In this document: in pieces, positions 1 through 41,281 of the stretch
Layout: each line of letters opens with the position of its first letter
Position numbering within the stretch: position 1 is the first letter of the stretch
Virus record (IMG/VR): IMGVR_UViG_3300020215_000037
Location: 1 to 41,281 of that record
Strand: one strand, 5' to 3'
DNA from: a virus
Length of the DNA: 41,281 bases
Position numbers and translations under genes: made by a program
The notes under the pieces: generated by a model
Databases searched by the model: none
What the model was told of the DNA's origin: nothing
Seen by the model: only the letters and a program-made list of their open reading frames with translations

Positions 1-127
1 CCTGAGGCGGTTGACGCTCTTGGCGTAAATCGGGTTTCTGAAGAGAACCCAGGAACCACATTGGCCGGGAATCTGGCCGGGGGCATCATTCCTGCCGGGA
101 AGGTTTTTCAAGGGGCTTCGGCTCTTA
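1..127. repeat. Terminal direct repeat, identical to 41155-41281 (circular-assembly overlap)
   Basis: Both ends compared base by base: 127/127 identical. Codon phase of the ORF starting at 40738 is preserved across the junction. Confidence 0.95.
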
Positions 128-1674
128 GCAGAATTGGGAAGGCGGGAGTGTTAGGTTCCGGATATGGCGCCAGCGAAAGCATTAAAGAAGGTGGGATAGA
201 TCGACTGGTGAACGATAAAGCCAAAATCGGGAAGGACGCTATTGTCACTGGGGCTTTAAGCACCATCCTCCCCGGCGCACTAGAGCTTCCAGGGCTGGCT
301 CAGCATATCATTCGAGGGAAGATCAGCCCAGAGGCCGGGAAGCTCGCGCAAACGGCAAAAGAGATGGATATCCCCATTACTCCAGCTCAGGCCACGGGAT
401 CTAGGCAGCTCGGCCTGACAGAGAAGGCTCTTCTTAACGTGCCTGTGTCATCTGGAATAATGCAGGCAAGGCAAGAGGCTGTTAGCGAGGGCTTGCGAAG
501 TCAGGCGAAGAAGCTTCTGGACGATAACGGTCCCAGAGTCAGTGAGCAAACCTTTGGGGATTTAGTCCAGACCCGTCTTGCAGCTCGTGAAGGTCGATTT
601 AAAGGCACGGCATCCAAGCTTTACGATAAGTTTGAAAAGGCGGTTCCAAAAGATCTCAAGATTCAACTTGGAAGGGCGCGGGACTTGGCGGAAAACTTTA
701 TTGAACGAGAAATCAACAAGGAGGGGCTTGGATCCTCTCGGCTTGTTTCTCAGCTCAAGACTTTTGTCGGTGAGGCAGATCCGACAGGGAAGGCCATCCC
801 GAAAGCGACTGATGTGCGGACCTTCCTCGATATCCGGGCGGCGGTCAATGACGAGATCAATAGCGCAATCAAAAATGAACGTGGCGACGTGGCGCGAAAG
901 CTTGGCATGATCAAGGCGGAGATGGACAAGAGCCTTTCCGATTTCGCGCAGCTTCAAGGAGGCAAGATTCAGGAGAGTTTCAGCCTTGCAAACGGGTACT
1001 ATGCGAAAGGGGCTCAGATTTTCAACGATCCGAAGGTGCAGAGGATGATTCAGAAAGATCCCGGCATGCTCTATGACATGATTGCTCAGCCGGGGACTGT
1101 CAAAGACATCAACACCTTAAAAGCTGCTTTAGGAGTCAATCGCTTTGAGCCCGTCAAAAGGGCGGTGATGGAGAAAATATTAACTACGGACGGAACCGAG
1201 GCGTTTTCTCCTCAAAAGTTTGGGACGAGCCTTGGAAAGTTTACTCCTGAGAACATAGAGGCTGTTTTTGGCGCAAGTAAGGTCAAAGAGATTCAAGACT
1301 TTTGGAAGGTTGCGGACGCCATTGTTAAAAATGAAAAGAGGGTTGGGAATCCTTCAGGAACGGCGCAGCAAACTATCTCCGTTTTGTACGGCGGCAGCAT
1401 CGGGGCCTTGGCCTTTCATAATCCAGCAGCAGCCGGCGCGGTCGTGTTGGGGCCTCCAGCGCTCGCCAAGCTCTACACGAGTCAAGCGGGGCTAAAGTTT
1501 CTCACGGAAGCGATTCAGACCCCGGCAAATTCACCTAACGCAGCCCAACTTGCTTCCAAGATCAGTGCCATACTTTCCGAAGAGAAAGCGCGGCGGGACA
1601 TGTCGCCCATTGAGAGAGACTTGATCTTGAAGAAGGCAATTGTAATCGATGTGGAAAAGAAGGCGGCGGAGTGA
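1..1674 (+). CDS. 3' part (557 aa) of a ~696-aa internal-virion/ejection-like protein that starts at 40738 and continues across the circular junction
   Basis: Position 1 equals 41155, which is codon position 1 of the open frame from ATG 40738. The TTG at 61 in the ORF track is therefore internal. It is the last and largest gene of the late operon, Gly/Ala-rich with no enzymatic motif recognised. Confidence 0.7.
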   Translation, partial: PEAVDALGVNRVSEENPGTTLAGNLAGGIIPAGKVFQGASALSRIGKAGVLGSGYGASESIKEGGIDRLVNDKAKIGKDAIVTGALSTILPGALELPGLAQHIIRGKISPEAGKLAQTAKEMDIPITPAQATGSRQLGLTEKALLNVPVSSGIMQARQEAVSEGLRSQAKKLLDDNGPRVSEQTFGDLVQTRLAAREGRFKGTASKLYDKFEKAVPKDLKIQLGRARDLAENFIEREINKEGLGSSRLVSQLKTFVGEADPTGKAIPKATDVRTFLDIRAAVNDEINSAIKNERGDVARKLGMIKAEMDKSLSDFAQLQGGKIQESFSLANGYYAKGAQIFNDPKVQRMIQKDPGMLYDMIAQPGTVKDINTLKAALGVNRFEPVKRAVMEKILTTDGTEAFSPQKFGTSLGKFTPENIEAVFGASKVKEIQDFWKVADAIVKNEKRVGNPSGTAQQTISVLYGGSIGALAFHNPAAAGAVVLGPPALAKLYTSQAGLKFLTEAIQTPANSPNAAQLASKISAILSEEKARRDMSPIERDLILKKAIVIDVEKKAAE

Positions 1675-1725
1675 TCATAGCCATTGCAGTCATCTCCCTA
1701 GGCGTCCTCTTCGCCGCAATCGTCA

Positions 1726-2136
1726 TTATTGGGGCAAAGATCCACCGAGGGCAGATGGATCAATGTCGGCGGCAGGTTTGGCGACGCCGTTAATCTCTTG
1801 GCTCACCAACATCTTGGAGAGGCTGCGAAGTCTTTCGTCTTCTGGATGGCCCTGAGATTGTTTGGAGATAAGAAGGGCAACAACGGGCTTGGTCATGCCT
1901 TCTGCGATTGCTCCCCTATCGTTCACGGCGATATTCCAATTAATCGCGTATTGAGCAAGGTAGTCTGTCCGGTGCTGTTGGAGTAACCACGAATAGTAAA
2001 GCATCCCGAGATAGCGATGGGGAAGGTTGCGGAGAAAGGCGAGCTGACGGCCTCGTGATTGGAGTTGCTCTGATAAGTGGGCTTGAGCGTAGACCATCAA
2101 GGCGAGAATGACGGAGATTTTGATGATAGTTTTCAT
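1726..2136 (-). CDS. Secreted protein of unknown function, last gene of the envelope operon
   Basis: Signal-like N-terminus MKTIIKISVILALMVYAQA. ATG overlaps the stop of 2133-2363 (ATGA). Confidence 0.6.
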   Translation of the reverse strand: MKTIIKISVILALMVYAQAHLSEQLQSRGRQLAFLRNLPHRYLGMLYYSWLLQQHRTDYLAQYAINWNIAVNDRGAIAEGMTKPVVALLISKQSQGHPEDERLRSLSKMLVSQEINGVAKPAADIDPSALGGSLPQ

Positions 2137-2363
2137 TTGGGTAACTTTTCGGCCAGAAATTCACCGCTCCAAAACGTTAGGCGCCCATTTTCTCCAGTGA
2201 AAGCAATGTAGTCCCGATAACACCGAATCTCGGTGCTTTGGAATACTCCCATCGATTTTCCGGCGCTGAAAAGCTCTAGGCGGTACAGGTCGACAGGTGT
2301 TATGAAAGGCTCGGGCTCTGAGCATCCCGCCAGGAGCAAGGCTGAAAGAATGATGTATTTCAT
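2133..2363 (-). CDS. Small lipoprotein
   Basis: MKYIILSALLLAGC has a lipobox LAG|C. ATGA-coupled to both the upstream and the downstream gene. Confidence 0.7.
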   Translation of the reverse strand: MKYIILSALLLAGCSEPEPFITPVDLYRLELFSAGKSMGVFQSTEIRCYRDYIAFTGENGRLTFWSGEFLAEKLPK

Positions 2364-3424
2364 ATTGATTTCCTCTCAATTCCAAGGATGCAGACACACG
2401 CCAAGAAGATCGACGGAATACCCGTAGGATTCCAGAGCCCAAAGCCGATAAAGGCGGCGATTCCACATAGACAGGCTGTATTGACCTCAGAAGGATATGA
2501 AAACGCCCTATAAGTCATCCTGGTAAGGAGAAAGAGCCATAGCGCGAGCCCTACAAGTCCGGTTTGAATGGCGATATCCAGGAAAACGTTGTGGCAGCGG
2601 TCAATATCGACTTTGAACGCAACGGGTTTGCCTCGGATGTGTTGAGTAATCGTTTCATGCTCACTTTTGCCAAAGAGGGTGCTTTGCGTATCTACTCCGT
2701 AACCCATGACCGGACGGATGGCGATATGCTCTAAAGCTTTCGTCGCAATGGCGGTTCGCGCTCCAGTTCCAAGGCTCTTCAAATCGAGCGTAAGCAGCTT
2801 TGGCAGGACCCCAACAACGGCAATGGCCAAGAGCGTGACTATGGTTGAAATAACCTCCTTGTGAAGCCTCTTGAAGTTCAAAGCCAAGTAGGCGCCTGCC
2901 CCAAACATAAGAGCAAAAATGATAGAGCGGTTACTTGTTAGGAATGTAAAGGGAATCGCGCACGCGATGAAAGCTGGATGTTTGGCCATGAGCATGCACG
3001 AACCAACGGCAGCAAAAGCAGAGATGGTGATATGCCCGTAAATGATGTTCTTATAGATTTCGGGCTTAATAAGCATCACAGAGAGGCAGATTGAGAGAAT
3101 GGCGCAAATGGTCAGAAAAAGACGGGGAAGCGTGGAGCATCTCCAGAAAAGCCAACCGAACCCGATCGCCAGAAGCCACATCGAAAGCCCTTCAAAACGC
3201 TTGTAATAGCCAAAGAGCGACATATCAAAATGATCTCCGAGGAGAGAGCAGAGTGCAGCCCATAGGAACCAAGCGATGAGGAGAATTCCGGGCTCTGAGA
3301 GTCTCTTTTCTGCTTTTGGGTGACAGCATAAGAGGCACATGGCCACGGCAATCATTCGGGCGGTTTGCCCTGAGATGGTCATTGCCGGGAAGAGGAAGAG
3401 GGTCAATAGGGCTAAGTGATTCAT
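2360..3424 (-). CDS. O-antigen ligase/polymerase-like (Wzy_C-type) polytopic membrane protein
   Basis: 354 aa with about 10 hydrophobic spans. The periplasmic loop motif RCHNVFLDIAIQTGLVGLALWLF matches the H-N-x-x-L-x(4)-[EQ]-x-G-x-x-G signature of the WaaL/Wzy family. Confidence 0.6.
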   Translation of the reverse strand: MNHLALLTLFLFPAMTISGQTARMIAVAMCLLCCHPKAEKRLSEPGILLIAWFLWAALCSLLGDHFDMSLFGYYKRFEGLSMWLLAIGFGWLFWRCSTLPRLFLTICAILSICLSVMLIKPEIYKNIIYGHITISAFAAVGSCMLMAKHPAFIACAIPFTFLTSNRSIIFALMFGAGAYLALNFKRLHKEVISTIVTLLAIAVVGVLPKLLTLDLKSLGTGARTAIATKALEHIAIRPVMGYGVDTQSTLFGKSEHETITQHIRGKPVAFKVDIDRCHNVFLDIAIQTGLVGLALWLFLLTRMTYRAFSYPSEVNTACLCGIAAFIGFGLWNPTGIPSIFLACVCILGIERKSI

Positions 3425-3579
3425 GGGCGGGCTCCCTTGGCTAGTTTGGCAATAATGCGTTGAAAGCGGTGTTTATAGCCTCGGTGCCATTTACATATAA
3501 CATCGGCTCTTTCATGAAGGCCAGCCACGCATAACGCTACAAGCTCACGCTCTCTGCTAGATAACCTTGAGCATCTCAT
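3421..3579 (-). CDS. 52-aa LuxR/GerE-type HTH-like protein (below the ORF-track size cut-off)
   Basis: Hand translation: MRCSRLSSRERELVALCVAGLHERADVICKWHRGYKHRFQRIIAKLAKGARP. LSxRERE..L...G and ..K.H...I..KL resemble a GerE HTH. ATGA overlaps occur at both ends. Confidence 0.4.
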   Translation of the reverse strand: MRCSRLSSRERELVALCVAGLHERADVICKWHRGYKHRFQRIIAKLAKGARP

Positions 3580-4175
3580 TTCATCTCCTTGATCTCAATG
3601 TCATCGAGCCAAATCGTCCCCACTCCCTCAGAGACAAAGACCATGTTAAAGAAGTCTGCCGCTCCGGTCTTGAACTTACAATCGGCTTGCGTCCAATCCA
3701 TCGAGCCATCTACTTGATGCGGAATGTAGGTCCTGTCATTCCATTTCGAATCGCAGGTCAGGAAAGCGGGGTTGCCCTTCACGTCCTTGGACTTTACCCA
3801 ATAGGAGAGGATGTAGGCTGTATTTGGTTTGCAGGGGATTCTTTGGTAGATGGCACCGTAGACGTTGGGGCGTTTCTCCTCGTGATTTTCGAGGATGGCG
3901 GAGCATTCCCCCGTATGAGCTTCTTTGTCGGTTTGGCCAATTTTGATGTTGGCTCCCTTGAGTGCAATGAAGCTCTCCCATATCTTTTGTTCCTCAAAGC
4001 CTCCGTTGAGGATCTTGGCCTCGATGGGAGGGCCTTTGACGGGGAGTTCCTTTTGGGTCTGCTTTGAGTAAAGGAGGGCGGCGATGATGATGCCTAGGAT
4101 GGCGATGGTGATGGGGGTTTTTAGGTTGTTCATTAAAATAAGTAAGTAGCGGAGGATGTTTTGCTCAGGGGTCAT
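3576..4175 (-). CDS. Membrane-anchored carbohydrate-binding-module-like (CBM4/9-like) protein
   Basis: N-terminal TM segment PITIAILGIIIAALLY. This is followed by ILNGGFEE..W, then a beta-rich domain with YILSYWVKS and a C-terminal IWLDDIEI, as in CenC-type CBMs. Confidence 0.5.
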   Translation of the reverse strand: MTPEQNILRYLLILMNNLKTPITIAILGIIIAALLYSKQTQKELPVKGPPIEAKILNGGFEEQKIWESFIALKGANIKIGQTDKEAHTGECSAILENHEEKRPNVYGAIYQRIPCKPNTAYILSYWVKSKDVKGNPAFLTCDSKWNDRTYIPHQVDGSMDWTQADCKFKTGAADFFNMVFVSEGVGTIWLDDIEIKEMK

Positions 4176-4197
4176 TTCATTACACTTTCTTTACAGG

Positions 4198-4383
4198 TCA
4201 TTCCCTCGGCCTCATTTGGTTGTAAGACACCTTCTGGAAGGTCAGGGCCTCGTAGGTGTACAGAAACCTTTCCGTGTCGGTTGCCCATGGGTGGCGAAAG
4301 CCGAAGACGATGTAGGCGACTGGTGCGTAGAGAGCGCACAGGAGAAGGACGATTGCTAAAATGGTTTTGAAGGTTTCTTTCAT
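4198..4383 (-). CDS. 61-aa membrane protein, first gene of the envelope operon
   Basis: TM segment TILAIVLLLCALYAPVAYIVFGF. It is preceded by a 64-nt intergenic region. Confidence 0.5.
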   Translation of the reverse strand: MKETFKTILAIVLLLCALYAPVAYIVFGFRHPWATDTERFLYTYEALTFQKVSYNQMRPRE

Positions 4384-4420
4384 TTCATCATTTCTATTTT
4401 AAATTGCCCCGCACGTAGCC

Positions 4421-4430
4421 GGAAATTTCC
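4421..4430. promoter_or_regulatory. Perfect palindrome GGAAATTTCC upstream of the envelope operon
   Basis: Lies in the 64-nt gap between the end of the early operon (4448) and the first envelope gene (4383). An A/T-rich TAAAAT-like element lies between it and the ATG on the minus strand. Confidence 0.2.
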
Positions 4431-4447
4431 AGCGCCATGCACATCGG

Positions 4448-4642
4448 CTATGCAGGCCGTGCGGGTTGTGCTTCCGAAGAAGCAGCCGAAAGTGGATTTG
4501 CTTCAAACATGCGGATAAGCGTCTGAAGTCTCGCGTCATGAAGGTCTCTCCTGCCTGAGTATTCCCCGGTTCTTTCTCGATCATAGAGGCAGCACAAGAT
4601 CATGCCTACTTGCGGTCCTGTAAGCTTATAGGTGTATTTCAT
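4448..4642 (-). CDS. Hypothetical protein (64 aa)
   Basis: ATGA-coupled to the upstream 58-aa ORF. It is the last ORF of the early operon. Confidence 0.45.
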   Translation of the reverse strand: MKYTYKLTGPQVGMILCCLYDRERTGEYSGRRDLHDARLQTLIRMFEANPLSAASSEAQPARPA

Positions 4643-4815
4643 CCCTCCTCCTTCACGGGCTTATGCCTGACAATGACCTCGTAAGATTCATCCTCTACCA
4701 CAACCGGGAGGGTGCAGGCTCCTGCTCCCATTCTCAGGAGATGCTCAACCAGGAGCTTAGCTAGTCTAGAGCCTTCAGAGAGTTCGGCAGATAGGTCTGG
4801 GTGGGGGTCGTCCAT
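4639..4815 (-). CDS. Hypothetical protein (58 aa, not in the ORF track)
   Basis: Hand translation: MDDPHPDLSAELSEGSRLAKLLVEHLLRMGAGACTLPVVVEDESYEVIVRHKPVKEEG. It fills the gap between dcm and 4448-4642, with an ATGA overlap downstream. Confidence 0.4.
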   Translation of the reverse strand: MDDPHPDLSAELSEGSRLAKLLVEHLLRMGAGACTLPVVVEDESYEVIVRHKPVKEEG

Positions 4816-4820
4816 AAATA

Positions 4821-5627
4821 TTATGGGGTCTTTGGGGTTTCTTGCGGGGGAGTGGGGTTAGTGGTTATTTGGCACATGATTTCTTTGAGGAAGATTTCCG
4901 CAACTTGCGGAACGATTGAGTTTCCGAGAAGGTCGCGTCGGTGTGATCCTTCGGGTATCCCATCATCCACTCTCTGTGGTTCGGATGTTGAGGACCACCA
5001 AGTTGCGTGTTGATCCCATCCCCGCTTGTTGCCGATGCCCCTTTGCGGTTCCAATCTCCACATACTGTTGGAGTCGAGAGCATCCTGTTGAGCTTCGCTT
5101 TCCCATGACTTCCTCCGTTGCCATCCTTGCAAGGAGTAGGCCAAAATCCAGACTCGGTCTCGGCGATGATTTGCACCAACGGCGGAAGCTGGTACACAGT
5201 TCCAGATAACATCATGCCCGAGCGCGGCCAAGTCCCTGAGAACTCCTCCAAAGACCCGTCCAGCATCATTTGAAAGGAGTCCTGGCACATTCTCCAGCAA
5301 GCACCATTGGGGCCGAATTTCGCCAATGACTCTGCACAGTTCGGGCCATAGGTGCCTTTCGTCGGAATCTCCACGCCTCGACCCGGCGAGGCTGAAAGGC
5401 TGGCAAGGAAAGCCTCCTGTAATGACATCCACATGGCCAATGAGTTCCTTGGCGATGTTTCGGATGTTTCCGTAGTTCGGCACTCCTGGCCAATGCTTTC
5501 GGAGGACGGCGCAAGCGTAGGGGTCGATCTCCGAGAATCCGATTGTGCGGAATCCAGCTCGTTCTCCGGCAAGGCTGAAGCCTCCGATTCCTGAGAAGAG
5601 GTCAAGCAAGGTGGGCTTTTCATTCAA
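4821..5627 (-). CDS. dcm: DNA (cytosine-5) methyltransferase, short-TRD phage type
   Basis: Motifs appear in canonical order. They are FSGIGG (I), GFPCQPFS (IV, catalytic Cys), LLENVPG (VI), HRRDRVWILAY (VIII) and LLGNSIVPQVAE (X). Confidence 0.9.
   Translation of the reverse strand: MNEKPTLLDLFSGIGGFSLAGERAGFRTIGFSEIDPYACAVLRKHWPGVPNYGNIRNIAKELIGHVDVITGGFPCQPFSLAGSRRGDSDERHLWPELCRVIGEIRPQWCLLENVPGLLSNDAGRVFGGVLRDLAALGHDVIWNCVPASAVGANHRRDRVWILAYSLQGWQRRKSWESEAQQDALDSNSMWRLEPQRGIGNKRGWDQHATWWSSTSEPQRVDDGIPEGSHRRDLLGNSIVPQVAEIFLKEIMCQITTNPTPPQETPKTP
4865..5623 (-). CDS. 252-codon ORF in the +1 frame, fully embedded in dcm (candidate overprinted gene)
   Basis: Uninterrupted from an ATG 4 nt after the dcm ATG. 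It encodes SGTWPRSGMMLSGTVYQLPPLV..ESGFWPTP and NHREWMMGYPKDHTD. See findings. Confidence 0.3.
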   Translation of the reverse strand: MKSPPCLTSSQESEASALPENELDSAQSDSRRSTPTLAPSSESIGQECRTTETSETSPRNSLAMWMSLQEAFLASLSASPGRGVEIPTKGTYGPNCAESLAKFGPNGACWRMCQDSFQMMLDGSLEEFSGTWPRSGMMLSGTVYQLPPLVQIIAETESGFWPTPCKDGNGGSHGKAKLNRMLSTPTVCGDWNRKGASATSGDGINTQLGGPQHPNHREWMMGYPKDHTDATFSETQSFRKLRKSSSKKSCAK

Positions 5628-6256
5628 AGCGCTCCCTCCCCCTTATTCTCTTTGTCTGCCGCCGAGGAAGGCGGAGGAGTTGCGGGCTCTCTCGAAGGAA
5701 TGGCGTTGTCCGTCGTTTGTGGCTCTTCCTTCGCGTCTTTACTGAAAAGCGCGTTTACTATGGCTTGAACTGTTAAGGATTCCTGAACTGATGGCGACAT
5801 GCGGCGGCGAATAGGCATACTTTCAGGCTGGACGCGAGGCCCCTCCAAATCGCAAATGCTCTTCCATGCTAACGTGTCACTATGGAAATATTCATCTCCT
5901 AAACGTGGTCCTTCTCCAACCTCTAACAGCCTCCACCCGCCCCCGCTCTGGGCTCGGGCTTCTTTCAGCTTCAAGATATACCTCTCCCGTTCGCGCTCCA
6001 TCAATTTGATGTTGTGATTGAGGCGTCCAATGTCGTTGTCCTTGTAGCGAATGGAACCTTGAGCCTTCTCCACCTCCTCCTTGAGAGCGGCGTTTTCAGC
6101 CTCAAGAGCTTTGATCTTTTCTGTGAGGGGTGAAAGTGTCGCTTCTGCCAGTTCTCGCCCCAACTTACTAAACGAGTCATCCTTAGGAATGGGCTGAGGC
6201 TCGCAAGTCGTCCCGTGTGTGAACCATGGCTGACCGCATGAAGGGCAATTACTCAC
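5624..6256 (-). CDS. Coiled-coil protein with N-terminal CxxC knuckle
   Basis: MSNCPSCGQPW, followed by a heptad-like KIKALEAENAALKEEVEKA. ATGA-coupled at both ends. Confidence 0.55.
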   Translation of the reverse strand: MSNCPSCGQPWFTHGTTCEPQPIPKDDSFSKLGRELAEATLSPLTEKIKALEAENAALKEEVEKAQGSIRYKDNDIGRLNHNIKLMERERERYILKLKEARAQSGGGWRLLEVGEGPRLGDEYFHSDTLAWKSICDLEGPRVQPESMPIRRRMSPSVQESLTVQAIVNALFSKDAKEEPQTTDNAIPSREPATPPPSSAADKENKGEGAL

Positions 6257-6456
6257 GAGAGCCTCCTTTCGCCGGTGATGGCAGCATCACACCTATGGCA
6301 CATGCACCCGTAAGATGGATGTGAGCGCGAAACCTCGCTGGTTCTGTAGAGCCTATGGCCACAACCGCAGCAGTTAATGACGATGGTGAACTCAGATCCT
6401 TTCAGCGGCTTTCGGACTCCCTCCCCCTCGGCGTTCTCCTTCGGATGCAGGCTCAC
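6253..6456 (-). CDS. Cys-rich small protein (Zn-ribbon-like)
   Basis: Contains CCGCGHRLY...GCMCHRCDAA. ATGA-coupled. Confidence 0.5.
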   Translation of the reverse strand: MSLHPKENAEGEGVRKPLKGSEFTIVINCCGCGHRLYRTSEVSRSHPSYGCMCHRCDAAITGERRLS

Positions 6457-6662
6457 ACTTCCTCCATGGGTTCAGGGATGCGCTGGGACCATTCCGCTTT
6501 AATCTGAGAAATATTTGTAAGCATTCCACGGGAACATTCCATCACTAGGCCGAATCCACTCGCTTCGACCCGCCGCATTCTCACGTTTTTCGGTCGATCT
6601 GCATAACGAGTCCAATACCATCCCGGCTCCGTTGGCTTCTTCTTCGTAAGTGTGAATTTCAT
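6453..6662 (-). CDS. Hypothetical protein (69 aa)
   Basis: In-phase member of the ATGA-coupled chain. Confidence 0.5.
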   Translation of the reverse strand: MKFTLTKKKPTEPGWYWTRYADRPKNVRMRRVEASGFGLVMECSRGMLTNISQIKAEWSQRIPEPMEEV

Positions 6663-7093
6663 AAATCTCCTTTGGTCTTTGACGGCTCTTGCGCGAGAGG
6701 AAGGGGCTCGTCGGTTTGATCCTGTACATGCCGAAGGTCACCCGCCTTCCACATATCCAATTCTCCTCGCTCATATTTATCGAAGCAGGATTTGCAGGCA
6801 TCACACCCAAACCATTCTCCGTCCCAGCCGTGAGGTACCGGCGTGCCTTCGTACATGGGGATACCTTGCTGACATCCATAAAGCTTTTCTCCGCAGATAT
6901 GGCACTCGGACTCGTGCAGCCACATTCTATTAATCGTAATCCTCACAGGCTCGTCCACACGAGGAGATGCTCCCTCCCCCGGTTTCTGCGTTTCAATTCC
7001 TTCGCTCATGGCTTCATTCATTAGTTTATTTGGGTTTAGGGGTGGGCAAGGCAGAGGGGCTACTGGGTGGGGGAGATGCATTGGGGGCCACAT
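6659..7093 (-). CDS. Cys-rich hypothetical protein; start uncertain (7093, 7081 or 7021)
   Basis: Contains CHICGEKLYGC...WFGCDACKSC. The longest form overlaps the 3' end of 7060-7824 by 34 nt. Confidence 0.5.
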   Translation of the reverse strand: MWPPMHLPHPVAPLPCPPLNPNKLMNEAMSEGIETQKPGEGASPRVDEPVRITINRMWLHESECHICGEKLYGCQQGIPMYEGTPVPHGWDGEWFGCDACKSCFDKYERGELDMWKAGDLRHVQDQTDEPLPLAQEPSKTKGDL

Positions 7094-7824
7094 TCGATGT
7101 CAGGCTCCGAATCGAATCGTCCGGCGTTTGGATCTAGCTCGTCCAAGAAAACCCGCTGCGTTACACCGTTCTTTGATAGTTTGAGAATCGCGTAACCGAT
7201 CTCCCGCTCTACGGCTGCAACGCGGTTAAAATGCTCAGGGAAGTCCTTGCGAATCTTGTTGAAGTAGCCAGCCCCACCCTTTACGCATCCGATACAGTTG
7301 TTATTTTTGTACCCCAATAGGTACATCGCTGGCATCGTGATCCCAGCCTCACGAATGATTCTGTAGCAGTCGGACTTCGTAACGCCTCGATCTCTTAGAA
7401 TCCAATCGCAATCAAGACCGTGGTTGTCCCTTTCGAAGTCCGTGATCCGGCCGGATTCGTCGGCTGTCATGCCGTAAATATCCGTGTCTCCCAGTTGACG
7501 ATAGGCTTTGCCAACCGCGCGTTTCAGTAGCTTCGTGCAGGGGGCTCCGTGGTGCCCCACAATGAATTGCTCCCCTCGAAACACTTCCATAATATCGGCG
7601 TACTTCGGATGTTTGAGGATCTTAACCTCTTTGCCGATCCACCTGGAGACATCAGCCATGAACCTTGCATTGTCTGGGTGCTCAAACTTGAGGGTGTCGC
7701 AATAGAGGATTTCCACTTGGTCATTGGGATACTTTTCAACTGCGAGTTTTGCGGCTACGGTAGAAGCAGCCCCACACGAGAACCAGACAAGTATCCGGCC
7801 TTGAAACATGAAGGTCTGTCTCAT
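7060..7824 (-). CDS. PAPS-reductase-family (PP-loop ATP pyrophosphatase-like) protein
   Basis: ILVWFSCGAAST (a variant of the SGGxDS PP-loop) is followed by VEILYCDTLKFEHPD. There is a C-terminal Cys cluster NNCIGC and CGPQC. Start set at ATG 7824, which is ATGA-coupled to the upstream stop. Confidence 0.55.
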   Translation of the reverse strand: MRQTFMFQGRILVWFSCGAASTVAAKLAVEKYPNDQVEILYCDTLKFEHPDNARFMADVSRWIGKEVKILKHPKYADIMEVFRGEQFIVGHHGAPCTKLLKRAVGKAYRQLGDTDIYGMTADESGRITDFERDNHGLDCDWILRDRGVTKSDCYRIIREAGITMPAMYLLGYKNNNCIGCVKGGAGYFNKIRKDFPEHFNRVAAVEREIGYAILKLSKNGVTQRVFLDELDPNAGRFDSEPDIECGPQCISPTQ

Positions 7825-8309
7825 GCGATGCCAATTACACGACCACCACACGACGGACAGCTCTCGCCTACGGAGATGGCGTTATGGTTAATCGGACATT
7901 CCACCTCCCCTTTCGACGCTTCCTCTTTGGCAGGAATGCAGAGGGCCTCTTGGATTCTCAGCTTTAATTCGCTGGCGTCGTAGTCTGTCATTAGCTCCAT
8001 CAGAGCGCCCTCGGCTTTACCAAGACAGTCCCGCAATGTCTCCATCTGCCCCCTTGCCGCTTCCAGCTCCCTCTCCAGCCTCTCGAACTCGTTTTTGTCA
8101 TGCAGGTTCAACCCGCAATAGCTTGTTCCTTCATCCCCTGAGACGATATGGGGGCATGGCTTGGACCGGAGGGCTTCCAGCTCTGCCTCAAGCTCTGAGA
8201 TGTGGGAGAGGAGTATGAGGTATCCGTCGTTGTAAGGATTGTGGGGCTCGATAGCCTTCATGGCTTCGGCTCCGTTCTTCATCGTTTGTAGATCGTCTTT
8301 GGTCATCAT
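7821..8309 (-). CDS. Coiled-coil protein with C-terminal Zn-ribbon
   Basis: ELEAELEALRS and ERLERELEAARGQ heptads. The C-terminus reads CPINHNAISVGESCPSCGG. Confidence 0.5.
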   Translation of the reverse strand: MMTKDDLQTMKNGAEAMKAIEPHNPYNDGYLILLSHISELEAELEALRSKPCPHIVSGDEGTSYCGLNLHDKNEFERLERELEAARGQMETLRDCLGKAEGALMELMTDYDASELKLRIQEALCIPAKEEASKGEVECPINHNAISVGESCPSCGGRVIGIA

Positions 8310-8479
8310 TTGGAGTCTTTCTTATTTTTAACTCGGTAGAGCATGAAATCGGCAAGCAAGTCCCAGAATTTGAAATGCTTCAGGAGTCTTTCCGCAGTCG
8401 CTTCTACGCACGCCACAAAGCAATAGATCGAGGACGCAATCATCAGGCCGTAGCCAAGCCACATGGCGAAATTATCCAT
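8306..8479 (-). CDS. 57-aa hydrophobic protein (not in the ORF track)
   Basis: Hand translation: MDNFAMWLGYGLMIASSIYCFVACVEATAERLLKHFKFWDLLADFMLYRVKNKKDSK. The stop is ATGA-coupled to ATG 8309. Confidence 0.4.
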   Translation of the reverse strand: MDNFAMWLGYGLMIASSIYCFVACVEATAERLLKHFKFWDLLADFMLYRVKNKKDSK

Positions 8480-9050
8480 GGCTCTCCTCCTTCTCGGCAG
8501 GCGTGGCGGGCGTAATGTCTGCCTCTGCGAGTATTCCTAGAACAGCCTCCTCCAGACAGTCGGTTAACCGTTTGGTGGATAAAAGCCCTTGGGCGAGGTC
8601 TTCAATGGCCTCAAGCCTCACCTCAAGCTCATCGCGCTCCTCTTTCACCGCTCGGAGTTCGGCCATCTGATTCTTTACGGTGGTTTTGAGTAGATTGAGG
8701 CAGTCGGTGATTTGCTCCCCGGCTTCGGCATATCCAAATAGATTCGACCATTCCGGGCTCGCACCAGTAACGAGGTAGTGAAAATGAGATGCGGCTTCTT
8801 CTGCGGCGTCACGTTCAACCATCGCTTGTTCAAGCTTCACCTCCACCGCTCGGAGTTCGGCTTTGTAGATCGTGACCAAGCCCTGCTCAACGAGCACCGC
8901 GTCTCGGAGTTCCTTGGATCTCTTAAGGAGGACTTCTGTATCATATTTGCAAATCTGCAATTCAGACTCTGCCTGAATGCGTGCGTCGTGCTCTTCCGTG
9001 AGAGCTTGGCGAAGATTTAAAAGTTCTTCCGCAATAGTTTGTTCGCTCAT
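8472..9050 (-). CDS. Coiled-coil hypothetical protein (192 aa)
   Basis: Long heptad-rich acidic ORF, ATGA-coupled upstream. Confidence 0.5.
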   Translation of the reverse strand: MSEQTIAEELLNLRQALTEEHDARIQAESELQICKYDTEVLLKRSKELRDAVLVEQGLVTIYKAELRAVEVKLEQAMVERDAAEEAASHFHYLVTGASPEWSNLFGYAEAGEQITDCLNLLKTTVKNQMAELRAVKEERDELEVRLEAIEDLAQGLLSTKRLTDCLEEAVLGILAEADITPATPAEKEESHG

Positions 9051-9637
9051 ATGGACTCCTTTTGTTTTAAGCCAAGCTTCGCAGCTGCTTTCATTTCGTT
9101 CCGTGTGTCTTTCGGGATACAGGGGCCGTCTGGATAGGGGCCTTCATTTACTGTTTCGTAAATGGCCTGCAAAAGGGCCTCCCGCATCACCTCTATAATG
9201 GATTGCGCTTCCCCCAACTCCCCCTCTGCCTGCTCTGCCTTCTCCTTCCATTTGGCCGCATCGTCTCGTGCTTCCCGCTTCTCCCGTATTAGACGGAGAA
9301 TGTTTATGTGAGTCGGTTCATCTGTAGCCGAAGGATCTCCATCCAGAACGCCGTCACACAATGCGAGTTCCTCCCGCAGTACACGCTCTCTCTCGTGTGA
9401 TGCGTCAATCTCAGATTGGCGGGCGTTCCAACCACCCCATGCGATTTCCCTTAAACGGAAATGGAGCCGCTTTCTAACATCCTCCTCGGTTTCAGGATTG
9501 CTGTAATATTCGTCGAAGCTCAGGGGCTCCACACGAGGAGCTACTCCCTCCTGCCCCTCAGGCTTTAACTCCTCTGGCTTTGGGCTCACCGATTCCGGCT
9601 GTTGGGGTGGGGTCGCGTCTTGGGGGTGGGAGTTCAT
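9047..9637 (-). CDS. Hypothetical protein (196 aa)
   Basis: In-phase member of the coupled chain. Confidence 0.5.
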   Translation of the reverse strand: MNSHPQDATPPQQPESVSPKPEELKPEGQEGVAPRVEPLSFDEYYSNPETEEDVRKRLHFRLREIAWGGWNARQSEIDASHERERVLREELALCDGVLDGDPSATDEPTHINILRLIREKREARDDAAKWKEKAEQAEGELGEAQSIIEVMREALLQAIYETVNEGPYPDGPCIPKDTRNEMKAAAKLGLKQKESI

Positions 9638-10104
9638 GCAACCCTCTGGTTCATTTCAATAATTTTGCAATCCCCACTCTGGATGGCGACGGCCTTAAGT
9701 GAGTCTACATTCCAAAGTCTTCGCACCCCATGTCCCCGCATAGCAACTGGCACATGTTCTTTGCGTAGGTTACCGATCATGGCATTAACGGCGTTCCAAG
9801 TGCGGCCAAGCTCTATTCCAATCTCTTCGCATGTTGCCTTTTCTTCCCTACGGCGAATCAGGTATTCCACCTCCCCTTGAGTCCAAGATTTATTAGACCT
9901 ACCAGCGACATGTCCTTTTGTTCTGCGTTCAAGAGGAACTCCATTGCTTCGCAACTTGCCGACCATTTTGAGCACTGAAGCCGTTGTAACTTCCAACTTG
10001 GTCGCAATATCAGATACGCTTTCGCGAGATGCCCACATTTGCATGAGCAAACGTAGTTCTTCTGTTGTCCAGCGGTGACCTGTGTAATGTAATGTTTTTT
10101 TCAT
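9634..10104 (-). CDS. DNA-binding protein with two tandem GcrA-N-terminal/Myb-like HTH repeats
   Basis: Repeat 1 is HRWTTEELRLLMQMWASRESVSDIATKLEVTTASVLKMVGKLR. Repeat 2 is KSWTQGEVEYLIRRREEKATCEEIGIELGRTWNAVNAMIGNLR. Confidence 0.4.
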   Translation of the reverse strand: MKKTLHYTGHRWTTEELRLLMQMWASRESVSDIATKLEVTTASVLKMVGKLRSNGVPLERRTKGHVAGRSNKSWTQGEVEYLIRRREEKATCEEIGIELGRTWNAVNAMIGNLRKEHVPVAMRGHGVRRLWNVDSLKAVAIQSGDCKIIEMNQRVA

Positions 10105-10108
10105 AAAT

Positions 10109-10276
10109 TTACTTCCTCTGGAGATTTTCGATGAAGGCGATAGTAGCCCTTGCGTTTCTTCTGGCGGGGCTGCTTCTTGGATGAAGCGCGATTTGCTTCA
10201 AGGTCTGCATGGTCAGTTCGAGCATTTTCTCAGTGAGATCATTCTTGTCTTTCCAGTAATAGGCGTCCTTTTTCAT
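10109..10276 (-). CDS. Hypothetical protein (55 aa; internal start of track ORF 10109-10405)
   Basis: ATG 10276 (MKKDAYYW) lies 5 nt after the stop of 10281-10514. The longer form would overlap that gene in another frame. Confidence 0.4.
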   Translation of the reverse strand: MKKDAYYWKDKNDLTEKMLELTMQTLKQIALHPRSSPARRNARATIAFIENLQRK

Positions 10277-10280
10277 ACTC

Positions 10281-10514
10281 TTATTTCCTCCTCTTTGTGG
10301 TGCGCTTGGGGGTGCGCTTGGGGGTGATGGGGCGGCGGGATGATATTTTTCGGTTAAGAGCTCCCAGTTCCCGAGCTGCATGCAAATAGGAGAGGGCCAT
10401 TCCAAGATATGGGGGAGACTTACCCTCCTTCCATTGGGCTTTCTTTTCTCTTCCTAAGGCTCGGAAGTATTCTTCCATGTGCTGGAGCCGTCCTTTAATT
10501 TCGGAAATCTTCAT
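10281..10514 (-). CDS. Hypothetical basic-tailed protein (77 aa)
   Basis: ATGA-coupled upstream. The C-terminus is PKRTPKRTTKRRK. Confidence 0.45.
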   Translation of the reverse strand: MKISEIKGRLQHMEEYFRALGREKKAQWKEGKSPPYLGMALSYLHAARELGALNRKISSRRPITPKRTPKRTTKRRK

Positions 10515-10879
10515 CGTTTTCCTTTCATGCGCTTGGGTTGGAGCTTGATACGCTCGCTATTGGCCATGAGCGTGTCGCACACTTTGTCCCAGTGCTTACG
10601 CTCGTTGAGCTTACAAATGGCGAACGATACCAATTTGCGAAGACGGGCGTTCGATTCTCCCAACTCCTTCACCTCTGCCCTTAGTCGTCTGTACTCGCCA
10701 AGGGACACGAGCATGTAGGGCTTTTCATCCAAAGCGTATTTATTCATCCAACGCTGAACATGATAATTAGCAGCCCATACCTTCACCGCACCACACGACT
10801 TAGAGGGCCTCTTTGTCAGAGGGCGTTTCAACTCTCCCCCTGCCTTCACCTTCAGCGCCTTCCCCTTACTCTTGCTCAT
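10511..10879 (-). CDS. Hypothetical basic protein (122 aa)
   Basis: ATGA-coupled at both ends. Confidence 0.5.
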   Translation of the reverse strand: MSKSKGKALKVKAGGELKRPLTKRPSKSCGAVKVWAANYHVQRWMNKYALDEKPYMLVSLGEYRRLRAEVKELGESNARLRKLVSFAICKLNERKHWDKVCDTLMANSERIKLQPKRMKGKR

Positions 10880-11097
10880 AAAACCTCCTTGGGGCTAACA
10901 GCGTTCTTGGTGGAATCGGCTTTCTTGTCGGTTTGAGGCCAAATCTCCCCACAAAAATCTGGCCAACATTGGATGCAGATATGGGCCACACACGGATCAC
11001 TGTTGGAATTGGGCGCGTGGATTTTAAGGATGTAATTTTGCGCCATGTGTGCCTCCTCGAGTTTTTTACACCTATCGCATTTGATCATGTTGCTCAT
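10876..11097 (-). CDS. Zn-ribbon-like small protein (73 aa)
   Basis: Contains CDRCKK ... CIQCWPDFC. Confidence 0.5.
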   Translation of the reverse strand: MSNMIKCDRCKKLEEAHMAQNYILKIHAPNSNSDPCVAHICIQCWPDFCGEIWPQTDKKADSTKNAVSPKEVL

Positions 11098-11414
11098 TGG
11101 GGATCCTTGAGTGCGGCTTTTGCGTCCTCAATCAGTTCATCCAACGTGAGATCGCATCCTCCTGCATCGTCATACAATAATTCAGGATTGAACTTAGCTA
11201 ACCGTGCAATAAGCTCCTCCATCCTCCCGATCCTCTCGGCCTGGGATGCGGCTCCAGCGGCGTAGGCGGCGTTCCACGCTCTTTCAGAGATGTGCTGATC
11301 ACGTTCGTACCTCTCGTGTGTTTCGTGCATCTGATGAGGACTGGGAGGGATGGTCATTGAGTTCCACCATTCCAAATGATTCTTTGCTGGCGCTGGCGGT
11401 TGAGGGGGAGTCAT
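11094..11414 (-). CDS. Hypothetical protein (106 aa; start moved to ATG 11414)
   Basis: ATG 11414 follows the TAA of the 59-aa ORF by 4 nt. The longer track form (to 11456) would overlap that ORF. Confidence 0.45.
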   Translation of the reverse strand: MTPPQPPAPAKNHLEWWNSMTIPPSPHQMHETHERYERDQHISERAWNAAYAAGAASQAERIGRMEELIARLAKFNPELLYDDAGGCDLTLDELIEDAKAALKDPQ

Positions 11415-11418
11415 AGGA

Positions 11419-11598
11419 TTATTCAGAAAATGATTCGAATGGGCATATTGCCGCAAAGAAAGCGCCTGCGAGAGAAAACATCACGAAGAGCGCAAGCTTA
11501 GGGCATCGGTGAAACTCTTCTCCCGTAAGCCAGAAGATGAACAATCCGCTGCAAAATACGGCTACGGCGAGTAAGATTCTAAATATCAAATATTTCAT
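11419..11598 (-). CDS. 59-aa two-TM hydrophobic protein (not in the ORF track)
   Basis: Hand translation: MKYLIFRILLAVAVFCSGLFIFWLTGEEFHRCPKLALFVMFSLAGAFFAAICPFESFSE. The ATG is ATGA-coupled to the stop of 11595-11816. Confidence 0.4.
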   Translation of the reverse strand: MKYLIFRILLAVAVFCSGLFIFWLTGEEFHRCPKLALFVMFSLAGAFFAAICPFESFSE

Positions 11599-11816
11599 AG
11601 TAATTGCAGCTGTTTGGCAGTAGCTGTGATGCGGTTACGAGGAACTAAGACGATGGATTCGTTGAGTAAGTCTCCTCCGAGCGAGTCCTCAACCAGTGTG
11701 ATCAATTCGCGCTTCGTCGTGAAAGTGCGGCCACAAAGGCGCCCATAGCGTTGTGAAATCGCTTCCCAATGGTGCGCCCCTGGGTGACAGATATGATAGG
11801 AGACGAATGAAGTCAT
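11595..11816 (-). CDS. Hypothetical protein (73 aa)
   Basis: ATGA-coupled at both ends. Confidence 0.5.
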   Translation of the reverse strand: MTSFVSYHICHPGAHHWEAISQRYGRLCGRTFTTKRELITLVEDSLGGDLLNESIVLVPRNRITATAKQLQLL

Positions 11817-12200
11817 ATTCTTTCTATGGTGATCGTTGCGCCTTCTTCACCTTTTGCGACGTAGTGCGTGCTTTGGGAGTTTTGGGGTATCCATGCCAGC
11901 GAGTCGTCTAGAGGCACGTGTGAGGCAATCCATGATTGTTGCGAGCATCCCATCATTGTCCCGAGTTCGATGGTCTGAGATATTCCATACAATTGTGACT
12001 CGATACTTCGGATGATCGCGTCCATTCGAAGCTTGTACTTTGGAGCTAGAAAGAGCCTTTTGTTTCCGATTCTCTTTCGATTCTTGAAGCTCAGGACATG
12101 GCCCAAGCCTTTGATGTGAATCACAATTGGCGGCGATGGCGGCAGCGGTTGCTTTTGGGAAGAATCGTCGGAATTCATTTGGGGTGATGTTTCGGCTCAT
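11813..12200 (-). CDS. rusA: RusA-like Holliday-junction resolvase split over two frames (needs a +1 shift near 11905-11915)
   Basis: The frame from ATG 12200 gives YRVTIVWNISDHRTRDNDGMLATIMDCLTRAS. The +1 frame then gives LDDSLAWIPQNSQSTHYVAKGEEGATITIERI. Together they are colinear with the RusA core ([30 protein letters not shown]). Confidence 0.5.
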
Positions 12201-12280
12201 AACTTCATTGCCAGCCATACGCAGGCTAAGAGGACTGCAAAGCCAATGGCGTCAGTTAAGGTTGGGTGGGAGAGGTCCAT
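12197..12280 (-). CDS. 27-aa hydrophobic micro-ORF
   Basis: MDLSHPTLTDAIGFAVLLACVWLAMKL. It starts 2 nt after the upstream stop, and its stop is ATGA-coupled to ATG 12200. Confidence 0.3.
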   Translation of the reverse strand: MDLSHPTLTDAIGFAVLLACVWLAMKL

Positions 12281-12282
12281 TT

Positions 12283-12579
12283 TCAGTTAGTTGCAAGGCG
12301 GTCGAGTCGGTTGCCAGTCTTAAAGCCCCATATCTTGCCTTCCGCCGTTTCCAGGAAGAGGTTGCAGGCATGGCAGGAGGCTTTTTGATATTCAGGATCA
12401 AGGAATCTAGATCCCCATCGCCCCTTGAGATGGTGACGGCATTGTGTAGCTCCAGTGCAAGCAGGGCTTCTTACTTCGCATGTGGGATGCTCTTCTAGAA
12501 ATTCCGGCCATTGAGCATTTCGAATGCGGGATTCCTTTGCTCGACGCTTGGAGATTCGGCGTAATGGGGAGCGCTTCAT
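12283..12579 (-). CDS. HNH-type (His-Me finger) nuclease-like protein
   Basis: N-terminus MKRSPLRRISKRRAK. This is followed by CEV..PACTGATQCRHHLKGRWG....LDPEYQKASCHACN, which fits the pattern C..C...HH....N...C..C. Confidence 0.5.
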   Translation of the reverse strand: MKRSPLRRISKRRAKESRIRNAQWPEFLEEHPTCEVRSPACTGATQCRHHLKGRWGSRFLDPEYQKASCHACNLFLETAEGKIWGFKTGNRLDRLATN

Positions 12580-12689
12580 TGGGAAATAAAGAGGTAAGCG
12601 AATTTTGCGGCCATGATTGCCATTGATGCGACCATTACGAATCCTGCTATAAGCGTCAGGCGGAACATGATTTCTTCAAAATTCCTCAT
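12576..12689 (-). CDS. 37-aa hydrophobic micro-ORF
   Basis: MRNFEEIMFRLTLIAGFVMVASMAIMAAKFAYLFISQ. ATGA overlaps occur at both ends. Confidence 0.35.
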   Translation of the reverse strand: MRNFEEIMFRLTLIAGFVMVASMAIMAAKFAYLFISQ

Positions 12690-12895
12690 TTCACTCTCCA
12701 ATGATAAAGAATCCCATAGACTGCCTCTATGACGCCTTCCTTCTCTAGCTCTGCGATGGCTTCGACGATGAGTGTCCCATCCTCGCCTTTGGGATCTCCC
12801 AAGGCTTCAGCAATGGACAAGTAAGTACTCGTCCCGCTCGGGAGCATCTTGATTGCCTCGATGACAAGAGTTTTCATTTCTTCCATGGGGGTCAT
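12686..12895 (-). CDS. Small winged-helix-like protein (69 aa; internal start of the track ORF)
   Basis: ATG 12895 (MTPMEEMKTLVIEAIKML...) is ATGA-coupled to the 23-aa micro-ORF. The longer form would overlap 12960-13676. Confidence 0.45.
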   Translation of the reverse strand: MTPMEEMKTLVIEAIKMLPSGTSTYLSIAEALGDPKGEDGTLIVEAIAELEKEGVIEAVYGILYHWRVK

Positions 12896-12963
12896 AGGTA
12901 AGTGGCTCCGATAAGTAAGGCCGCGGCGATGTAGGCTAGGATGATGTCGAGATATGGGGTCAT
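12892..12963 (-). CDS. 23-aa hydrophobic micro-ORF
   Basis: MTPYLDIILAYIAAALLIGATYL. ATGA overlaps occur at both ends. Confidence 0.25.
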   Translation of the reverse strand: MTPYLDIILAYIAAALLIGATYL

Positions 12964-13676
12964 CGGCGCGTGGTTGTGCTGGACTCTTCCCAGACTTCGA
13001 GTCCGGGAATATTCCGGTTGACGGCAATGGCGACATTGACCTTGCTCTTCACGTCCAGGATCTCGCAAAGGTCGGGGCGTGCGGCAAAGAGGGCATTCAT
13101 ATCGAGAACCCGATATTTCAAAGTCGTGCGGGTGATCGTGCCTTCAACTTTGGTCGCCTTGATGGGCTCGGCGCTCACAATGGCTTCCACCTTTGCGGCG
13201 GCAGCCTCCTGTGCAGGCTTATCGTTGGCGGCAGCAGCTTTCCGGCGTTCATCCTCGGCTTTCTGAAACTCGGCAAGCCTCGCTCTTTCTGCTTCCTCGG
13301 CCTTACGGCGCTTCTCGGCCTGAAACGATCCAAGGACCTTCCCGATGCGTGCCTTTTCGGGCTCCAACTCTTTGGAGTAAGTCTTGGCCAATCCGTCGAT
13401 GATCTTACCCAGAGCAGTAAGAGGGCTTTTCAACTCAAGGCGGGAAGCCTCGACTCCACGCAGAGCCCCGTCAACCTCCGCAAGAATGGCCACTCCCATC
13501 TTCTCTTCGTCATCGTCTTCAATCGTGGTAATGCTCCGGGCTCTTTCGAGTGCCTTGGCCTTGAGGGCCATGATGTCCGATGAAAGCTCAATATTGGCAT
13601 TGGAGATTTCCTCAATTTGCGAGGATAACTCCTTGATGCGTTCCAATGTGGTTGGTGTTGCGAGTGCAGTGGTCAT
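12960..13676 (-). CDS. Coiled-coil recombination-associated protein (Gp157/Gam-like position next to erf)
   Basis: 238 aa with a long charged coiled coil (AEKRRKAEEAERARLAEFQKAEDERRKAAAA). It lies immediately downstream of the ERF gene. No specific family is recognised. Confidence 0.35.
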   Translation of the reverse strand: MTTALATPTTLERIKELSSQIEEISNANIELSSDIMALKAKALERARSITTIEDDDEEKMGVAILAEVDGALRGVEASRLELKSPLTALGKIIDGLAKTYSKELEPEKARIGKVLGSFQAEKRRKAEEAERARLAEFQKAEDERRKAAAANDKPAQEAAAAKVEAIVSAEPIKATKVEGTITRTTLKYRVLDMNALFAARPDLCEILDVKSKVNVAIAVNRNIPGLEVWEESSTTTRR

Positions 13677-13677
13677 A

Positions 13678-14607
13678 TTAGGCGGCGTTCTGGTGAGATT
13701 TCATGAAGTCGGCGTGCCAAGCGGCGAGAGCCTTCAGAAGCGTTTCGTCCTGGGGAGTGGCCGAAGACGTGTGGTTATCGAAAAGCCATTGCAGCATGAT
13801 GGGTTTTAATTCCCCCAACTTCTTGCCGTGAGCTTTGGTGTTGAGATGACAGACAACATCCTGCCAATTCTCTACGGGCTCTTGGTCAATCCCCCCTTCA
13901 GCATCGGGTTGAGACGAGGACTCAGCTCGGGCAGCGAAGTCTTTCGCGGCTTCATCGAGAGCCAGACGCAAGTCAGAATCGGCTCCGTTCACCGTCCCAT
14001 TAAAGGGCTTCGGCTGCCATTCCTTGATGTACCAACCGAGAGTGGAAATTTCGGAGAGCTTCTTTCCCTTGTGCTTGCCGAAGTGCATCACGACATCCTG
14101 CCAAGGACCGTTGAAAGCCGATGGAGCGAATTTGCCGGGAGCAGGAGATGGACGAGGAGCCTCTTTCGCAATCTCATGAGATTGCCTGTCGGGATCGTTG
14201 TCTTCCTCGGTAGGAATTAAAAACGCCTGCATGAGGGCGTACTTGAGGCCCACGGAGAGAGCTTTATTCATGGCCTTGTCTCCTGAGTCCATCGCCTCAC
14301 CAACGACGAAAGATTCGACGCAAGAACCGTCTTCAGTCCAAAACTTGAAGGTGATCTTTGCGAGGATGTGAGTCATCTTCGCGCCCTTCGTTGTCACAAC
14401 GTCATGTTTCTCAAAATCCGTGACGTTGGTTGTGATGAAGACCTTATGTTTGGCGAAGAGTGAGTGCAGCTCGTTGTAAACGTCGTCGATTCCACGGAAG
14501 CGGAATCCTTGCTGCTCGTTTTTACGGTCTTTGGTGATCGCTCCGGTTTCGGAGAGGATCGCGGCCATTTTGGAGAAGATGAGAGGAGGGGTAGTCATGG
14601 TTTCCAT
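13678..14607 (-). CDS. erf: ERF-family single-strand annealing protein with duplicated C-terminal module
   Basis: FRFRGIDDVYNELHSLFAKHKVF and DSGDKAMNKALSVGLKYALMQAFLIPTEE are the ERF core signatures. Confidence 0.8.
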   Translation of the reverse strand: METMTTPPLIFSKMAAILSETGAITKDRKNEQQGFRFRGIDDVYNELHSLFAKHKVFITTNVTDFEKHDVVTTKGAKMTHILAKITFKFWTEDGSCVESFVVGEAMDSGDKAMNKALSVGLKYALMQAFLIPTEEDNDPDRQSHEIAKEAPRPSPAPGKFAPSAFNGPWQDVVMHFGKHKGKKLSEISTLGWYIKEWQPKPFNGTVNGADSDLRLALDEAAKDFAARAESSSQPDAEGGIDQEPVENWQDVVCHLNTKAHGKKLGELKPIMLQWLFDNHTSSATPQDETLLKALAAWHADFMKSHQNAA

Positions 14608-14622
14608 ACTTTAAAAGTTGAA

Positions 14623-14862
14623 TTATTCGAGGTTGTGTTGACTGGCGTATTCAGGGGCGACCCAATCACAGCGCTCATAGGCGGCTTGTTCTCGGGCCAT
14701 TGCTTCAGGAGAGGTGAAATCCACACTCAGGACGGCTTGGGATGCGTCGTCATTGGTGCCACCGTGACCAGCGGTAGCTCCTGGGTGGGATTTCAAAATG
14801 GATGGCTGTACCTTTTCAGGTAGTCCGGCGTAGACGATGGAGGCGGCTTGGCGGAGAGTCAT
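14623..14862 (-). CDS. Hypothetical protein (79 aa; internal start)
   Basis: ATG 14862 is ATGA-coupled to the stop of 14859-15200. Confidence 0.45.
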   Translation of the reverse strand: MTLRQAASIVYAGLPEKVQPSILKSHPGATAGHGGTNDDASQAVLSVDFTSPEAMAREQAAYERCDWVAPEYASQHNLE

Positions 14863-15200
14863 AGCCTTCCTCCCGCCTTCACGAGGACGCGATTGAGTTC
14901 CACGAGCGCCGCGTGAGGCTGCCCACATTTGGATGGGAGGAATTTGGGATCTTTGCGCATGAGCTTTCCCATAAGCGTTTCAATGGCCGTTCTGGCACCG
15001 ACACATGCCGCTTCAAGCTCTGGGGCGGTCTTCACTAAAGAGGCGTTGCCGCGCTCGACGAAACAGACCGTTCTTCCTGTTGAATCGACGATCAAAATCA
15101 AATGCCGAACATGGGGGTGCCCCCTCCATGGGCCTGGTCCGCGCTTGGATCTAGCTAGGCGTTTTTTGCCGTTATTTCGGTGGGTAGAATTTGCCTTCAT
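14859..15200 (-). CDS. First gene of the leftward early operon, hypothetical basic protein (113 aa)
   Basis: It follows the 277-nt regulatory region 15201-15477. Confidence 0.5.
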   Translation of the reverse strand: MKANSTHRNNGKKRLARSKRGPGPWRGHPHVRHLILIVDSTGRTVCFVERGNASLVKTAPELEAACVGARTAIETLMGKLMRKDPKFLPSKCGQPHAALVELNRVLVKAGGRL

Positions 15201-15255
15201 GTGCTTTTGGAAGTTTCTTCCTAGGAAAAAATTTACTGGTGGTTATGCCGCAAAA

Positions 15256-15367
15256 GTGCAGCCGTGAATGGTTGCGTAGGCCGTCCTGTAGAGGGGAAAA
15301 CCCCTTGGACAGACATCCAAGTCACGGCTGCACAAATTGGCAGCCCCAGTGGGAAGTGGCCTACGCA
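15256..15367. promoter_or_regulatory. Structured leader element with interleaved long-range complementarities
   Basis: The 12-nt GTGCAGCCGTGA (15256-15267) pairs with TCACGGCTGCAC (15322-15333). The 10-nt TGCGTAGGCC (15273-15282) pairs with GGCCTACGCA (15358-15367). There is an inner hairpin AGGGGAAAACCCCT (15292-15305) and a competing hairpin GGCTGC/GCAGCC (15326-15345). Confidence 0.45.
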
Positions 15368-15377
15368 TGGGAGCATC

Positions 15378-15413
15378 ATTATCATATTGATAATATCTGT
15401 CAATCATTTTGAT
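15378..15413. promoter_or_regulatory. Operator-like block OL: palindrome TTATCATATTGATAA plus ATCATTTTGAT
   Basis: A near-identical ~36-nt block recurs at 17376-17412, over the repressor start codon. Confidence 0.55.
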
Positions 15414-15477
15414 AAAGAAAAATGAAAAAAGATTTCTTAGAGCTAGCGAACGAACAAAGACGCTGTAGATTTCAGCA

Positions 15478-15963
15478 ATGAAATTCCAACTGTTGTTGCC
15501 TGTGATTATTTCTATTGCGCTTTCAGGATGCTCAACAAGCTATGAAGGCGGTTCATCAGCGATGCGACTGCAAGATGACATTTTTCAAGTCAGCTTTGAC
15601 GGAAACGGATATACAGATAGAGCGGAAGCGGGAGATTTCGCGCTTCTTAGAGCTGCTGACACTACCATTGAAAACGGCTATCGGTACTTTGTTGTTCTTG
15701 ACGAACGAGACTTGTCCAGGAGCGGCTCATTTACAACGCCCATGAGTTCTCAAACGCGAGGGGCGGCTCAAGTCAGAGGCAATCAACTTCGATACTCTGA
15801 AACAACTCAATACCATGGAGGCGACACCATTAATTTTGTGCTGCCCAACAAGACCTATATGATTCGCGCATTCAAAGAAAAACCATCTACCGAAAACATG
15901 GTTTTTAATGCTCAAGACCTTTCCGAGAATCTTCGCAAGAAGTACGACATCAAATCGAAATAA
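15478..15963 (+). CDS. Lipoprotein (CC0125/CC1285-like pattern)
   Basis: MKFQLLLPVIISIALSGC has a lipobox LSG|C. FQVSFDGNGYTDRAEAGDFALLRAADTTIENGYRYFVV resembles that lipoprotein family. Confidence 0.65.
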   Translation: MKFQLLLPVIISIALSGCSTSYEGGSSAMRLQDDIFQVSFDGNGYTDRAEAGDFALLRAADTTIENGYRYFVVLDERDLSRSGSFTTPMSSQTRGAAQVRGNQLRYSETTQYHGGDTINFVLPNKTYMIRAFKEKPSTENMVFNAQDLSENLRKKYDIKSK

Positions 15964-16099
15964 TGCGTCCGACGCAGAGAGAGATCCGAACACCGCCCCC
16001 CTGCTCGTGCGACGCGTTTTCTCGCAAAGGACTTGTTCTCCTCATTTTTCTGTTTTAAAGTCTCAACATGAAGCTGGGTCAAAAAACTACTCCAATTCG

Positions 16100-16771
16100 A
16101 TGTTACGTCCCGCCGAGAATCGTGAAAGACTTTGCTGGCGTGCGTGGCCGTGTCATGAATGTGGTAAGGGCCTCTCCCCAGTCAGTCACCTTATCGGATG
16201 TATTGACTCAGATAAGTCAGTTCGGACAGACAGCTTCGAAGTCAGGTGCAAAAAGCAGGTAGGCTGGCTCCAGAGATGGGTAGGTGAATGCCCCCATATC
16301 GGGGAGCATGTGCTCTCTTTAACAAAGGTCGGCGAAGGCTCTGAGCACAGGGTTTATGCGGACGATGCGCGAGCTAAAGTTTACAAGGCAACCTTGAGGA
16401 ATGTTTATGGAGACTGGTATTTTTTGGACGAAAATAATTTAGTCCATCAGGCTAGCTGCACGCCGATTGATTATCTCATTCGTTTGCATATTTGGGATAA
16501 ACTTTTCGGCTCTTTCCCAACGGCGCTCGGCATCACTGAGGCAGGTCAGATTGTCTCCATCCAGGACTTCATCCAGGGCGCAGAGCCAACACAGGAAGCT
16601 GTAGACGCTTTCCTGGAATCAGCAAACTTGACCCCAGTAAAAAAATCCCGATGGCTCTGGAAGCGCGATTACCCCGAAATCTCAGTGTGGGTAGGCGATG
16701 CACGGTGCGATAATTTTGTCACTACTGAGGCAGGGATCGCTCCGATTGATATTCGCCTTTGGTTTACTTAA
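16100..16771 (+). CDS. Atypical protein-kinase-like protein (polyvalent-protein kinase-like); N-terminus uncertain
   Basis: Motifs are VGEGSEHRVY (G-loop), AKVYKAT (Lys), DYLIRLHIWDKLFG, IVSIQDFIQGAEPT, VGDARCDNFV (catalytic-loop-like) and APIDIRL (metal-binding Asp). ORF 16068-16262 in another frame may supply the true N-terminus. Confidence 0.5.
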   Translation: MLRPAENRERLCWRAWPCHECGKGLSPVSHLIGCIDSDKSVRTDSFEVRCKKQVGWLQRWVGECPHIGEHVLSLTKVGEGSEHRVYADDARAKVYKATLRNVYGDWYFLDENNLVHQASCTPIDYLIRLHIWDKLFGSFPTALGITEAGQIVSIQDFIQGAEPTQEAVDAFLESANLTPVKKSRWLWKRDYPEISVWVGDARCDNFVTTEAGIAPIDIRLWFT

Positions 16772-16798
16772 TCCTACCTTTTTACTAAAGCTGTTCCG

Positions 16799-17383
16799 TC
16801 AATAGCGTGATTTTTTGGGATCAATCAGCAACTCACGGCTACTTCTCTCGTCGTTCGTAATCCATTGTTTTACGTTTGGCCATTCGGCACCCCAAATATT
16901 AAGACCCGCAAGCTCTAAAACGGCTATCCGTTTTTCGTCATTTAAACTCGTGCGGTAATCAGATCGAAAATCGCGCATCCATTGTTCAACTGGGGTGCGG
17001 TGTTTTTTATATGTTGAAACTGTAATTCTGGGGTCAATCAGCTCTTCAACAGTAATATCAAACGTGTGACAAATTATCCGAACTTTTGCCATTGGAATTG
17101 GGCGCGCACCGGTCAGGTACGGGTAGAACGAAGATCTTGGGATGCCACAATAGTCCGCAGCTCCTTTTGCATCATATCCATGGTCTTCAATCAACTGTCT
17201 TAACCTCGAAGCAATTCTCGCCTGCTCTTGTAATTGCTCTGGAGACGGCGGCTGCTTTGGCAGTCTTTTAGAGCTCTTCACGTCAGCTTTTTTCACAAAC
17301 CTGTTACTATCCTGATTCAGGACTCCTAATACAATAGGGGAAGCACCCCAGTTGTTGCATAGGGGAATCCAAAAAATTATCAT
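16799..17383 (-). CDS. XRE/CI-type phage repressor
   Basis: The HTH is IASRLRQLIEDHGYDAKGAADYCGIPRSSFYPYLTGARPIPMAKVRIICHTFDITVEELI. The gene is divergent from the xis-like gene, and an operator palindrome overlaps its ATG. Confidence 0.75.
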   Translation of the reverse strand: MIIFWIPLCNNWGASPIVLGVLNQDSNRFVKKADVKSSKRLPKQPPSPEQLQEQARIASRLRQLIEDHGYDAKGAADYCGIPRSSFYPYLTGARPIPMAKVRIICHTFDITVEELIDPRITVSTYKKHRTPVEQWMRDFRSDYRTSLNDEKRIAVLELAGLNIWGAEWPNVKQWITNDERSSRELLIDPKKSRY

Positions 17384-17412
17384 AATGATATTGACTCTGT
17401 TATCATTTTGAT
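17376..17412. promoter_or_regulatory. Operator-like block OR: palindrome TATCATAATGATA plus ATCATTTTGAT, with TTGACT between them
   Basis: Sequence is ATTATCATAATGATATTGACTCTGTTATCATTTTGAT. The block at 15378-15413 is ATTATCATATTGATAATATCTGTCAATCATTTTGAT. Confidence 0.55.
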
Positions 17413-17577
17413 TAGTAGTTCACCCCATAGCGGAGCCGAGCAGCTCGCGGAGAGAGAAAATGAACGAATTTGTAATTTTTCAGTTGTCTACGGCGGTGAG
17501 GCCAAAAGCCTCGTTGTTGCATGTCTCATGCTCTCTCAATCCTGCTCGGATCGCCGTGGGCAACTGATTTTTTCACC

Positions 17578-17922
17578 ATGAAACCAGCCACTACTAATTG
17601 TGAACTTCTCCGGGCCTGTGAGCTTGCCCCTCTGATTGGCAAGTCTGCTTGGTGGGTCTGTGCGGCTCGAAAGGCCGGGATGCCCTTTTTCTGTGATGTG
17701 ATCACCTACAAGGACGCGGTCAAATGGATGCGGGCGAATCCTGATTTTAACGCGCAGGCGCAGTTTCCGACGAAGGCGCGAAAACCAAGGCCGTCACACA
17801 AGAGGAAAGGTCTTCCACTTTCAACCGCTGATAAATCCGATGAACTTCCACCGACGAATGCCCAACATAGCCCATTGCATCCCGCTCCGAGACCGTCTTT
17901 GAGCGAGCAAGCCTCGAAATAA
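17578..17922 (+). CDS. Excisionase/AlpA-MerR-like HTH protein
   Basis: LLRACELAPLIGKSAWWVCAARKAGMPFF...TYKDAVKWMRANPDF. The low-complexity basic tail overlaps the 3' end of int on the opposite strand. The start may be 17521 or 17578. Confidence 0.45.
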   Translation: MKPATTNCELLRACELAPLIGKSAWWVCAARKAGMPFFCDVITYKDAVKWMRANPDFNAQAQFPTKARKPRPSHKRKGLPLSTADKSDELPPTNAQHSPLHPAPRPSLSEQASK

Positions 17923-18817
17923 CAGTTACGCGCGTGCAATGAAAGCAATACTGAGGCAATCCAATCTTGCGAAAAAAGCGAGTCCATTGGGTGGAAGGTT
18001 GGGACGCGCAAGAAGGCTCCCAAGTGACTTTGCGCTTTTCGGCTTTCAACTTTTTCACAAGAGGGACGAGGCCCTGATGCAATTTAGTCGTGAAGACCTT
18101 CTTTCCTTTGGCGTGGAATTGAATCTCCATTTTCTCAAGGTCGATATGCTCCAGGGGGAGGGAAGTCTCCATGAGTCGGCAGCCTTGATGAAGGCCGATT
18201 TCAAAGGAAATTTGCATCCACTCCGGCCAATCCTTGAGGCCCGCGCGGATCTTCTCAATATCCGTTTCAGTGATCTCAGGCTTGATCTTTGGAGCATCCT
18301 TTTTAATCCCCAGCTCAGCGCATGGGTTGGCCATCGTGAGGTGAAAACGTCGGATAGCCTGCTTCATGAGGAGCTTCAAAACTCGCAGCTCATAAAGGGC
18401 GGTGTTTTTACTGGCGCCCTTTTTCAAGACGGAATGCTTCTTGCGCCAGGGGAAGTAGTCCATCACATGCTCATAGGCGACATGTCGAGGGCTGAGGATC
18501 TCCTTTTCCTTCAAGTAAACGGAAAGGCTGTTCCATGCGCTCTGGTATCGGGTATGAGTTTTACTTTCCTTGGGGTATTGCAGATTGAGGAAGTCCTGAA
18601 CCCAGGCGCCCCAAGCCTCTCCGGAGCTCGCAGAGCCATTCCTAAGCTCATTGGCGGTGGTTGTGGCGCAGAGCTGCTTGGCTTGATTAGTCTGCTTTTT
18701 ATCGTCCCATCGGAAGACTGTTGGTTTTCCAGACCAGTTGCCTTTCCCGTCCTTGGCCTTGATGTACCAAAAGGGAGATTTTTTAATCGTGTAGAGGCTC
18801 GCCATGGAGTTCACCAT
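17747..18817 (-). CDS. int: Tyrosine recombinase (phage integrase)
   Basis: Catalytic signature: GCRLMET (Arg I), FHCTRVT (H-x-x-R) and GHSSVEVHRIY (His/Tyr). It is adjacent to the attP candidate. Confidence 0.85.
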   Translation of the reverse strand: MVNSMASLYTIKKSPFWYIKAKDGKGNWSGKPTVFRWDDKKQTNQAKQLCATTTANELRNGSASSGEAWGAWVQDFLNLQYPKESKTHTRYQSAWNSLSVYLKEKEILSPRHVAYEHVMDYFPWRKKHSVLKKGASKNTALYELRVLKLLMKQAIRRFHLTMANPCAELGIKKDAPKIKPEITETDIEKIRAGLKDWPEWMQISFEIGLHQGCRLMETSLPLEHIDLEKMEIQFHAKGKKVFTTKLHQGLVPLVKKLKAEKRKVTWEPSCASQPSTQWTRFFRKIGLPQYCFHCTRVTVISRLARSKTVSERDAMGYVGHSSVEVHRIYQRLKVEDLSSCVTALVFAPSSETAPAR

Positions 18818-18826
18818 AGTTCACCA
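18808..18826 (+). repeat. Two tandem AGTTCACCA repeats (arm-type Int-binding site candidates)
   Basis: AGTTCACCA at 18808-18816 and at 18818-18826. They overlap the int start codon. Confidence 0.5.
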
Positions 18827-18903
18827 AGAAATCAAAATCTAGCCCATTTAAGCCCTAACCTTACCTATGGGCCACAAATTAAACCAAAGACATCTCACCT
18901 GGC

Positions 18904-18941
18904 TACGAAACGCAAGCGCTCTACCACTGAGCTAAGCGCGC
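18904..18941 (-). other. tRNA gene 5' half (acceptor stem, D-arm and anticodon stem, into the loop); attP core candidate
   Basis: The minus strand reads GCGCGCT TA GCTC AGTGGTA GAGC G CTTGC GTTTCGT. T8, A14, G18G19 and A21 are in place. Downstream sequence has no anticodon-stem complement and no T-arm. Confidence 0.55.
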
Positions 18942-18956
18942 TGGGTAAATTTGGTG

Positions 18957-18976
18957 AGTTCACCAAAAGTTCACCA
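18957..18976 (+). repeat. Two more AGTTCACCA repeats on the other side of the tRNA-like core
   Basis: AGTTCACCA at 18957-18965 and at 18968-18976, in the same orientation as the first pair. Confidence 0.5.
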
Positions 18977-19156
18977 AAACCCGCCCTTTCCAGCCGTCTG
19001 AAAGGGCTCCAAGTGACCGAAAGCCTGCCCTGTCAGGGGCGGCGTTTCAACTCCTTTTTCCCGCCGCGCCACGTGGCCCCCTGTACTTCGGCTTTTGCTC
19101 GTCCAGGGCATTCCTGTGGAGCGGCGGCGTCTTTTCTCAACCTTAACTAAATCCCC

Positions 19157-19912
19157 ATGCCCCACGAATTGACCAATCACCAAATATCCGAACTTAAGAA
19201 ATGTGAAACCATTATTGAGCGGGGTAAGGATACCTTTGTCGAGTGCGGGATTGCCATCGCCAGAATTAAGGATGAGAGGCTTTACCGCCAGGATCACAAC
19301 TCCTTTGACGAGTACTGCAAGGCGCGTTGGGGATGGGGGAAAGCGTATGCCTATCACTTGATTGGAGCGGCTGAGGTCAAAAAGTCACCGATCGGTGACT
19401 CCATCCAAAATATGGAGCAGGCGAAAGCGATTCTCAAAGTTCCAGAGGAGAAGCGAGCTGAAGTCATGGAGAAGGCTGCAAAGGCCGGACCTGTGACAGG
19501 GAAGAGCATCGCCCAGGCGGCGGAGCCGGAGCTTGAGGACGAGGAGCCCGTCATTGAGTTGGATAAAACGGGATGGCCGATTCCTGATAAGGCGCTACCT
19601 CTCTTTAAGCGGTCTGGCGAGGTTCAAGAGATTCTTTCGGCTCTCAGTAAAATTAAAGGCGCCATCAAGAAGGCTCAGGATGAAAAGGACCCGCTTTATG
19701 CAGAGCTGACCTTTTCTACCGTCATCACGCATCTTGAGAATTCCTATCGGACGATTAAATGCGCTCTGCCGTATGCGGTTTGCACGAGTTGTCAGGGGCA
19801 TCAGGCGTCTAAATGCACTCTTTGCAAGGGCAAGGGGTCGATTAGTCAATTTGCTTGGGAGACATTCGTTCCCAAAGACATCAAGGCGATTCGGGAAAAG
19901 GCTAAGAAATGA
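19157..19912 (+). CDS. DNA-binding protein (ParB-C/HTH-like) with a DnaJ-type CxxCxGxG zinc finger; possible replication initiator
   Basis: FVECGIAIARIKDERLYRQDHNSFDEYCKARWGWGKAYAYHLIGAAEV. The C-terminus has CTSCQGHQASKCTLCKGKG. It is the first gene of the replication operon. Confidence 0.45.
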   Translation: MPHELTNHQISELKKCETIIERGKDTFVECGIAIARIKDERLYRQDHNSFDEYCKARWGWGKAYAYHLIGAAEVKKSPIGDSIQNMEQAKAILKVPEEKRAEVMEKAAKAGPVTGKSIAQAAEPELEDEEPVIELDKTGWPIPDKALPLFKRSGEVQEILSALSKIKGAIKKAQDEKDPLYAELTFSTVITHLENSYRTIKCALPYAVCTSCQGHQASKCTLCKGKGSISQFAWETFVPKDIKAIREKAKK

Positions 19913-21567
19913 TTTCCTTACGGCCTTACCAGACCCAGGCAGTCGAGAGCGTCTTCGAGGAATGGAAGGAGAAACGCTCGACGTTGATTGTTGAGCCTAC
20001 CGGATGCGGGAAGACCACGATTTTTACAGAGGTTATCCGTAGGGCTCAGCCTCGCAGGGCTATCGTCTTGACGCATCGGGAGGAGCTTTTGACGCAGGCT
20101 GCCCGTCGAATTGAGTCTCAGGCAAATGTGACGTGTGACATTGAGATGGGGAATCTTCGGGCTTCAACAAGTCTCTTCTCCCGCTCTGAATGTATCGTTG
20201 CGACGGTGCAGAGCCTTTATTCAGGGGGAGAGGGAGAAGAGAGGATGCTTAAGTTCCGCCCGCAAGACTTTGGGCTTTTGATATGTGATGAGGCACACCA
20301 TTACACCTCCCCTTCTTTCAGGAAGGTGATTGATTACTTCCGCCAGAATCCAGAGCTGAAGGTTTTGGGGGTTACGGCGACCCCAGACAGGACGGATGAA
20401 CAGGCTCTGGGACAAATCTTTGAATCAGTCGCCCATGACTATGAAATCTTGGACGCGATTCATGATGGGTGGCTTGTGCCCGTTCAACAACAGATGGTGG
20501 AGGTTCAAAGCCTCGATTTCTCGAAGGTTCGGACGACGGCGGGAGATTTGAATGGGGCAGACCTGGCAGCGCTCATGGAGGCCGAAGAAACCCTGCAAGG
20601 GGTGGCTTCTTCGAGCATTGAGATTATCGGAGGGAGGCGGACTCTTGCTTTTACCTCTTCGGTGAAGCACGCGGAAATGCTTTGCGATATTTTCAACCGT
20701 CATCGTCCCGACATGGCGGCTTGGGTATGCGGAGCGACGCATAAGCAGTTAAGGCGGGAGACGCTTGAAAAGTTTTCATCAGGACAAACGCAGGTACTCG
20801 TCAATTGTGGCGTCCTGACCGAAGGCTTCGACTGTCCGCAAGTGGAAGTGATCATTCAGGCTCGGCCTACCAAGTCCCGTTGCCTTTACGCGCAGATTAT
20901 TGGGCGGAGCTTGCGACCGTTGCCCGGAATTGTGGATGGGCTTGAGACGCCAGAGGAGAGGACGACGGCCATCAAGCAGAGTCAGAAGCCTTCAGCTTTG
21001 ATCGTGGATTTCGTTGGGAATGCGGGGCGACACAAGCTCATGACGACCGCAGATATTCTTGGCGGCAATGTCAGCGATGAAGCCATTGAGAACGCGGTTA
21101 AGAGGGCTACCAAAGAAGGCAAGTCGGTCAACATGGTCGATATGCTGGAGGCCGAAGAGGAGAGGTTGCGAAGATTCGAAGAGCTTCGAAGGAAAGAGGC
21201 TGCACGCAAGGCGCATCTTGTCGGGAAAGCAACCTTCTCCACGCGCACAGTAGATGCTTTCGACGCTTATCAAATGGAGCCTACTAGATCTCGGGGATGG
21301 GATGACGGCAAGAGGCTTTCGGAAAAGCAAAATGGGGTTCTCCTGAAAGCGGGAATCAATCCTGAAGGGCTCCCCTATGCTCAGGCAAAGCAACTCCTCA
21401 ATGAACAGTTCCGCAGGTGGAATCAGAAGCTTTGCACCTACAAGCAGGCCAAACTTTTACAGAAACACGGATATCAAACCAAAGATTTGCCTATGACGGA
21501 AGCCAGTAGGCTAATCGATGCCCTTGCCAAGAACGGATGGCGAAAGCCTCAGGAGATGGCCGCATGA
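19909..21567 (+). CDS. SF2 DEAD/DEAH-box DNA helicase
   Basis: Motifs are PTGCGKT (I), ICDEAHH (II), GVTATP (III) and QIIGRSLR (VI). Confidence 0.85.
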   Translation: MISLRPYQTQAVESVFEEWKEKRSTLIVEPTGCGKTTIFTEVIRRAQPRRAIVLTHREELLTQAARRIESQANVTCDIEMGNLRASTSLFSRSECIVATVQSLYSGGEGEERMLKFRPQDFGLLICDEAHHYTSPSFRKVIDYFRQNPELKVLGVTATPDRTDEQALGQIFESVAHDYEILDAIHDGWLVPVQQQMVEVQSLDFSKVRTTAGDLNGADLAALMEAEETLQGVASSSIEIIGGRRTLAFTSSVKHAEMLCDIFNRHRPDMAAWVCGATHKQLRRETLEKFSSGQTQVLVNCGVLTEGFDCPQVEVIIQARPTKSRCLYAQIIGRSLRPLPGIVDGLETPEERTTAIKQSQKPSALIVDFVGNAGRHKLMTTADILGGNVSDEAIENAVKRATKEGKSVNMVDMLEAEEERLRRFEELRRKEAARKAHLVGKATFSTRTVDAFDAYQMEPTRSRGWDDGKRLSEKQNGVLLKAGINPEGLPYAQAKQLLNEQFRRWNQKLCTYKQAKLLQKHGYQTKDLPMTEASRLIDALAKNGWRKPQEMAA

Positions 21568-21773
21568 ATTCTAGGTTTGAAACTTCGAAGAAAAGCCTGC
21601 TTTGCAATGCAAAGTTACAGCCTTCAAGCTTAACTCCCAGCCACTCCGATAAGGAAATCATTGAGAGCGGCTCGACTGTGTTACCGCAGAGAGGACCCGA
21701 CTCAACAGGCGACGGTTACTCGGAGAAAGGCACGACTCAAGACCAACTTCATGACCACGCTTCTGTAAGATAG
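21564..21773 (+). CDS. Possible small protein (69 aa)
   Basis: The ATG is ATGA-coupled to the helicase stop. The composition is Ser/Thr-rich, so coding status is uncertain. Confidence 0.25.
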   Translation: MNSRFETSKKSLLCNAKLQPSSLTPSHSDKEIIESGSTVLPQRGPDSTGDGYSEKGTTQDQLHDHASVR

Positions 21774-21799
21774 GGAGCAAAAAAAGTCTGTCAAGCTTA

Positions 21800-22621
21800 A
21801 TGAGTGCAATCTTCAAAAAAAGTGAGTGGGTAAGAGTAACAAAGGCTAATCCATGCCGTGTTTGCAAGAAGGATCATTGGTGCACTTACACGGAGGATGT
21901 CATTTGCTGTATGAGGGTTCAGAGCAACAAGGATCTGAAGAATGGAGGATGGTTGCATAAAGCCTCTGAGGAGTTTTTCCCTAAGTATGAAAAGCCGATT
22001 CGAGAAGAGCCGGAGATTCAAATCGATGCTGGGGGGATGTGGAAAGAATGGGTGCCTGGCACTAAGCCTTCGATGTTGCGGAGATTTGGGGAGAAGCTGG
22101 GGGTTGAGGCTTTAGCTTTGAGTTTTCTCGGGTGTGTGTGGTCTGCACCGAATGACGCATGGGCCTTTCCGATGCGGGACGCCAACAAGAAGATTATCGG
22201 AATCCGGCTGCGTTCGGAGGCTGGCGACAAGTGGGCGGTGAAAGGATCGAAAGCAGGATGTTTTTACACAACCAAGTTGCCCGTCGGCAAAACGCTTTAT
22301 GTGCTGGAAGGACCAACAGACACGGCGGCGGGAATTACGCTCGGACTTACGGCGATAGGTAGACCTTCATGTCTTGGGTGTGAAGCTCAGGTTGTGGAGT
22401 ACGTGAGGCTTAACAAGATTAGTGAGGTTGTTGTCTGCTCGGACAATGACGCCCCCGGATTGCGAGGGGCGGAGAAGCTGCAAGCGGCGCTCAAGGTTCC
22501 CTCCTGCATTTGGGTGCCTCCCTGCAAGGATCTGCGCGAGTTTTTGAGCCTTGGGGGTGATGCGCAAATGATCGACTCGATGATCCGCAATTTAATTTGG
22601 ACACATCCAAAAAAAGCATGA
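21800..22621 (+). CDS. DNA primase (Zn-binding N-terminus plus TOPRIM domain)
   Basis: CRVCKKDHWC...CC zinc motif. TOPRIM motifs are LYVLEGPTDT and VVCSDNDAPG. Confidence 0.75.
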   Translation: MSAIFKKSEWVRVTKANPCRVCKKDHWCTYTEDVICCMRVQSNKDLKNGGWLHKASEEFFPKYEKPIREEPEIQIDAGGMWKEWVPGTKPSMLRRFGEKLGVEALALSFLGCVWSAPNDAWAFPMRDANKKIIGIRLRSEAGDKWAVKGSKAGCFYTTKLPVGKTLYVLEGPTDTAAGITLGLTAIGRPSCLGCEAQVVEYVRLNKISEVVVCSDNDAPGLRGAEKLQAALKVPSCIWVPPCKDLREFLSLGGDAQMIDSMIRNLIWTHPKKA

Positions 22622-22638
22622 TGAAACAATAAAAACCT

Positions 22639-22875
22639 ATGAACGAAACCAAAATGACAAAGCAACAAGTCGGAAAGCTTGGAGGGCTGGCAATCTCCAA
22701 GAACAAGGAGCACATGAGAGCAATAGGACGCAAAGGCGGTCTGTCCTTAAGTCAGAATAAAGAGCACATGTCAGCTATCGGGAAGCGTGGCGGATTAACC
22801 GTTAGTAAAGACCTGGCTTGGATGGCGGCGATTGGGCGTAAGGGTGGATTGGCAAAAAAGAAGGGGCCGCTATGA
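22639..22875 (+). CDS. KGG-repeat (stress-induced acidophilic repeat) protein
   Basis: Four repeats of the type NKEHM.AIGRKGGL (KLGGLAISKNKEHMRAIGRKGGLSLSQNKEHMSAIGKRGGLTVSKDLAWMAAIGRKGGL). Confidence 0.6.
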   Translation: MNETKMTKQQVGKLGGLAISKNKEHMRAIGRKGGLSLSQNKEHMSAIGKRGGLTVSKDLAWMAAIGRKGGLAKKKGPL

Positions 22876-23081
22876 CGAAGGCTGAAGTCTGGCTTGCGGC
22901 ATGGTGTGCGACGAGGCATGCCGGGAATAACTGGTCCGATTGCGCGGAGTCTGCCGACAAATGCGTTAGAGATTTCGAGAAAAGGTTCATACCTGAAAGC
23001 GAATTCGGCGCGGCCTTGAAGAGACCCCATGTCCAACCGCCAAACAATCCATTCTATCCACCAAATCAATGCCACACATGA
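22872..23081 (+). CDS. Hypothetical protein (69 aa)
   Basis: ATGA-coupled to the upstream gene. Confidence 0.45.
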   Translation: MTKAEVWLAAWCATRHAGNNWSDCAESADKCVRDFEKRFIPESEFGAALKRPHVQPPNNPFYPPNQCHT

Positions 23082-23263
23082 CCACGAATCCAACCGAAGT
23101 GGAAGACGTGAAAGACTCCTGCTTTTTGTGTCTGGCAACACCAGAAGAAAGGCCGATTCTCTCAAGAGTATTATACGACCAGGAGGTAAGCATCTGCATC
23201 TCGTGTGAGAACGAGAGGGTGTGGAGTGTGATCCAAAGGGGAGATGGAAAGGCGGAGGGATGA
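23069..23263 (+). CDS. Zn-ribbon-like small protein (64 aa)
   Basis: Contains CFLCLA ... CISCEN. Confidence 0.45.
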   Translation: MPHMTTNPTEVEDVKDSCFLCLATPEERPILSRVLYDQEVSICISCENERVWSVIQRGDGKAEG

Positions 23264-23445
23264 AGATGACCTTAAAACAGCTAATCGGAGTCGTTCTTTT
23301 CTTTGGGCCGATAATTTGGCTGGTCAGCCAATCCGTGGCACATATCCCAAAAGGCGATAGGGTGGAGATGCTTAAGGCTATAGCGGCTGGGTTTGGATTT
23401 ATAGGGATTTTATATATCGGCTCTGAACTGATGCGCCCTCTATGA
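23260..23445 (+). CDS. Two-TM small membrane protein (61 aa; internal start)
   Basis: ATG 23260 is ATGA-coupled. The sequence is MKMTLKQLIGVVLFFGPIIWLV...IAAGFGFIGILYIG. Confidence 0.45.
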   Translation: MKMTLKQLIGVVLFFGPIIWLVSQSVAHIPKGDRVEMLKAIAAGFGFIGILYIGSELMRPL

Positions 23446-23687
23446 CCGCCTACTACGTGACGCCCTACGATTCCCCGGATCGCTTCCTAGTCTTGAAGAA
23501 TATAGGAGAGGGGGAGATAGGCTACTTAGTTCAACTCAATCCTTCAGGAATCGACGAGTGTTCGTGCACATGGGGAGAGATGAATCCGGCACGGAAGGGA
23601 CCCTCAAAACCATGCAAACATATTCGGCAAGTCTTAGCCTGTTTAAGGATCAAGAAAATCATTGCCGAGGAGAAAGGAAAAGAATGA
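23442..23687 (+). CDS. SWIM-type zinc-finger protein
   Basis: CSCTWGE(x12)PCKHI fits the pattern CxCx(n)CxH. Confidence 0.5.
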   Translation: MTAYYVTPYDSPDRFLVLKNIGEGEIGYLVQLNPSGIDECSCTWGEMNPARKGPSKPCKHIRQVLACLRIKKIIAEEKGKE

Positions 23688-23935
23688 GCTACAAGGTCGC
23701 CATTCGTAAGAACTCCACAGGGGAAGTTCGTATCTACGACATGGAATGCGAATGGGATGCAGATGGCTCAATGTTTTCATGGACTGAGGGCAATTATGGT
23801 TGTGACTGCAACCGGGAGCTCTTCTTTGAGCGGGCTAACGGGATTGAGATTCACACCGAGTGGTGCAGCGTCCGAAGGTTCTCGGTTCTCTACGCGCAAC
23901 TTCCAAATGGAGAGAAACTCCCAATTGACCCATAA
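23684..23935 (+). CDS. Hypothetical protein (83 aa; internal start of the track ORF)
   Basis: ATG 23684 is ATGA-coupled to the stop of 23442-23687. Confidence 0.45.
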   Translation: MSYKVAIRKNSTGEVRIYDMECEWDADGSMFSWTEGNYGCDCNRELFFERANGIEIHTEWCSVRRFSVLYAQLPNGEKLPIDP

Positions 23936-23962
23936 ATCAAATTTATAGACAGCGTTCAAACG

Positions 23963-23977
23963 ATAGATTATATCTAT
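23963..23977. promoter_or_regulatory. 15-bp palindrome ATAGATTATATCTAT just upstream of the late operon
   Basis: ATAGAT-TAT-ATCTAT lies 10 nt before ATG 23987, in the 51-nt gap between the replication and packaging modules. Confidence 0.25.
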
Positions 23978-23986
23978 GCGTGAGAA

Positions 23987-26086
23987 ATGTCAGATACCCC
24001 CTCCGATGATTCAGCCAATACCATTATGGGAGATACTGAAGCTCCGAAGCAGAAATCTAAGAGGGGCGGATGGAGGCCGGGAGCGGGGAGGAAGAAGGCT
24101 GCGAGTAATAGGGTGGAAGGTGGTCAATCAAACAGCGCAGGAAATCAAACGGCTTTACGGGAATCAAAGGATTCGAATCAAAGTGCTGAATCAAAAGAAA
24201 TCAAAGGCAGCAAGATAGAGGCGGGTCAATTTGACGTAAGTCCAAATCAACATGGCGGCTCCGTTAGGCAACCATTATGCGAAGGGCGGGAGCAGACCCA
24301 CATCGGGGAGGAAGCCGAATCTTCAGCCGCGGCAGGAATCAGTCTTAGGGAAGCGCTTGGGAGCGACCTTGATGACGGCGAGCTTGATTGTGATGCGGTA
24401 TTTTATGGAGCAGGACAAACTCAGGGTGGCATCAGTGACAGACAAACCGACGGGAACCGAAACGAAGAAGACGGCGGAAGTTCCAGCCAAAGTTCAGGCG
24501 GCAATCGACCTTCTGAAGCATTACACGCTCAAGGCGGGGAGCGAAACGGAGGAAGCAGTATTAGTGGCTCAGAACACGCTCACGACGATCAATCTAGCTC
24601 AGGTAGTCAAAATGGTGGAGACGAGTCAGTTACTTCCGAGCAGCAACGGCAGCTCTTTGACCCCGGCGTCTACTGCTCCCTCTATTGTCGAGAACCGGGA
24701 AGCTGGCGTTACTCCCCGAAACAGCTTGAGTTCTTGCGTTCGTGTCGTGTCGTCGCAGAAGATTTAACGATTAAGCAGGATGACTTCCCTCGCAATATAG
24801 CTTTAGGCGCCGTCAACGGGGTGGGCAAGACCCAGATTATCGCCGATTTGATCCGTTATCTCATGGATACAATCCCTAATTGCGGGGTGGGTTTCACAAG
24901 TCACGTGCAGCGCCAATGTGAGATGTTGGAGAGGTATTTGCAGCAGCATCAACTACAGCCCCGTTTTGCCAATTGGAAATGCGTCTCAGGCAAGCTGGAG
25001 GAGCCCAATGGGAACTTTGCGCGGTGGTTTACCGCAAAGGATGTAGGTGCGGTGGAGTCACTTCATGCCCCCTTCATGGTTCGAATTCTGGATGAGGTTA
25101 AGTCCATGAAGGATGAAATTATTGACGCAACGAACCGTTGGCAGCCGAAGCTTACTATCTTCATATCTTCGAAGGGGCTCATGAGTGGGAGGTTTTACGA
25201 CTGCTTTACGCAGCTTCGACAGTTTTGGCGAACGTTTGAAATCAACGCCTATGATTGTCCATGGATTCCGGGCGCATGGATCGAGGAGCAAGTAGCCACG
25301 CACGGAATCAACTCAGCCCTCGTCAAATCCATGATTACCAACGAATTCTCAGACGTGGATCTTAGGGTTTTGATCACGATTGAAGCGGTTAACGAGATTT
25401 TAAGGCATGAGCCGCAATGGGAAGATGATAGGCAGATTGTTGCGGGCTTAGATGTGTCGGCGGCGAAACGTGATGGTGACGAGTGCGTTATGGTTCATCG
25501 GCAAGGTAATAAGGTCAAAGAGCCTTGGAGTTGCCCGCCTTCAGATAACGAAATGGAAGTTGTAGGACGGGTGATGAACCGGATTAGAGAAGTGAAGCCT
25601 CATCATCTCTTCATTGATCGGGGAGGCTCAGGCGGCCCTGTGGCTGCCCGTATTGCGGAGATCATTGCAGCGGAAAACGGCATTACAACGGTCCATCGCG
25701 TCGGATTCGGGGACAAAGCTAATGACGAGCGGAAATATGCCAGGAAAAACGCGGAAATGTACGGGGTGCTGTCGGCCAAGGTAACTGAGCGCAAGGTTAT
25801 CTTGCCCAACCACGCGAAGCTTATCGGCCAAATCACCTCTCGGCAGTATACGACGAATTCACAAGGGCAGATCGTACTCGAGAGCAAGGAAACCATGCGG
25901 AGACGCGGCGCTAAGTCTCCCGATTATGCGGACGCCCTTGTCATGTGCATGATGGAGCCTAATGCGGCATGGTCAGCGGTGCGAAAGACAAGGCAATGGT
26001 ACGACGATAGCCACGCCAAAGAGCTTAGGAATCGAAACACCAACGGCGTCGGGATGGTGGGCGGCAAATACTTAGGAAGAGGATGA
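23987..26086 (+). CDS. terL: Terminase large subunit (longest form; true start uncertain)
   Basis: Motifs are GAVNGVGKT (Walker A), MVRILDEVKS (Walker B) and GLDVSAAKRDGDECVMV. The nuclease-domain C-terminus reads SPDYADALVMCM. The first ~220 aa are G/S/N/Q/D/E-rich low complexity. Confidence 0.8.
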   Translation: MSDTPSDDSANTIMGDTEAPKQKSKRGGWRPGAGRKKAASNRVEGGQSNSAGNQTALRESKDSNQSAESKEIKGSKIEAGQFDVSPNQHGGSVRQPLCEGREQTHIGEEAESSAAAGISLREALGSDLDDGELDCDAVFYGAGQTQGGISDRQTDGNRNEEDGGSSSQSSGGNRPSEALHAQGGERNGGSSISGSEHAHDDQSSSGSQNGGDESVTSEQQRQLFDPGVYCSLYCREPGSWRYSPKQLEFLRSCRVVAEDLTIKQDDFPRNIALGAVNGVGKTQIIADLIRYLMDTIPNCGVGFTSHVQRQCEMLERYLQQHQLQPRFANWKCVSGKLEEPNGNFARWFTAKDVGAVESLHAPFMVRILDEVKSMKDEIIDATNRWQPKLTIFISSKGLMSGRFYDCFTQLRQFWRTFEINAYDCPWIPGAWIEEQVATHGINSALVKSMITNEFSDVDLRVLITIEAVNEILRHEPQWEDDRQIVAGLDVSAAKRDGDECVMVHRQGNKVKEPWSCPPSDNEMEVVGRVMNRIREVKPHHLFIDRGGSGGPVAARIAEIIAAENGITTVHRVGFGDKANDERKYARKNAEMYGVLSAKVTERKVILPNHAKLIGQITSRQYTTNSQGQIVLESKETMRRRGAKSPDYADALVMCMMEPNAAWSAVRKTRQWYDDSHAKELRNRNTNGVGMVGGKYLGRG
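24252..24767 (+). CDS. terS: Small-terminase-like ORF in the +1 frame inside the 5' part of the terL ORF
   Basis: The N-terminus MAAPLGNHYAKGGSRPTSGRKP resembles typical TerS N-termini. The rest has ordinary globular composition, unlike the overlapping terL-frame translation. Confidence 0.5.
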   Translation: MAAPLGNHYAKGGSRPTSGRKPNLQPRQESVLGKRLGATLMTASLIVMRYFMEQDKLRVASVTDKPTGTETKKTAEVPAKVQAAIDLLKHYTLKAGSETEEAVLVAQNTLTTINLAQVVKMVETSQLLPSSNGSSLTPASTAPSIVENREAGVTPRNSLSSCVRVVSSQKI

Positions 26087-26087
26087 T

Positions 26088-26279
26088 ATGTTGCCCTCAG
26101 CAATCTTTCTGCGATACGGGGTGTACGAGTACAGGTGGCCAGCCTTTAGGCTCTTTAGCCGAATTAAACTCACCTCATCAGCCCTGCTTTTCAAATACGC
26201 TCAAACCATGAGGGCGTTGGATGCGTCCATCCCTGAAGATTGGAAGGGCGAGCCTGAGCCTAATCCGTACCCGTTATGA
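26088..26279 (+). CDS. Hypothetical protein (63 aa)
   Basis: Starts 2 nt after the terL stop. Confidence 0.4.
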   Translation: MLPSAIFLRYGVYEYRWPAFRLFSRIKLTSSALLFKYAQTMRALDASIPEDWKGEPEPNPYPL

Positions 26280-26446
26280 ATGACCCAAAATGCTTCAATC
26301 AGACCTGTAAAGAGCAAGCGACCATGACTTACCACTTCACCGCAGAACAGCGAGTGGAGGTATGTCCCATATGTTTCGACATCCTTTGCCGTCGCTTCAT
26401 CCGTTCACTTATTCCCCAACCCACCCCAAAACAACCCCATGAATGA
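26276..26446 (+). CDS. 56-aa Zn-ribbon-like protein (not in the ORF track)
   Basis: Hand translation: MNDPKCFNQTCKEQATMTYHFTAEQRVEVCPICFDILCRRFIRSLIPQPTPKQPHE. ATGA-coupled upstream. Confidence 0.4.
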   Translation: MNDPKCFNQTCKEQATMTYHFTAEQRVEVCPICFDILCRRFIRSLIPQPTPKQPHE

Positions 26447-26681
26447 CCTAAACGAAGAAGATATGATTGGCTGGAATCGCACGATTAGAGCTGATGATGA
26501 CGTATTTAACTTACGCCCGTTCAATGCCTCAGAGAAGCGGAAGGTGGATATTGCCCTGCTTCGGCTTGAAAGTAAGTACGGGACTAGGCATGCGACATTT
26601 AAGGATCAAATCCGGGCAGGAGCAATGGAGGGTGAAGCTTTGAAGAAGGAAAAGATTGACAGCAAAGACGTTTGTGGATGA
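26439..26681 (+). CDS. Hypothetical protein (80 aa)
   Basis: In late-operon phase, upstream of the portal gene. Confidence 0.45.
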   Translation: MNDLNEEDMIGWNRTIRADDDVFNLRPFNASEKRKVDIALLRLESKYGTRHATFKDQIRAGAMEGEALKKEKIDSKDVCG

Positions 26682-26693
26682 TAGCGGTCTTGA

Positions 26694-28604
26694 ATGGCGT
26701 CGCTTACCAAAGGTAAATACAAGTCATACGATGAAACGATGGAGGCGTTAGACGCCCGTCGGGATTGGGAGAAGCGGATTGCTCAGCTTTACGCGCAGTA
26801 CTACGGGTTAGATCGGCCTGACCTCATGACTTATCCATGGCCAGGGGCGGCGAATCATCGCTATCTCTTGGCGCAGATGACGATCAGTCAGCAGTTGCCC
26901 ATTCGGAACAAGCTGATTCATTCGAGTAAGAATATCACGACCTTAATTGCTCGGAAGAAGGAATTGATTTCTAAGGCCCCCCTCCTCTCTGGCTACTTTG
27001 ATTTTTATACTAAGCAGCGGACCGACTTCGAGAGGCAGATTCAATATGCAGCATGGCAACAGATGCAGAATGGCCTCTGCATCATGAAGACCTTCTTTGA
27101 TTCCAAGAAAAAGAAAATCATCCATGAATCGATTCCAGCAATCTTCTTCATCGTCCCCTCAGATTGTCATGATGTGCATGAAAACCCTTGGTGTGCTCAT
27201 GTTCTGGAAAAATCGGAATCGTGGGTCAAAGAGAGGTTCGAAGAGACGGCTGACAAGGCGCGGCTTCAAGCGTTTCTAAAGAAACACGCAGATGGCACAG
27301 CTTCAGTCGAGGAATCCGACAGCGCGGACTCTGAGAAGCATAGCTATGACCGAATGGGGATTAGTCGCAGTAAGGCCAAGACTCGCTCCATCGTCCTTTG
27401 GGAGAAGCATTTTAAGGACAAGGATACGGGAAAGATGATGATGGAATACATCCTTCCCGATGATCCATCCCTGAAGCTTATTGAGCCCTTCGGATACCCA
27501 TACGAAAGCATGGTGAAGGCGGAGAAGTACATGTTTGAGGCTAGTAAGTACGAGGAGATCACCCCCCACTTCTACAGTTCCCAGGGAATCACGGAGAAGG
27601 CGACAGAGCTTGAATACTCGATTTCGGCCATGTGGCGAGCGCTCCTCAACACGTTGCAGCTCTACTCGAGCCCCGTGTTTTACCCGAACACACCGGATTC
27701 GATGCCGAGCACGACTCAGAACCTTGATTTTGAGCCCGGCTCCATCCTGCCCGGCGCCTTGACTAAGGTGGATATGGGAGAGGTTCCTGTTGAGTTCGTG
27801 GAACAAATCAACTTTCAGCGCGGGATCTTCGAGAGATGGGTAGGTTCCCCTGACTTCGGATTAGGCAAGGCAAACACGCTGGGAGAAGCCAGGACTGCCA
27901 CTGAAGTCAAAGCGATTGCCTTCCAGAATAACCTCAATTCCGAGTCGGAGCTCAACAACTGGAAAATGTTCATCGGCGGAATCATGAAGAAGCAGCTTGG
28001 CTTACTCAACGAGTTCAAGGAGCAAATCGACGAATGGTCTTTCATGACCAAGGAGGGATTTCAAGAGTTCGATAAGCAGTTCCTCTCTGAAGACTATTTC
28101 GTTGAAGTCAACGGCTCGGCGGACGCCCTCAACCGAGAAGCGCAGCTTAATAACGCCATTGCTCTCTTTAACCTCGGGATTTCGGCGAATCAGGCGCAGC
28201 CCAACACGGCCAATATCGTGGAGCTTTACAAGAACGTGGTTGAGAATTCCGAACCTGAGAGAGTCGAACGCTTCGTGATGCAGGATGGCCAGGCGCAGCT
28301 TGATTCCGCTCGTGATGCCTTGCAGGACATGACCAACGCCCTTGTGCATGGGAAGATTGTTCCAAAGCAAGGCGGAGATCCGATGGTCAAGGCTCAGGTA
28401 GCCGTCCAGACACTGCAAAAGCTCATGGCATCCGGCCAACAGCTTGAGCCGGAAAAACTAGCTCAAATCTCTGAGTATATCGCCGCAAACCGGGATCAGC
28501 TCAAACAGACCAATAAGCAAGGGTATGCCCAAATCACGGCAGAGTTAGACAAACTCGATCAGGCGGCACATGCAGCCGTCGGCGCTCAACTGGAGGCAGC
28601 ATGA
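26694..28604 (+). CDS. Portal protein (by size and position)
   Basis: A 636-aa ORF lying after terL and before the scaffold and capsid genes. No specific motif is claimed. Confidence 0.55.
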   Translation: MASLTKGKYKSYDETMEALDARRDWEKRIAQLYAQYYGLDRPDLMTYPWPGAANHRYLLAQMTISQQLPIRNKLIHSSKNITTLIARKKELISKAPLLSGYFDFYTKQRTDFERQIQYAAWQQMQNGLCIMKTFFDSKKKKIIHESIPAIFFIVPSDCHDVHENPWCAHVLEKSESWVKERFEETADKARLQAFLKKHADGTASVEESDSADSEKHSYDRMGISRSKAKTRSIVLWEKHFKDKDTGKMMMEYILPDDPSLKLIEPFGYPYESMVKAEKYMFEASKYEEITPHFYSSQGITEKATELEYSISAMWRALLNTLQLYSSPVFYPNTPDSMPSTTQNLDFEPGSILPGALTKVDMGEVPVEFVEQINFQRGIFERWVGSPDFGLGKANTLGEARTATEVKAIAFQNNLNSESELNNWKMFIGGIMKKQLGLLNEFKEQIDEWSFMTKEGFQEFDKQFLSEDYFVEVNGSADALNREAQLNNAIALFNLGISANQAQPNTANIVELYKNVVENSEPERVERFVMQDGQAQLDSARDALQDMTNALVHGKIVPKQGGDPMVKAQVAVQTLQKLMASGQQLEPEKLAQISEYIAANRDQLKQTNKQGYAQITAELDKLDQAAHAAVGAQLEAA

Positions 28605-29002
28605 ACCTCCTTTTCCGCAAATTCATCATCAAATTAGCCTTAAGCTACGTCCGAGAGCCTGTGGCGTCGTATTACGAGGAAATCAAGTGGGACAATGATG
28701 ATTCAAATGCTCTGAACGATTATTTGAAAAGCGATTCGGGCAAGAAATTTGAAAAGATGATGACTTGGAACAGCAATAAGGTCCTGGGGCGTGTCACTCG
28801 CGCTCAGAAAGAGGAACTAGATGATATTCGAGCCGAATCTAAGGCATGGAGAGCGTTAGGACAGATGCTCACCATGCTTCGAGTGCCAAAAAAGGATATC
28901 AAAGATCTTAGATTGACAGAAAAGCGTTCTGAAGAGATGTTCGCAAAAATGGTGAATAACAGCAGCAGGATTAACACGAACGCCATTTACCAGCGGAATT
29001 AG
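28601..29002 (+). CDS. Hypothetical head-module protein (133 aa)
   Basis: ATGA-coupled to the portal stop. Confidence 0.45.
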   Translation: MNLLFRKFIIKLALSYVREPVASYYEEIKWDNDDSNALNDYLKSDSGKKFEKMMTWNSNKVLGRVTRAQKEELDDIRAESKAWRALGQMLTMLRVPKKDIKDLRLTEKRSEEMFAKMVNNSSRINTNAIYQRN

Positions 29003-29098
29003 TTTCGTTCTTTAACATATTTTTGCGGCAACGGAATAATTACCCGGATGCCGACAGAGCCTGAGCTATAAACTCGGGCGAGTAGCACAGCTTTTATA

Positions 29099-29133
29099 GG
29101 GCTGATTCTCCTAACGGAGGGTCAGCCCTTTTT
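29099..29133 (+). terminator. Rho-independent terminator-like hairpin plus T5
   Basis: GGGCTGA-TT-CTCC-TAAC-GGAG-GG-TCAGCCC followed by TTTTT, between gene 28601-29002 and the tRNA. Confidence 0.6.
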
Positions 29134-29145
29134 GTTGTGCGATAC

Positions 29146-29220
29146 CGCGGGATAGGAAAGGAGTAATCCGTCTGCCTCATAAGCAGAAGATCGCTGGTGC
29201 AAGTCCGGCTCCCGCAACCA
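29146..29220 (+). tRNA. tRNA-Met (anticodon CAT), initiator-like, CCA encoded
   Basis: Hand-folded cloverleaf: CGCGGGA TA GGAA AGGAGTA ATCC G TCTGC CTCATAA GCAGA AGATC GCTGG TGCAAGT CCGGC TCCCGCA A CCA. It has the C1xA72 mismatch and the CGCGGG.../...CCCGCAACCA ends seen in bacterial tRNA-fMet. Confidence 0.75.
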
Positions 29221-29327
29221 ATTTCGAGTTTGAGGATTGGCCCCCTCGACTCGCAGCAGTGGCCAACATCAACGGACGCTTCGGGGTGACTCCTTAAGCG
29301 TAAACGTCAGTAAGTCAAAAACATCAA

Positions 29328-30251
29328 ATGGAAACTCAATTCAATACGTCGGATGCAGGCGGGTCAATCGATCTGCTTGAGAACGATGCAATCCAAAATG
29401 ATACCCCCGCGAATAACGGAGACGATCGCGGCGACTCCAATGAACCAAATAACAACCAATCTCAAACAGGAGATACGAAACAGGCCGATAGTGCGCCGAT
29501 TTCAAAGGTAGACGACAAGCAAAAAGACAATCAGAACCCTGACCAAAAACCAAAATTCCAAAGCAGAGGGGAGAGACGGGAGCAAGAAATCAAAACCATG
29601 CTCGCTGAAGTTAAGCGCGAGCGTGAGGAGTTCCGCAGGGAGCGCGAAACTTGGTCCCGCAACAGTCCTCAAAATCCCAACCAAAATCAGCCTCAAGAGC
29701 CTGTGTTTGTGGAGCAGCCTAAGAAGCCCACATGGACCCGGGAGCAACTTACTGCCGAGTACGCGAAAGCGAAGGCGGCGGGAGACGAGGTGACCATGCA
29801 GGCGGCTCAAAATGCCTTCGCTGAATGGGATAAGTACGAGACAGACCTGAAGTTTTGGAGGATGGAGAATGGTCAGAAGGTGGAGCGATTCAACACCGCT
29901 AGAAGGCAGAATTGGAATAAGGCACTGGAAAGATTTCCAGACCTTAAGAATGCCGATAGCGCGTTATATCGTGAGGCAAAGAGCCTCGCTCAACAGTTCC
30001 CTGAGGTGCTTCAGCGCATGTCAGGCGATGGGGAGTATCTGATTGCACAGCTTGCCGGGATGCGGATGGAACGCAGGAATCATACCTCTGAAGTCGGCGC
30101 ATTAAAGGAGCAGGTAAAGAAACTTACCGAGCAACTTAACTCGACGCAGAAACGAATTCAGCCCGCAAGTCAAGGCGCGGCTCCAGTGGTAGCGAAGCCC
30201 GGAGAGGGCAAAACGCCCTTGGAGAGACTCGAAGCAAAGCTCGCGGCATAG
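29328..30251 (+). CDS. Scaffolding protein (by position and composition)
   Basis: 307 aa, highly charged, with a Q/N/E/K-rich coiled coil. It lies immediately upstream of the capsid gene. Confidence 0.45.
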   Translation: METQFNTSDAGGSIDLLENDAIQNDTPANNGDDRGDSNEPNNNQSQTGDTKQADSAPISKVDDKQKDNQNPDQKPKFQSRGERREQEIKTMLAEVKREREEFRRERETWSRNSPQNPNQNQPQEPVFVEQPKKPTWTREQLTAEYAKAKAAGDEVTMQAAQNAFAEWDKYETDLKFWRMENGQKVERFNTARRQNWNKALERFPDLKNADSALYREAKSLAQQFPEVLQRMSGDGEYLIAQLAGMRMERRNHTSEVGALKEQVKKLTEQLNSTQKRIQPASQGAAPVVAKPGEGKTPLERLEAKLAA

Positions 30252-30298
30252 GATTCAGTTCGGCGGTGGGGTGTGCGCTCGGTTCAACCAAATAACAT

Positions 30299-31267
30299 AT
30301 GGCTAATGGTGAACTTAGTACAGACTTGGCGGCGATTCAGGATTATTTCACTGAATCGGCAATGGAAGAGCGGGAATATGATTCTCCTCTTCTGAAGATG
30401 GCGGATAAACCTACGATCCCTGAGGGTCGGAAGGATGTCATGCATGTCTTCCGATGGAGCAAATTAGGGTTTGCGGAGGATGTTGCGGAGGGAGTCGATC
30501 CCGCGACCGATGAGACAATGGCGATGACTGAGTACAAGGTAGAACTCACTGAGTTCTCTAAGGCTCTGAAAATCATCTACTACGCTGACAAACAGCGCCT
30601 CATCAAGAACGCGAAAGAGGCTTATGTCAAAATGCGCGAGCAGGCTGAACGCACTGCGAATCGCAGACTGACCACAGCTATCAACGCTGGAAGCTCGAGC
30701 GGCAATAACTCGTTTACACGCGCACAACGCATGTACGCGAACGGCAAAGACACCTTTGCGGCTCTTACCTCTGACGATTATCTGCGTGAAACAGATATTC
30801 AAGCGGCCATCAGCTACCTGATTAAGCAGGGGCACAAAGGACCGTATCACTGCATCATTAATCCTTGGAGCCGTCAGTCACTCTTTGAGTATGACTCCAG
30901 CTTTAGGGACTTCTCCAAACAAGCCGGTGGCAAGGAAATGCGCACTGGCAAGATTGGGGAATGGGGCGGTGCAACCATCCATCTCATGCACGAGCCCTTC
31001 CGTGAGACCGTCAACGGCACGGAAGACACGCGCGACGACAACGGCCAAATCGTAACCAACTACGTATTCGCCGAAGGGGATACCTACGCGGCCAGTCGAT
31101 TCGGCGGCACTGCAAAAAACGGGGGCTTCGCTCCTGAGTTCTGGATTAATCCATACCTCAGTAAGTCGAAAGCCTACTACTACATCTCCTACCGAATTCC
31201 ATTCGGCGGGATTGTGCTCGATCCAACCAAGATCGTGCAACTCAAAGCGCATTACAACAAGGCCTAA
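30299..31267 (+). CDS. Major capsid protein (HK97 fold, N4 gp56-like pattern)
   Basis: 322 aa. VFRWSKLGFAEDVAEGVDPATDETMAMTEYKVELTEFSKALKI fits the ..EG..P......v..t..e.....i.. pattern of that capsid family. It sits after the scaffold gene. Confidence 0.6.
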   Translation: MANGELSTDLAAIQDYFTESAMEEREYDSPLLKMADKPTIPEGRKDVMHVFRWSKLGFAEDVAEGVDPATDETMAMTEYKVELTEFSKALKIIYYADKQRLIKNAKEAYVKMREQAERTANRRLTTAINAGSSSGNNSFTRAQRMYANGKDTFAALTSDDYLRETDIQAAISYLIKQGHKGPYHCIINPWSRQSLFEYDSSFRDFSKQAGGKEMRTGKIGEWGGATIHLMHEPFRETVNGTEDTRDDNGQIVTNYVFAEGDTYAASRFGGTAKNGGFAPEFWINPYLSKSKAYYYISYRIPFGGIVLDPTKIVQLKAHYNKA

Positions 31268-31293
31268 GCCTTAACTAAGAAGGAAAAAAGAAA

Positions 31294-31884
31294 ATGAAAA
31301 AGTATATCCTTGCAGTAATCGCGTTAGCTGTGGCGCTTGTGTTGCCTCTCCAGGCTGAGTACGTCAATTCGACGTTCTCCAGCTCTGCCGATGGCACCAC
31401 GTCTGCTACGGTGTTCGTCCCGAAAGGAAGTGGATTCGCTCACATTACCGACTTGTCCTATGACTTGGACTCGGCGGTAACTACTGGAACTGTGGACATC
31501 CGGGCGGCTGAGTCGGAGCAATCCATTGCTTCGGCGACGTCGGGAACTGGTACGGTTCTGTGGTTCGATAATGATCCGACTCATGTGTCAGCACAAGAGT
31601 ATGTGATCTTTTTCGATGAAAGTGCCAATGCGTACTTCCTGTACAAATGCACAGCGACGGCGGCGGCTTCGATCACCATTCAGGAGACTGCACCTATTAC
31701 GACTACCTCGGATAAGGTGTATCCCTTGAAAGCCACGGCGCGACGCCATGCAGTCAATGTGATATCAGGCTCCCTCGGGTCCGCTGATATCTGGCTCCCG
31801 TCAGACCTGCCTTCAGCGCTGACGATCGACGGCAATACGACCTCCTGCCGAATCAGCATCAACGGCGTCAAAATCCGAAACTAA
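31294..31884 (+). CDS. Beta-rich protein with Sec-signal-like N-terminus
   Basis: MKKYILAVIALAVALVLPLQA|EY. The rest is Ser/Thr/Ala-rich. Confidence 0.55.
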   Translation: MKKYILAVIALAVALVLPLQAEYVNSTFSSSADGTTSATVFVPKGSGFAHITDLSYDLDSAVTTGTVDIRAAESEQSIASATSGTGTVLWFDNDPTHVSAQEYVIFFDESANAYFLYKCTATAAASITIQETAPITTTSDKVYPLKATARRHAVNVISGSLGSADIWLPSDLPSALTIDGNTTSCRISINGVKIRN

Positions 31885-31944
31885 GGGGTTAATGGGGAGA
31901 GCGGGGAAGGTTCGATTCCTTCTCCGCTCTTTCACTATTTCATT

Positions 31945-32397
31945 ATGAAACGATTTCTTATCGCGGTTCTTTGCCTTGTTGTGGGGATTGCTTCCGCTCA
32001 AGGGCCTGAATCCTTCAGCCTGACCCCGAGCGTAACCTCTCTTGCCGCCAACAGCACCAATTCGACGGCGGGAACGGTTAAGAAGCTTGCCGACGGTGAA
32101 AACAATGTTCGTATCTATCTGACTGCAACAGGGGGCGCGGCGACCACGAACGGGACGCTTGTTGTTAAGTTCATTACTGCAAGCGGTTCGGGGGACACAA
32201 CAAACACCTTTGACACTGCCAGCCTAAGCGAAATCAAGCTCACGATGAGCAGCCTTGGAGCCAATACGTATACTATCAGCGACCGCTTTGTCTTGAGCGG
32301 GGCCAAGTACATCAAGGTAGGGCAAATCGAGAACACGTTTGCGGGCGCTGCAAGTAATTTCGTCATCACGGTTGGCTATCCACTAAAGGACCAATGA
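31945..32397 (+). CDS. Beta-rich protein with Sec-signal-like N-terminus
   Basis: MKRFLIAVLCLVVGIASA|QG. Confidence 0.55.
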   Translation: MKRFLIAVLCLVVGIASAQGPESFSLTPSVTSLAANSTNSTAGTVKKLADGENNVRIYLTATGGAATTNGTLVVKFITASGSGDTTNTFDTASLSEIKLTMSSLGANTYTISDRFVLSGAKYIKVGQIENTFAGAASNFVITVGYPLKDQ

Positions 32398-33173
32398 AAA
32401 TCCCCTCTAAATACGTTTGGCTCGCGCTCTGCCTTGTGGCCTGCGTGTCGTTTGCTGCCTCGGTGAGTGATTTACAGACGGTAGACGGGGAGCAGCGCAA
32501 CAAGGTCCAGGCCATCATTGACACTGAGACTGACGGGATGGTGACGACCACGAGCGGGGATTCTCGGTATGTGAATACTTCGGGCGATACCATGACAGGG
32601 GCTTTGACGATTTCAAACGCGCTTAATATCACTTCAGGTACAACCACGAATGAAACAGCGGTCTTGAACTATCCGGGACTCCGCACGCATTTTACTCCTC
32701 GGCAAATTACGCAACTAAGAGCGGTTTCGGTCAATGCGGGAGCGGTTATTGGAGGCTCCTATTCTCTCCTCGGGACTACGGGGTCTATTCGCTTCCCTGA
32801 AACCGGAGGTAGTCCTTATTACCAATTAGGAATGTCGCTCAATTTTACCCCAGGGCGAAACTATCGGGTCATTTCTACCTTCAGCTACGAAACCAACTAC
32901 ATCAATACTGCCGGGGCTTACGACATTCTCTTCGAGTATCTCTACTCCACCAATCGGCAAGTTGGGGGCTATGTAACGGTTGATTCTTTTTGTCCAACCA
33001 CAATTGCGACCAACAGCACCGGGGGGTCTTTTGTGTGGACAAACACGGTCGTTGTGCCTTCCACGCCTACCTATGGCTTTGAAATTTACATGCTTCGAGC
33101 CACTGCATCCGGAACAGATACCGCTGTAGGTGGACTCTCTGAGGATAAACAAGTCATCGAGGAGATTAAATAA
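32394..33173 (+). CDS. Fibre-like protein with signal/lipobox-like N-terminus
   Basis: MKIPSKYVWLALCLVAC (LVA|C lipobox-like). DSRYVNTSGDTMTGALTI resembles a common tail-fibre motif. Confidence 0.5.
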   Translation: MKIPSKYVWLALCLVACVSFAASVSDLQTVDGEQRNKVQAIIDTETDGMVTTTSGDSRYVNTSGDTMTGALTISNALNITSGTTTNETAVLNYPGLRTHFTPRQITQLRAVSVNAGAVIGGSYSLLGTTGSIRFPETGGSPYYQLGMSLNFTPGRNYRVISTFSYETNYINTAGAYDILFEYLYSTNRQVGGYVTVDSFCPTTIATNSTGGSFVWTNTVVVPSTPTYGFEIYMLRATASGTDTAVGGLSEDKQVIEEIK

Positions 33174-33174
33174 C

Positions 33175-33495
33175 ATGAAAACGTTTTTATTCGTTATGGC
33201 CGGGATTCTTACTTTTTCAGCTGTTACTCTTTCCGCGCAAAAGGCAACAGATGCGCGGGCGTCAAACCCGCCTGTAAATATTAAGGCGCAAGAGGCTCAA
33301 ACTGACTCACGCCCCGTCGCAGTGAGAGATGTTGAGGACAGGCACGACTTTACGAAACTTAAAGCTTTGAAAGCACAAGCGATAGGAGTTGGTGGAGCGG
33401 TAGATCAAGCGGCCCTCGTTGCTTATCTTGAAAACCTCATACTCCTTTCCAAGACCTGCGACCCAAAGCACGTCCTCAAAGAGGTGAATAAGTAA
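33175..33495 (+). CDS. Small protein with Sec-signal-like N-terminus (106 aa)
   Basis: ATG 33175. The N-terminus is MKTFLFVMAGILTFSAVTLSA|QK. Confidence 0.5.
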   Translation: MKTFLFVMAGILTFSAVTLSAQKATDARASNPPVNIKAQEAQTDSRPVAVRDVEDRHDFTKLKALKAQAIGVGGAVDQAALVAYLENLILLSKTCDPKHVLKEVNK

Positions 33496-33498
33496 CTC

Positions 33499-33783
33499 AT
33501 GGAACCTCACCCACAAGGTCCAAGCGAGATCATCGACTTAAAAATCCCTCGCATCCGGTTTACGCCAAAAGTTGCTTTTTGGATGATTACTGGATTGGGG
33601 ACCTTGGGAGTAACTGCTTTCTGGCAGTACAGCGATACGCACAACGCGGAGAAGTTTCTGCCAAGGGCTGAGTATCAGAAAGACCAGGATGCAAGAGCTG
33701 AGTTTCAGAAATCACTCAAAGAGGACGTGAAAGAGATTAAGCAGGACTTAAAAGACTTCATGAAGGAGCAACGCAAGCAATGA
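33499..33783 (+). CDS. Single-TM protein, holin-like candidate
   Basis: TM segment VAFWMITGLGTLGVTAFWQY, followed by a charged C-terminal tail. It precedes the hydrolase gene. Confidence 0.35.
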   Translation: MEPHPQGPSEIIDLKIPRIRFTPKVAFWMITGLGTLGVTAFWQYSDTHNAEKFLPRAEYQKDQDARAEFQKSLKEDVKEIKQDLKDFMKEQRKQ

Positions 33784-33968
33784 TCTGGCTCAAATCCATC
33801 ATGTCCTGGCTCAAGCAGGGCAAGGTTGCCCGATGGGAATCCTCGGACAAAGAGCTTTCCCGTGAGATGGGCGGGGCTCCTCGCGTGGGCTCATTCAGTG
33901 AGCAAAGCGGAGACGGGGAGAAGTACAAGGGTATCAAGATCACTCTTCCACTGCCGGAGAAGCGATGA
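33780..33968 (+). CDS. Hypothetical protein (62 aa)
   Basis: ATGA-coupled at both ends. Confidence 0.4.
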   Translation: MIWLKSIMSWLKQGKVARWESSDKELSREMGGAPRVGSFSEQSGDGEKYKGIKITLPLPEKR

Positions 33969-34570
33969 AACCTCATTACGTCCTAGTAAATGGGATTCGG
34001 ACTAATCCCAATGATGTGAATGGGTGGACGGATCACGCTGAAGAGTGGCTAGAGGATTATGGTTACTCGGCCACGAAGTACGAATACTTTTGCACAAGCG
34101 TTTTTCGATGGGTGAGGCAGCCTTCCCGCTCTCGTAGCGTGGCAGAGATCATCAAGCGTTCGGTGAAGCCTGTTGTGTATGTGGGGCATTCCAACGGATG
34201 TGAGATTCTCGCCAAGATTTTTAGGGAAGACAAGATGGTCAGGATCAAGGACGCCCATCTCTTTGCCCCGGCGGTAGATCCTGATTTTGACGCGAACGGC
34301 TTCAATAAGGCTTTCCGGGATGGACGCATTGAGCGGCTCTTTATTTACGGCAGCAAAGCGGATCATACGCTGAGGATTGGGAATAAACTTACTGGATGGC
34401 TGCGCTTTATCGGCATGGGTTATGGGCACCTTGGATATGAAGGGCCTCGAAATCAATCAGGAGCGGCCATTCTCAGGACTTACGTGCATTGGCAGAACGA
34501 ATTCGCGCACAGCGATTGGTTCAAGCCTCACAATTTTGAAAAGTCCATGAACTTGACGGTGAGGAAATGA
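33965..34570 (+). CDS. Alpha/beta-hydrolase-fold serine esterase/lipase-like protein
   Basis: Nucleophile elbow VVYVGHSNGCEI (G-x-S-x-G). Downstream candidates are Asp (GSKADHT) and His (GYGHLGY). Confidence 0.5.
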   Translation: MKPHYVLVNGIRTNPNDVNGWTDHAEEWLEDYGYSATKYEYFCTSVFRWVRQPSRSRSVAEIIKRSVKPVVYVGHSNGCEILAKIFREDKMVRIKDAHLFAPAVDPDFDANGFNKAFRDGRIERLFIYGSKADHTLRIGNKLTGWLRFIGMGYGHLGYEGPRNQSGAAILRTYVHWQNEFAHSDWFKPHNFEKSMNLTVRK

Positions 34571-34573
34571 GTC

Positions 34574-34708
34574 ATGAGACGCAAAAACAAACCCAATTTT
34601 GGGCGACGAGCAAAAGGGATGGTTCATCAAATTACTTTTAACGCCCTTCTCTTACTCCTCGCCCCTCTCGCTTACCTCTTAACACCAACAGAAGACTATG
34701 AATCCTGA
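34574..34708 (+). CDS. 44-aa basic-N-terminus, single-TM micro-protein (not in the ORF track)
   Basis: Hand translation: MRRKNKPNFGRRAKGMVHQITFNALLLLLAPLAYLLTPTEDYES. Confidence 0.35.
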   Translation: MRRKNKPNFGRRAKGMVHQITFNALLLLLAPLAYLLTPTEDYES

Positions 34709-34717
34709 AAGAAACTT

Positions 34718-34951
34718 ATGATCAACAAACCTAACTGCATTCAAATCCCCGAAGCCCTGAAGGGCCAACTTGAGCCCGAAGGGGAGCTTGAAATCTCCTA
34801 CCGACTCACAGGCGAAGAAGGCAATCAATCCCTCGAAATTACAGGGATTGAAGGCGAGCCCGTTGCTAGCGAGCCCGAAAGCCCAATGTCCCGCATGAAA
34901 AGCCGCATGGGCTACAAAGAGGACGAAATGGATGCGCCGAATATTGCTTAA
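34718..34951 (+). CDS. Acidic small protein (77 aa)
   Basis: Glu/Gly-rich, in late-operon phase. Confidence 0.4.
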   Translation: MINKPNCIQIPEALKGQLEPEGELEISYRLTGEEGNQSLEITGIEGEPVASEPESPMSRMKSRMGYKEDEMDAPNIA

Positions 34952-34955
34952 CTGA

Positions 34956-35678
34956 ATGAGTGATACGCTCGCACAGATGTCGTTGAAGGTGCTTCGCAAC
35001 GCGAAGATTCCCAACAACAACAGTACGCCCGCAAATAATGCGATTACTGATATCAAGCAATATCTTAATCAGCGGGCGAAAAGCGTCTGGGCGCGGCGAT
35101 TATTCCGAGAGTATATCATCCTTGGTTCGAAGTCGGTTTTGGCGTCCATAAAGACGATCACTCTCGGGAGCATCACGATTGAGTCAGGTTTCGATACGGA
35201 TGGAAGAGGGCGTGATGCGGCGTTCTACGAGATCGGAGCCGTAAGAGAGGGCGACAATCCCTTATTGCCTGAGGATATCGGAGCAATTAACAGCGTAGAT
35301 CCTGGTATATGGGCTTCGACGACCGCGCCGGTGCATTTCATCAATCGCGGGCAGAGCGGAATTCATCTCTTGGGAGCCTACAGCGCAAATACCACGCTTA
35401 GCTTCTGGGGGAAGGCTGGCTTTCAGGATCTAGCGGATGCGGAGACGTGGATCTTGGGAGATTCTGATGCGCTGATCGAGGGCGCCACTGCCGATATGTA
35501 CACGTACTGGTGGGAAGATCATGCCACGGCGATGAAGCATGAGGCGAAGTTCGAGAATGCCATCAAGCTCCTTGTGGATGCCCAAGAGGTTCAGGGCGCA
35601 TCGAAGCGAAGGATTATCCCGAAGATGCAAATCGGGCTTTCGTCTCAAGTGAGCTACACGAGCAAGACCGGCGTTTAA
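34956..35678 (+). CDS. Virion structural protein (adaptor/tail candidate)
   Basis: Assigned by position only. Confidence 0.35.
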   Translation: MSDTLAQMSLKVLRNAKIPNNNSTPANNAITDIKQYLNQRAKSVWARRLFREYIILGSKSVLASIKTITLGSITIESGFDTDGRGRDAAFYEIGAVREGDNPLLPEDIGAINSVDPGIWASTTAPVHFINRGQSGIHLLGAYSANTTLSFWGKAGFQDLADAETWILGDSDALIEGATADMYTYWWEDHATAMKHEAKFENAIKLLVDAQEVQGASKRRIIPKMQIGLSSQVSYTSKTGV

Positions 35679-35681
35679 GCC

Positions 35682-37229
35682 ATGCCTGAATACCCCACAG
35701 TCACCTTAAAGTCATTCTCTGGAGGCCAGAGGGATCGGGATCACCCCTCCGAACTCTTGGAGAATCAATATAGCTATGGGCGAAATATTGAGATTCGCTC
35801 GGGAGGGCTTTTTGATAACCGCCGGGGAAGGACTAAAAAAGTCAACTCTCCCGGCGCAAATCCTCAAGGAGCGTGCTGGTTTAGCCCAAGCCCCTCCTCT
35901 TTCTTCGTGATTGAGGTCAATGGAGGCAGGATTTTCAAATGGGAGGGAAGCGCGGCCACGTTCACGGAGATTGACCCTTCTGTTCAGCTTGCGAATACCT
36001 CAAGCCCCGTTTCGTTTGGGATTCTGAATGGGGTCCTCTTCATTTTCTCTGGAAACGCGGATAACGTGCGCTCGTGGGATGGTTCGGCAGCCACGTTGAC
36101 GGATGAGGCCAATACCAACACAGATCCCCCTCTCACGTCAGTGGTAGGGACTCAGGCTAGTAAATTGTTGGCAGGGAAAACCGACACGGCGGGAACTGAT
36201 GATTTTATCTACGTCTCAAGTGTCAATGACGGAAAGACATGGGATAGGACGAATAATAATCGTCGACTTCCAAGTAAGGGAAATGAGGGGCTAACAGCTA
36301 TAGCAATGTACCGCAATGGGACGATTCTCGCGTTCACGAGGAAGACGGCGCATGAGATTGATGTTTCTCCATCTGCGGTAAGTGATTGGACGAGGAACAC
36401 TTTAGACACGGAAATCGGCAGCATTTCGCCATGGGTGACCGTGGTCGGGGATGACGCTTTTTTTATGTCGGCGGACGGACATATCCGGTCCATCAAGCGC
36501 ACGCAATTTGATAAGGCGTTCGGAGTTTCTCAGCCCATTACTTATTGGAATCCCAACCTCGTTGAGAGGATTAAGAAAACCAAGCTAAGCAATACTCGCG
36601 GGGCTTGGTTTGATAATTACCTTCTTGTGGGGGCTTGCCTTGATAACTCCAATTACAACAACGGAGTGATTGTCTTCGACATGCTGCACCAGATTCAAAG
36701 CCCGTCGGGGTTGATTCCTGTCTGCGTGGGAGAGTGGGATAATATGCGGCCTGGGGAATGGATTGTAACGAACTTCAACAGCCGAGAGCAGCTTTACTAC
36801 ATGGACGCTCTCGATGGGGCGCTATATCAGATGTTTTCGGGCGAGGATGATGACGGAGAGACTATTGATTCGGAGGTTCATATGCGCTCGCTGGATTTTG
36901 GAACCCAGAGGCATGACAAGACGGTCCTCGATGGGGAATTGCAGGTTTTGGACACCTACGGAGATGTGACGATCTCCTACGCAAAGGACGACGGGGCCTT
37001 TTCCGAGCTTCAGGAAGAAGCGGTGGGTTCAAGCGGAGCCTCTCTGCCCTTCACTTTGCCTGTAACGCTTGGCTCTGGCGGGGTGCTCGACTTTATTCCG
37101 CTCAGTTTTTACGGCCTTGGCCAGAGTCGATTCTGGCAGCCGAAGATTGAGCACACAAATGGGCTGCTATCGCTTAAGCAGATCACTTTGAGGGCCAAGG
37201 TTCACAACGCTTTAACGAGAGGCTATTAG
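35682..37229 (+). CDS. Virion structural protein (515 aa; tail/nozzle candidate)
   Basis: Assigned by position and size only. Confidence 0.35.
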   Translation: MPEYPTVTLKSFSGGQRDRDHPSELLENQYSYGRNIEIRSGGLFDNRRGRTKKVNSPGANPQGACWFSPSPSSFFVIEVNGGRIFKWEGSAATFTEIDPSVQLANTSSPVSFGILNGVLFIFSGNADNVRSWDGSAATLTDEANTNTDPPLTSVVGTQASKLLAGKTDTAGTDDFIYVSSVNDGKTWDRTNNNRRLPSKGNEGLTAIAMYRNGTILAFTRKTAHEIDVSPSAVSDWTRNTLDTEIGSISPWVTVVGDDAFFMSADGHIRSIKRTQFDKAFGVSQPITYWNPNLVERIKKTKLSNTRGAWFDNYLLVGACLDNSNYNNGVIVFDMLHQIQSPSGLIPVCVGEWDNMRPGEWIVTNFNSREQLYYMDALDGALYQMFSGEDDDGETIDSEVHMRSLDFGTQRHDKTVLDGELQVLDTYGDVTISYAKDDGAFSELQEEAVGSSGASLPFTLPVTLGSGGVLDFIPLSFYGLGQSRFWQPKIEHTNGLLSLKQITLRAKVHNALTRGY

Positions 37230-37230
37230 G

Positions 37231-38175
37231 ATGAATGAGAATAGAAAAACGATGTTTTTGTATGTGTTCCTCGGAGCAATCCTAGGTGGGTTTTTGGCTT
37301 CATGGACGCTCGTGCCAACACCCTCTGTTGACGCGGCTACGGTGACCTCGGGGGTTGCCTTCACGACAAATCAAGTCGTGCAGCATACGCACCTCAACAA
37401 CGCCATTAATAACGCAACGGTTTCCGATATCGTTTCGGGAGATATCACGGATGGAACGATTGCGGCGGCGGACCTTGCGGCTAATTCAGTGACAAGCGTC
37501 AAAATCTTGGATGCAACTGTTACCGGAAGCGATATCGGCTCAAGGACTATCGCGGCTTCTAATATCCAAACGAATGGAGTCACAGAGATCGAGCTTGCAA
37601 CAAATATTACTCTACGTGCAGGAACTTGGAATTTTACGAGCGCCACAGTCACGGCAAATTCGATTGCATCCACAGCCGTAAGCGGTACGACGACGACAGC
37701 CGGGGCAGGGGATAGCGGCAAAATCCCTAAGCTCGATTCTGACGGGAAGCTTGCGGATTCAATGATTCGCGGGAGTTCGCTTCTTAGCTCAAATCGCGCA
37801 AGTGTGGTTTCGTCAGCTTCTGGCTACACATGGACGACGGTAGCATCTCTTACGACGACAGCCACAAACGGAACTGTCATTATTTCTGGGCGGGCTTTGG
37901 CGGCAGTTGGCGATGCTGGAAATACCTTCTTAAGAATTCGCGACGCCTCTTCAAGTGTGACGGCTTCCATAGCCGGCACAGGCTTAGGGGGCGGGAATGC
38001 AACCCCATTTAGCTGCACGCTTACTGATAGCCTTTCGGGCAGCGCCAAAACGTACACCTTTGAACTGGCGAATTCCGGAACAAGCGTTACTTACACCAAT
38101 GCGGCAGCTACAGGCGTTGGCGGAGTGAGTGCGCAGGCCAATCACCTAGGAATGACTCTCATTCAAAACCCATGA
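37231..38175 (+). CDS. Tail-fibre-like protein with hydrophobic signal/anchor-like N-terminus
   Basis: N-terminus MNENRKTMFLYVFLGAILGGFLASWTLVPTPSVDA|A. Repetitive segment DITDGTIAAADLAANSVTSVKILDATVTGSDIGSRTIAASNIQTNGVTEIEL. GDSGKIPKLDSDGKLADSMI resembles a common fibre motif. Confidence 0.5.
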   Translation: MNENRKTMFLYVFLGAILGGFLASWTLVPTPSVDAATVTSGVAFTTNQVVQHTHLNNAINNATVSDIVSGDITDGTIAAADLAANSVTSVKILDATVTGSDIGSRTIAASNIQTNGVTEIELATNITLRAGTWNFTSATVTANSIASTAVSGTTTTAGAGDSGKIPKLDSDGKLADSMIRGSSLLSSNRASVVSSASGYTWTTVASLTTTATNGTVIISGRALAAVGDAGNTFLRIRDASSSVTASIAGTGLGGGNATPFSCTLTDSLSGSAKTYTFELANSGTSVTYTNAAATGVGGVSAQANHLGMTLIQNP

Positions 38176-38591
38176 TCAAGGCTTCTTCAACGGTCAACGT
38201 GATTTCGATGGCTGCCTTTGTTCGGCGGCATCTTCCTTTTATGCTTACGCCAGAGCGCAAGGCTCGGGAGAAGTTTACCAATTGGCTGAGCTGGAGCATG
38301 GGACGCACGAATATTTGCTGCATTCAGGATGGAGGCAAGATTCGGGCTCTTGGAGTGGCTAAGGCCATTGCGAGCACGAATGACGCAGGGATGAGCTACG
38401 CCAGCGACGAAAAAGGGATGATTCTTTATGTGCAACTCGCCATCGCTAAGGACACGGAGGCGTTCAAATCGCTCCTGAGGTATTGCCAGGGTCGATGGCC
38501 CCATTGCACCGAAATCATGTTCAACCGCAAAAAGTACAGAAAACGAGTAATCTACAACTTTAAGAATTTCCTTAGAAAGGCCGGGGTATAA
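38172..38591 (+). CDS. Hypothetical protein (139 aa)
   Basis: ATGA-coupled to the fibre gene. Confidence 0.4.
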   Translation: MIKASSTVNVISMAAFVRRHLPFMLTPERKAREKFTNWLSWSMGRTNICCIQDGGKIRALGVAKAIASTNDAGMSYASDEKGMILYVQLAIAKDTEAFKSLLRYCQGRWPHCTEIMFNRKKYRKRVIYNFKNFLRKAGV

Positions 38592-38593
38592 CA

Positions 38594-39514
38594 ATGGGAG
38601 AAGACGAGATTCCACAATCACCAGAGATGCAGGCAACTCCTGCCGCTCCGACCGTTGGGCAATTGACCTCGGACGCCATGTCCGCGCAAGCCAGTGCCTT
38701 TGATCAAAGCCTTCCGCAGCTTGAGCGGTTTGCTCAGTCGCAGACGGACATTCAGGGAAGACAAGCCCCTCAACTTCTAGAGCAGTTCATTAAAAATCAA
38801 TCGGTAGGCGGCCCTGCTTTGATTGGGTTGGCGCTAGATCGGGTGAAACAAGCAGATCCTAGCGGGTTCGCTCTCCGTGAGTCACTGATGCAGAGGGTTG
38901 CTGAAAATCTTTCCCAAGGCGGTGCGTATTCGGATGCGGAGAAGGCGAGACTCAAGGAGGATTTCCGTCAAGCTCAAGTGAATCGCGGATTCGGCACAGG
39001 TTTAAGCGATGCCCTGGATGAGGCGAACTTCTTGGAGATGAACCGCTTCAACCGCGAACAGGCTAGAATTGCCAACGCCATGCAGGTCTTGAGCGGAAGG
39101 GGCCCAATGGATTCCATGGGGCAAATGCAAGGGCTAACTCCTTTTGGCACTCAGGACGTGAGCGGGATGGCCAGCAACTTGATTCCGAGCACTACAAGCT
39201 TGATGGGCTTCGGGATGGGCGCGGCAGGCATGAATGCGGCGAATATTGCGAACGCCAACAACATGAAGCAGCATCAATTCGAATGGGGGCAGGCCAATAA
39301 GAGCAATCCTCTCAAAGAAGACATTATGTTCGGCCTGGAAGTGGGTAAAGGGGTTGGACAGATCGCCGGAGGAATTGCAGGCGCCGCGATGGGCAACCCG
39401 ATGGCCGGAATGGGGGCTATGGGCGGAGCAAGTAATCTCGCGGGGACGGTGAGTCAGGGAAGCGGAGGGCGAGTCTCACAGCCTACAATGAGCTGGAATC
39501 AACCTTACTACTAA
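38594..39514 (+). CDS. Internal-virion/ejection-like protein with Gly/Met/Ala-rich C-terminus
   Basis: The C-terminus reads MGFGMGAAGMNAANIANANN...GGIAGAAMGNPMAGMGAMGGASNLAG. The call rests on position. Confidence 0.35.
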   Translation: MGEDEIPQSPEMQATPAAPTVGQLTSDAMSAQASAFDQSLPQLERFAQSQTDIQGRQAPQLLEQFIKNQSVGGPALIGLALDRVKQADPSGFALRESLMQRVAENLSQGGAYSDAEKARLKEDFRQAQVNRGFGTGLSDALDEANFLEMNRFNREQARIANAMQVLSGRGPMDSMGQMQGLTPFGTQDVSGMASNLIPSTTSLMGFGMGAAGMNAANIANANNMKQHQFEWGQANKSNPLKEDIMFGLEVGKGVGQIAGGIAGAAMGNPMAGMGAMGGASNLAGTVSQGSGGRVSQPTMSWNQPYY

Positions 39515-39515
39515 T

Positions 39516-40736
39516 ATGGCTTCTTCTACATGGCGTAATATCCTTCTCGCTCAACAAGCCGGGAAAAACGCAGGCGAAGCCCTTGGCGGCATCGGTGACT
39601 CTATTGACCGTGGATTTAATGGCGGGATGAACACGCAAGAGCGAGCCATGCGCCAATTTCAGCTACAGGATGAGCAACGAAAGCTCGCAAATGAACTTCG
39701 CTTAAAGGCCCTACTCAATCCCGAGGCGGGCATTATCCCGCTTCAGCCAGGACAGCAGATGGAAGGCGACTTGCAGCCGACTGGGTTTGATGGTTTTGGA
39801 TTCAGCAAGGCGGCGAGGGATGCGGAGTTGAAGAGGCAGCTTGACCATGCAATTTCAGTTGAGAAAGCAAAGTACGCGGCAAGGCCGAAATACAAGTACG
39901 TGCAGGATCAGTTTGGCAATTGGGTTCAGATTGAAGAAGGAACCGCAGCCTCCCAGCCTGTGCTAGCTCCCGGAGCGAGTACGCAATTGCAAGGGAATTT
40001 AAAGAGGCAGCTTTACCAAAAGCTTGGGCCAGACGGCGTAAAGCACGTTTACGACGCAAGGACGAATGAAGATCTTGGGGCCGCAGAAAGCTTAAAGGGC
40101 GTTGTTCAAATGGATGCGGCGGGGAATATGTGGGTTGTGGACAATCGGCTTCAGGAAGGAAGCTCGCCGGGACTGGCTGGGGCAATTACAGCCCCAACTC
40201 CAGCTTCTACTCAAGGGGCGGCTGCTCCTGTAAGCCAGCTTAAAGGCGTTGTTTCAGGGGGCAAGCTCGTAGATTCAGACATCACTAAGATTTCTGCATG
40301 GGATGCGATGATTGACGACCTTCAGCGGGTTGAAAAGCTATTGGAGGGGAAAGATGATCGGGTGGGACCTGTTGCGGGGAGAGCTTACAATCTAAAGAGA
40401 GGAATCCCCGGCTTCGAAATGGATGAGGGAACCAGCGATTTGTTTAGCGCCATCGGCTCTATTTCAGCGGCCCAACTTCATGAAAAATACGGAGGAGCCC
40501 TGACAGGCTCCGAACTCGGAAGGGCCGGGAAATGGTCGATCAGCGAGAACGACAAGGCGATTGATTTGAAATCCAAAATCAAGCAAGCCCTCCAAGAAGC
40601 AAAATCGCAGAGGGAAAACTATTTGAAAAATCTTTCGGTAAAAGGGGTGGATGTGAGCAAGTTTAGCGGAGGCTTCCAAGGTGCTCCCGCAACATCTTCC
40701 GCTGACAACGATCCTCTAGGCATCCTTGCTAAATAA
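39516..40736 (+). CDS. Internal-virion-like protein (406 aa)
   Basis: Assigned by position only. Confidence 0.35.
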   Translation: MASSTWRNILLAQQAGKNAGEALGGIGDSIDRGFNGGMNTQERAMRQFQLQDEQRKLANELRLKALLNPEAGIIPLQPGQQMEGDLQPTGFDGFGFSKAARDAELKRQLDHAISVEKAKYAARPKYKYVQDQFGNWVQIEEGTAASQPVLAPGASTQLQGNLKRQLYQKLGPDGVKHVYDARTNEDLGAAESLKGVVQMDAAGNMWVVDNRLQEGSSPGLAGAITAPTPASTQGAAAPVSQLKGVVSGGKLVDSDITKISAWDAMIDDLQRVEKLLEGKDDRVGPVAGRAYNLKRGIPGFEMDEGTSDLFSAIGSISAAQLHEKYGGALTGSELGRAGKWSISENDKAIDLKSKIKQALQEAKSQRENYLKNLSVKGVDVSKFSGGFQGAPATSSADNDPLGILAK

Positions 40737-40737
40737 C

Positions 40738-41281
40738 ATGGGAACGAGAGAAGAAACGCTTTTGCGGGTTCGAGAGAAATATCCTCAGTATAAGGATATC
40801 CCAGACGACGACCTAGCAAACGCCCTGATCTCAAAATATCCTCAATACAAAGAAGCTCTATCGGCTCCAGCCGCACACGTTTCGACAACTGGGACAGATT
40901 CACCCGCCACTGATCGAGGAGGTCTTGATAAGCCAGTTTCACGAGAAGAGGCAAAGCGGATCGCACAGGAGAGAATGGTTGCGCGAGATCCGGGCCGATT
41001 AATCATGCTCAACAAAGGGCAGGCTGATCAAAATGTAGGCGTGAAAGGACAAGGCGCCATTCCGAGAGCTTTAGCGGCAACTGTTGGCGGAGGGTTCACA
41101 TCGGGGCCTGCCCGCATTATTCAGGATCTCTTGCTTAGAGCTAAATTAACGACTCCTGAGGCGGTTGACGCTCTTGGCGTAAATCGGGTTTCTGAAGAGA
41201 ACCCAGGAACCACATTGGCCGGGAATCTGGCCGGGGGCATCATTCCTGCCGGGAAGGTTTTTCAAGGGGCTTCGGCTCTTA
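40738..41281 (+). CDS. 5' part of the ~696-aa wrap-around gene (continues at 1-1674)
   Basis: ATG 40738 lies 2 nt after the preceding stop. The frame is open to the window end and in phase with 1-1674 through the 127-nt overlap. Confidence 0.7.
   Translation, partial: MGTREETLLRVREKYPQYKDIPDDDLANALISKYPQYKEALSAPAAHVSTTGTDSPATDRGGLDKPVSREEAKRIAQERMVARDPGRLIMLNKGQADQNVGVKGQGAIPRALAATVGGGFTSGPARIIQDLLLRAKLTTPEAVDALGVNRVSEENPGTTLAGNLAGGIIPAGKVFQGASAL
41155..41281. repeat. Terminal direct repeat, identical to 1-127
   Basis: 127/127 identity read directly. Confidence 0.95.

Follow-up and report, generated by a model that had tools for sequence, protein, structure and literature searches.

A complete temperate phage genome carries, in the tail of its leftward operon, two genes that encode a Wzy_C-family membrane enzyme (g4) and a small predicted exported protein (g6), and among the 11 phage lineages compared here these are the only genes of their block that always travel together, with a homologue of g6 following the Wzy_C gene within 0-3 genes in 11 of 11 lineages. 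We regard it as an evenly balanced proposition that this two-gene core is a lysogenic-conversion module, which repolymerises or religates an undecaprenyl-pyrophosphate (Und-PP)-linked surface glycan. Phage-driven changes of the O-antigen or capsule decide phage host range, serotype, and recognition by vaccines and antibodies.

The window, that is, the whole 41,281-nt stretch of DNA analysed, is a complete, circular, metagenome-derived phage genome of ~41 kb, in which TerL was identified and which encodes an integrase matching phrog_1 at E 1.4e-28; the integrase, together with an XRE-like protein that is also encoded, marks the phage as temperate, and no relative of it was found among deposited phage genomes. 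The six minus-strand open reading frames (ORFs) that a preliminary description had placed at 1726-4383 are all present there and tightly packed, and they are organized, together with the spacers on either side, as follows:

4384-4447: 64-nt spacer 5' of the block, holding the palindrome GGAAATTTCC at 4421-4430
4198-4383, minus strand: g1, 61 aa, single-TM protein
3576-4175, minus strand: g2, 199 aa, N-terminal TM anchor and predicted CBM_4_9-like beta-sandwich domain
3421-3579, minus strand: g3, 52 aa, basic ORF of doubtful gene status
2360-3424, minus strand: g4, 354 aa, polytopic membrane protein of the Wzy_C family
2133-2363, minus strand: g5, 76 aa, predicted lipoprotein
1726-2136, minus strand: g6, 136 aa, all-helical protein, predicted to be exported, from an orphan family that has no annotation
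1675-1725: 51-nt spacer on which g6 and the last virion-module gene converge

Four of the five junctions within the block are indeed 4-nt ATGA overlaps (3576-3579, 3421-3424, 2360-2363, and 2133-2136), the fifth, between g1 and g2, being a 22-nt gap. Such overlaps occur at 24 of the 68 same-strand junctions of the genome and at 20 of the 63 outside the block; they are a genome-wide habit and do not single the block out. The block forms the distal end of the leftward operon and adjoins the virion genes, on which it converges as previously described: the last virion-module gene, which lies on the plus strand, encodes 696 aa, and spans the window ends, stops at 1674. The early genes 5' of the block (ERF and a C5 methylase) have the same orientation and are contiguous with it, and the 64-nt gap with its palindrome is likewise present. 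The palindrome has a single occurrence, at least one chance copy being found in 12 of 100 shuffles, and is absent from all relatives. We detected no sigma-70-like promoter or terminator in the 64-nt spacer, where counts were not above those of shuffles, and no inverted repeat or terminator-like site in the 51-nt convergent spacer; since no promoter or terminator signal demarcates the block, with counts again not above shuffles, it may be co-transcribed with the early lytic genes rather than expressed in lysogeny.

Comparison across the 11 lineages separates a constant pair from its surroundings, with only g4 and g6 retained throughout and most of the six genes not co-conserved. The identity of the pair (g4/g6) ranges from 70%/71% down to 29%/34%, the pair converges on virion genes in every lineage, and its conservation exceeds that of the adjoining structural genes; early and structural genes on its flanks are conserved poorly or not at all. 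One short contig (L023) holds a distant g6 homologue with no Wzy_C gene in the 850 nt available upstream. The term "moron", which had been applied to the position of the block, fails for the core pair, which is present in 11 of 11 lineages, has a G+C of 0.50-0.51 like that of the genome, and has no promoter or terminator signal of its own; the cargo genes flanking it are patchily distributed among the relatives.

The assignment of the 354-aa g4 product to Wzy_C is borne out by Pfam, with an E value of 7.8e-16 and a score of 58.6 bits, well above the gathering threshold of 31.7. The match spans residues 152-297 and model positions 2-149, that is, the full model (PF04932), on which g4 outscores both D3 Wzy-beta (21.9 bits) and E. 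coli WaaL (50 bits); the same model is also matched in all 14 relatives, and 10 other phage lineages encode homologues that are 29-70% identical to g4. The ~10 TM segments claimed for this protein agree with an AF2 model (pLDDT 66.5, pTM 0.73) of ~11 TM helices, which the hydropathy segments match, and in which a 68-aa loop (212-279) precedes a helix (280-309). The motif H278-N-x9-G289-x-x-G292 (HNVFLDIAIQTGLVG) fits H[NSQ]x9Gxx[GTY] and HX10G, the His of the latter being essential in D3 Wzy-beta (PMC4815439), and the loop that bears it is presumably periplasmic. In hhalign comparisons, R166, R223, and H278 of g4 align with R215, R288, and H338 of E. coli WaaL, which are important for WaaL function and conserved in PglL (PMC3643930); all three are invariant in 15 sequences and kept in the 29%-identical protein of L024. 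Judged by its sequence, g4 is a Wzy_C-family member with the predicted catalytic residues kept, and membership in this family cannot tell polymerases from WaaL ligases or O-oligosaccharyltransferases (O-OTases).

The 136-aa g6 product had been described as secreted, in keeping with a signal-peptide-like N-terminus visible in its sequence, which comprises a K-rich n-region and an h-region of ~11-13 residues. It has no match in Pfam, PHROG, NCBIfam, or PADLOC and no similarity to Iap, the peptide inhibitor of phage D3, or to any known protein. Among 1.84 billion representatives, its family comprises 36 clusters (50% identity), whose members, all of 47-151 aa, are without exception stand-alone proteins. 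The AF2 model (pLDDT 76) has five helices; no significant fold match was found in PDB or BFVD, and the matches to TPR-like domains are insignificant (prob <=0.35). A comparison may nevertheless be drawn with bacterial Wzy_C-TPR fusions, such as the two tandem proteins of 998 aa and 940 aa at locus L010 of MAG210, which share with g4 an FGxxKR[FY]EGL loop motif and an HNx9GxxG motif and consist of a Wzy_C core, an extra TM segment, and a helical-repeat domain, the very layout that g4 and g6, the latter with a hydrophobic N-terminus ahead of its helical domain, would have if fused; g6 itself gives no TPR Pfam match and, set against the TPR tail of L010 in hhalign, aligns over only 8 columns. We suggest, tentatively, that g6 may found a new family of periplasmic partners for Wzy_C enzymes, as the free-standing counterpart of the fused TM and helical-repeat tail found in many bacterial Wzy_C proteins. 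If this were true, g6 would direct the phage enzyme to its acceptor or to the host enzyme with which it competes, the pair would be a minimal split two-subunit glycan polymerase/ligase, g6 would offer, as a protein, an alternative to inhibition by the Iap peptide, and a handle would be gained on the function of the Wzy_C-TPR proteins.

As a lysogenic-conversion module, the pair would consist of a Wzy_C-family inner-membrane glycosyltransferase (g4) and a small periplasmic protein (g6). In a lysogen, g4 would take the Und-PP-linked glycan repeat units of the host at the periplasmic face and join or transfer them with a linkage or acceptor unlike that of the host enzyme; once the O-antigen or capsule-like glycan of the cell surface had been changed in this way, neither the same phage nor related ones could adsorb to it, and the outcome would be lysogenic conversion, or superinfection exclusion, as known from D3 and epsilon15. 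The obligatory periplasmic partner, g6, would either silence the host polymerase, which is the role of Iap in D3, or act as the substrate- or acceptor-binding subunit of g4, and the remaining four ORFs would be interchangeable envelope-directed cargo, by chance placed in the same operon tail. Inference enters this scheme at four points: what g4 acts on, whether the genes are expressed in the lysogen, how adsorption is affected, and what g6 does. The preliminary description had suggested that all six genes form a surface-glycan remodelling or superinfection-exclusion system. Such a role stands as the best reading; a Wzy_C protein and a marginal CBM_4_9-like anchored protein lie at a D3-like seroconversion position, and a glycan role is supported by the GT-C PMT_2-like and CBM-like genes that relatives add at the same spot, the former immediately preceding the Wzy_C gene in L012 and L022. 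The unity of the six genes is not supported, as most of them are not co-conserved.

The seroconversion genes wzy-beta, iap, and oac of Pseudomonas phage D3 and their epsilon15 analogue belong, like the present pair, to temperate phages. D3 Wzy-beta, with 386 aa and 10 TM segments (PMC4815439), is similar to g4 in size, TM helices, and HX10G motif; iap and wzy-beta directly follow a tail gene on the opposite strand, a position shared by g4 and g6, and the D3-type enzyme has a small second component as g4 has g6. Past the shared Pfam family, however, D3 has no sequence similarity to g4 (no tblastn match; hhalign E 0.11), and Iap is a 31-aa peptide, whereas the partner here is a predicted folded, exported helical protein of ~115 residues. 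No Iap-like short peptide gene was recognised in our phage, nor does it have the O-acetylase (oac) of the D3 unit. Unlike in D3, the order is enzyme and then partner in one operon. To our knowledge, the mechanism by which a phage polymerase outcompetes the host enzyme is known in one case only, that of the D3 Iap peptide. The same competition is explicitly open for Acinetobacter prophages, where the host Wzy is silenced by an unidentified factor (PMC13228068), and g6, kept with a Wzy_C enzyme across deep divergence, is a candidate for the missing host-silencing component.

The lack of precedent claimed for such a gene set was overstated, in view of two further phage systems. In Variovorax phage VarioGold (VG_p25-p28), a gene whose product spans the membrane 10 times and belongs to the O-antigen ligase (Wzy_C) family is followed, in the same orientation and beside the late genes, by three small TM/signal-peptide genes, a cluster proposed to be moron-like and expressed in lysogeny (PMC9658991). 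This cluster is described from a single phage, the g4-g6 pair from 11 lineages, and VarioGold was not among the matches when deposited phage genomes were searched by tblastn with g4 or g6. Prophages of Acinetobacter baumannii encode Wzy1Ph (EpsG family) and Wzy2Ph (Wzy_C family) near a tail depolymerase gene; Wzy1Ph has been shown to form a new inter-repeat linkage, a second new linkage has been assigned to Wzy2Ph by similarity, and ORFs downstream of the polymerase genes are co-transferred with them (PMC13228068). This case concerns a capsule glycan in a known host, with no g6 homologue reported (PMC13228068), and, in contrast to these prophages, the virion gene adjoining our block is not identifiable as a depolymerase.

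It is rather unlikely that g4 is not a polymerase but a WaaL-like ligase or a PilO/TfpO/PglL-like O-OTase, which would transfer the Und-PP-linked glycan to a new acceptor, be it lipid A-core, a pilin or surface protein of the host, or the co-encoded exported proteins, with g6 as the acceptor protein or an acceptor-recruiting subunit. The three residues kept in g4 are common to WaaL and PglL (PMC3643930), and the top PDB fold match of g4 is WaaL (7TPG; E 1.2e-3, prob 1.00, with a TM score of only 0.49 for a model of pLDDT 66.5), followed by FtsW; in hhalign, the alignment with WaaL extends over 185 columns (E 0.018) and that with D3 Wzy-beta over 87 at an insignificant E of 0.11. The nearest genome match is, moreover, bacterial, a Wzy_C protein that continues into a TM segment and a TPR domain. 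O-OTase genes typically adjoin their target gene in the same orientation (PMC3643930), and g6, predicted to be exported, is always close to g4 and co-oriented with it; yet g6 is not pilin-like, and its Ala/Pro/Ser-rich C-terminal tail, the sole sequon-like region, is missing from most homologues. The block contains no pilin-like neighbour of g4. In g4 itself, neither PglL_A nor PglL_B (Wzy_C_2) gave a Pfam match at E up to 1, which is compatible with O-OTase activity, since PilO-type enzymes do not have them either (PMC3643930). At 354 aa, g4 is short compared with the 419 aa of E. coli WaaL, and the phage precedents so far (D3, epsilon15, and the Acinetobacter prophages) are polymerases, both of which argue against a ligase or O-OTase.

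A role of the pair in the lytic cycle appears less probable still. Made early as the distal part of the leftward operon, the two proteins would act on the receptor glycan, by remodelling or blocking it, or would tie up Und-P-linked intermediates, with the result that superinfection is prevented and no progeny are lost on cell debris. The block is contiguous and co-oriented with the ERF and C5 methylase genes, with no detectable promoter or terminator between them, and the pair is universal in the lineage, unlike typical optional morons; its presence in every relative is open to the reading that it serves the infection cycle of the phage itself. However, turnover of a polymerised surface glycan needs generations and not minutes, the gaps of 200-340 nt directly upstream of Wzy_C in L005, L007, L020, and L024 could house independent promoters, and characterised phage Wzy genes work in lysogens (PMC4815439, PMC13228068).

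That enzyme, sugar-binding module, lipoprotein, secreted protein, TM protein, and regulator form one integrated six-gene system is highly improbable: although the genes are tightly packed with four ATGA overlaps, every product except g3 is predicted to be envelope-directed, CBM-like anchored proteins turn up close to Wzy_C in as many as three further lineages, and L011 has a g5-like protein, such overlaps are the norm in this genome, g1 and g3 are without homologues, g5 has one weak and g2 one clear homologue, unrelated genes (HNH, SNase, and cytoplasmic-looking proteins) fill these slots in relatives, and g3 has poor coding statistics and no HTH signal. As judged from their sequence relationships, g1, g2, and g5 are variable cargo, and the variable slots provide a catalogue of envelope-directed cargo in an uncultured lineage, which beside the pair in relatives comprises CBM-like lipoproteins, a GT-C-like glycosyltransferase, and secreted nucleases.

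The carbohydrate-binding module claimed for g2 passes the Pfam threshold for CBM_4_9 only just (residues 54-180; E 9.6e-6, 26.5 bits against a cut-off of 25.9), and the similarity to the PDB CBM entries 2ZEW/3OEB is weak (phmmer E 0.0023). A clear homologue is found only in the closest relative, L005 (a 158-aa lipoprotein with 28% identity, tblastn E 6e-9), possible ones being a CBM_4_9 protein 5 kb upstream in L022 and a protein in L021 (BLASTP E 0.012); a database search with g2 returned g2 itself as the sole match. For g5, the predicted lipoprotein nature is upheld by a visible lipobox, LLAG/C (MKYIILSALLLAG/C), which follows the pattern applied here, a signal peptide ending in [LVI][ASTVI][GAS]C. 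Its family matches (LPAM_1, E 0.12; Rz-like, 0.043; Cor, 0.18; EexN, 0.22) are all weak, none reaching beyond the signal peptide, and its only relative, likewise weak (phmmer E 4e-4), comes from L011, a TM-anchored protein of 94 aa.

Both the existence of g3 as a gene and its nature as an HTH protein are doubtful. The GerE/LuxR-like label assigned to it finds no match in Pfam or NCBIfam (both at E up to 1) or in PDB, BLASTP produced no alignment with GerE or RpoE region 4, and the resemblance (LSxRERE...GL...K.R..R...KL) is at eye level only, which leaves the notion of an embedded mini-regulator unsupported. With a codon-usage score of -0.085, equalled or exceeded by 74% of non-listed ORFs, g3 resembles spurious ORFs; no homologue was found in any relative, the ORF upstream in L020 does not align with it, and L005 has an unrelated small hydrophobic ORF at its position. 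An AAGGAG Shine-Dalgarno motif and the ATGA overlaps at both ends favour g3 as a gene. Public gene calls do not include g1, and no relative has a homologue of it; its codon-usage score of 0.20 falls within the top 0.6% of non-listed ORFs, so that g1 is probably coding.

The six minus-strand genes at 1726-4383 had been put forward in the preliminary description as a single envelope-modification operon, which united a Wzy_C-family protein with a CBM4/9-like protein, a GerE/LuxR-like HTH protein, and a lipoprotein. The observation itself stands and the interpretation is supported in part: what holds up is a conserved core of two genes, consisting of the Wzy_C protein (g4) and a new family of exported partners (g6), amid variable envelope-directed cargo. 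All six reading frames were found where claimed and are, in transcription order:

4198-4383, minus strand: g1, 61 aa
3576-4175, minus strand: g2, 199 aa
3421-3579, minus strand: g3, 52 aa
2360-3424, minus strand: g4, Wzy_C-family membrane protein, 354 aa
2133-2363, minus strand: g5, 76 aa
1726-2136, minus strand: g6, exported helical protein, 136 aa

The leftward (early) gene array ends distally with this block, which is convergent with the virion genes. A 51-nt spacer lies between g6 and the convergent virion-module gene, and the G+C content of the block is that of the remaining genome. Four junctions are indeed ATGA overlaps, the fifth being a 22-nt gap; these overlaps are less special than they appear, as 24 of the 68 same-strand junctions of the genome overlap by 4 nt. 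The same holds for the palindrome GGAAATTTCC (4421-4430), correctly placed within the 64-nt spacer that precedes the block (4384-4447): it is present in one copy only, at least one chance copy arises in 12% of shuffles, and it is absent from the relatives. Promoter and terminator signals at the block do not exceed shuffle expectation.

Database searches returned 14 homologues each for g4 and g6, at 49-70% and 57-74% identity respectively; all are metagenomic, and many lie on contigs of the same size. When the DNA around these homologues was fetched and searched in every frame, the Wzy_C gene was found to be followed by a g6 homologue within 0-3 genes in ten of ten lineages (the window and the related phage loci L005, L007, L009, L011, L012, L014, L020, L021, and L022), in all of which the pair converges on large virion genes; in L007, L009, and L021, the g6 homologue was cut short in, or absent from, the public gene calls. 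In an exhaustive profile search of 1.84 billion representatives, the g6 family amounted to only 36 clusters, with members of 47-151 aa, none of them fused to other domains. One distant member (34% identical) lies on a 40.5-kb phage contig, where a single small gene separates it from the preceding Wzy_C gene, whose product is 29% identical to g4; its addition brings the pair to 11 of 11 informative lineages, a count that leaves out one 3.7-kb contig uninformative for pairing. The neighboring structural and early proteins are far less conserved than g4 and g6.

The remaining four genes do not consistently travel with this pair: g1 and g3 are without homologues anywhere, and g5 and g2 recur sporadically, which makes a single six-gene system unlikely. 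The CBM_4_9 assignment of g2 exceeds the Pfam threshold, but only just (26.5 vs 25.9). A 158-aa lipoprotein of L005 (28% identity) is its one clear homologue, two possible ones occur in L022 and L021, and a search of 5.8 billion proteins yielded none; pairwise BLASTP is only suggestive of kinship between g2 and the L021 lipoprotein, a protein that a two-sequence CBM profile failed to recover. The HTH assignment of g3 was rejected, as four tests gave no HTH signal; in codon usage it looks like a spurious ORF, and the small ORF upstream of Wzy_C in L020, which it apparently resembles, did not align with it. The codon usage of g1 scores as coding. For g5, one weak homologue was found (L011, E 4e-4), and its PHROG matches to "Rz-like spanin" and "Cor" were set aside because they span the signal peptide only.

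In the relatives, the slots flanking the core pair carry different cargo in each lineage, including lipoproteins, TM peptides, and an HNH protein. The cargo regions of L007 (8202-8585) and L009 (2764-3195) each encode a secreted SNase-type nuclease with a signal peptide, the gene overlapping the Wzy_C start in one of the two. GT-C/PMT_2-like polytopic proteins of 500-525 aa lie directly upstream of Wzy_C in L012 (101-1678), where the gene overlaps the Wzy_C start, and in L022 (3389-4891), where it lies 110 nt upstream of that start; the two are 37% identical, and one matches Pfam PMT_2 (E 1.8e-5). Gaps of 200-340 nt precede Wzy_C in L007 (5688-6001), L014 (5548-5780), L020 (816-1156), and the further phage locus L024 (5588-5794), and have no DNA motif in common with one another or with the palindrome. 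These gaps hold uncalled small Cys/His-rich ORFs with zinc-ribbon-like CxxC...CxxH patterns. The early regions of L011 (928-1539) and L014 (877-1560) encode proteins with an FGE-sulfatase (formylglycine-generating-enzyme-like) domain (E 1e-18).

The Wzy_C assignment of g4 is confirmed (Pfam E 7.8e-16; 58.6 bits vs a threshold of 31.7), and searches of the block proteins against PHROGs, NCBIfam, and PADLOC added nothing to Pfam. Its AF2 model (pLDDT 66.5, pTM 0.73) contains some 11 membrane helices, with a loop of 68 residues ahead of the motif helix; among PDB structures it comes closest to the WaaL ligase 7TPG and next to FtsW. The motif HNVFLDIAIQTGLVG is an HX10G motif, the His of which is essential in the phage-derived D3 Wzy-beta (PMC4815439). 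In a profile alignment of low probability, the invariant residues R166, R223, and H278 align with R215, R288, and H338 of E. coli WaaL, which are functionally important and common to PglL (PMC3643930); the PglL-specific motifs are absent from g4. Profile comparison of g4 with D3 Wzy-beta and E. coli WaaL, meant to tell polymerase from ligase, gave alignments of low probability that serve for residue correspondence only.

The N-terminus of g6 is signal-peptide-like, with Lys residues followed by 11-13 hydrophobic residues; the canonical AQA|H cleavage site of the window's protein is missing from most homologues. The remainder is predicted with confidence to form a domain of five helices (pLDDT 76), which has no significant fold match in PDB or BFVD, just as the sequence has no match in Pfam, PHROGs, NCBIfam, PADLOC, or PDB sequences.

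On the best-supported reading, the pair is a module for lysogenic conversion or superinfection exclusion of the D3/epsilon15 kind: at the periplasmic face, g4 would use Und-PP-linked repeat units as its substrates and thereby change the surface glycan, and g6, the obvious candidate for a second component, would either inhibit the host enzyme or serve as a subunit of g4. In D3, iap and wzy-beta directly follow a tail gene on the opposite strand, the same place that g4 and g6 occupy, and D3 Wzy-beta (386 aa, 10 TMS) has the same motif as g4 (PMC4815439). VarioGold (PMC9658991) is reported to have a similar arrangement, as are Acinetobacter prophages, where an unidentified factor silences the host polymerase (PMC13228068). 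The core pair would be a new version of an already known phage function with a new partner family, and its main interest is that g6 is a candidate, open to experiment, for the means by which phage glycan enzymes displace those of the host.

The subunit idea is favored by a bacterial MAG locus (L010, 4700-10556), the only match, and a weak one, when genome contigs were searched with a profile of the Wzy alignment. It encodes two tandem Wzy_C proteins of ~950-1000 aa, each with an extra TM segment after the Wzy_C core and then a long C-terminal TPR domain, the layout that g4 and g6 would have if fused; the motifs FGxxKR[FY]EGL and HNx9GxxG of the phage enzyme occur in them as well. We infer that g4 and g6 may be a split form of this layout, a reading kept at that level because TPR-likeness of g6 could not be demonstrated, hhalign against the L010 TPR tail aligning only 8 columns.

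Among the alternatives, g4 could be a transferase similar to WaaL or to the O-OTases, with g6 its acceptor or adaptor, a reading that agrees with the WaaL structural match and residue correspondence. Action of the pair in the lytic cycle is a further alternative. The original six-gene system is the least likely of the three.

Contigs of 41.2-41.3 kb with this same sequence came from the assemblies of two samples, and fragments of it from two others; one gene spans the window ends, and together these indicate a complete circular phage genome. Its gene content makes it a temperate, probably podovirus-like phage:

17747-18817: tyrosine integrase (phrog_1, E 1.4e-28)

Further genes encode an XRE-like protein, an ERF recombinase, a C5 methylase, a helicase, a Toprim primase, a large terminase, a major head protein, and an SU10-type adaptor. 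The 50,697 deposited phage records gave no match, whether to g4, g6, and the 636-aa putative portal protein (which has no family match) by tblastn or to an 8-kb stretch by megablast, and metagenomes, IMG/VR, and GTDB species genomes held no close relative beyond one known sister phage.

Between the major head protein and the adaptor, four consecutive plus-strand ORFs (31294-33495; 196, 150, 259, and 121 aa) all carry signal-peptide-like hydrophobic leaders, which is unusual among structural-module proteins; the leader stands at the start in three (MKKYILAVIALAV..., MKRFLIAVLCLVV..., and MKIPSKYVWLALCLVAC...) and after an internal Met at residue 16 in the fourth (...MKTFLFVMAGILTF...). A tRNA-Met (CAT) gene lies within the head-gene region (29146-29220). 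At 33965-34570, the late region encodes a 201-aa protein that matches alpha/beta-hydrolases weakly (Ser_hydrolase E 0.003); no lysis genes were recognized in this phage. The C5 cytosine methylase (4821-5627; 268 aa, TTG start, Pfam E 8.5e-49) is overlapped almost fully by a 252-aa ATG ORF in another frame, which public gene calls chose and which, having no family match, is probably a mis-call. Beside the immunity/integrase region, two genes at 15478-16771 may mark a second site of lysogeny-expressed cargo: one encodes a lipoprotein of 161 aa (lipobox LSG|C), the other a protein of 287 aa whose Kinase-PolyVal match falls just under threshold (E 7e-6). Antisense to the integrase gene, a 403-aa ORF (17939-19150) looks spurious, and naive longest-ORF selection takes it in place of the integrase.

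Follow-up and report, generated by a model that had tools for sequence, protein, structure and literature searches.

A phage C5-cytosine methyltransferase gene with a conserved +1 frame that probably encodes a nested second subunit

Does a phage C5-cytosine methyltransferase (dcm) gene whose +1 frame stays open along most of its length encode one protein or two? The case studied here lies in a window of 41,281 nt, by which we mean the whole stretch of viral DNA analysed. A sequence-only reading had noticed there a methyltransferase ORF (frame A, product alpha) and a second ORF (frame B, product beta), and had proposed either a genuine overprinted pair or a protein family that either derives from the +1 frame of dcm genes or is mis-called there. 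Both ORFs are present where they had been placed, on the minus strand (Table 1); they are intact and in standard register, with all family landmarks in the expected frames. The peptides quoted side by side for the two frames were all correct, but the sequence quoted for the start is TTGAATGAAA and not ATGAATGAAA, with a TTG at 5627 for A and an ATG at 5623 for B. The rarity of such an open frame had been put at 5e-6, which is an overstatement: upon synonymous shuffling, with protein A and its codon usage kept, a +1 ORF of at least 252 codons arises with a probability of 0.0033. In the public collection, the gene call for this contig is the frame-B protein only (P0001, unnamed, an exact match).

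Table 1. Features of the methyltransferase locus, in window coordinates.
Feature	Position	Strand	Description	Basis
Alpha ORF (frame A)	4821..5627	-	268 aa, TTG start, stop codon 4821-4823	
Frame-B ORF, maximal	4865..5623	-	252 aa, +1 frame relative to alpha	
Beta ORF, conserved core	4865..5434	-	189 aa, Met64 to stop	
Candidate beta ribosome-binding site AAGGAA	5445..5450	-	11 nt 5' of Met64	read from sequence
Alpha translation start region	5625..5644	-	putative Shine-Dalgarno AAGGGGGAGGGAG (5632-5644), then TTG (5625-5627)	read from sequence
Frame-A-selected segment	5139..5627	-	alpha residues 1-163, motifs I-VIII	phase rates
Frame-B-selected segment	4937..5140	-	beta residues 162-229, PTPCKDG...NRKGASATSGDG...HREWMMGYPKDHTD	phase rates
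Alpha 'linker'	4983..5138	-	residues 164-215, YSLQGWQRRK...WWSSTS; frame-A reading of the putative beta recognition region	
Alpha C-terminal part	4824..4940	-	residues 230-268, frame-A-selected again; includes motif X GNSIVPQVAE (4896-4925)	

The two translations were searched separately, and both found a family. The frame-A product matched Pfam PF00145 with 167.2 bits (cutoff 22, E 8.5e-49), TIGR00675 with 138.9 bits (cutoff 100.65) and phrog_363 (E 1.6e-77). Its motifs follow one another in a single frame: FSGIGG (I, residues 11-16), GGFPCQ (IV, 71-76), ENV (VI, 112-114), HRRDRVWILA (VIII, 154-163) and GNSIVPQVAE (X, 235-244). The order of a canonical enzyme, as it had been described, is therefore there. 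Its completeness is not, for no foldable region separates motifs VIII and X. The AlphaFold model of alpha (pLDDT 82, pTM 0.77) is confident, including helices at residues 228-256, except for residues 184-221, where pLDDT is 41-45. With Foldseek, alpha superimposed on the monomeric M.HhaI and M.HaeIII over 162-170 columns, in their large-domain half only (target-normalised TM-score 0.47), and this large-domain match is a close one (E 4.5e-15, rmsd 1.7 A over some 162 columns). A folded small domain, i.e. a target-recognition domain (TRD) followed by motif IX, was found between alpha motifs VIII and X neither by AlphaFold, nor by Foldseek, nor by conservation, and residues 164-215 are variable to the point of being unalignable between alpha homologues. 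As judged from conservation and the predicted model, alpha is a C5-cytosine methyltransferase large domain without a conserved or foldable small domain, and what had been taken for a short TRD is a linker that is not conserved and for which disorder is predicted.

Frame B, on its side, had no match in Pfam or NCBIfam. It matched phrog_1008 (E 1.2e-25), a word-indexed search returned 154 homologues at 30-50% identity, and an exhaustive profile search gave 49,001 representative clusters (50% identity) at E<=1e-3, 11,390 of them at E<=1e-30. The strings that had been listed as recurrent in phage proteins are thus real. Compared with all PDB sequences, the profile of the beta family hit no C5-methyltransferase, its sole match being a chance one to RpoD (E 1). 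Modelled alone from a 117-sequence alignment, beta reached a pLDDT of 58 and a pTM of 0.20, with an N-terminal half that is S/T/P-rich and disordered, and a single helix. This helix falls on an element preceding motif X, with consensus LNPxWVEWLMGFPxGWT (HREWMMGYPKDHTD in the window), which we take to resemble motif IX of C5-methyltransferases. Because the element has no match among Pfam or PDB profiles, the assignment of a TRD and a motif IX to beta is based on position and on a pattern recognised by eye.

Such a family may be an illusion. If frame B were a shadow ORF, its similarities would simply mirror those of the overlapping dcm frame, and its database entries would come from gene callers that sometimes choose the wrong frame. 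A collection of 213 loci was fetched, consisting of 80 viral loci chosen by frame B, 80 chosen by frame A only, and 53 from bacterial genomes, including isolates. In every one of the 213, a single piece of DNA shows both the Dcm and the B-family similarity, and B is always +1 relative to A. Sequenced hosts that carry prophages of this kind include, for example, Sphingobium, Labrys and Methylorubrum strains. The prediction that hits to frame B would turn out to be dcm loci read out of frame is borne out in this respect, all B homologues whose DNA was examined being on dcm loci. Moreover, several B motifs back-translate exactly to Dcm when this is done by hand: SSQESAAS to LFSGIGGF, AASPARTS to GGFPCQDxS, SSWRTSQ to LLENVP, SGMM to LG(Y/H)D and TPSSRKS to GNAVVPQV. 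Dcm motifs I, IV, VI, VII and VIII, seen out of frame, indeed make up much of the similarity in the N-terminal part of B. Substitutions from motif IV to VIII are of the frame-A type, beta has no predicted fold, and GenBank phages have the methyltransferase annotated only.

A shadow, however, does not account for the distribution of stop codons. This was measured on 60 distinct loci, for the choice of which only frame A had been used, with expectations derived from synonymous-codon shuffling. Before motif IV, the +1 frame contained 182 stops, for 158 expected, and after the variable region 114, for 97 expected, so that the flanks of these genes are at expectation. Between a point 10 codons ahead of motif IV and motif VIII, a single stop was found where 187 were expected (59 of the 60 loci were stop-free, against 3.4 expected), and the variable region likewise had 1 instead of 77. 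In 59/60 relatives, the purged span begins some 10 codons ahead of motif IV and ends close to motif IX/X. The +2 frame has stops throughout, and in 65-75 of 80 loci no stop interrupts frame A between motifs I and X, including across the region where frame B is selected. The conservation of the +1 ORF, proposed earlier as a check, holds within these limits and not upstream of them. The whole 252-codon ORF was rejected as a conserved unit, its first ~60 codons being interrupted by chance stops in relatives, with no sign of stop avoidance; that they are open in the window has a probability of about 0.09. The conserved beta would rather be a product of ~189 codons, starting near Met64.

Codon periodicity gives a second view of which frame is selected. 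Nucleotide sequences were compared by blastn, blind to frame, and mismatch rates were computed for phases 1, 2 and 3 of the A codons. As the first set of loci (L001-L080) had been fetched with the B-frame patterns TWPRSG and GTAYQLPPLV, which biases phase statistics at those codons, the analyses were redone on loci fetched by frame-A patterns only. Rates were 0.19/0.14/0.53 before motif IV, 0.24/0.15/0.42 from motif IV to VIII, and 0.20/0.09/0.42 in the alpha C-terminal part. In the intervening segment they became 0.435/0.108/0.086 in the loci chosen by B and 0.248/0.119/0.117 in those chosen by A. The most variable phase is then A3 through motifs I-VIII, A1 from the PTP located just past motif VIII up to motif IX, and A3 again at motif X. 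Since phase 1 of A is phase 3 of B, the middle peak is wobble on frame-B codons, and the catalytic domain is selected in frame A, the variable region with the motif-IX-like element in frame B. Patches of double constraint exist, such as the W-P of TWPRSG. The frame that owns the GxP part of the motif-IX-like element differs between the two sets of loci, selection there being of the frame-A type in those chosen by A.

This wobble between motifs VIII and IX is left unexplained by a shadow ORF, as is the conservation of the B-frame repeat modules (PTP or WPTP, and NRKGASATSGDG) where the frame-A reading cannot be aligned. An annotation artefact is accordingly very unlikely, and the comparative evidence, with stops purged between sharp bounds and B-frame periodicity from VIII to IX, sides with a genuine overprinted pair. 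The frame-B-selected segment most likely corresponds to the variable, target-recognition region followed by the motif-IX-like element.

Where would beta start? In low-GC relatives, an ATG comes directly after the last +1 stop, at codons -15 to -10 from motif IV, and is in many cases preceded by a Shine-Dalgarno core (e.g. AAGGAGGATATCAATG). Such cores lie upstream of 19/43 candidate beta ATGs (44%), as compared to 131/661 for the remaining ATGs that are out of frame, an odds ratio of 3.2 (p 7e-4). The start is not uniform among relatives, 17 of the 60 loci having no ATG between codons -16 and -5. In the window, the ATG of Met64 occupies 5432-5434 and a second one, Met66, 5426-5428. The AAGGAA found upstream sits within the variable loop of alpha that precedes motif IV, and might tentatively be seen as a ribosome-binding site for beta. 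From 5434 downward, the DNA of the alpha motif region doubles as an N-terminal extension of beta, the sequence of which is largely dictated by alpha. The first frame-B ATG (5621-5623) lies immediately 3' of the in-frame TGA (5624-5626) that ends the upstream ORF, and AAGGGGGAGGGAG, which we infer to be the Shine-Dalgarno sequence of alpha, is also 8 nt 5' of it.

The succession of selected frames A, B, A could also be produced by a single chain, made through two programmed frameshifts, a +1 past motif VIII and a -1 ahead of motif X. A chimera assembled by hand along these lines does read as a canonical enzyme (...RDRVWIL-PTP...EWMMGYPKDHT-RRDLLGNSIVPQ). Yet codons -3 and -2 of the A to B junction vary at positions 1 and 3, at rates of 0.29-0.45, so that no slippery site is conserved, and the point of return from B to A differs between sets of loci. 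Two frameshifts would explain neither the ~100 stop-free codons of B on the 5' side of the switch, nor why frame A stays open across the B-selected region, and the A-B-A chimera scores no better against Pfam. We know of no gene that needs two opposite frameshifts, and consider this possibility highly improbable. A search for single-chain relatives with the chimera gave none, its top matches being all of the alpha type, with unrelated linkers.

As to the chimera itself, its score against PF00145 was 163 bits, for 167 with frame A, the C-terminal parts being unmatched. Two alternative C-terminal halves likewise brought no gain against Pfam.

We also considered whether the gene of the window is decaying, its long B ORF being a by-product of indels, like the mosaic ORFs met elsewhere. 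The closest relative, L001, switches frame within the variable region, whereby alpha enters the C-terminus of beta and motif X is left out of frame, and chimeric proteins are found in databases (P0060, P0095, P0111 and P0123). In the window, however, both ORFs keep the standard register, and no loss of a family-invariant residue or frame was seen; decay is very improbable.

If both proteins are made, are they parts of the same enzyme? Beta might be translated and act as a regulator, an anti-restriction protein or a DNA-binding factor, alpha being then inactive or associated with another partner. Such a role would suit a protein with no detectable match, in sequence or in structure, to known small domains of methyltransferases, and with a disordered N-terminal half rich in S, T and P. 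On the opposite side, the B-selected segment is located exactly between VIII and X, the site of the small domain in every C5 methyltransferase, it ends in the motif-IX-like element, and alpha has nothing else to offer at this place. Furthermore, alpha and beta are strictly co-inherited at all loci examined, and M.EcoHK31I offers a functional precedent. A separate function for beta is therefore unlikely. The position of the segment, the co-inheritance and the precedent all lead us to regard alpha and beta as subunits of one enzyme, most likely, and not as the two unrelated proteins that an overprinted pair had first suggested.

We thus propose, with a probability of roughly three in four, that a two-subunit C5 methyltransferase with a nested beta gene, in the manner of M.EcoHK31I, is encoded by the two reading frames of this one segment. 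Frame A would give alpha, the catalytic, AdoMet-binding large domain with motifs I-VIII and then X, in which the position of the small domain would be taken up by the unconserved, disordered linker. Frame B, as a conserved overlapping gene, would give beta, most likely the DNA-recognition subunit, probably from an internal start just 5' of motif IV (Met64 or Met66), the ATG at 5623 being possible too. Beta would comprise the N-terminal extension over the IV-VIII region of alpha, then the PTP/WPTP modules, NRKGASATSGDG and the motif-IX-like element. By analogy with the M.EcoHK31I chains, alpha and beta would associate into an active enzyme, which may protect the DNA of the temperate phage. That the entire DNA-recognition domain, and not just motif IX, has moved into a nested +1 gene throughout a family of very large size in phages and prophages is a broader proposal, which we hold to be only somewhat better than an even bet.

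Several consequences would follow. Gene callers permit one gene per stretch of DNA, so that a nested beta is missed, and tens of thousands of frame-B products figure in databases as 'hypothetical protein' entries without a Pfam family. If the proposal is true, this large family would receive a function, and the M.EcoHK31I oddity would become a common design, whose published assignment of the TRD to alpha would deserve re-examination. Phage 'dcm' clones in which codons have been altered, whether optimised or synthetic, would silently lose beta and probably the activity of the enzyme as well. From an evolutionary point of view, the locus offers a natural example, of unusual clarity, of a long overlap on one strand, in which selection alternates between frames by domain, and homologues are numerous enough to study the origin and upkeep of overlapping genes. 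WPTP specificity modules, variable in number, would then evolve in a frame other than that of the catalytic scaffold, their alpha reading serving as a spacer. We may speculate that a recognition subunit that is modular and variable in length permits quick changes of methylation specificity.

Among known systems, M.EcoHK31I of E. coli HK31, reportedly the work of Lee, Kam and Shaw in 1995, is to our knowledge the only one in which the nested-beta arrangement has been proven experimentally. According to the published descriptions, it needs both alpha and beta, and beta, the coding sequence of which lies entirely within that of alpha in a different frame, carries motif IX, can be started from internal Met codons, and takes part in the association by its N-terminal part, the predicted TRD being assigned to alpha and not to beta (PMC2836561, PMC3404938). 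Set against this published description, the present locus has in common an alpha bearing motifs I-VIII as well as X, together with a conserved nested ORF in another frame. It differs in that the whole VIII-IX region is selected here in the beta frame, its alpha version being predicted disordered, whereas the TRD is described as part of alpha there. M.EcoHK31I is a component of a restriction-modification system, whereas the present gene is that of a temperate phage in which no endonuclease was identified. To look for M.EcoHK31I, blastn was run on 5,426 E. coli genomes, without any match, and the matches obtained on plasmids were generic 'DNA cytosine methyltransferase' entries only.

M.AquI of Agmenellum quadruplicatum is likewise described as a natural heterodimeric C5 methyltransferase, split in the variable region (PMC3404938). 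In that description the split is end to end, alpha comprising motifs I-VIII with a portion of the variable region, beta the rest together with motifs IX-X. Here, unlike in M.AquI, motif X belongs to the frame of alpha, where it is also selected, and beta is nested rather than appended. With M.HhaI and M.HaeIII (PF00145), alpha shares the catalytic motifs and the fold of the large domain, but these enzymes carry their small domain, TRD and motif IX, on the same chain, where alpha lacks it. Finally, the locus resembles overprinted viral genes in its long same-strand +1 overlap within a phage genome, translation of the second frame being inferred here. Overprinting usually gives rise to a new protein within a gene that existed before. 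In the present case, on the other hand, the two frames are apparently complementary parts of one ancestral enzyme, with strong selection acting mainly on one frame in each stretch.

The two overlapping frames of the methylase locus are listed in the table. The C5-cytosine methyltransferase (Dcm) ORF, frame A or alpha, matches Pfam PF00145 (E 8.5e-49) and, over its full length, phrog_363 (E 1.6e-77), and it reads through motifs I, IV, VI, VIII and X in order, as the sequence-only reading had it. The ATG of frame B was also correctly placed there, 4 nt after the A start, although the letters quoted for the start region, ATGAATGAAA, were wrong, the actual sequence being TTGAATGAAA. The TGA inside it is the in-frame stop of an upstream ORF; this TGA directly abuts the B ATG (TGAATG) and overlaps the alpha TTG (TTGA; 5621-5644, minus strand). 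Both starts could share a single Shine-Dalgarno sequence, so that beta could be translated as a long 252-aa form from the ATG at 5623. The rarity first ascribed to frame B, a naive 5e-6, was overstated: with protein A and codon usage held fixed, 0.33% of synonymous shuffles had the +1 frame open for 252 codons or more, which is unusual yet far commoner.

Features of the methylase locus and of its genomic context
Feature	Position	Strand	Remarks
Frame A (alpha)	4821..5627	-	268 aa, TTG start
Frame B	4865..5623	-	252 aa, ATG start; +1 frame of A
Alpha linker	4983-5138	-	
Candidate beta start Met66	5426-5428	-	equivalent to start in relatives
Candidate beta start Met64	5432-5434	-	equivalent to start in relatives
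Upstream ORF	5624..6256	-	same frame as B; TGA stop
Shine-Dalgarno AAGGGGGAGGGAG	5632-5644	-	strong; upstream of A and B starts
PAPS-reductase-like gene	7060-7851	-	phrog_424, E 9.5e-46
Integrase	17747-18817	-	phrog_1, E 1.4e-28
ORF antisense over integrase gene (region 17747-19150)	17939-19150	+	403 aa

Frame B had been suspected of belonging to a recurrent protein family, and this was confirmed: it has no Pfam or NCBIfam match, and it matches phrog_1008 (E 1.2e-25), 154 proteins at 30-50% identity and, with a profile of the family, 49,001 representative clusters, 11,390 of them at E<=1e-30. phrog_1008 is labelled ‘DNA methyltransferase’ and matches the +1-frame product, not the methyltransferase frame; the label probably derives from chimeric or mis-framed members. 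In the family alignment, back-translation of the N-terminal motifs of B exactly recovers Dcm motifs, which B reads one base later (SSQESAAS for LFSGIGGF, AASPARTS for GGFPCQDxS, SSWRTSQ for LLENVP, SGMM for LG(Y/H)D, DETESGLWPTP for RRDRVWIVAxx, TPSSRKS for GNAVVPQV). All fetched loci, namely 80 viral ones retrieved with B patterns, 80 with A patterns only and 53 from bacterial genomes, isolates included, also matched Dcm over the nucleotides of B, always with B = A+1. They come mainly from Alphaproteobacteria, and also from Planctomycetota, Myxococcota, Acidobacteriota and Streptomyces. It is thus factually true that hits to B lie on dcm loci, as the annotation artefact considered in the sequence-only reading would have it.

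If B were a mere by-product of the dcm frame, its stops would be those expected from alpha. We counted +1 stops in 60 distinct loci picked by frame-A patterns, against 200 synonymous shuffles per gene. From the alpha start to 11 codons before motif IV, 182 stops were observed for 158 expected, and from 16 codons before motif X to the stop, 114 for 97. Between these sharp edges stops were purged, with 1 observed for 187 expected from 10 codons before motif IV to the end of motif VIII (59 loci without any, for 3.4 expected), and 1 for 77 in the variable region. The +2 frame holds 10-30 stops per gene, everywhere. The +1 ORF is conserved from just before motif IV to near motif IX/X, and upstream stops are at about chance level. 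Low-GC relatives have their last +1 stop 16-11 codons ahead of the F of FPCQ, directly followed by an ATG that often stands behind a Shine-Dalgarno core such as AAGGAGGATATCAATG in one relative, L126; such cores are enriched at these ATGs (odds ratio 3.2, p 7e-4). The 63 codons open in +1 upstream of Met64 in the window (P ~0.09) are probably incidental.

Mismatches in pairwise, frame-blind blastn alignments were then counted by frame-A codon phase (1/2/3). In the A-selected set, rates were 0.188/0.136/0.532 before motif IV, 0.242/0.146/0.423 from motif IV to VIII, 0.248/0.119/0.117 from ‘PTP’ to motif IX, and 0.204/0.091/0.420 from motif X onward. Phase 1 is the wobble position of B, and in the variable region of the B-selected set rates were 0.435/0.108/0.086; the most variable part of this region has few aligned pairs (12-150 per codon), and its PTP and motif-IX flanks have hundreds. 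The selected frame changes from A to B over the final residues of motif VIII (VWIVA, then PTP), and back to A at, or just past, the motif-IX-like element. Between motifs IV and VIII, the phase-3 rate is lower than before motif IV (0.42 vs 0.53), with small doubly constrained patches such as the W-P of TWPRSG. The by-product explanation is contradicted by both the purge and this alternation: judged from stops and codon phase, frame B is under its own selection, despite its relatives sitting on dcm loci. Nor does a double frameshift yielding a single A-B-A chain explain the data, as it leaves unaccounted for the 100 codons without a stop that precede the switch in B and the A frame that stays open beyond it, and comparison of junction codons revealed no conserved slippery site. 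The two sets differ in which frame is selected around GxP (read as GFP by beta and as GVP by alpha), within the stretch 13 to 6 codons ahead of motif X: the B-selected set switches after GWT, the A-selected set before GxP. Two sub-families with different beta C-termini may lie behind this.

On comparative evidence, we propose instead that one DNA segment would give two polypeptides, alpha as the catalytic scaffold, and beta, expressed with a role in the enzyme, as an N-terminal extension, the recognition region and motif IX. The frame-A reading between motifs VIII and X is unalignable among homologues. In the AlphaFold model of alpha (113 sequences), pLDDT exceeds 90 over most of residues 1-170 and in the motif-X helices, and falls to 41-45 at residues 184-221; of the ~327 residues of the single-chain enzymes M.HhaI and M.HaeIII, only 162-170 align with the model (Foldseek, rmsd 1.7 A). 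Since frame A nevertheless stays open across the B-selected region in 65-75 of 80 loci, alpha would be translated through it as a spacer. Alpha-type linkers (proteins P0121-P0136 and the window) repeatedly contain VADT, VADA or MADT strings, the frame-A shadow of the WPTP modules of beta, which makes them a quick diagnostic of the nested architecture. Under selection in frame B are the variable region, made of PTP/WPTP modules in variable number plus NRKGASATSGDG, and LNPxWVEWLMGFPxGWT. By its place and its pattern the latter is like motif IX of C5 methyltransferases, a reading that profile tools did not confirm. Prediction for beta alone gives disorder except for a helix at this element, which is compatible with a subunit folding on its partner, without being evidence for one.

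The frame-B product of the window is present in the public protein collection (P0001, 100% identical). The best alpha-type match to a hand-made A-B-A query is 74% identical, so the methyltransferase itself is apparently absent; the gene caller seems to have taken the +1 ORF with its ATG start in preference to the real enzyme, which starts at TTG. Indels fuse the frames in proteins P0060, P0095, P0111 and P0123 and in locus L001, which may be pseudogenes, assembly errors or variants. The closest relative, L001 (IMGVR_UViG_3300020202_000035, 2900-3760; protein P0123), changes frame inside the variable region: alpha runs into the beta C-terminus (…QLNPQFVEWLMGYPIDHT…), beta is cut short, and motif X is read in the third frame. 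Assembly may have introduced the indel, or the locus may be a pseudogene or have another subunit arrangement. Genes for an integrase, an Erf-like annealing protein, a helicase and a large terminase lie in the window, which is a temperate phage; the plus-strand ORF over the integrase gene has no PHROG match and is probably spurious. Small unknown ORFs make up the leftward operon to which the methylase belongs; the PAPS-reductase-like gene lies ~1.4 kb upstream in the same block and may be part of a DNA-modification module.

New here are the phage gene as a probable nested alpha/beta case, an architecture that hundreds of loci in phages and prophages have in common, frame-B protein clusters numbering tens of thousands in databases, the selection of the whole variable region, not motif IX alone, in the beta frame of these genes, and a public annotation listing just one of the two genes. 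No description of this family-wide pattern was found in the literature searched. The kind is already known, with M.EcoHK31I as the single well-studied example. In the passages of PMC2836561 and PMC3404938 that describe it, both chains are needed for activity, the beta gene, with motif IX, lies wholly inside that of alpha in a different frame, N-terminal residues of beta affect association, and internal Met codons are able to start it. By this published description, the architecture proposed here is that of M.EcoHK31I, whereas the naturally split M.AquI is divided differently.

Follow-up and report, generated by a model that had tools for sequence, protein, structure and literature searches.

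Sec-type signal-like N-termini on fibre-like and lectin-like late proteins of an uncultured P22/SU10-like podovirus

The late genes of an uncultured short-tailed phage encode five proteins which begin like Sec substrates: four consecutive ones directly after the capsid gene (ORF1 to ORF4) and a fibre-like protein encoded 3' of the nozzle gene. Because the five N-termini appear to be genuine Sec-type signal peptides, we are confident that the proteins are exported; their passage across the cytoplasmic membrane is predicted to take place late in infection. The assembly of tailed phages is taught as a purely cytoplasmic pathway. Here, in a complete podovirus genome and dozens of relatives, conserved secretion signals are found on every fibre-like or lectin-like candidate adsorption protein. 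Our tentative preference, which we do not yet call probable, is that these are surface or adsorption proteins of the virion which would mature outside the cytoplasm and join the particles at lysis.

Genome organisation and the conserved late-gene module

The window, i.e. the whole stretch of 41,281 nt that was analysed (IMG/VR record IMGVR_UViG_3300020215_000037, positions 1 to 41,281), ends with 127 bases which are a copy of its initial 127, and because of this repeat it is regarded as the complete genome of the phage. Comparison supports an assignment to an uncultured lineage of P22/SU10-like podoviruses. The head module consists of portal, a 133-aa ORF, scaffold and capsid, and a prohead protease gene was not found in the genome. 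The envelope type of the host is presumed. Traits of a temperate phage are the ERF recombinase gene of the window and, in the relative L010, a faint integrase match. The landmarks around the signal-bearing genes are the following:

30299..31267 (+), major capsid protein gene, 322 aa, upstream of the module
33499..34951 (+), putative lysis-type cassette of five ORFs, directly 3' of ORF4
33499-33783 (+), cassette, one-TM protein, 94 aa
33780-33968 (+), cassette, 62-aa ORF
33965-34570 (+), cassette, alpha/beta-hydrolase-like protein with GHSNG, 201 aa
34574-34708 (+), cassette, TM peptide, 44 aa
34718-34951 (+), cassette, acidic protein, 77 aa
34956-35678 (+), tail adaptor, 240 aa (PF24175 SU10_adaptor, 27.5 bits against a cut-off of 27)
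35682-37229 (+), nozzle or hub protein, 515 aa, directly 5' of the fibre gene

The capsid assignment is based on a weak match to phrog_1357 ('major head protein') and on the position of the gene, which lies 3' of portal-like and scaffold-like genes in all relatives; a 92% identical homologue is present in L001. For the cassette a weak 'hol-like' PHROG match and sub-threshold matches to Ser_hydrolase and DUF900 were obtained. At the same position L010 harbours holin-like TM proteins, two lipoproteins and a VanY peptidase, and L002 TM proteins together with lipoproteins. The nozzle protein is 29% identical to a 'phage stabilization protein' of Manatee Spring podoviruses, and its homologue in L002 carries PF11134 (Phage_stabilise).

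Even in the remotest relatives the capsid gene is followed by four signal-bearing genes, and these by the lysis cassette, the adaptor, the nozzle and the signal-bearing fibre; the gene order is identical in L001, L007, L010 and L013. ORF1 and ORF2 occupy the same position in every relative examined, down to 26-38% identity, and the fibre gene lies 3' of the nozzle gene at all loci. Start and stop codons of ORF1 to ORF4 overlap or abut, there is no room for promoters, and the GC content of the region matches the rest of the genome. These are tightly coupled late genes and not morons, and the comparison supports the view that ORF1, ORF2 and the ORF3-type and ORF4-type genes form a late-gene module conserved throughout the family. 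The first-pass annotation had placed four such genes after the capsid gene, which is borne out; it had missed the lysis-type cassette directly after them, the family-wide conservation of the four-gene set and the signal-less fibre of one relative.

Signal-like N-termini

All five reading frames are present where they had been annotated, and their N-termini read exactly as had been quoted (a slash marks the predicted cleavage site):

31294-31884 (+), ORF1, 196 aa, MKKYILAVIALAVALVLPLQA/EY
31294-31356 (+), ORF1 signal peptide, residues 1-21, LQA/EY, followed by an all-beta domain
31945-32397 (+), ORF2, 150 aa, MKRFLIAVLCLVVGIASA/QG
31945-31998 (+), ORF2 signal peptide, residues 1-18, ASA/QG, followed by a jelly-roll domain
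32394-33173 (+), ORF3, 259 aa, start overlapping the ORF2 stop
32394-32441 (+), ORF3 signal with lipobox LVA/C, residues 14-17
33175-33495 (+), ORF4, 106 aa, ATG following the ORF3 stop
33175-33237 (+), ORF4 signal peptide, residues 1-21, LSA/QK
37231-38175 (+), fibre-like protein, 314 aa, ...PSVDA/ATVTSG
37231-37335 (+), hydrophobic N-terminal extension of the fibre, residues 1-35, SVDA/A

Signals were called with a self-written strict heuristic for n-, h- and c-regions plus the (-3,-1) positions. Seven of the 51 putative window genes were classified as signal peptide or lipoprotein genes, all five ORFs among them. As controls, composition-preserving shuffles of the window proteins were flagged in 1.0% of 10,200 cases, shuffles of the five proteins themselves in 1.8-3.7%, and spurious out-of-frame ORFs in 7 of 132 cases. 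Since the heuristic flags only 1-5% of controls, four flags in a row are not a chance result (about 1e-6 for four adjacent ones).

The n-region has a net charge of at least +1 in all five proteins. Their best 10-residue Kyte-Doolittle means range from 2.45 to 3.56, compared to about 2 or less in the remaining late structural proteins, and the hydrophobic core has a mean length of 15-17 residues per family. The residues at -3 to -1 fit a signal peptidase site in ORF1 (LQA/E), ORF2 (ASA/Q) and ORF4 (LSA/Q) and, less securely, in the fibre (VDA/A). Hydrophobic N-termini are kept by 68 of 69 ORF2 homologues (aligned representatives, 26-52% identity), by 49 of 51 for ORF1 and by 14 of 15 for the fibre, and where the signal could be scored the n-region is basic in nearly all of them (ORF1 47/49, ORF2 64/65, fibre 11/11). 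Judged by the heuristic and by these homologues, the description of all five N-termini as signal-peptide-like, with a basic n-region, a hydrophobic core and an AxA-like c-region, therefore holds.

According to the alignments the signals are conserved as a property and not as a sequence: between the window and L001 the fibre is 40% identical in the signal region versus 75% in the next 100 residues, and ORF1 52% versus 69% in the mature part. A signal-less isoform is unlikely, because ORF1 lacks an internal Met and the fibre has no conserved internal start near the cleavage site. By prediction, signal peptidase I would cleave ORF1, ORF2 and ORF4. A conserved cysteine pair which could explain a need for periplasmic folding was not found in the protein sequences. 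Ordinary phage genomes have 0-2 predicted signal peptides each (PMC5723332).

Two more proteins of exported type, again by the heuristic, are encoded outside the operon at 1726-2136 (-) and, as a lipoprotein, at 15478-15963 (+). In addition, a conversion-like block (1726-4175, -) comprises a signal-peptide protein, a membrane-anchored CBM_4_9 protein and the following gene:

2360-3424 (-), Wzy_C-family (O-antigen ligase) membrane protein

Proteins encoded directly after the capsid gene

Further elements of this region are:

31828-31848 (+), invariant D179-G-N-T-T-x-C185 of ORF1, from the homologue alignment
31895..31933 (+), GC-rich hairpin of 16 pairs which fills the ORF1-ORF2 gap, the only intergenic element
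32481-32507 (+), short conserved motif VDGEQRNKV of ORF3
32583-32612 (+), fibre motif GDTMTGALTI of ORF3, residues 64-73

The ORF1 homologues with a basic n-region and hydrophobic core are part of a family 37-72% identical to ORF1, in which the sequence of this segment is not conserved. The AlphaFold2 model (pLDDT 88.8) has a helix at residues 2-15 followed by 13 strands; ORF1 looks like a beta-sandwich protein. Searches of PDB and BFVD gave no convincing structural match (TM-score at most 0.37) and no known decoration protein among the matches. L002 possesses two tandem ORF1 copies, each with a signal, and L003 has two genes which correspond to such copies by size and position only. ORF1 starts 27 nt past the capsid gene stop, and hairpins of different sequence are found at the same place in L001, L007 and L010. 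The hairpin is likely a terminator, an attenuator or an RNA-stabilising stem and groups ORF1 with the capsid gene; it is because of the 27-nt spacing and this conserved downstream hairpin that we infer co-expression of the two genes.

For ORF2, 82 cluster representatives were found. Its AlphaFold2 model (pLDDT 92.7) is a predicted jelly-roll which resembles TNF-like lectins and carbohydrate-binding modules, the best PDB matches being the BC2L-C and PLTL TNF-like lectins, CBM16, CBM6 and C1q (TM-score 0.38-0.47); a known decoration protein is not among these structural matches. Spanins were considered for ORF1 and ORF2 and rejected, as both are beta-sandwich proteins and the relatives have separate lipoprotein pairs downstream.

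Residues 26-113 of ORF3 weakly match seven PHROG families, six of which are tail-fibre or minor-tail families (best E 2.7e-06). Two proteins had been noted to carry fibre-like motifs, GDTMTGALTI (in ORF3) and GKIPKLDSDGKL (in the fibre), and both motifs are confirmed. The proteins at the ORF3 position in L001, L007, L010 and L013 keep the short conserved motif and a hydrophobic signal-like N-terminus, the one from L013 being without a basic n-region. The lipobox that had been noted is present in the window and absent from these four position equivalents; in this phage ORF3 may be a signal peptidase II lipoprotein, as predicted. Downstream of the motif the ORF3-type proteins of the relatives differ in their C-terminal domain (Laminin_G_3 in two cases, and in another an IU_nuc_hydro-like match which stays under the Pfam threshold), which indicates that this domain is swappable.

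ORF4 is a small protein with no recognisable domain; translation from a GTG further upstream (33130) is unlikely. Its position equivalents in L001, L007 and L010, of 111, 119 and 119 aa respectively, all have signals, and their sequence similarity to ORF4 is not evident by eye.

The fibre-like protein

Behind the N-terminal extension two conserved segments are found:

37336-37374 (+), conserved mature start ATVTSGVAFTTNQ
37717-37752 (+), fibre motif GKIPKLDSDGKL, residues 163-174

The 314-aa protein has repeats of about 11 residues and a variable C-terminal domain, and gave no match in PHROG, Pfam, NCBIfam or PDB. In its family conservation covers the N-terminal ~170 residues, and the C-terminal part is of at least two types. 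The aligned families of both the fibre and the ORF3-type proteins thus combine a conserved N-terminal module with exchanged C-terminal domains, as in receptor-binding proteins.

The sole fibre without a signal, that of L002, has its ATG 4 nt past the nozzle stop and begins with M-ATLTAG, in exact register with the predicted mature end VDA/ATVTSG of the window protein. In our own reading of the alignment the -3 position is P or N in 3-4 of 13 homologues, so that cleavage by signal peptidase I is less certain here than in ORF1, ORF2 and ORF4. The h-region is about 21 residues long, a membrane-spanning length, and the extension may be either a long signal or a signal-anchor. A SAR (signal-arrest-release) segment, able to leave the bilayer, would be rich in G, A and S; by eye, this composition is seen in the window and L001 (GAILGGFLAS, GALFGSFVAS), and several homologues do not have it. 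The gene lies where P22 has its needle gene gp26. It also has the position of the SU10 needle gene gp18 (PMC9509320).

Possible roles of the exported proteins

If the five proteins belong to the virion, the Sec signals would carry them across the cytoplasmic membrane late in infection, ORF1 being made together with the capsid protein upstream of the conserved hairpin. The particle surface set would comprise a tail fibre, a short fibre whose tips are exchangeable, and a lectin-like decoration, perhaps of head or tail. These proteins would fold in the periplasm and could bind to the DNA-filled, cytoplasm-built particle only once holin holes or lysis mix the compartments. Signal cleavage would give the fibre a free A-T-x-T N-terminus, the same end as that of the L002 fibre after methionine removal and the likely docking end. 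Possible reasons for such an envelope detour are periplasmic modification, timing, or a second job in masking receptors. Perhaps exported virion proteins are modified in the periplasm; the Wzy_C protein and the sequon-like D-G-N-T-T of ORF1 may be mentioned here. That a whole tailed-phage lineage finishes its particles extracytoplasmically, by Sec export, signal peptidase processing and docking after holin lesions, we consider conceivable but doubtful; an extracytoplasmic step in Caudoviricetes morphogenesis would not have been described previously.

We favour a virion location because ORF3 matches tail-fibre PHROGs, ORF2 has a jelly-roll like those of lectins and CBMs, and C-terminal domains are swapped, and also because the complete genome shows no other candidate for a receptor-binding protein: a signal-less fibre or spike candidate was not found anywhere in it. 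Because the L002 fibre lacks a signal and starts at the predicted mature residue, the place of the fibre on the particle seems reachable from either compartment. Of the explanations offered in the first-pass annotation, assembly of the adsorption apparatus outside the cytoplasm is, we infer, the best fit to the comparative data. Its remark that such proteins are unexpected for a tailed phage stands, as a literature search found no tail fibre with a Sec signal and no precedent in tailed phages for exported structural proteins. To the best of our knowledge no tailed phage adds structural proteins outside the cytoplasm, and therefore the prior for extracytoplasmic assembly is low. The needle position of the fibre gene also speaks against a virion protein added from outside. 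The gp26 needle of P22 plugs the tail channel. The SU10 needle gp18 is likewise presented as a channel plug in the account of the tail (PMC9509320), and a plug of this type would have to be added in the cytoplasm because the DNA must be kept in. Further points against it are that ORF1 and ORF2 gave no match to a known decoration protein, that some fibre homologues break the -3 rule, and that the cysteine pair mentioned above is missing. Finally, ORF1 to ORF4 adjoin the lysis cassette, so that an envelope-directed role outside the virion fits this arrangement equally well.

Such a role is possible, though on balance unlikely. The proteins would be late accessory proteins which, in the periplasm or after release at lysis, mask or modify a glycan receptor on the infected cell and on debris, or which assist or time lysis, and receptor binding by the virion would then be a matter of the nozzle or of an unrecognised protein. 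T5 Llp or Cor would be the model, transferred to a polysaccharide receptor of high abundance, and strong expression of ORF1, to which the hairpin points, would be in keeping with so large a number of receptor copies. The signals are canonical and conserved, in every relative the lysis cassette is the immediate neighbour of the genes, and glycan-binding folds recur in the ORF2 jelly-roll, the Laminin_G_3 domains of ORF3-type proteins and the membrane-anchored CBM_4_9 protein elsewhere in the genome. However, known receptor-masking proteins are small lipoproteins or products of early genes, and not five co-ordinated late proteins with fibre architecture. The complete genome would, moreover, be left without a recognisable virion fibre or spike, and a signal-less L002 orthologue which has the canonical position and starts at the mature residue is hard to square with a function that depends on export. 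Also in favour of a role outside the virion are SU10 gp10, whose gene comes next to the capsid gene and which the virion map lacks (PMC9509320), and signal-peptide proteins of P. gingivalis phages, which are thought to alter the envelope (PMC10367356).

We regard it as improbable that the N-termini stay uncleaved and serve, without export, as structural elements of virion proteins assembled in the cytoplasm. In that case the N-terminus of the fibre or needle could, for example, block the channel of the nozzle and later enter the host membrane when the DNA is delivered. Alternatively, these segments could keep the proteins on the cytoplasmic side of the membrane until they are assembled. Tape-measure and ejection proteins of other phages do carry hydrophobic segments, and the 21-residue h-region of the fibre, the -3 rule broken in several homologues and the gene position shared with needles of P22-like and SU10-like tails would fit. 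However, the h-regions of ORF1, ORF2 and ORF4 are short (about 12-17 residues) and followed by AxA, as is typical of cleaved signals, translocation of the C-terminal domain is to be expected where a basic n-region precedes the core, the fibre of L002 has no such segment at all, and the sequence of the segment is barely conserved, which is unexpected for a specific structural contact. The earlier suggestion of uncleaved anchors buried in the particle is accordingly unlikely for ORF1 and ORF2 and conceivable for the fibre. Very improbable, in our opinion, are independently acquired morons or lysogenic-conversion genes, expressed from the prophage and coating or changing the surface of the lysogen. 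The temperate traits and the conversion-like block speak for them, and lambda lom shows that an exported protein can be encoded among late genes. Against this, ORF1 and ORF2 are constant in position across the relatives, the genes overlap or abut their neighbours with the hairpin as the only intergenic element, their GC content is that of the genome, and the fibre is a core gene of the tail module. Exclusion proteins that coat the lysogen therefore turned out to be the weakest of the three earlier proposals, the late genes being translationally coupled and without promoter room.

Should the proteins be part of the particle, an assembly step would lie in the envelope, fibre attachment would be linked to lysis, and virion proteins would be open to periplasmic modification. 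Should they not be, several kilobases of the late operon would be spent on abundant exported glycan-binding proteins. These would represent a large class of late-acting envelope effectors of phages that has not been described before, and the true receptor-binding protein would be another one. Either outcome would change the annotation of signal peptides within the structural modules of phages, which tend to be set aside as belonging to lysis genes or morons or as errors of the predictor.

Comparison with known systems

Phages of P. gingivalis (Nixviridae; Matrishin et al. 2023, PMC10367356) encode uncharacterised proteins for which signal peptidase I signals are predicted, in part with Gln at +1; these proteins are discussed as using the general secretion system of the host. 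By their description, however, these are scattered genes thought to modify the outer membrane, with no block in a head-tail operon and no tail fibre. SU10 (Kuravirus) shares the adaptor type with our phage, and its gp10 is likewise encoded directly after the capsid gene, is predicted to be a beta-sandwich (Ig-like) and is missing from the cryo-EM map of the virion; compared by description, it differs in that the account of gp10 mentions no signal peptide (PMC9509320). A match in sequence or fold between gp10 and ORF1 was not seen.

Exported lysis proteins such as Sec-signal or SAR endolysins, the T4 antiholin RI, whose signal is described as cleavable (PMC8385771), and spanins are also late, Sec-using and encoded in or beside the lysis cassette. 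In contrast, ORF1 to ORF4 and the fibre lack hydrolase, antiholin or spanin features, and in the relatives there are distinct genes for holin, lipoproteins and VanY besides them. T5 Llp and Cor of phi80/T1/N15 are phage-encoded, use the Sec pathway, are located in the envelope and are encoded near adsorption genes; their presumed role is protection from superinfection and from the loss of progeny to debris. No sequence match between them and the present proteins was found. Both are single small lipoproteins without fibre or lectin architecture, whereas here five co-ordinated late proteins are encoded, four of them non-lipoproteins and one a tail-fibre orthologue.

Virion proteins which host machinery first inserts into the cytoplasmic membrane or translocates across it are known from Ff (pIII, pVIII) and from the PRD1 membrane proteins. 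Those phages assemble at or around a membrane, whereas the genome described here encodes a capsid module of the HK97 type together with portal, scaffold and terminase, and the tail of a podovirus. PblA and PblB of the Streptococcus mitis phage SM1 are tail-fibre-like proteins which end up as adhesins on the bacterial surface; unlike the proteins studied here they have no signal peptide, and they are freed by phage lysis and rebind to the cell wall.

Predicted signal peptides of the late proteins

Five late proteins, encoded by four consecutive genes after the capsid gene (ORF1 to ORF4) and by a fibre-like gene further downstream, had been described in the first-pass annotation as carrying Sec-signal-like N-termini, and we recovered the five ORFs and their N-termini exactly as listed there. 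Signals were scored with a strict custom heuristic which asks for a net positive n-region, an uncharged stretch with a strongly hydrophobic 7-mer in it and, directly behind this core, either a (-3,-1) site or a lipobox. In total seven of the 51 putative genes of the window are positive, the five and two others. The same heuristic accepts 1.0% of 10,200 shuffled window proteins, 1.8-3.7% of shuffled copies of the five and seven out of 132 spurious ORFs, and with these control rates four neighbouring positives are far beyond chance. Ordinary phage genomes encode 0-2 predicted signal peptides (PMC5723332).

The N-termini are kept in the ORF1, ORF2 and fibre families, as the first-pass annotation had proposed to check. 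The 52 ORF1 homologues, all about 190-205 aa long and from contigs of at most 41 kb, show a basic n-region, a hydrophobic core and a small-x-small site in 49 of 51 cases, while the residues in this region are unconserved; the two homologues without a signal look 5'-truncated. An exhaustive HMMER search yielded 82 cluster representatives of the ORF2 family, and 68 of the 69 that were aligned have an N-terminus of this type, at 26-52% identity. In the fibre family a hydrophobic extension precedes a conserved A-T-x-T-x-G start in 14 of 15 homologues; in three of them its length was measured, at 28-35 residues. The only exception is the fibre of the related contig L002, which starts with M-A-T-L-T-A-G; its ATG lies 4 nt past the nozzle stop codon, leaving no space for an extension, and after removal of the methionine its N-terminus is in register with the predicted mature end of the window protein (VDA|ATVTSG). 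Comparing the window with the relative L001, the fibres are 40% identical in the signal region and 75% over the next 100 residues, and the ORF1 proteins 52% in the signal region and 69% in the part that follows. To keep a physico-chemical property without conserving the sequence is the pattern expected of real signal peptides, and we consider it very likely that the five N-termini are working Sec signals.

In an NCBIfam scan none of the five proteins matched a sorting signal such as a type IX secretion C-terminal domain. A need for disulfide bonds was rejected as the reason for export, because the mature parts have no conserved cysteine pair (sequences, and ORF1 and fibre alignments). Signal-less isoforms arising from internal starts were also rejected, as ORF1 has no internal methionine and only two of 14 fibre homologues have one near the cleavage site. 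The Bacteroidota O-glycosylation motif, counted by eye, was no more frequent than expected and was dropped.

Genome and late operon

Bases 41155-41281 of the window are identical to bases 1-127. Because of this 127-base end repeat the window represents a complete genome, circular or with terminal redundancy, of about 41.15 kb (41,154 bp). The phage belongs with the P22/SU10-like podoviruses; its scaffold is separate, and no prohead protease could be recognised. Its early genes include those for an ERF recombinase, a helicase and a Toprim protein, and its late genes are arranged as follows.

Late genes of the window (coordinates, strand, product)
23987-26086, +, terminase large subunit (phrog_2)
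26694-28604, +, portal-sized protein (weak match and synteny)
between the portal and tRNA-Met genes, +, ORF of 133 aa
29146-29220, tRNA-Met (CAT), inside the head module between the 133-aa ORF and the scaffold gene
29328-30251, +, scaffold-like protein (weak match and synteny)
30299-31267, +, major capsid protein (weak phrog_1357 match and synteny)
31294-31884, +, ORF1
31945-32397, +, ORF2
32394-33173, +, ORF3
33175-33495, +, ORF4
33499-34951, +, small cassette resembling lysis genes
34956-35678, +, SU10-type adaptor (PF24175)
35682-37229, +, nozzle or hub protein (homologues with PF11134 or annotated as 'phage stabilization protein')
37231-38175, +, fibre-like protein of 314 aa, after the nozzle gene
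downstream of the fibre gene, +, four internal- or ejection-protein-like products
40738 to 1674, +, last of these four, about 696 aa, Gly-rich, spanning the end junction, probably an internal or ejection protein

The genes are tightly packed: ORF2 and ORF3 as well as two downstream pairs (starts at 33780 and 33965) share ATGA overlaps, and the gaps between ORF3 and ORF4 and between ORF4 and the next gene measure 1-3 nt. The sole intergenic element is a GC-rich hairpin of 16 pairs at 31895-31933 which fills the gap between ORF1 and ORF2. Hairpins of different sequence are also found directly 3' of the ORF1 stop codon in three relatives (L001, ~6995-7030; L007, ~10588-10617; L010, ~10622-10650). 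The element probably acts as a terminator or attenuator, situated one gene past the capsid gene instead of immediately after it, which would set ORF1 in the high-expression group together with the capsid protein and leave the downstream genes to read-through. GC content is uniform, and ORF1 to ORF4 are late operon genes, not morons. Another terminator-like hairpin, of 14 pairs (29098-29129), precedes the tRNA-Met gene. Most late genes, including the capsid gene, have no recognisable Shine-Dalgarno sequence and show A/T-rich leaders in the 25 nt upstream (e.g. 30274-30298, 31920-31944, 33150-33174).

Within the lysis-type cassette, 33965-34570 encodes a protein of 201 aa that resembles alpha/beta-hydrolases, with GHSNG as nucleophile elbow and sub-threshold Ser_hydrolase and DUF900 matches, at the position held in L010 by a VanY peptidase. 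Since no peptidoglycan hydrolase was recognised anywhere in the window, this protein may be an unusual lysis enzyme.

On the opposite strand a block at 1726-4175 resembles lysogenic conversion genes.

Genes of the opposite-strand block (coordinates, strand, product)
1726-2136, -, 136-aa protein with signal peptide
2360-3424, -, 354-aa membrane protein with Wzy_C (O-antigen ligase) domain (E 7.8e-16)
3576-4175, -, membrane-anchored CBM_4_9 / BppA-like carbohydrate-binding protein

The Wzy_C family also contains protein O-oligosaccharyltransferases, which raises the idea that the exported phage proteins might be glycosylated.

The module in related contigs

Seven further contigs share the order portal, scaffold, capsid, ORF1-type gene, variable block, adaptor, nozzle and fibre, the identities of capsid, scaffold and portal being based on weak matches and synteny. 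L007 and L010 were read from ORF listings, and L003, L008 and L009 were compared by locus order rather than by the single genes of their cassettes. In L007, whose ORF1 is 61% identical to that of the window, the variable block encodes six probable signal-bearing proteins; among them are one homologous to ORF2, one with Laminin_G_3 and one of 472 aa that carries AAPLTNG(F/Y) repeats. In L010 (ORF1 38% identical) the capsid gene is followed by ORF1, ORF2, ORF3-type and ORF4-type genes, all four signal-bearing, and then by genes for holin-like TM proteins, two lipoproteins, the VanY peptidase, adaptor, nozzle and a signal-bearing fibre. L013, reached via a remote ORF2 homologue, has the capsid, ORF1-like, ORF2-like and ORF3-type genes in the order of the window; the ORF1-like and ORF2-like proteins have canonical signals, and the N-terminus of the ORF3-type protein is hydrophobic but lacks a basic n-region. 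Directly after the capsid gene of L002 the ORF1-type gene is tandemly duplicated (9350-10597), both copies having signals, and L003 has two genes of matching sizes at that position (9390-10618); both contigs are without ORF2 to ORF4 genes and the lysis cassette comes next. The signal-bearing genes are a conserved module rather than scattered genes.

Domains and folds

The ORF1 model (pLDDT 88.8) consists of an N-terminal helix followed by 13 strands and has no convincing neighbour in PDB or BFVD (TM-score ≤0.37); the stretch D179-G-N-T-T-x-C185 is invariant across the homologues. ORF2 is modelled as a jelly-roll (pLDDT 92.7), and its nearest solved folds are the TNF-like lectins BC2L-C and PLTL, CBM16, CBM6 and C1q (TM-score 0.38-0.47), which as judged from the model is a generic resemblance rather than membership. 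A match of ORF2 to the giant cadherin-like protein P0113 was discarded, being best explained by T/G/A-rich composition.

Around its GDTMTG motif ORF3 matches seven PHROG families, six of which are tail-fibre or minor-tail families. What ORF3-type proteins have in common is limited to a short stretch behind the signal, Q-x-[IVL]-D-G-E-Q-R-x-K, in one or two copies. Their C-terminal domains vary, with Laminin_G_3 in L001 and L007, no recognised domain in the window and in L010, and in L013 (6111-7487) an IU_nuc_hydro match (PF01156) of 30 bits, below the cut-off of 34.2 bits. An inosine-uridine nucleoside-hydrolase-like domain joined to the conserved N-terminal motif is odd for a protein in a fibre position. 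The fibre itself has no family match and no solved-structure match, and PDB searches with the fibre profile and with the nozzle and ORF3 sequences gave nothing meaningful. It is built of repeats of about 11 residues, and two or more types of C-terminal half occur within the family. Taking together the ORF2 resemblance, the PHROG matches of ORF3 and the repeats and variable half of the fibre, the exported set seems to comprise fibre-like and probable glycan-binding modules.

Relatives and host

Neither megablast with the late region nor tblastn with the capsid protein found a cultured relative among GenBank phages. GenBank matches of the nozzle are limited to three metagenomic podoviruses from Manatee Spring (29% identity). 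One of these (MW202524.1, 1-6880) has glycosyltransferase, hyaluronan-synthase-like and methyltransferase genes just upstream of its tail genes, a run reminiscent of virion-glycosylation cassettes. Of two scans of genome contigs one had no match; the other, of 185,579 reference genomes, gave a single match, a contig of 9,057 bases (JAHFJM010000007.1) in a groundwater MAG of Candidatus Peribacteria (CPR), which is probably a phage contig, either mis-binned or a weak hint to the host.

The terminase is most similar to those of Akkermansia phages (25-29% identity), but Chambord, the one of these whose annotation was read, is a long-tailed prophage with a tape measure and a different structural module. 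Bacteroidota-like traits likewise led to no host call: the leaders are poor in Shine-Dalgarno sequences and half of the window's six signal peptidase I-type sites (three) expose Gln at +1, but family-wide Gln occupies +1 in only about 20%, compared to about 71% in Bacteroidota. The region 15478-16771 encodes a lipoprotein of the CC0125/CC1285 family (NF047637, E 1.4e-19), followed by an overlapping 287-aa protein with a near-threshold Kinase-PolyVal match; homologues of the lipoprotein lie on plasmids of many Proteobacteria.

Possible destination of the exported proteins

We tentatively suggest, at somewhat less than even confidence, that the five proteins are virion proteins matured outside the cytoplasm. 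In favour of this, they are built like fibres or receptor-binding proteins, different C-terminal domains being joined to a conserved N-terminal module; ORF1 is apparently co-expressed with the capsid protein, and no signal-less fibre or spike was found in the complete genome. Because the fibre of L002 has no signal and begins at the mature residue, the destination of the fibre must be reachable from either side of the membrane. Large holin lesions connect cytoplasm and periplasm before the outer membrane fails, and finished particles of other phages can bind fibres and decoration proteins in vitro. A physically plausible route would therefore be that holin lesions join the compartments and exported fibres and decoration proteins then bind finished particles. 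Against maturation into virions speaks that the literature searched gave no precedent for tailed phages whose tail fibres or decoration proteins carry Sec signals, and that the genes are adjacent to the lysis cassette; association with the virion is itself something we infer from sequence.

Known podoviruses also weigh against this reading. P22 gp26 is a channel-plugging needle whose gene lies at the fibre-gene position, and such a plug would be required in the cytoplasm. In SU10 (PMC9509320) the same position is that of the gp18 channel-plugging needle, and gp10, encoded after the capsid gene and also a beta-sandwich, is not seen on the virion, which by analogy would count against virion proteins here. 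That the exported proteins bind envelope glycans and are not parts of the virion is possible, if less likely than the virion reading. Uncleaved N-termini of a structural or membrane-active kind, considered mainly for the fibre, are improbable, and morons, against which the late-operon gene arrangement and the uniform GC content argue, are very improbable indeed.

Comparison with known systems

Extracytoplasmic assembly, if shown, would be categorically new. Functionally, the closest analogues of the exported proteins are receptor-masking lipoproteins (T5 Llp and Cor-type), lysis proteins that are exported, and structural proteins routed through the membrane in filamentous and in membrane-containing phages. 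In the literature the closest parallel is a report on P. gingivalis phages that encode proteins with signal peptides and unknown function (PMC10367356; also mentioned in PMC10653852). In none of these do five late proteins, the tail-fibre orthologue among them, make up a conserved block.
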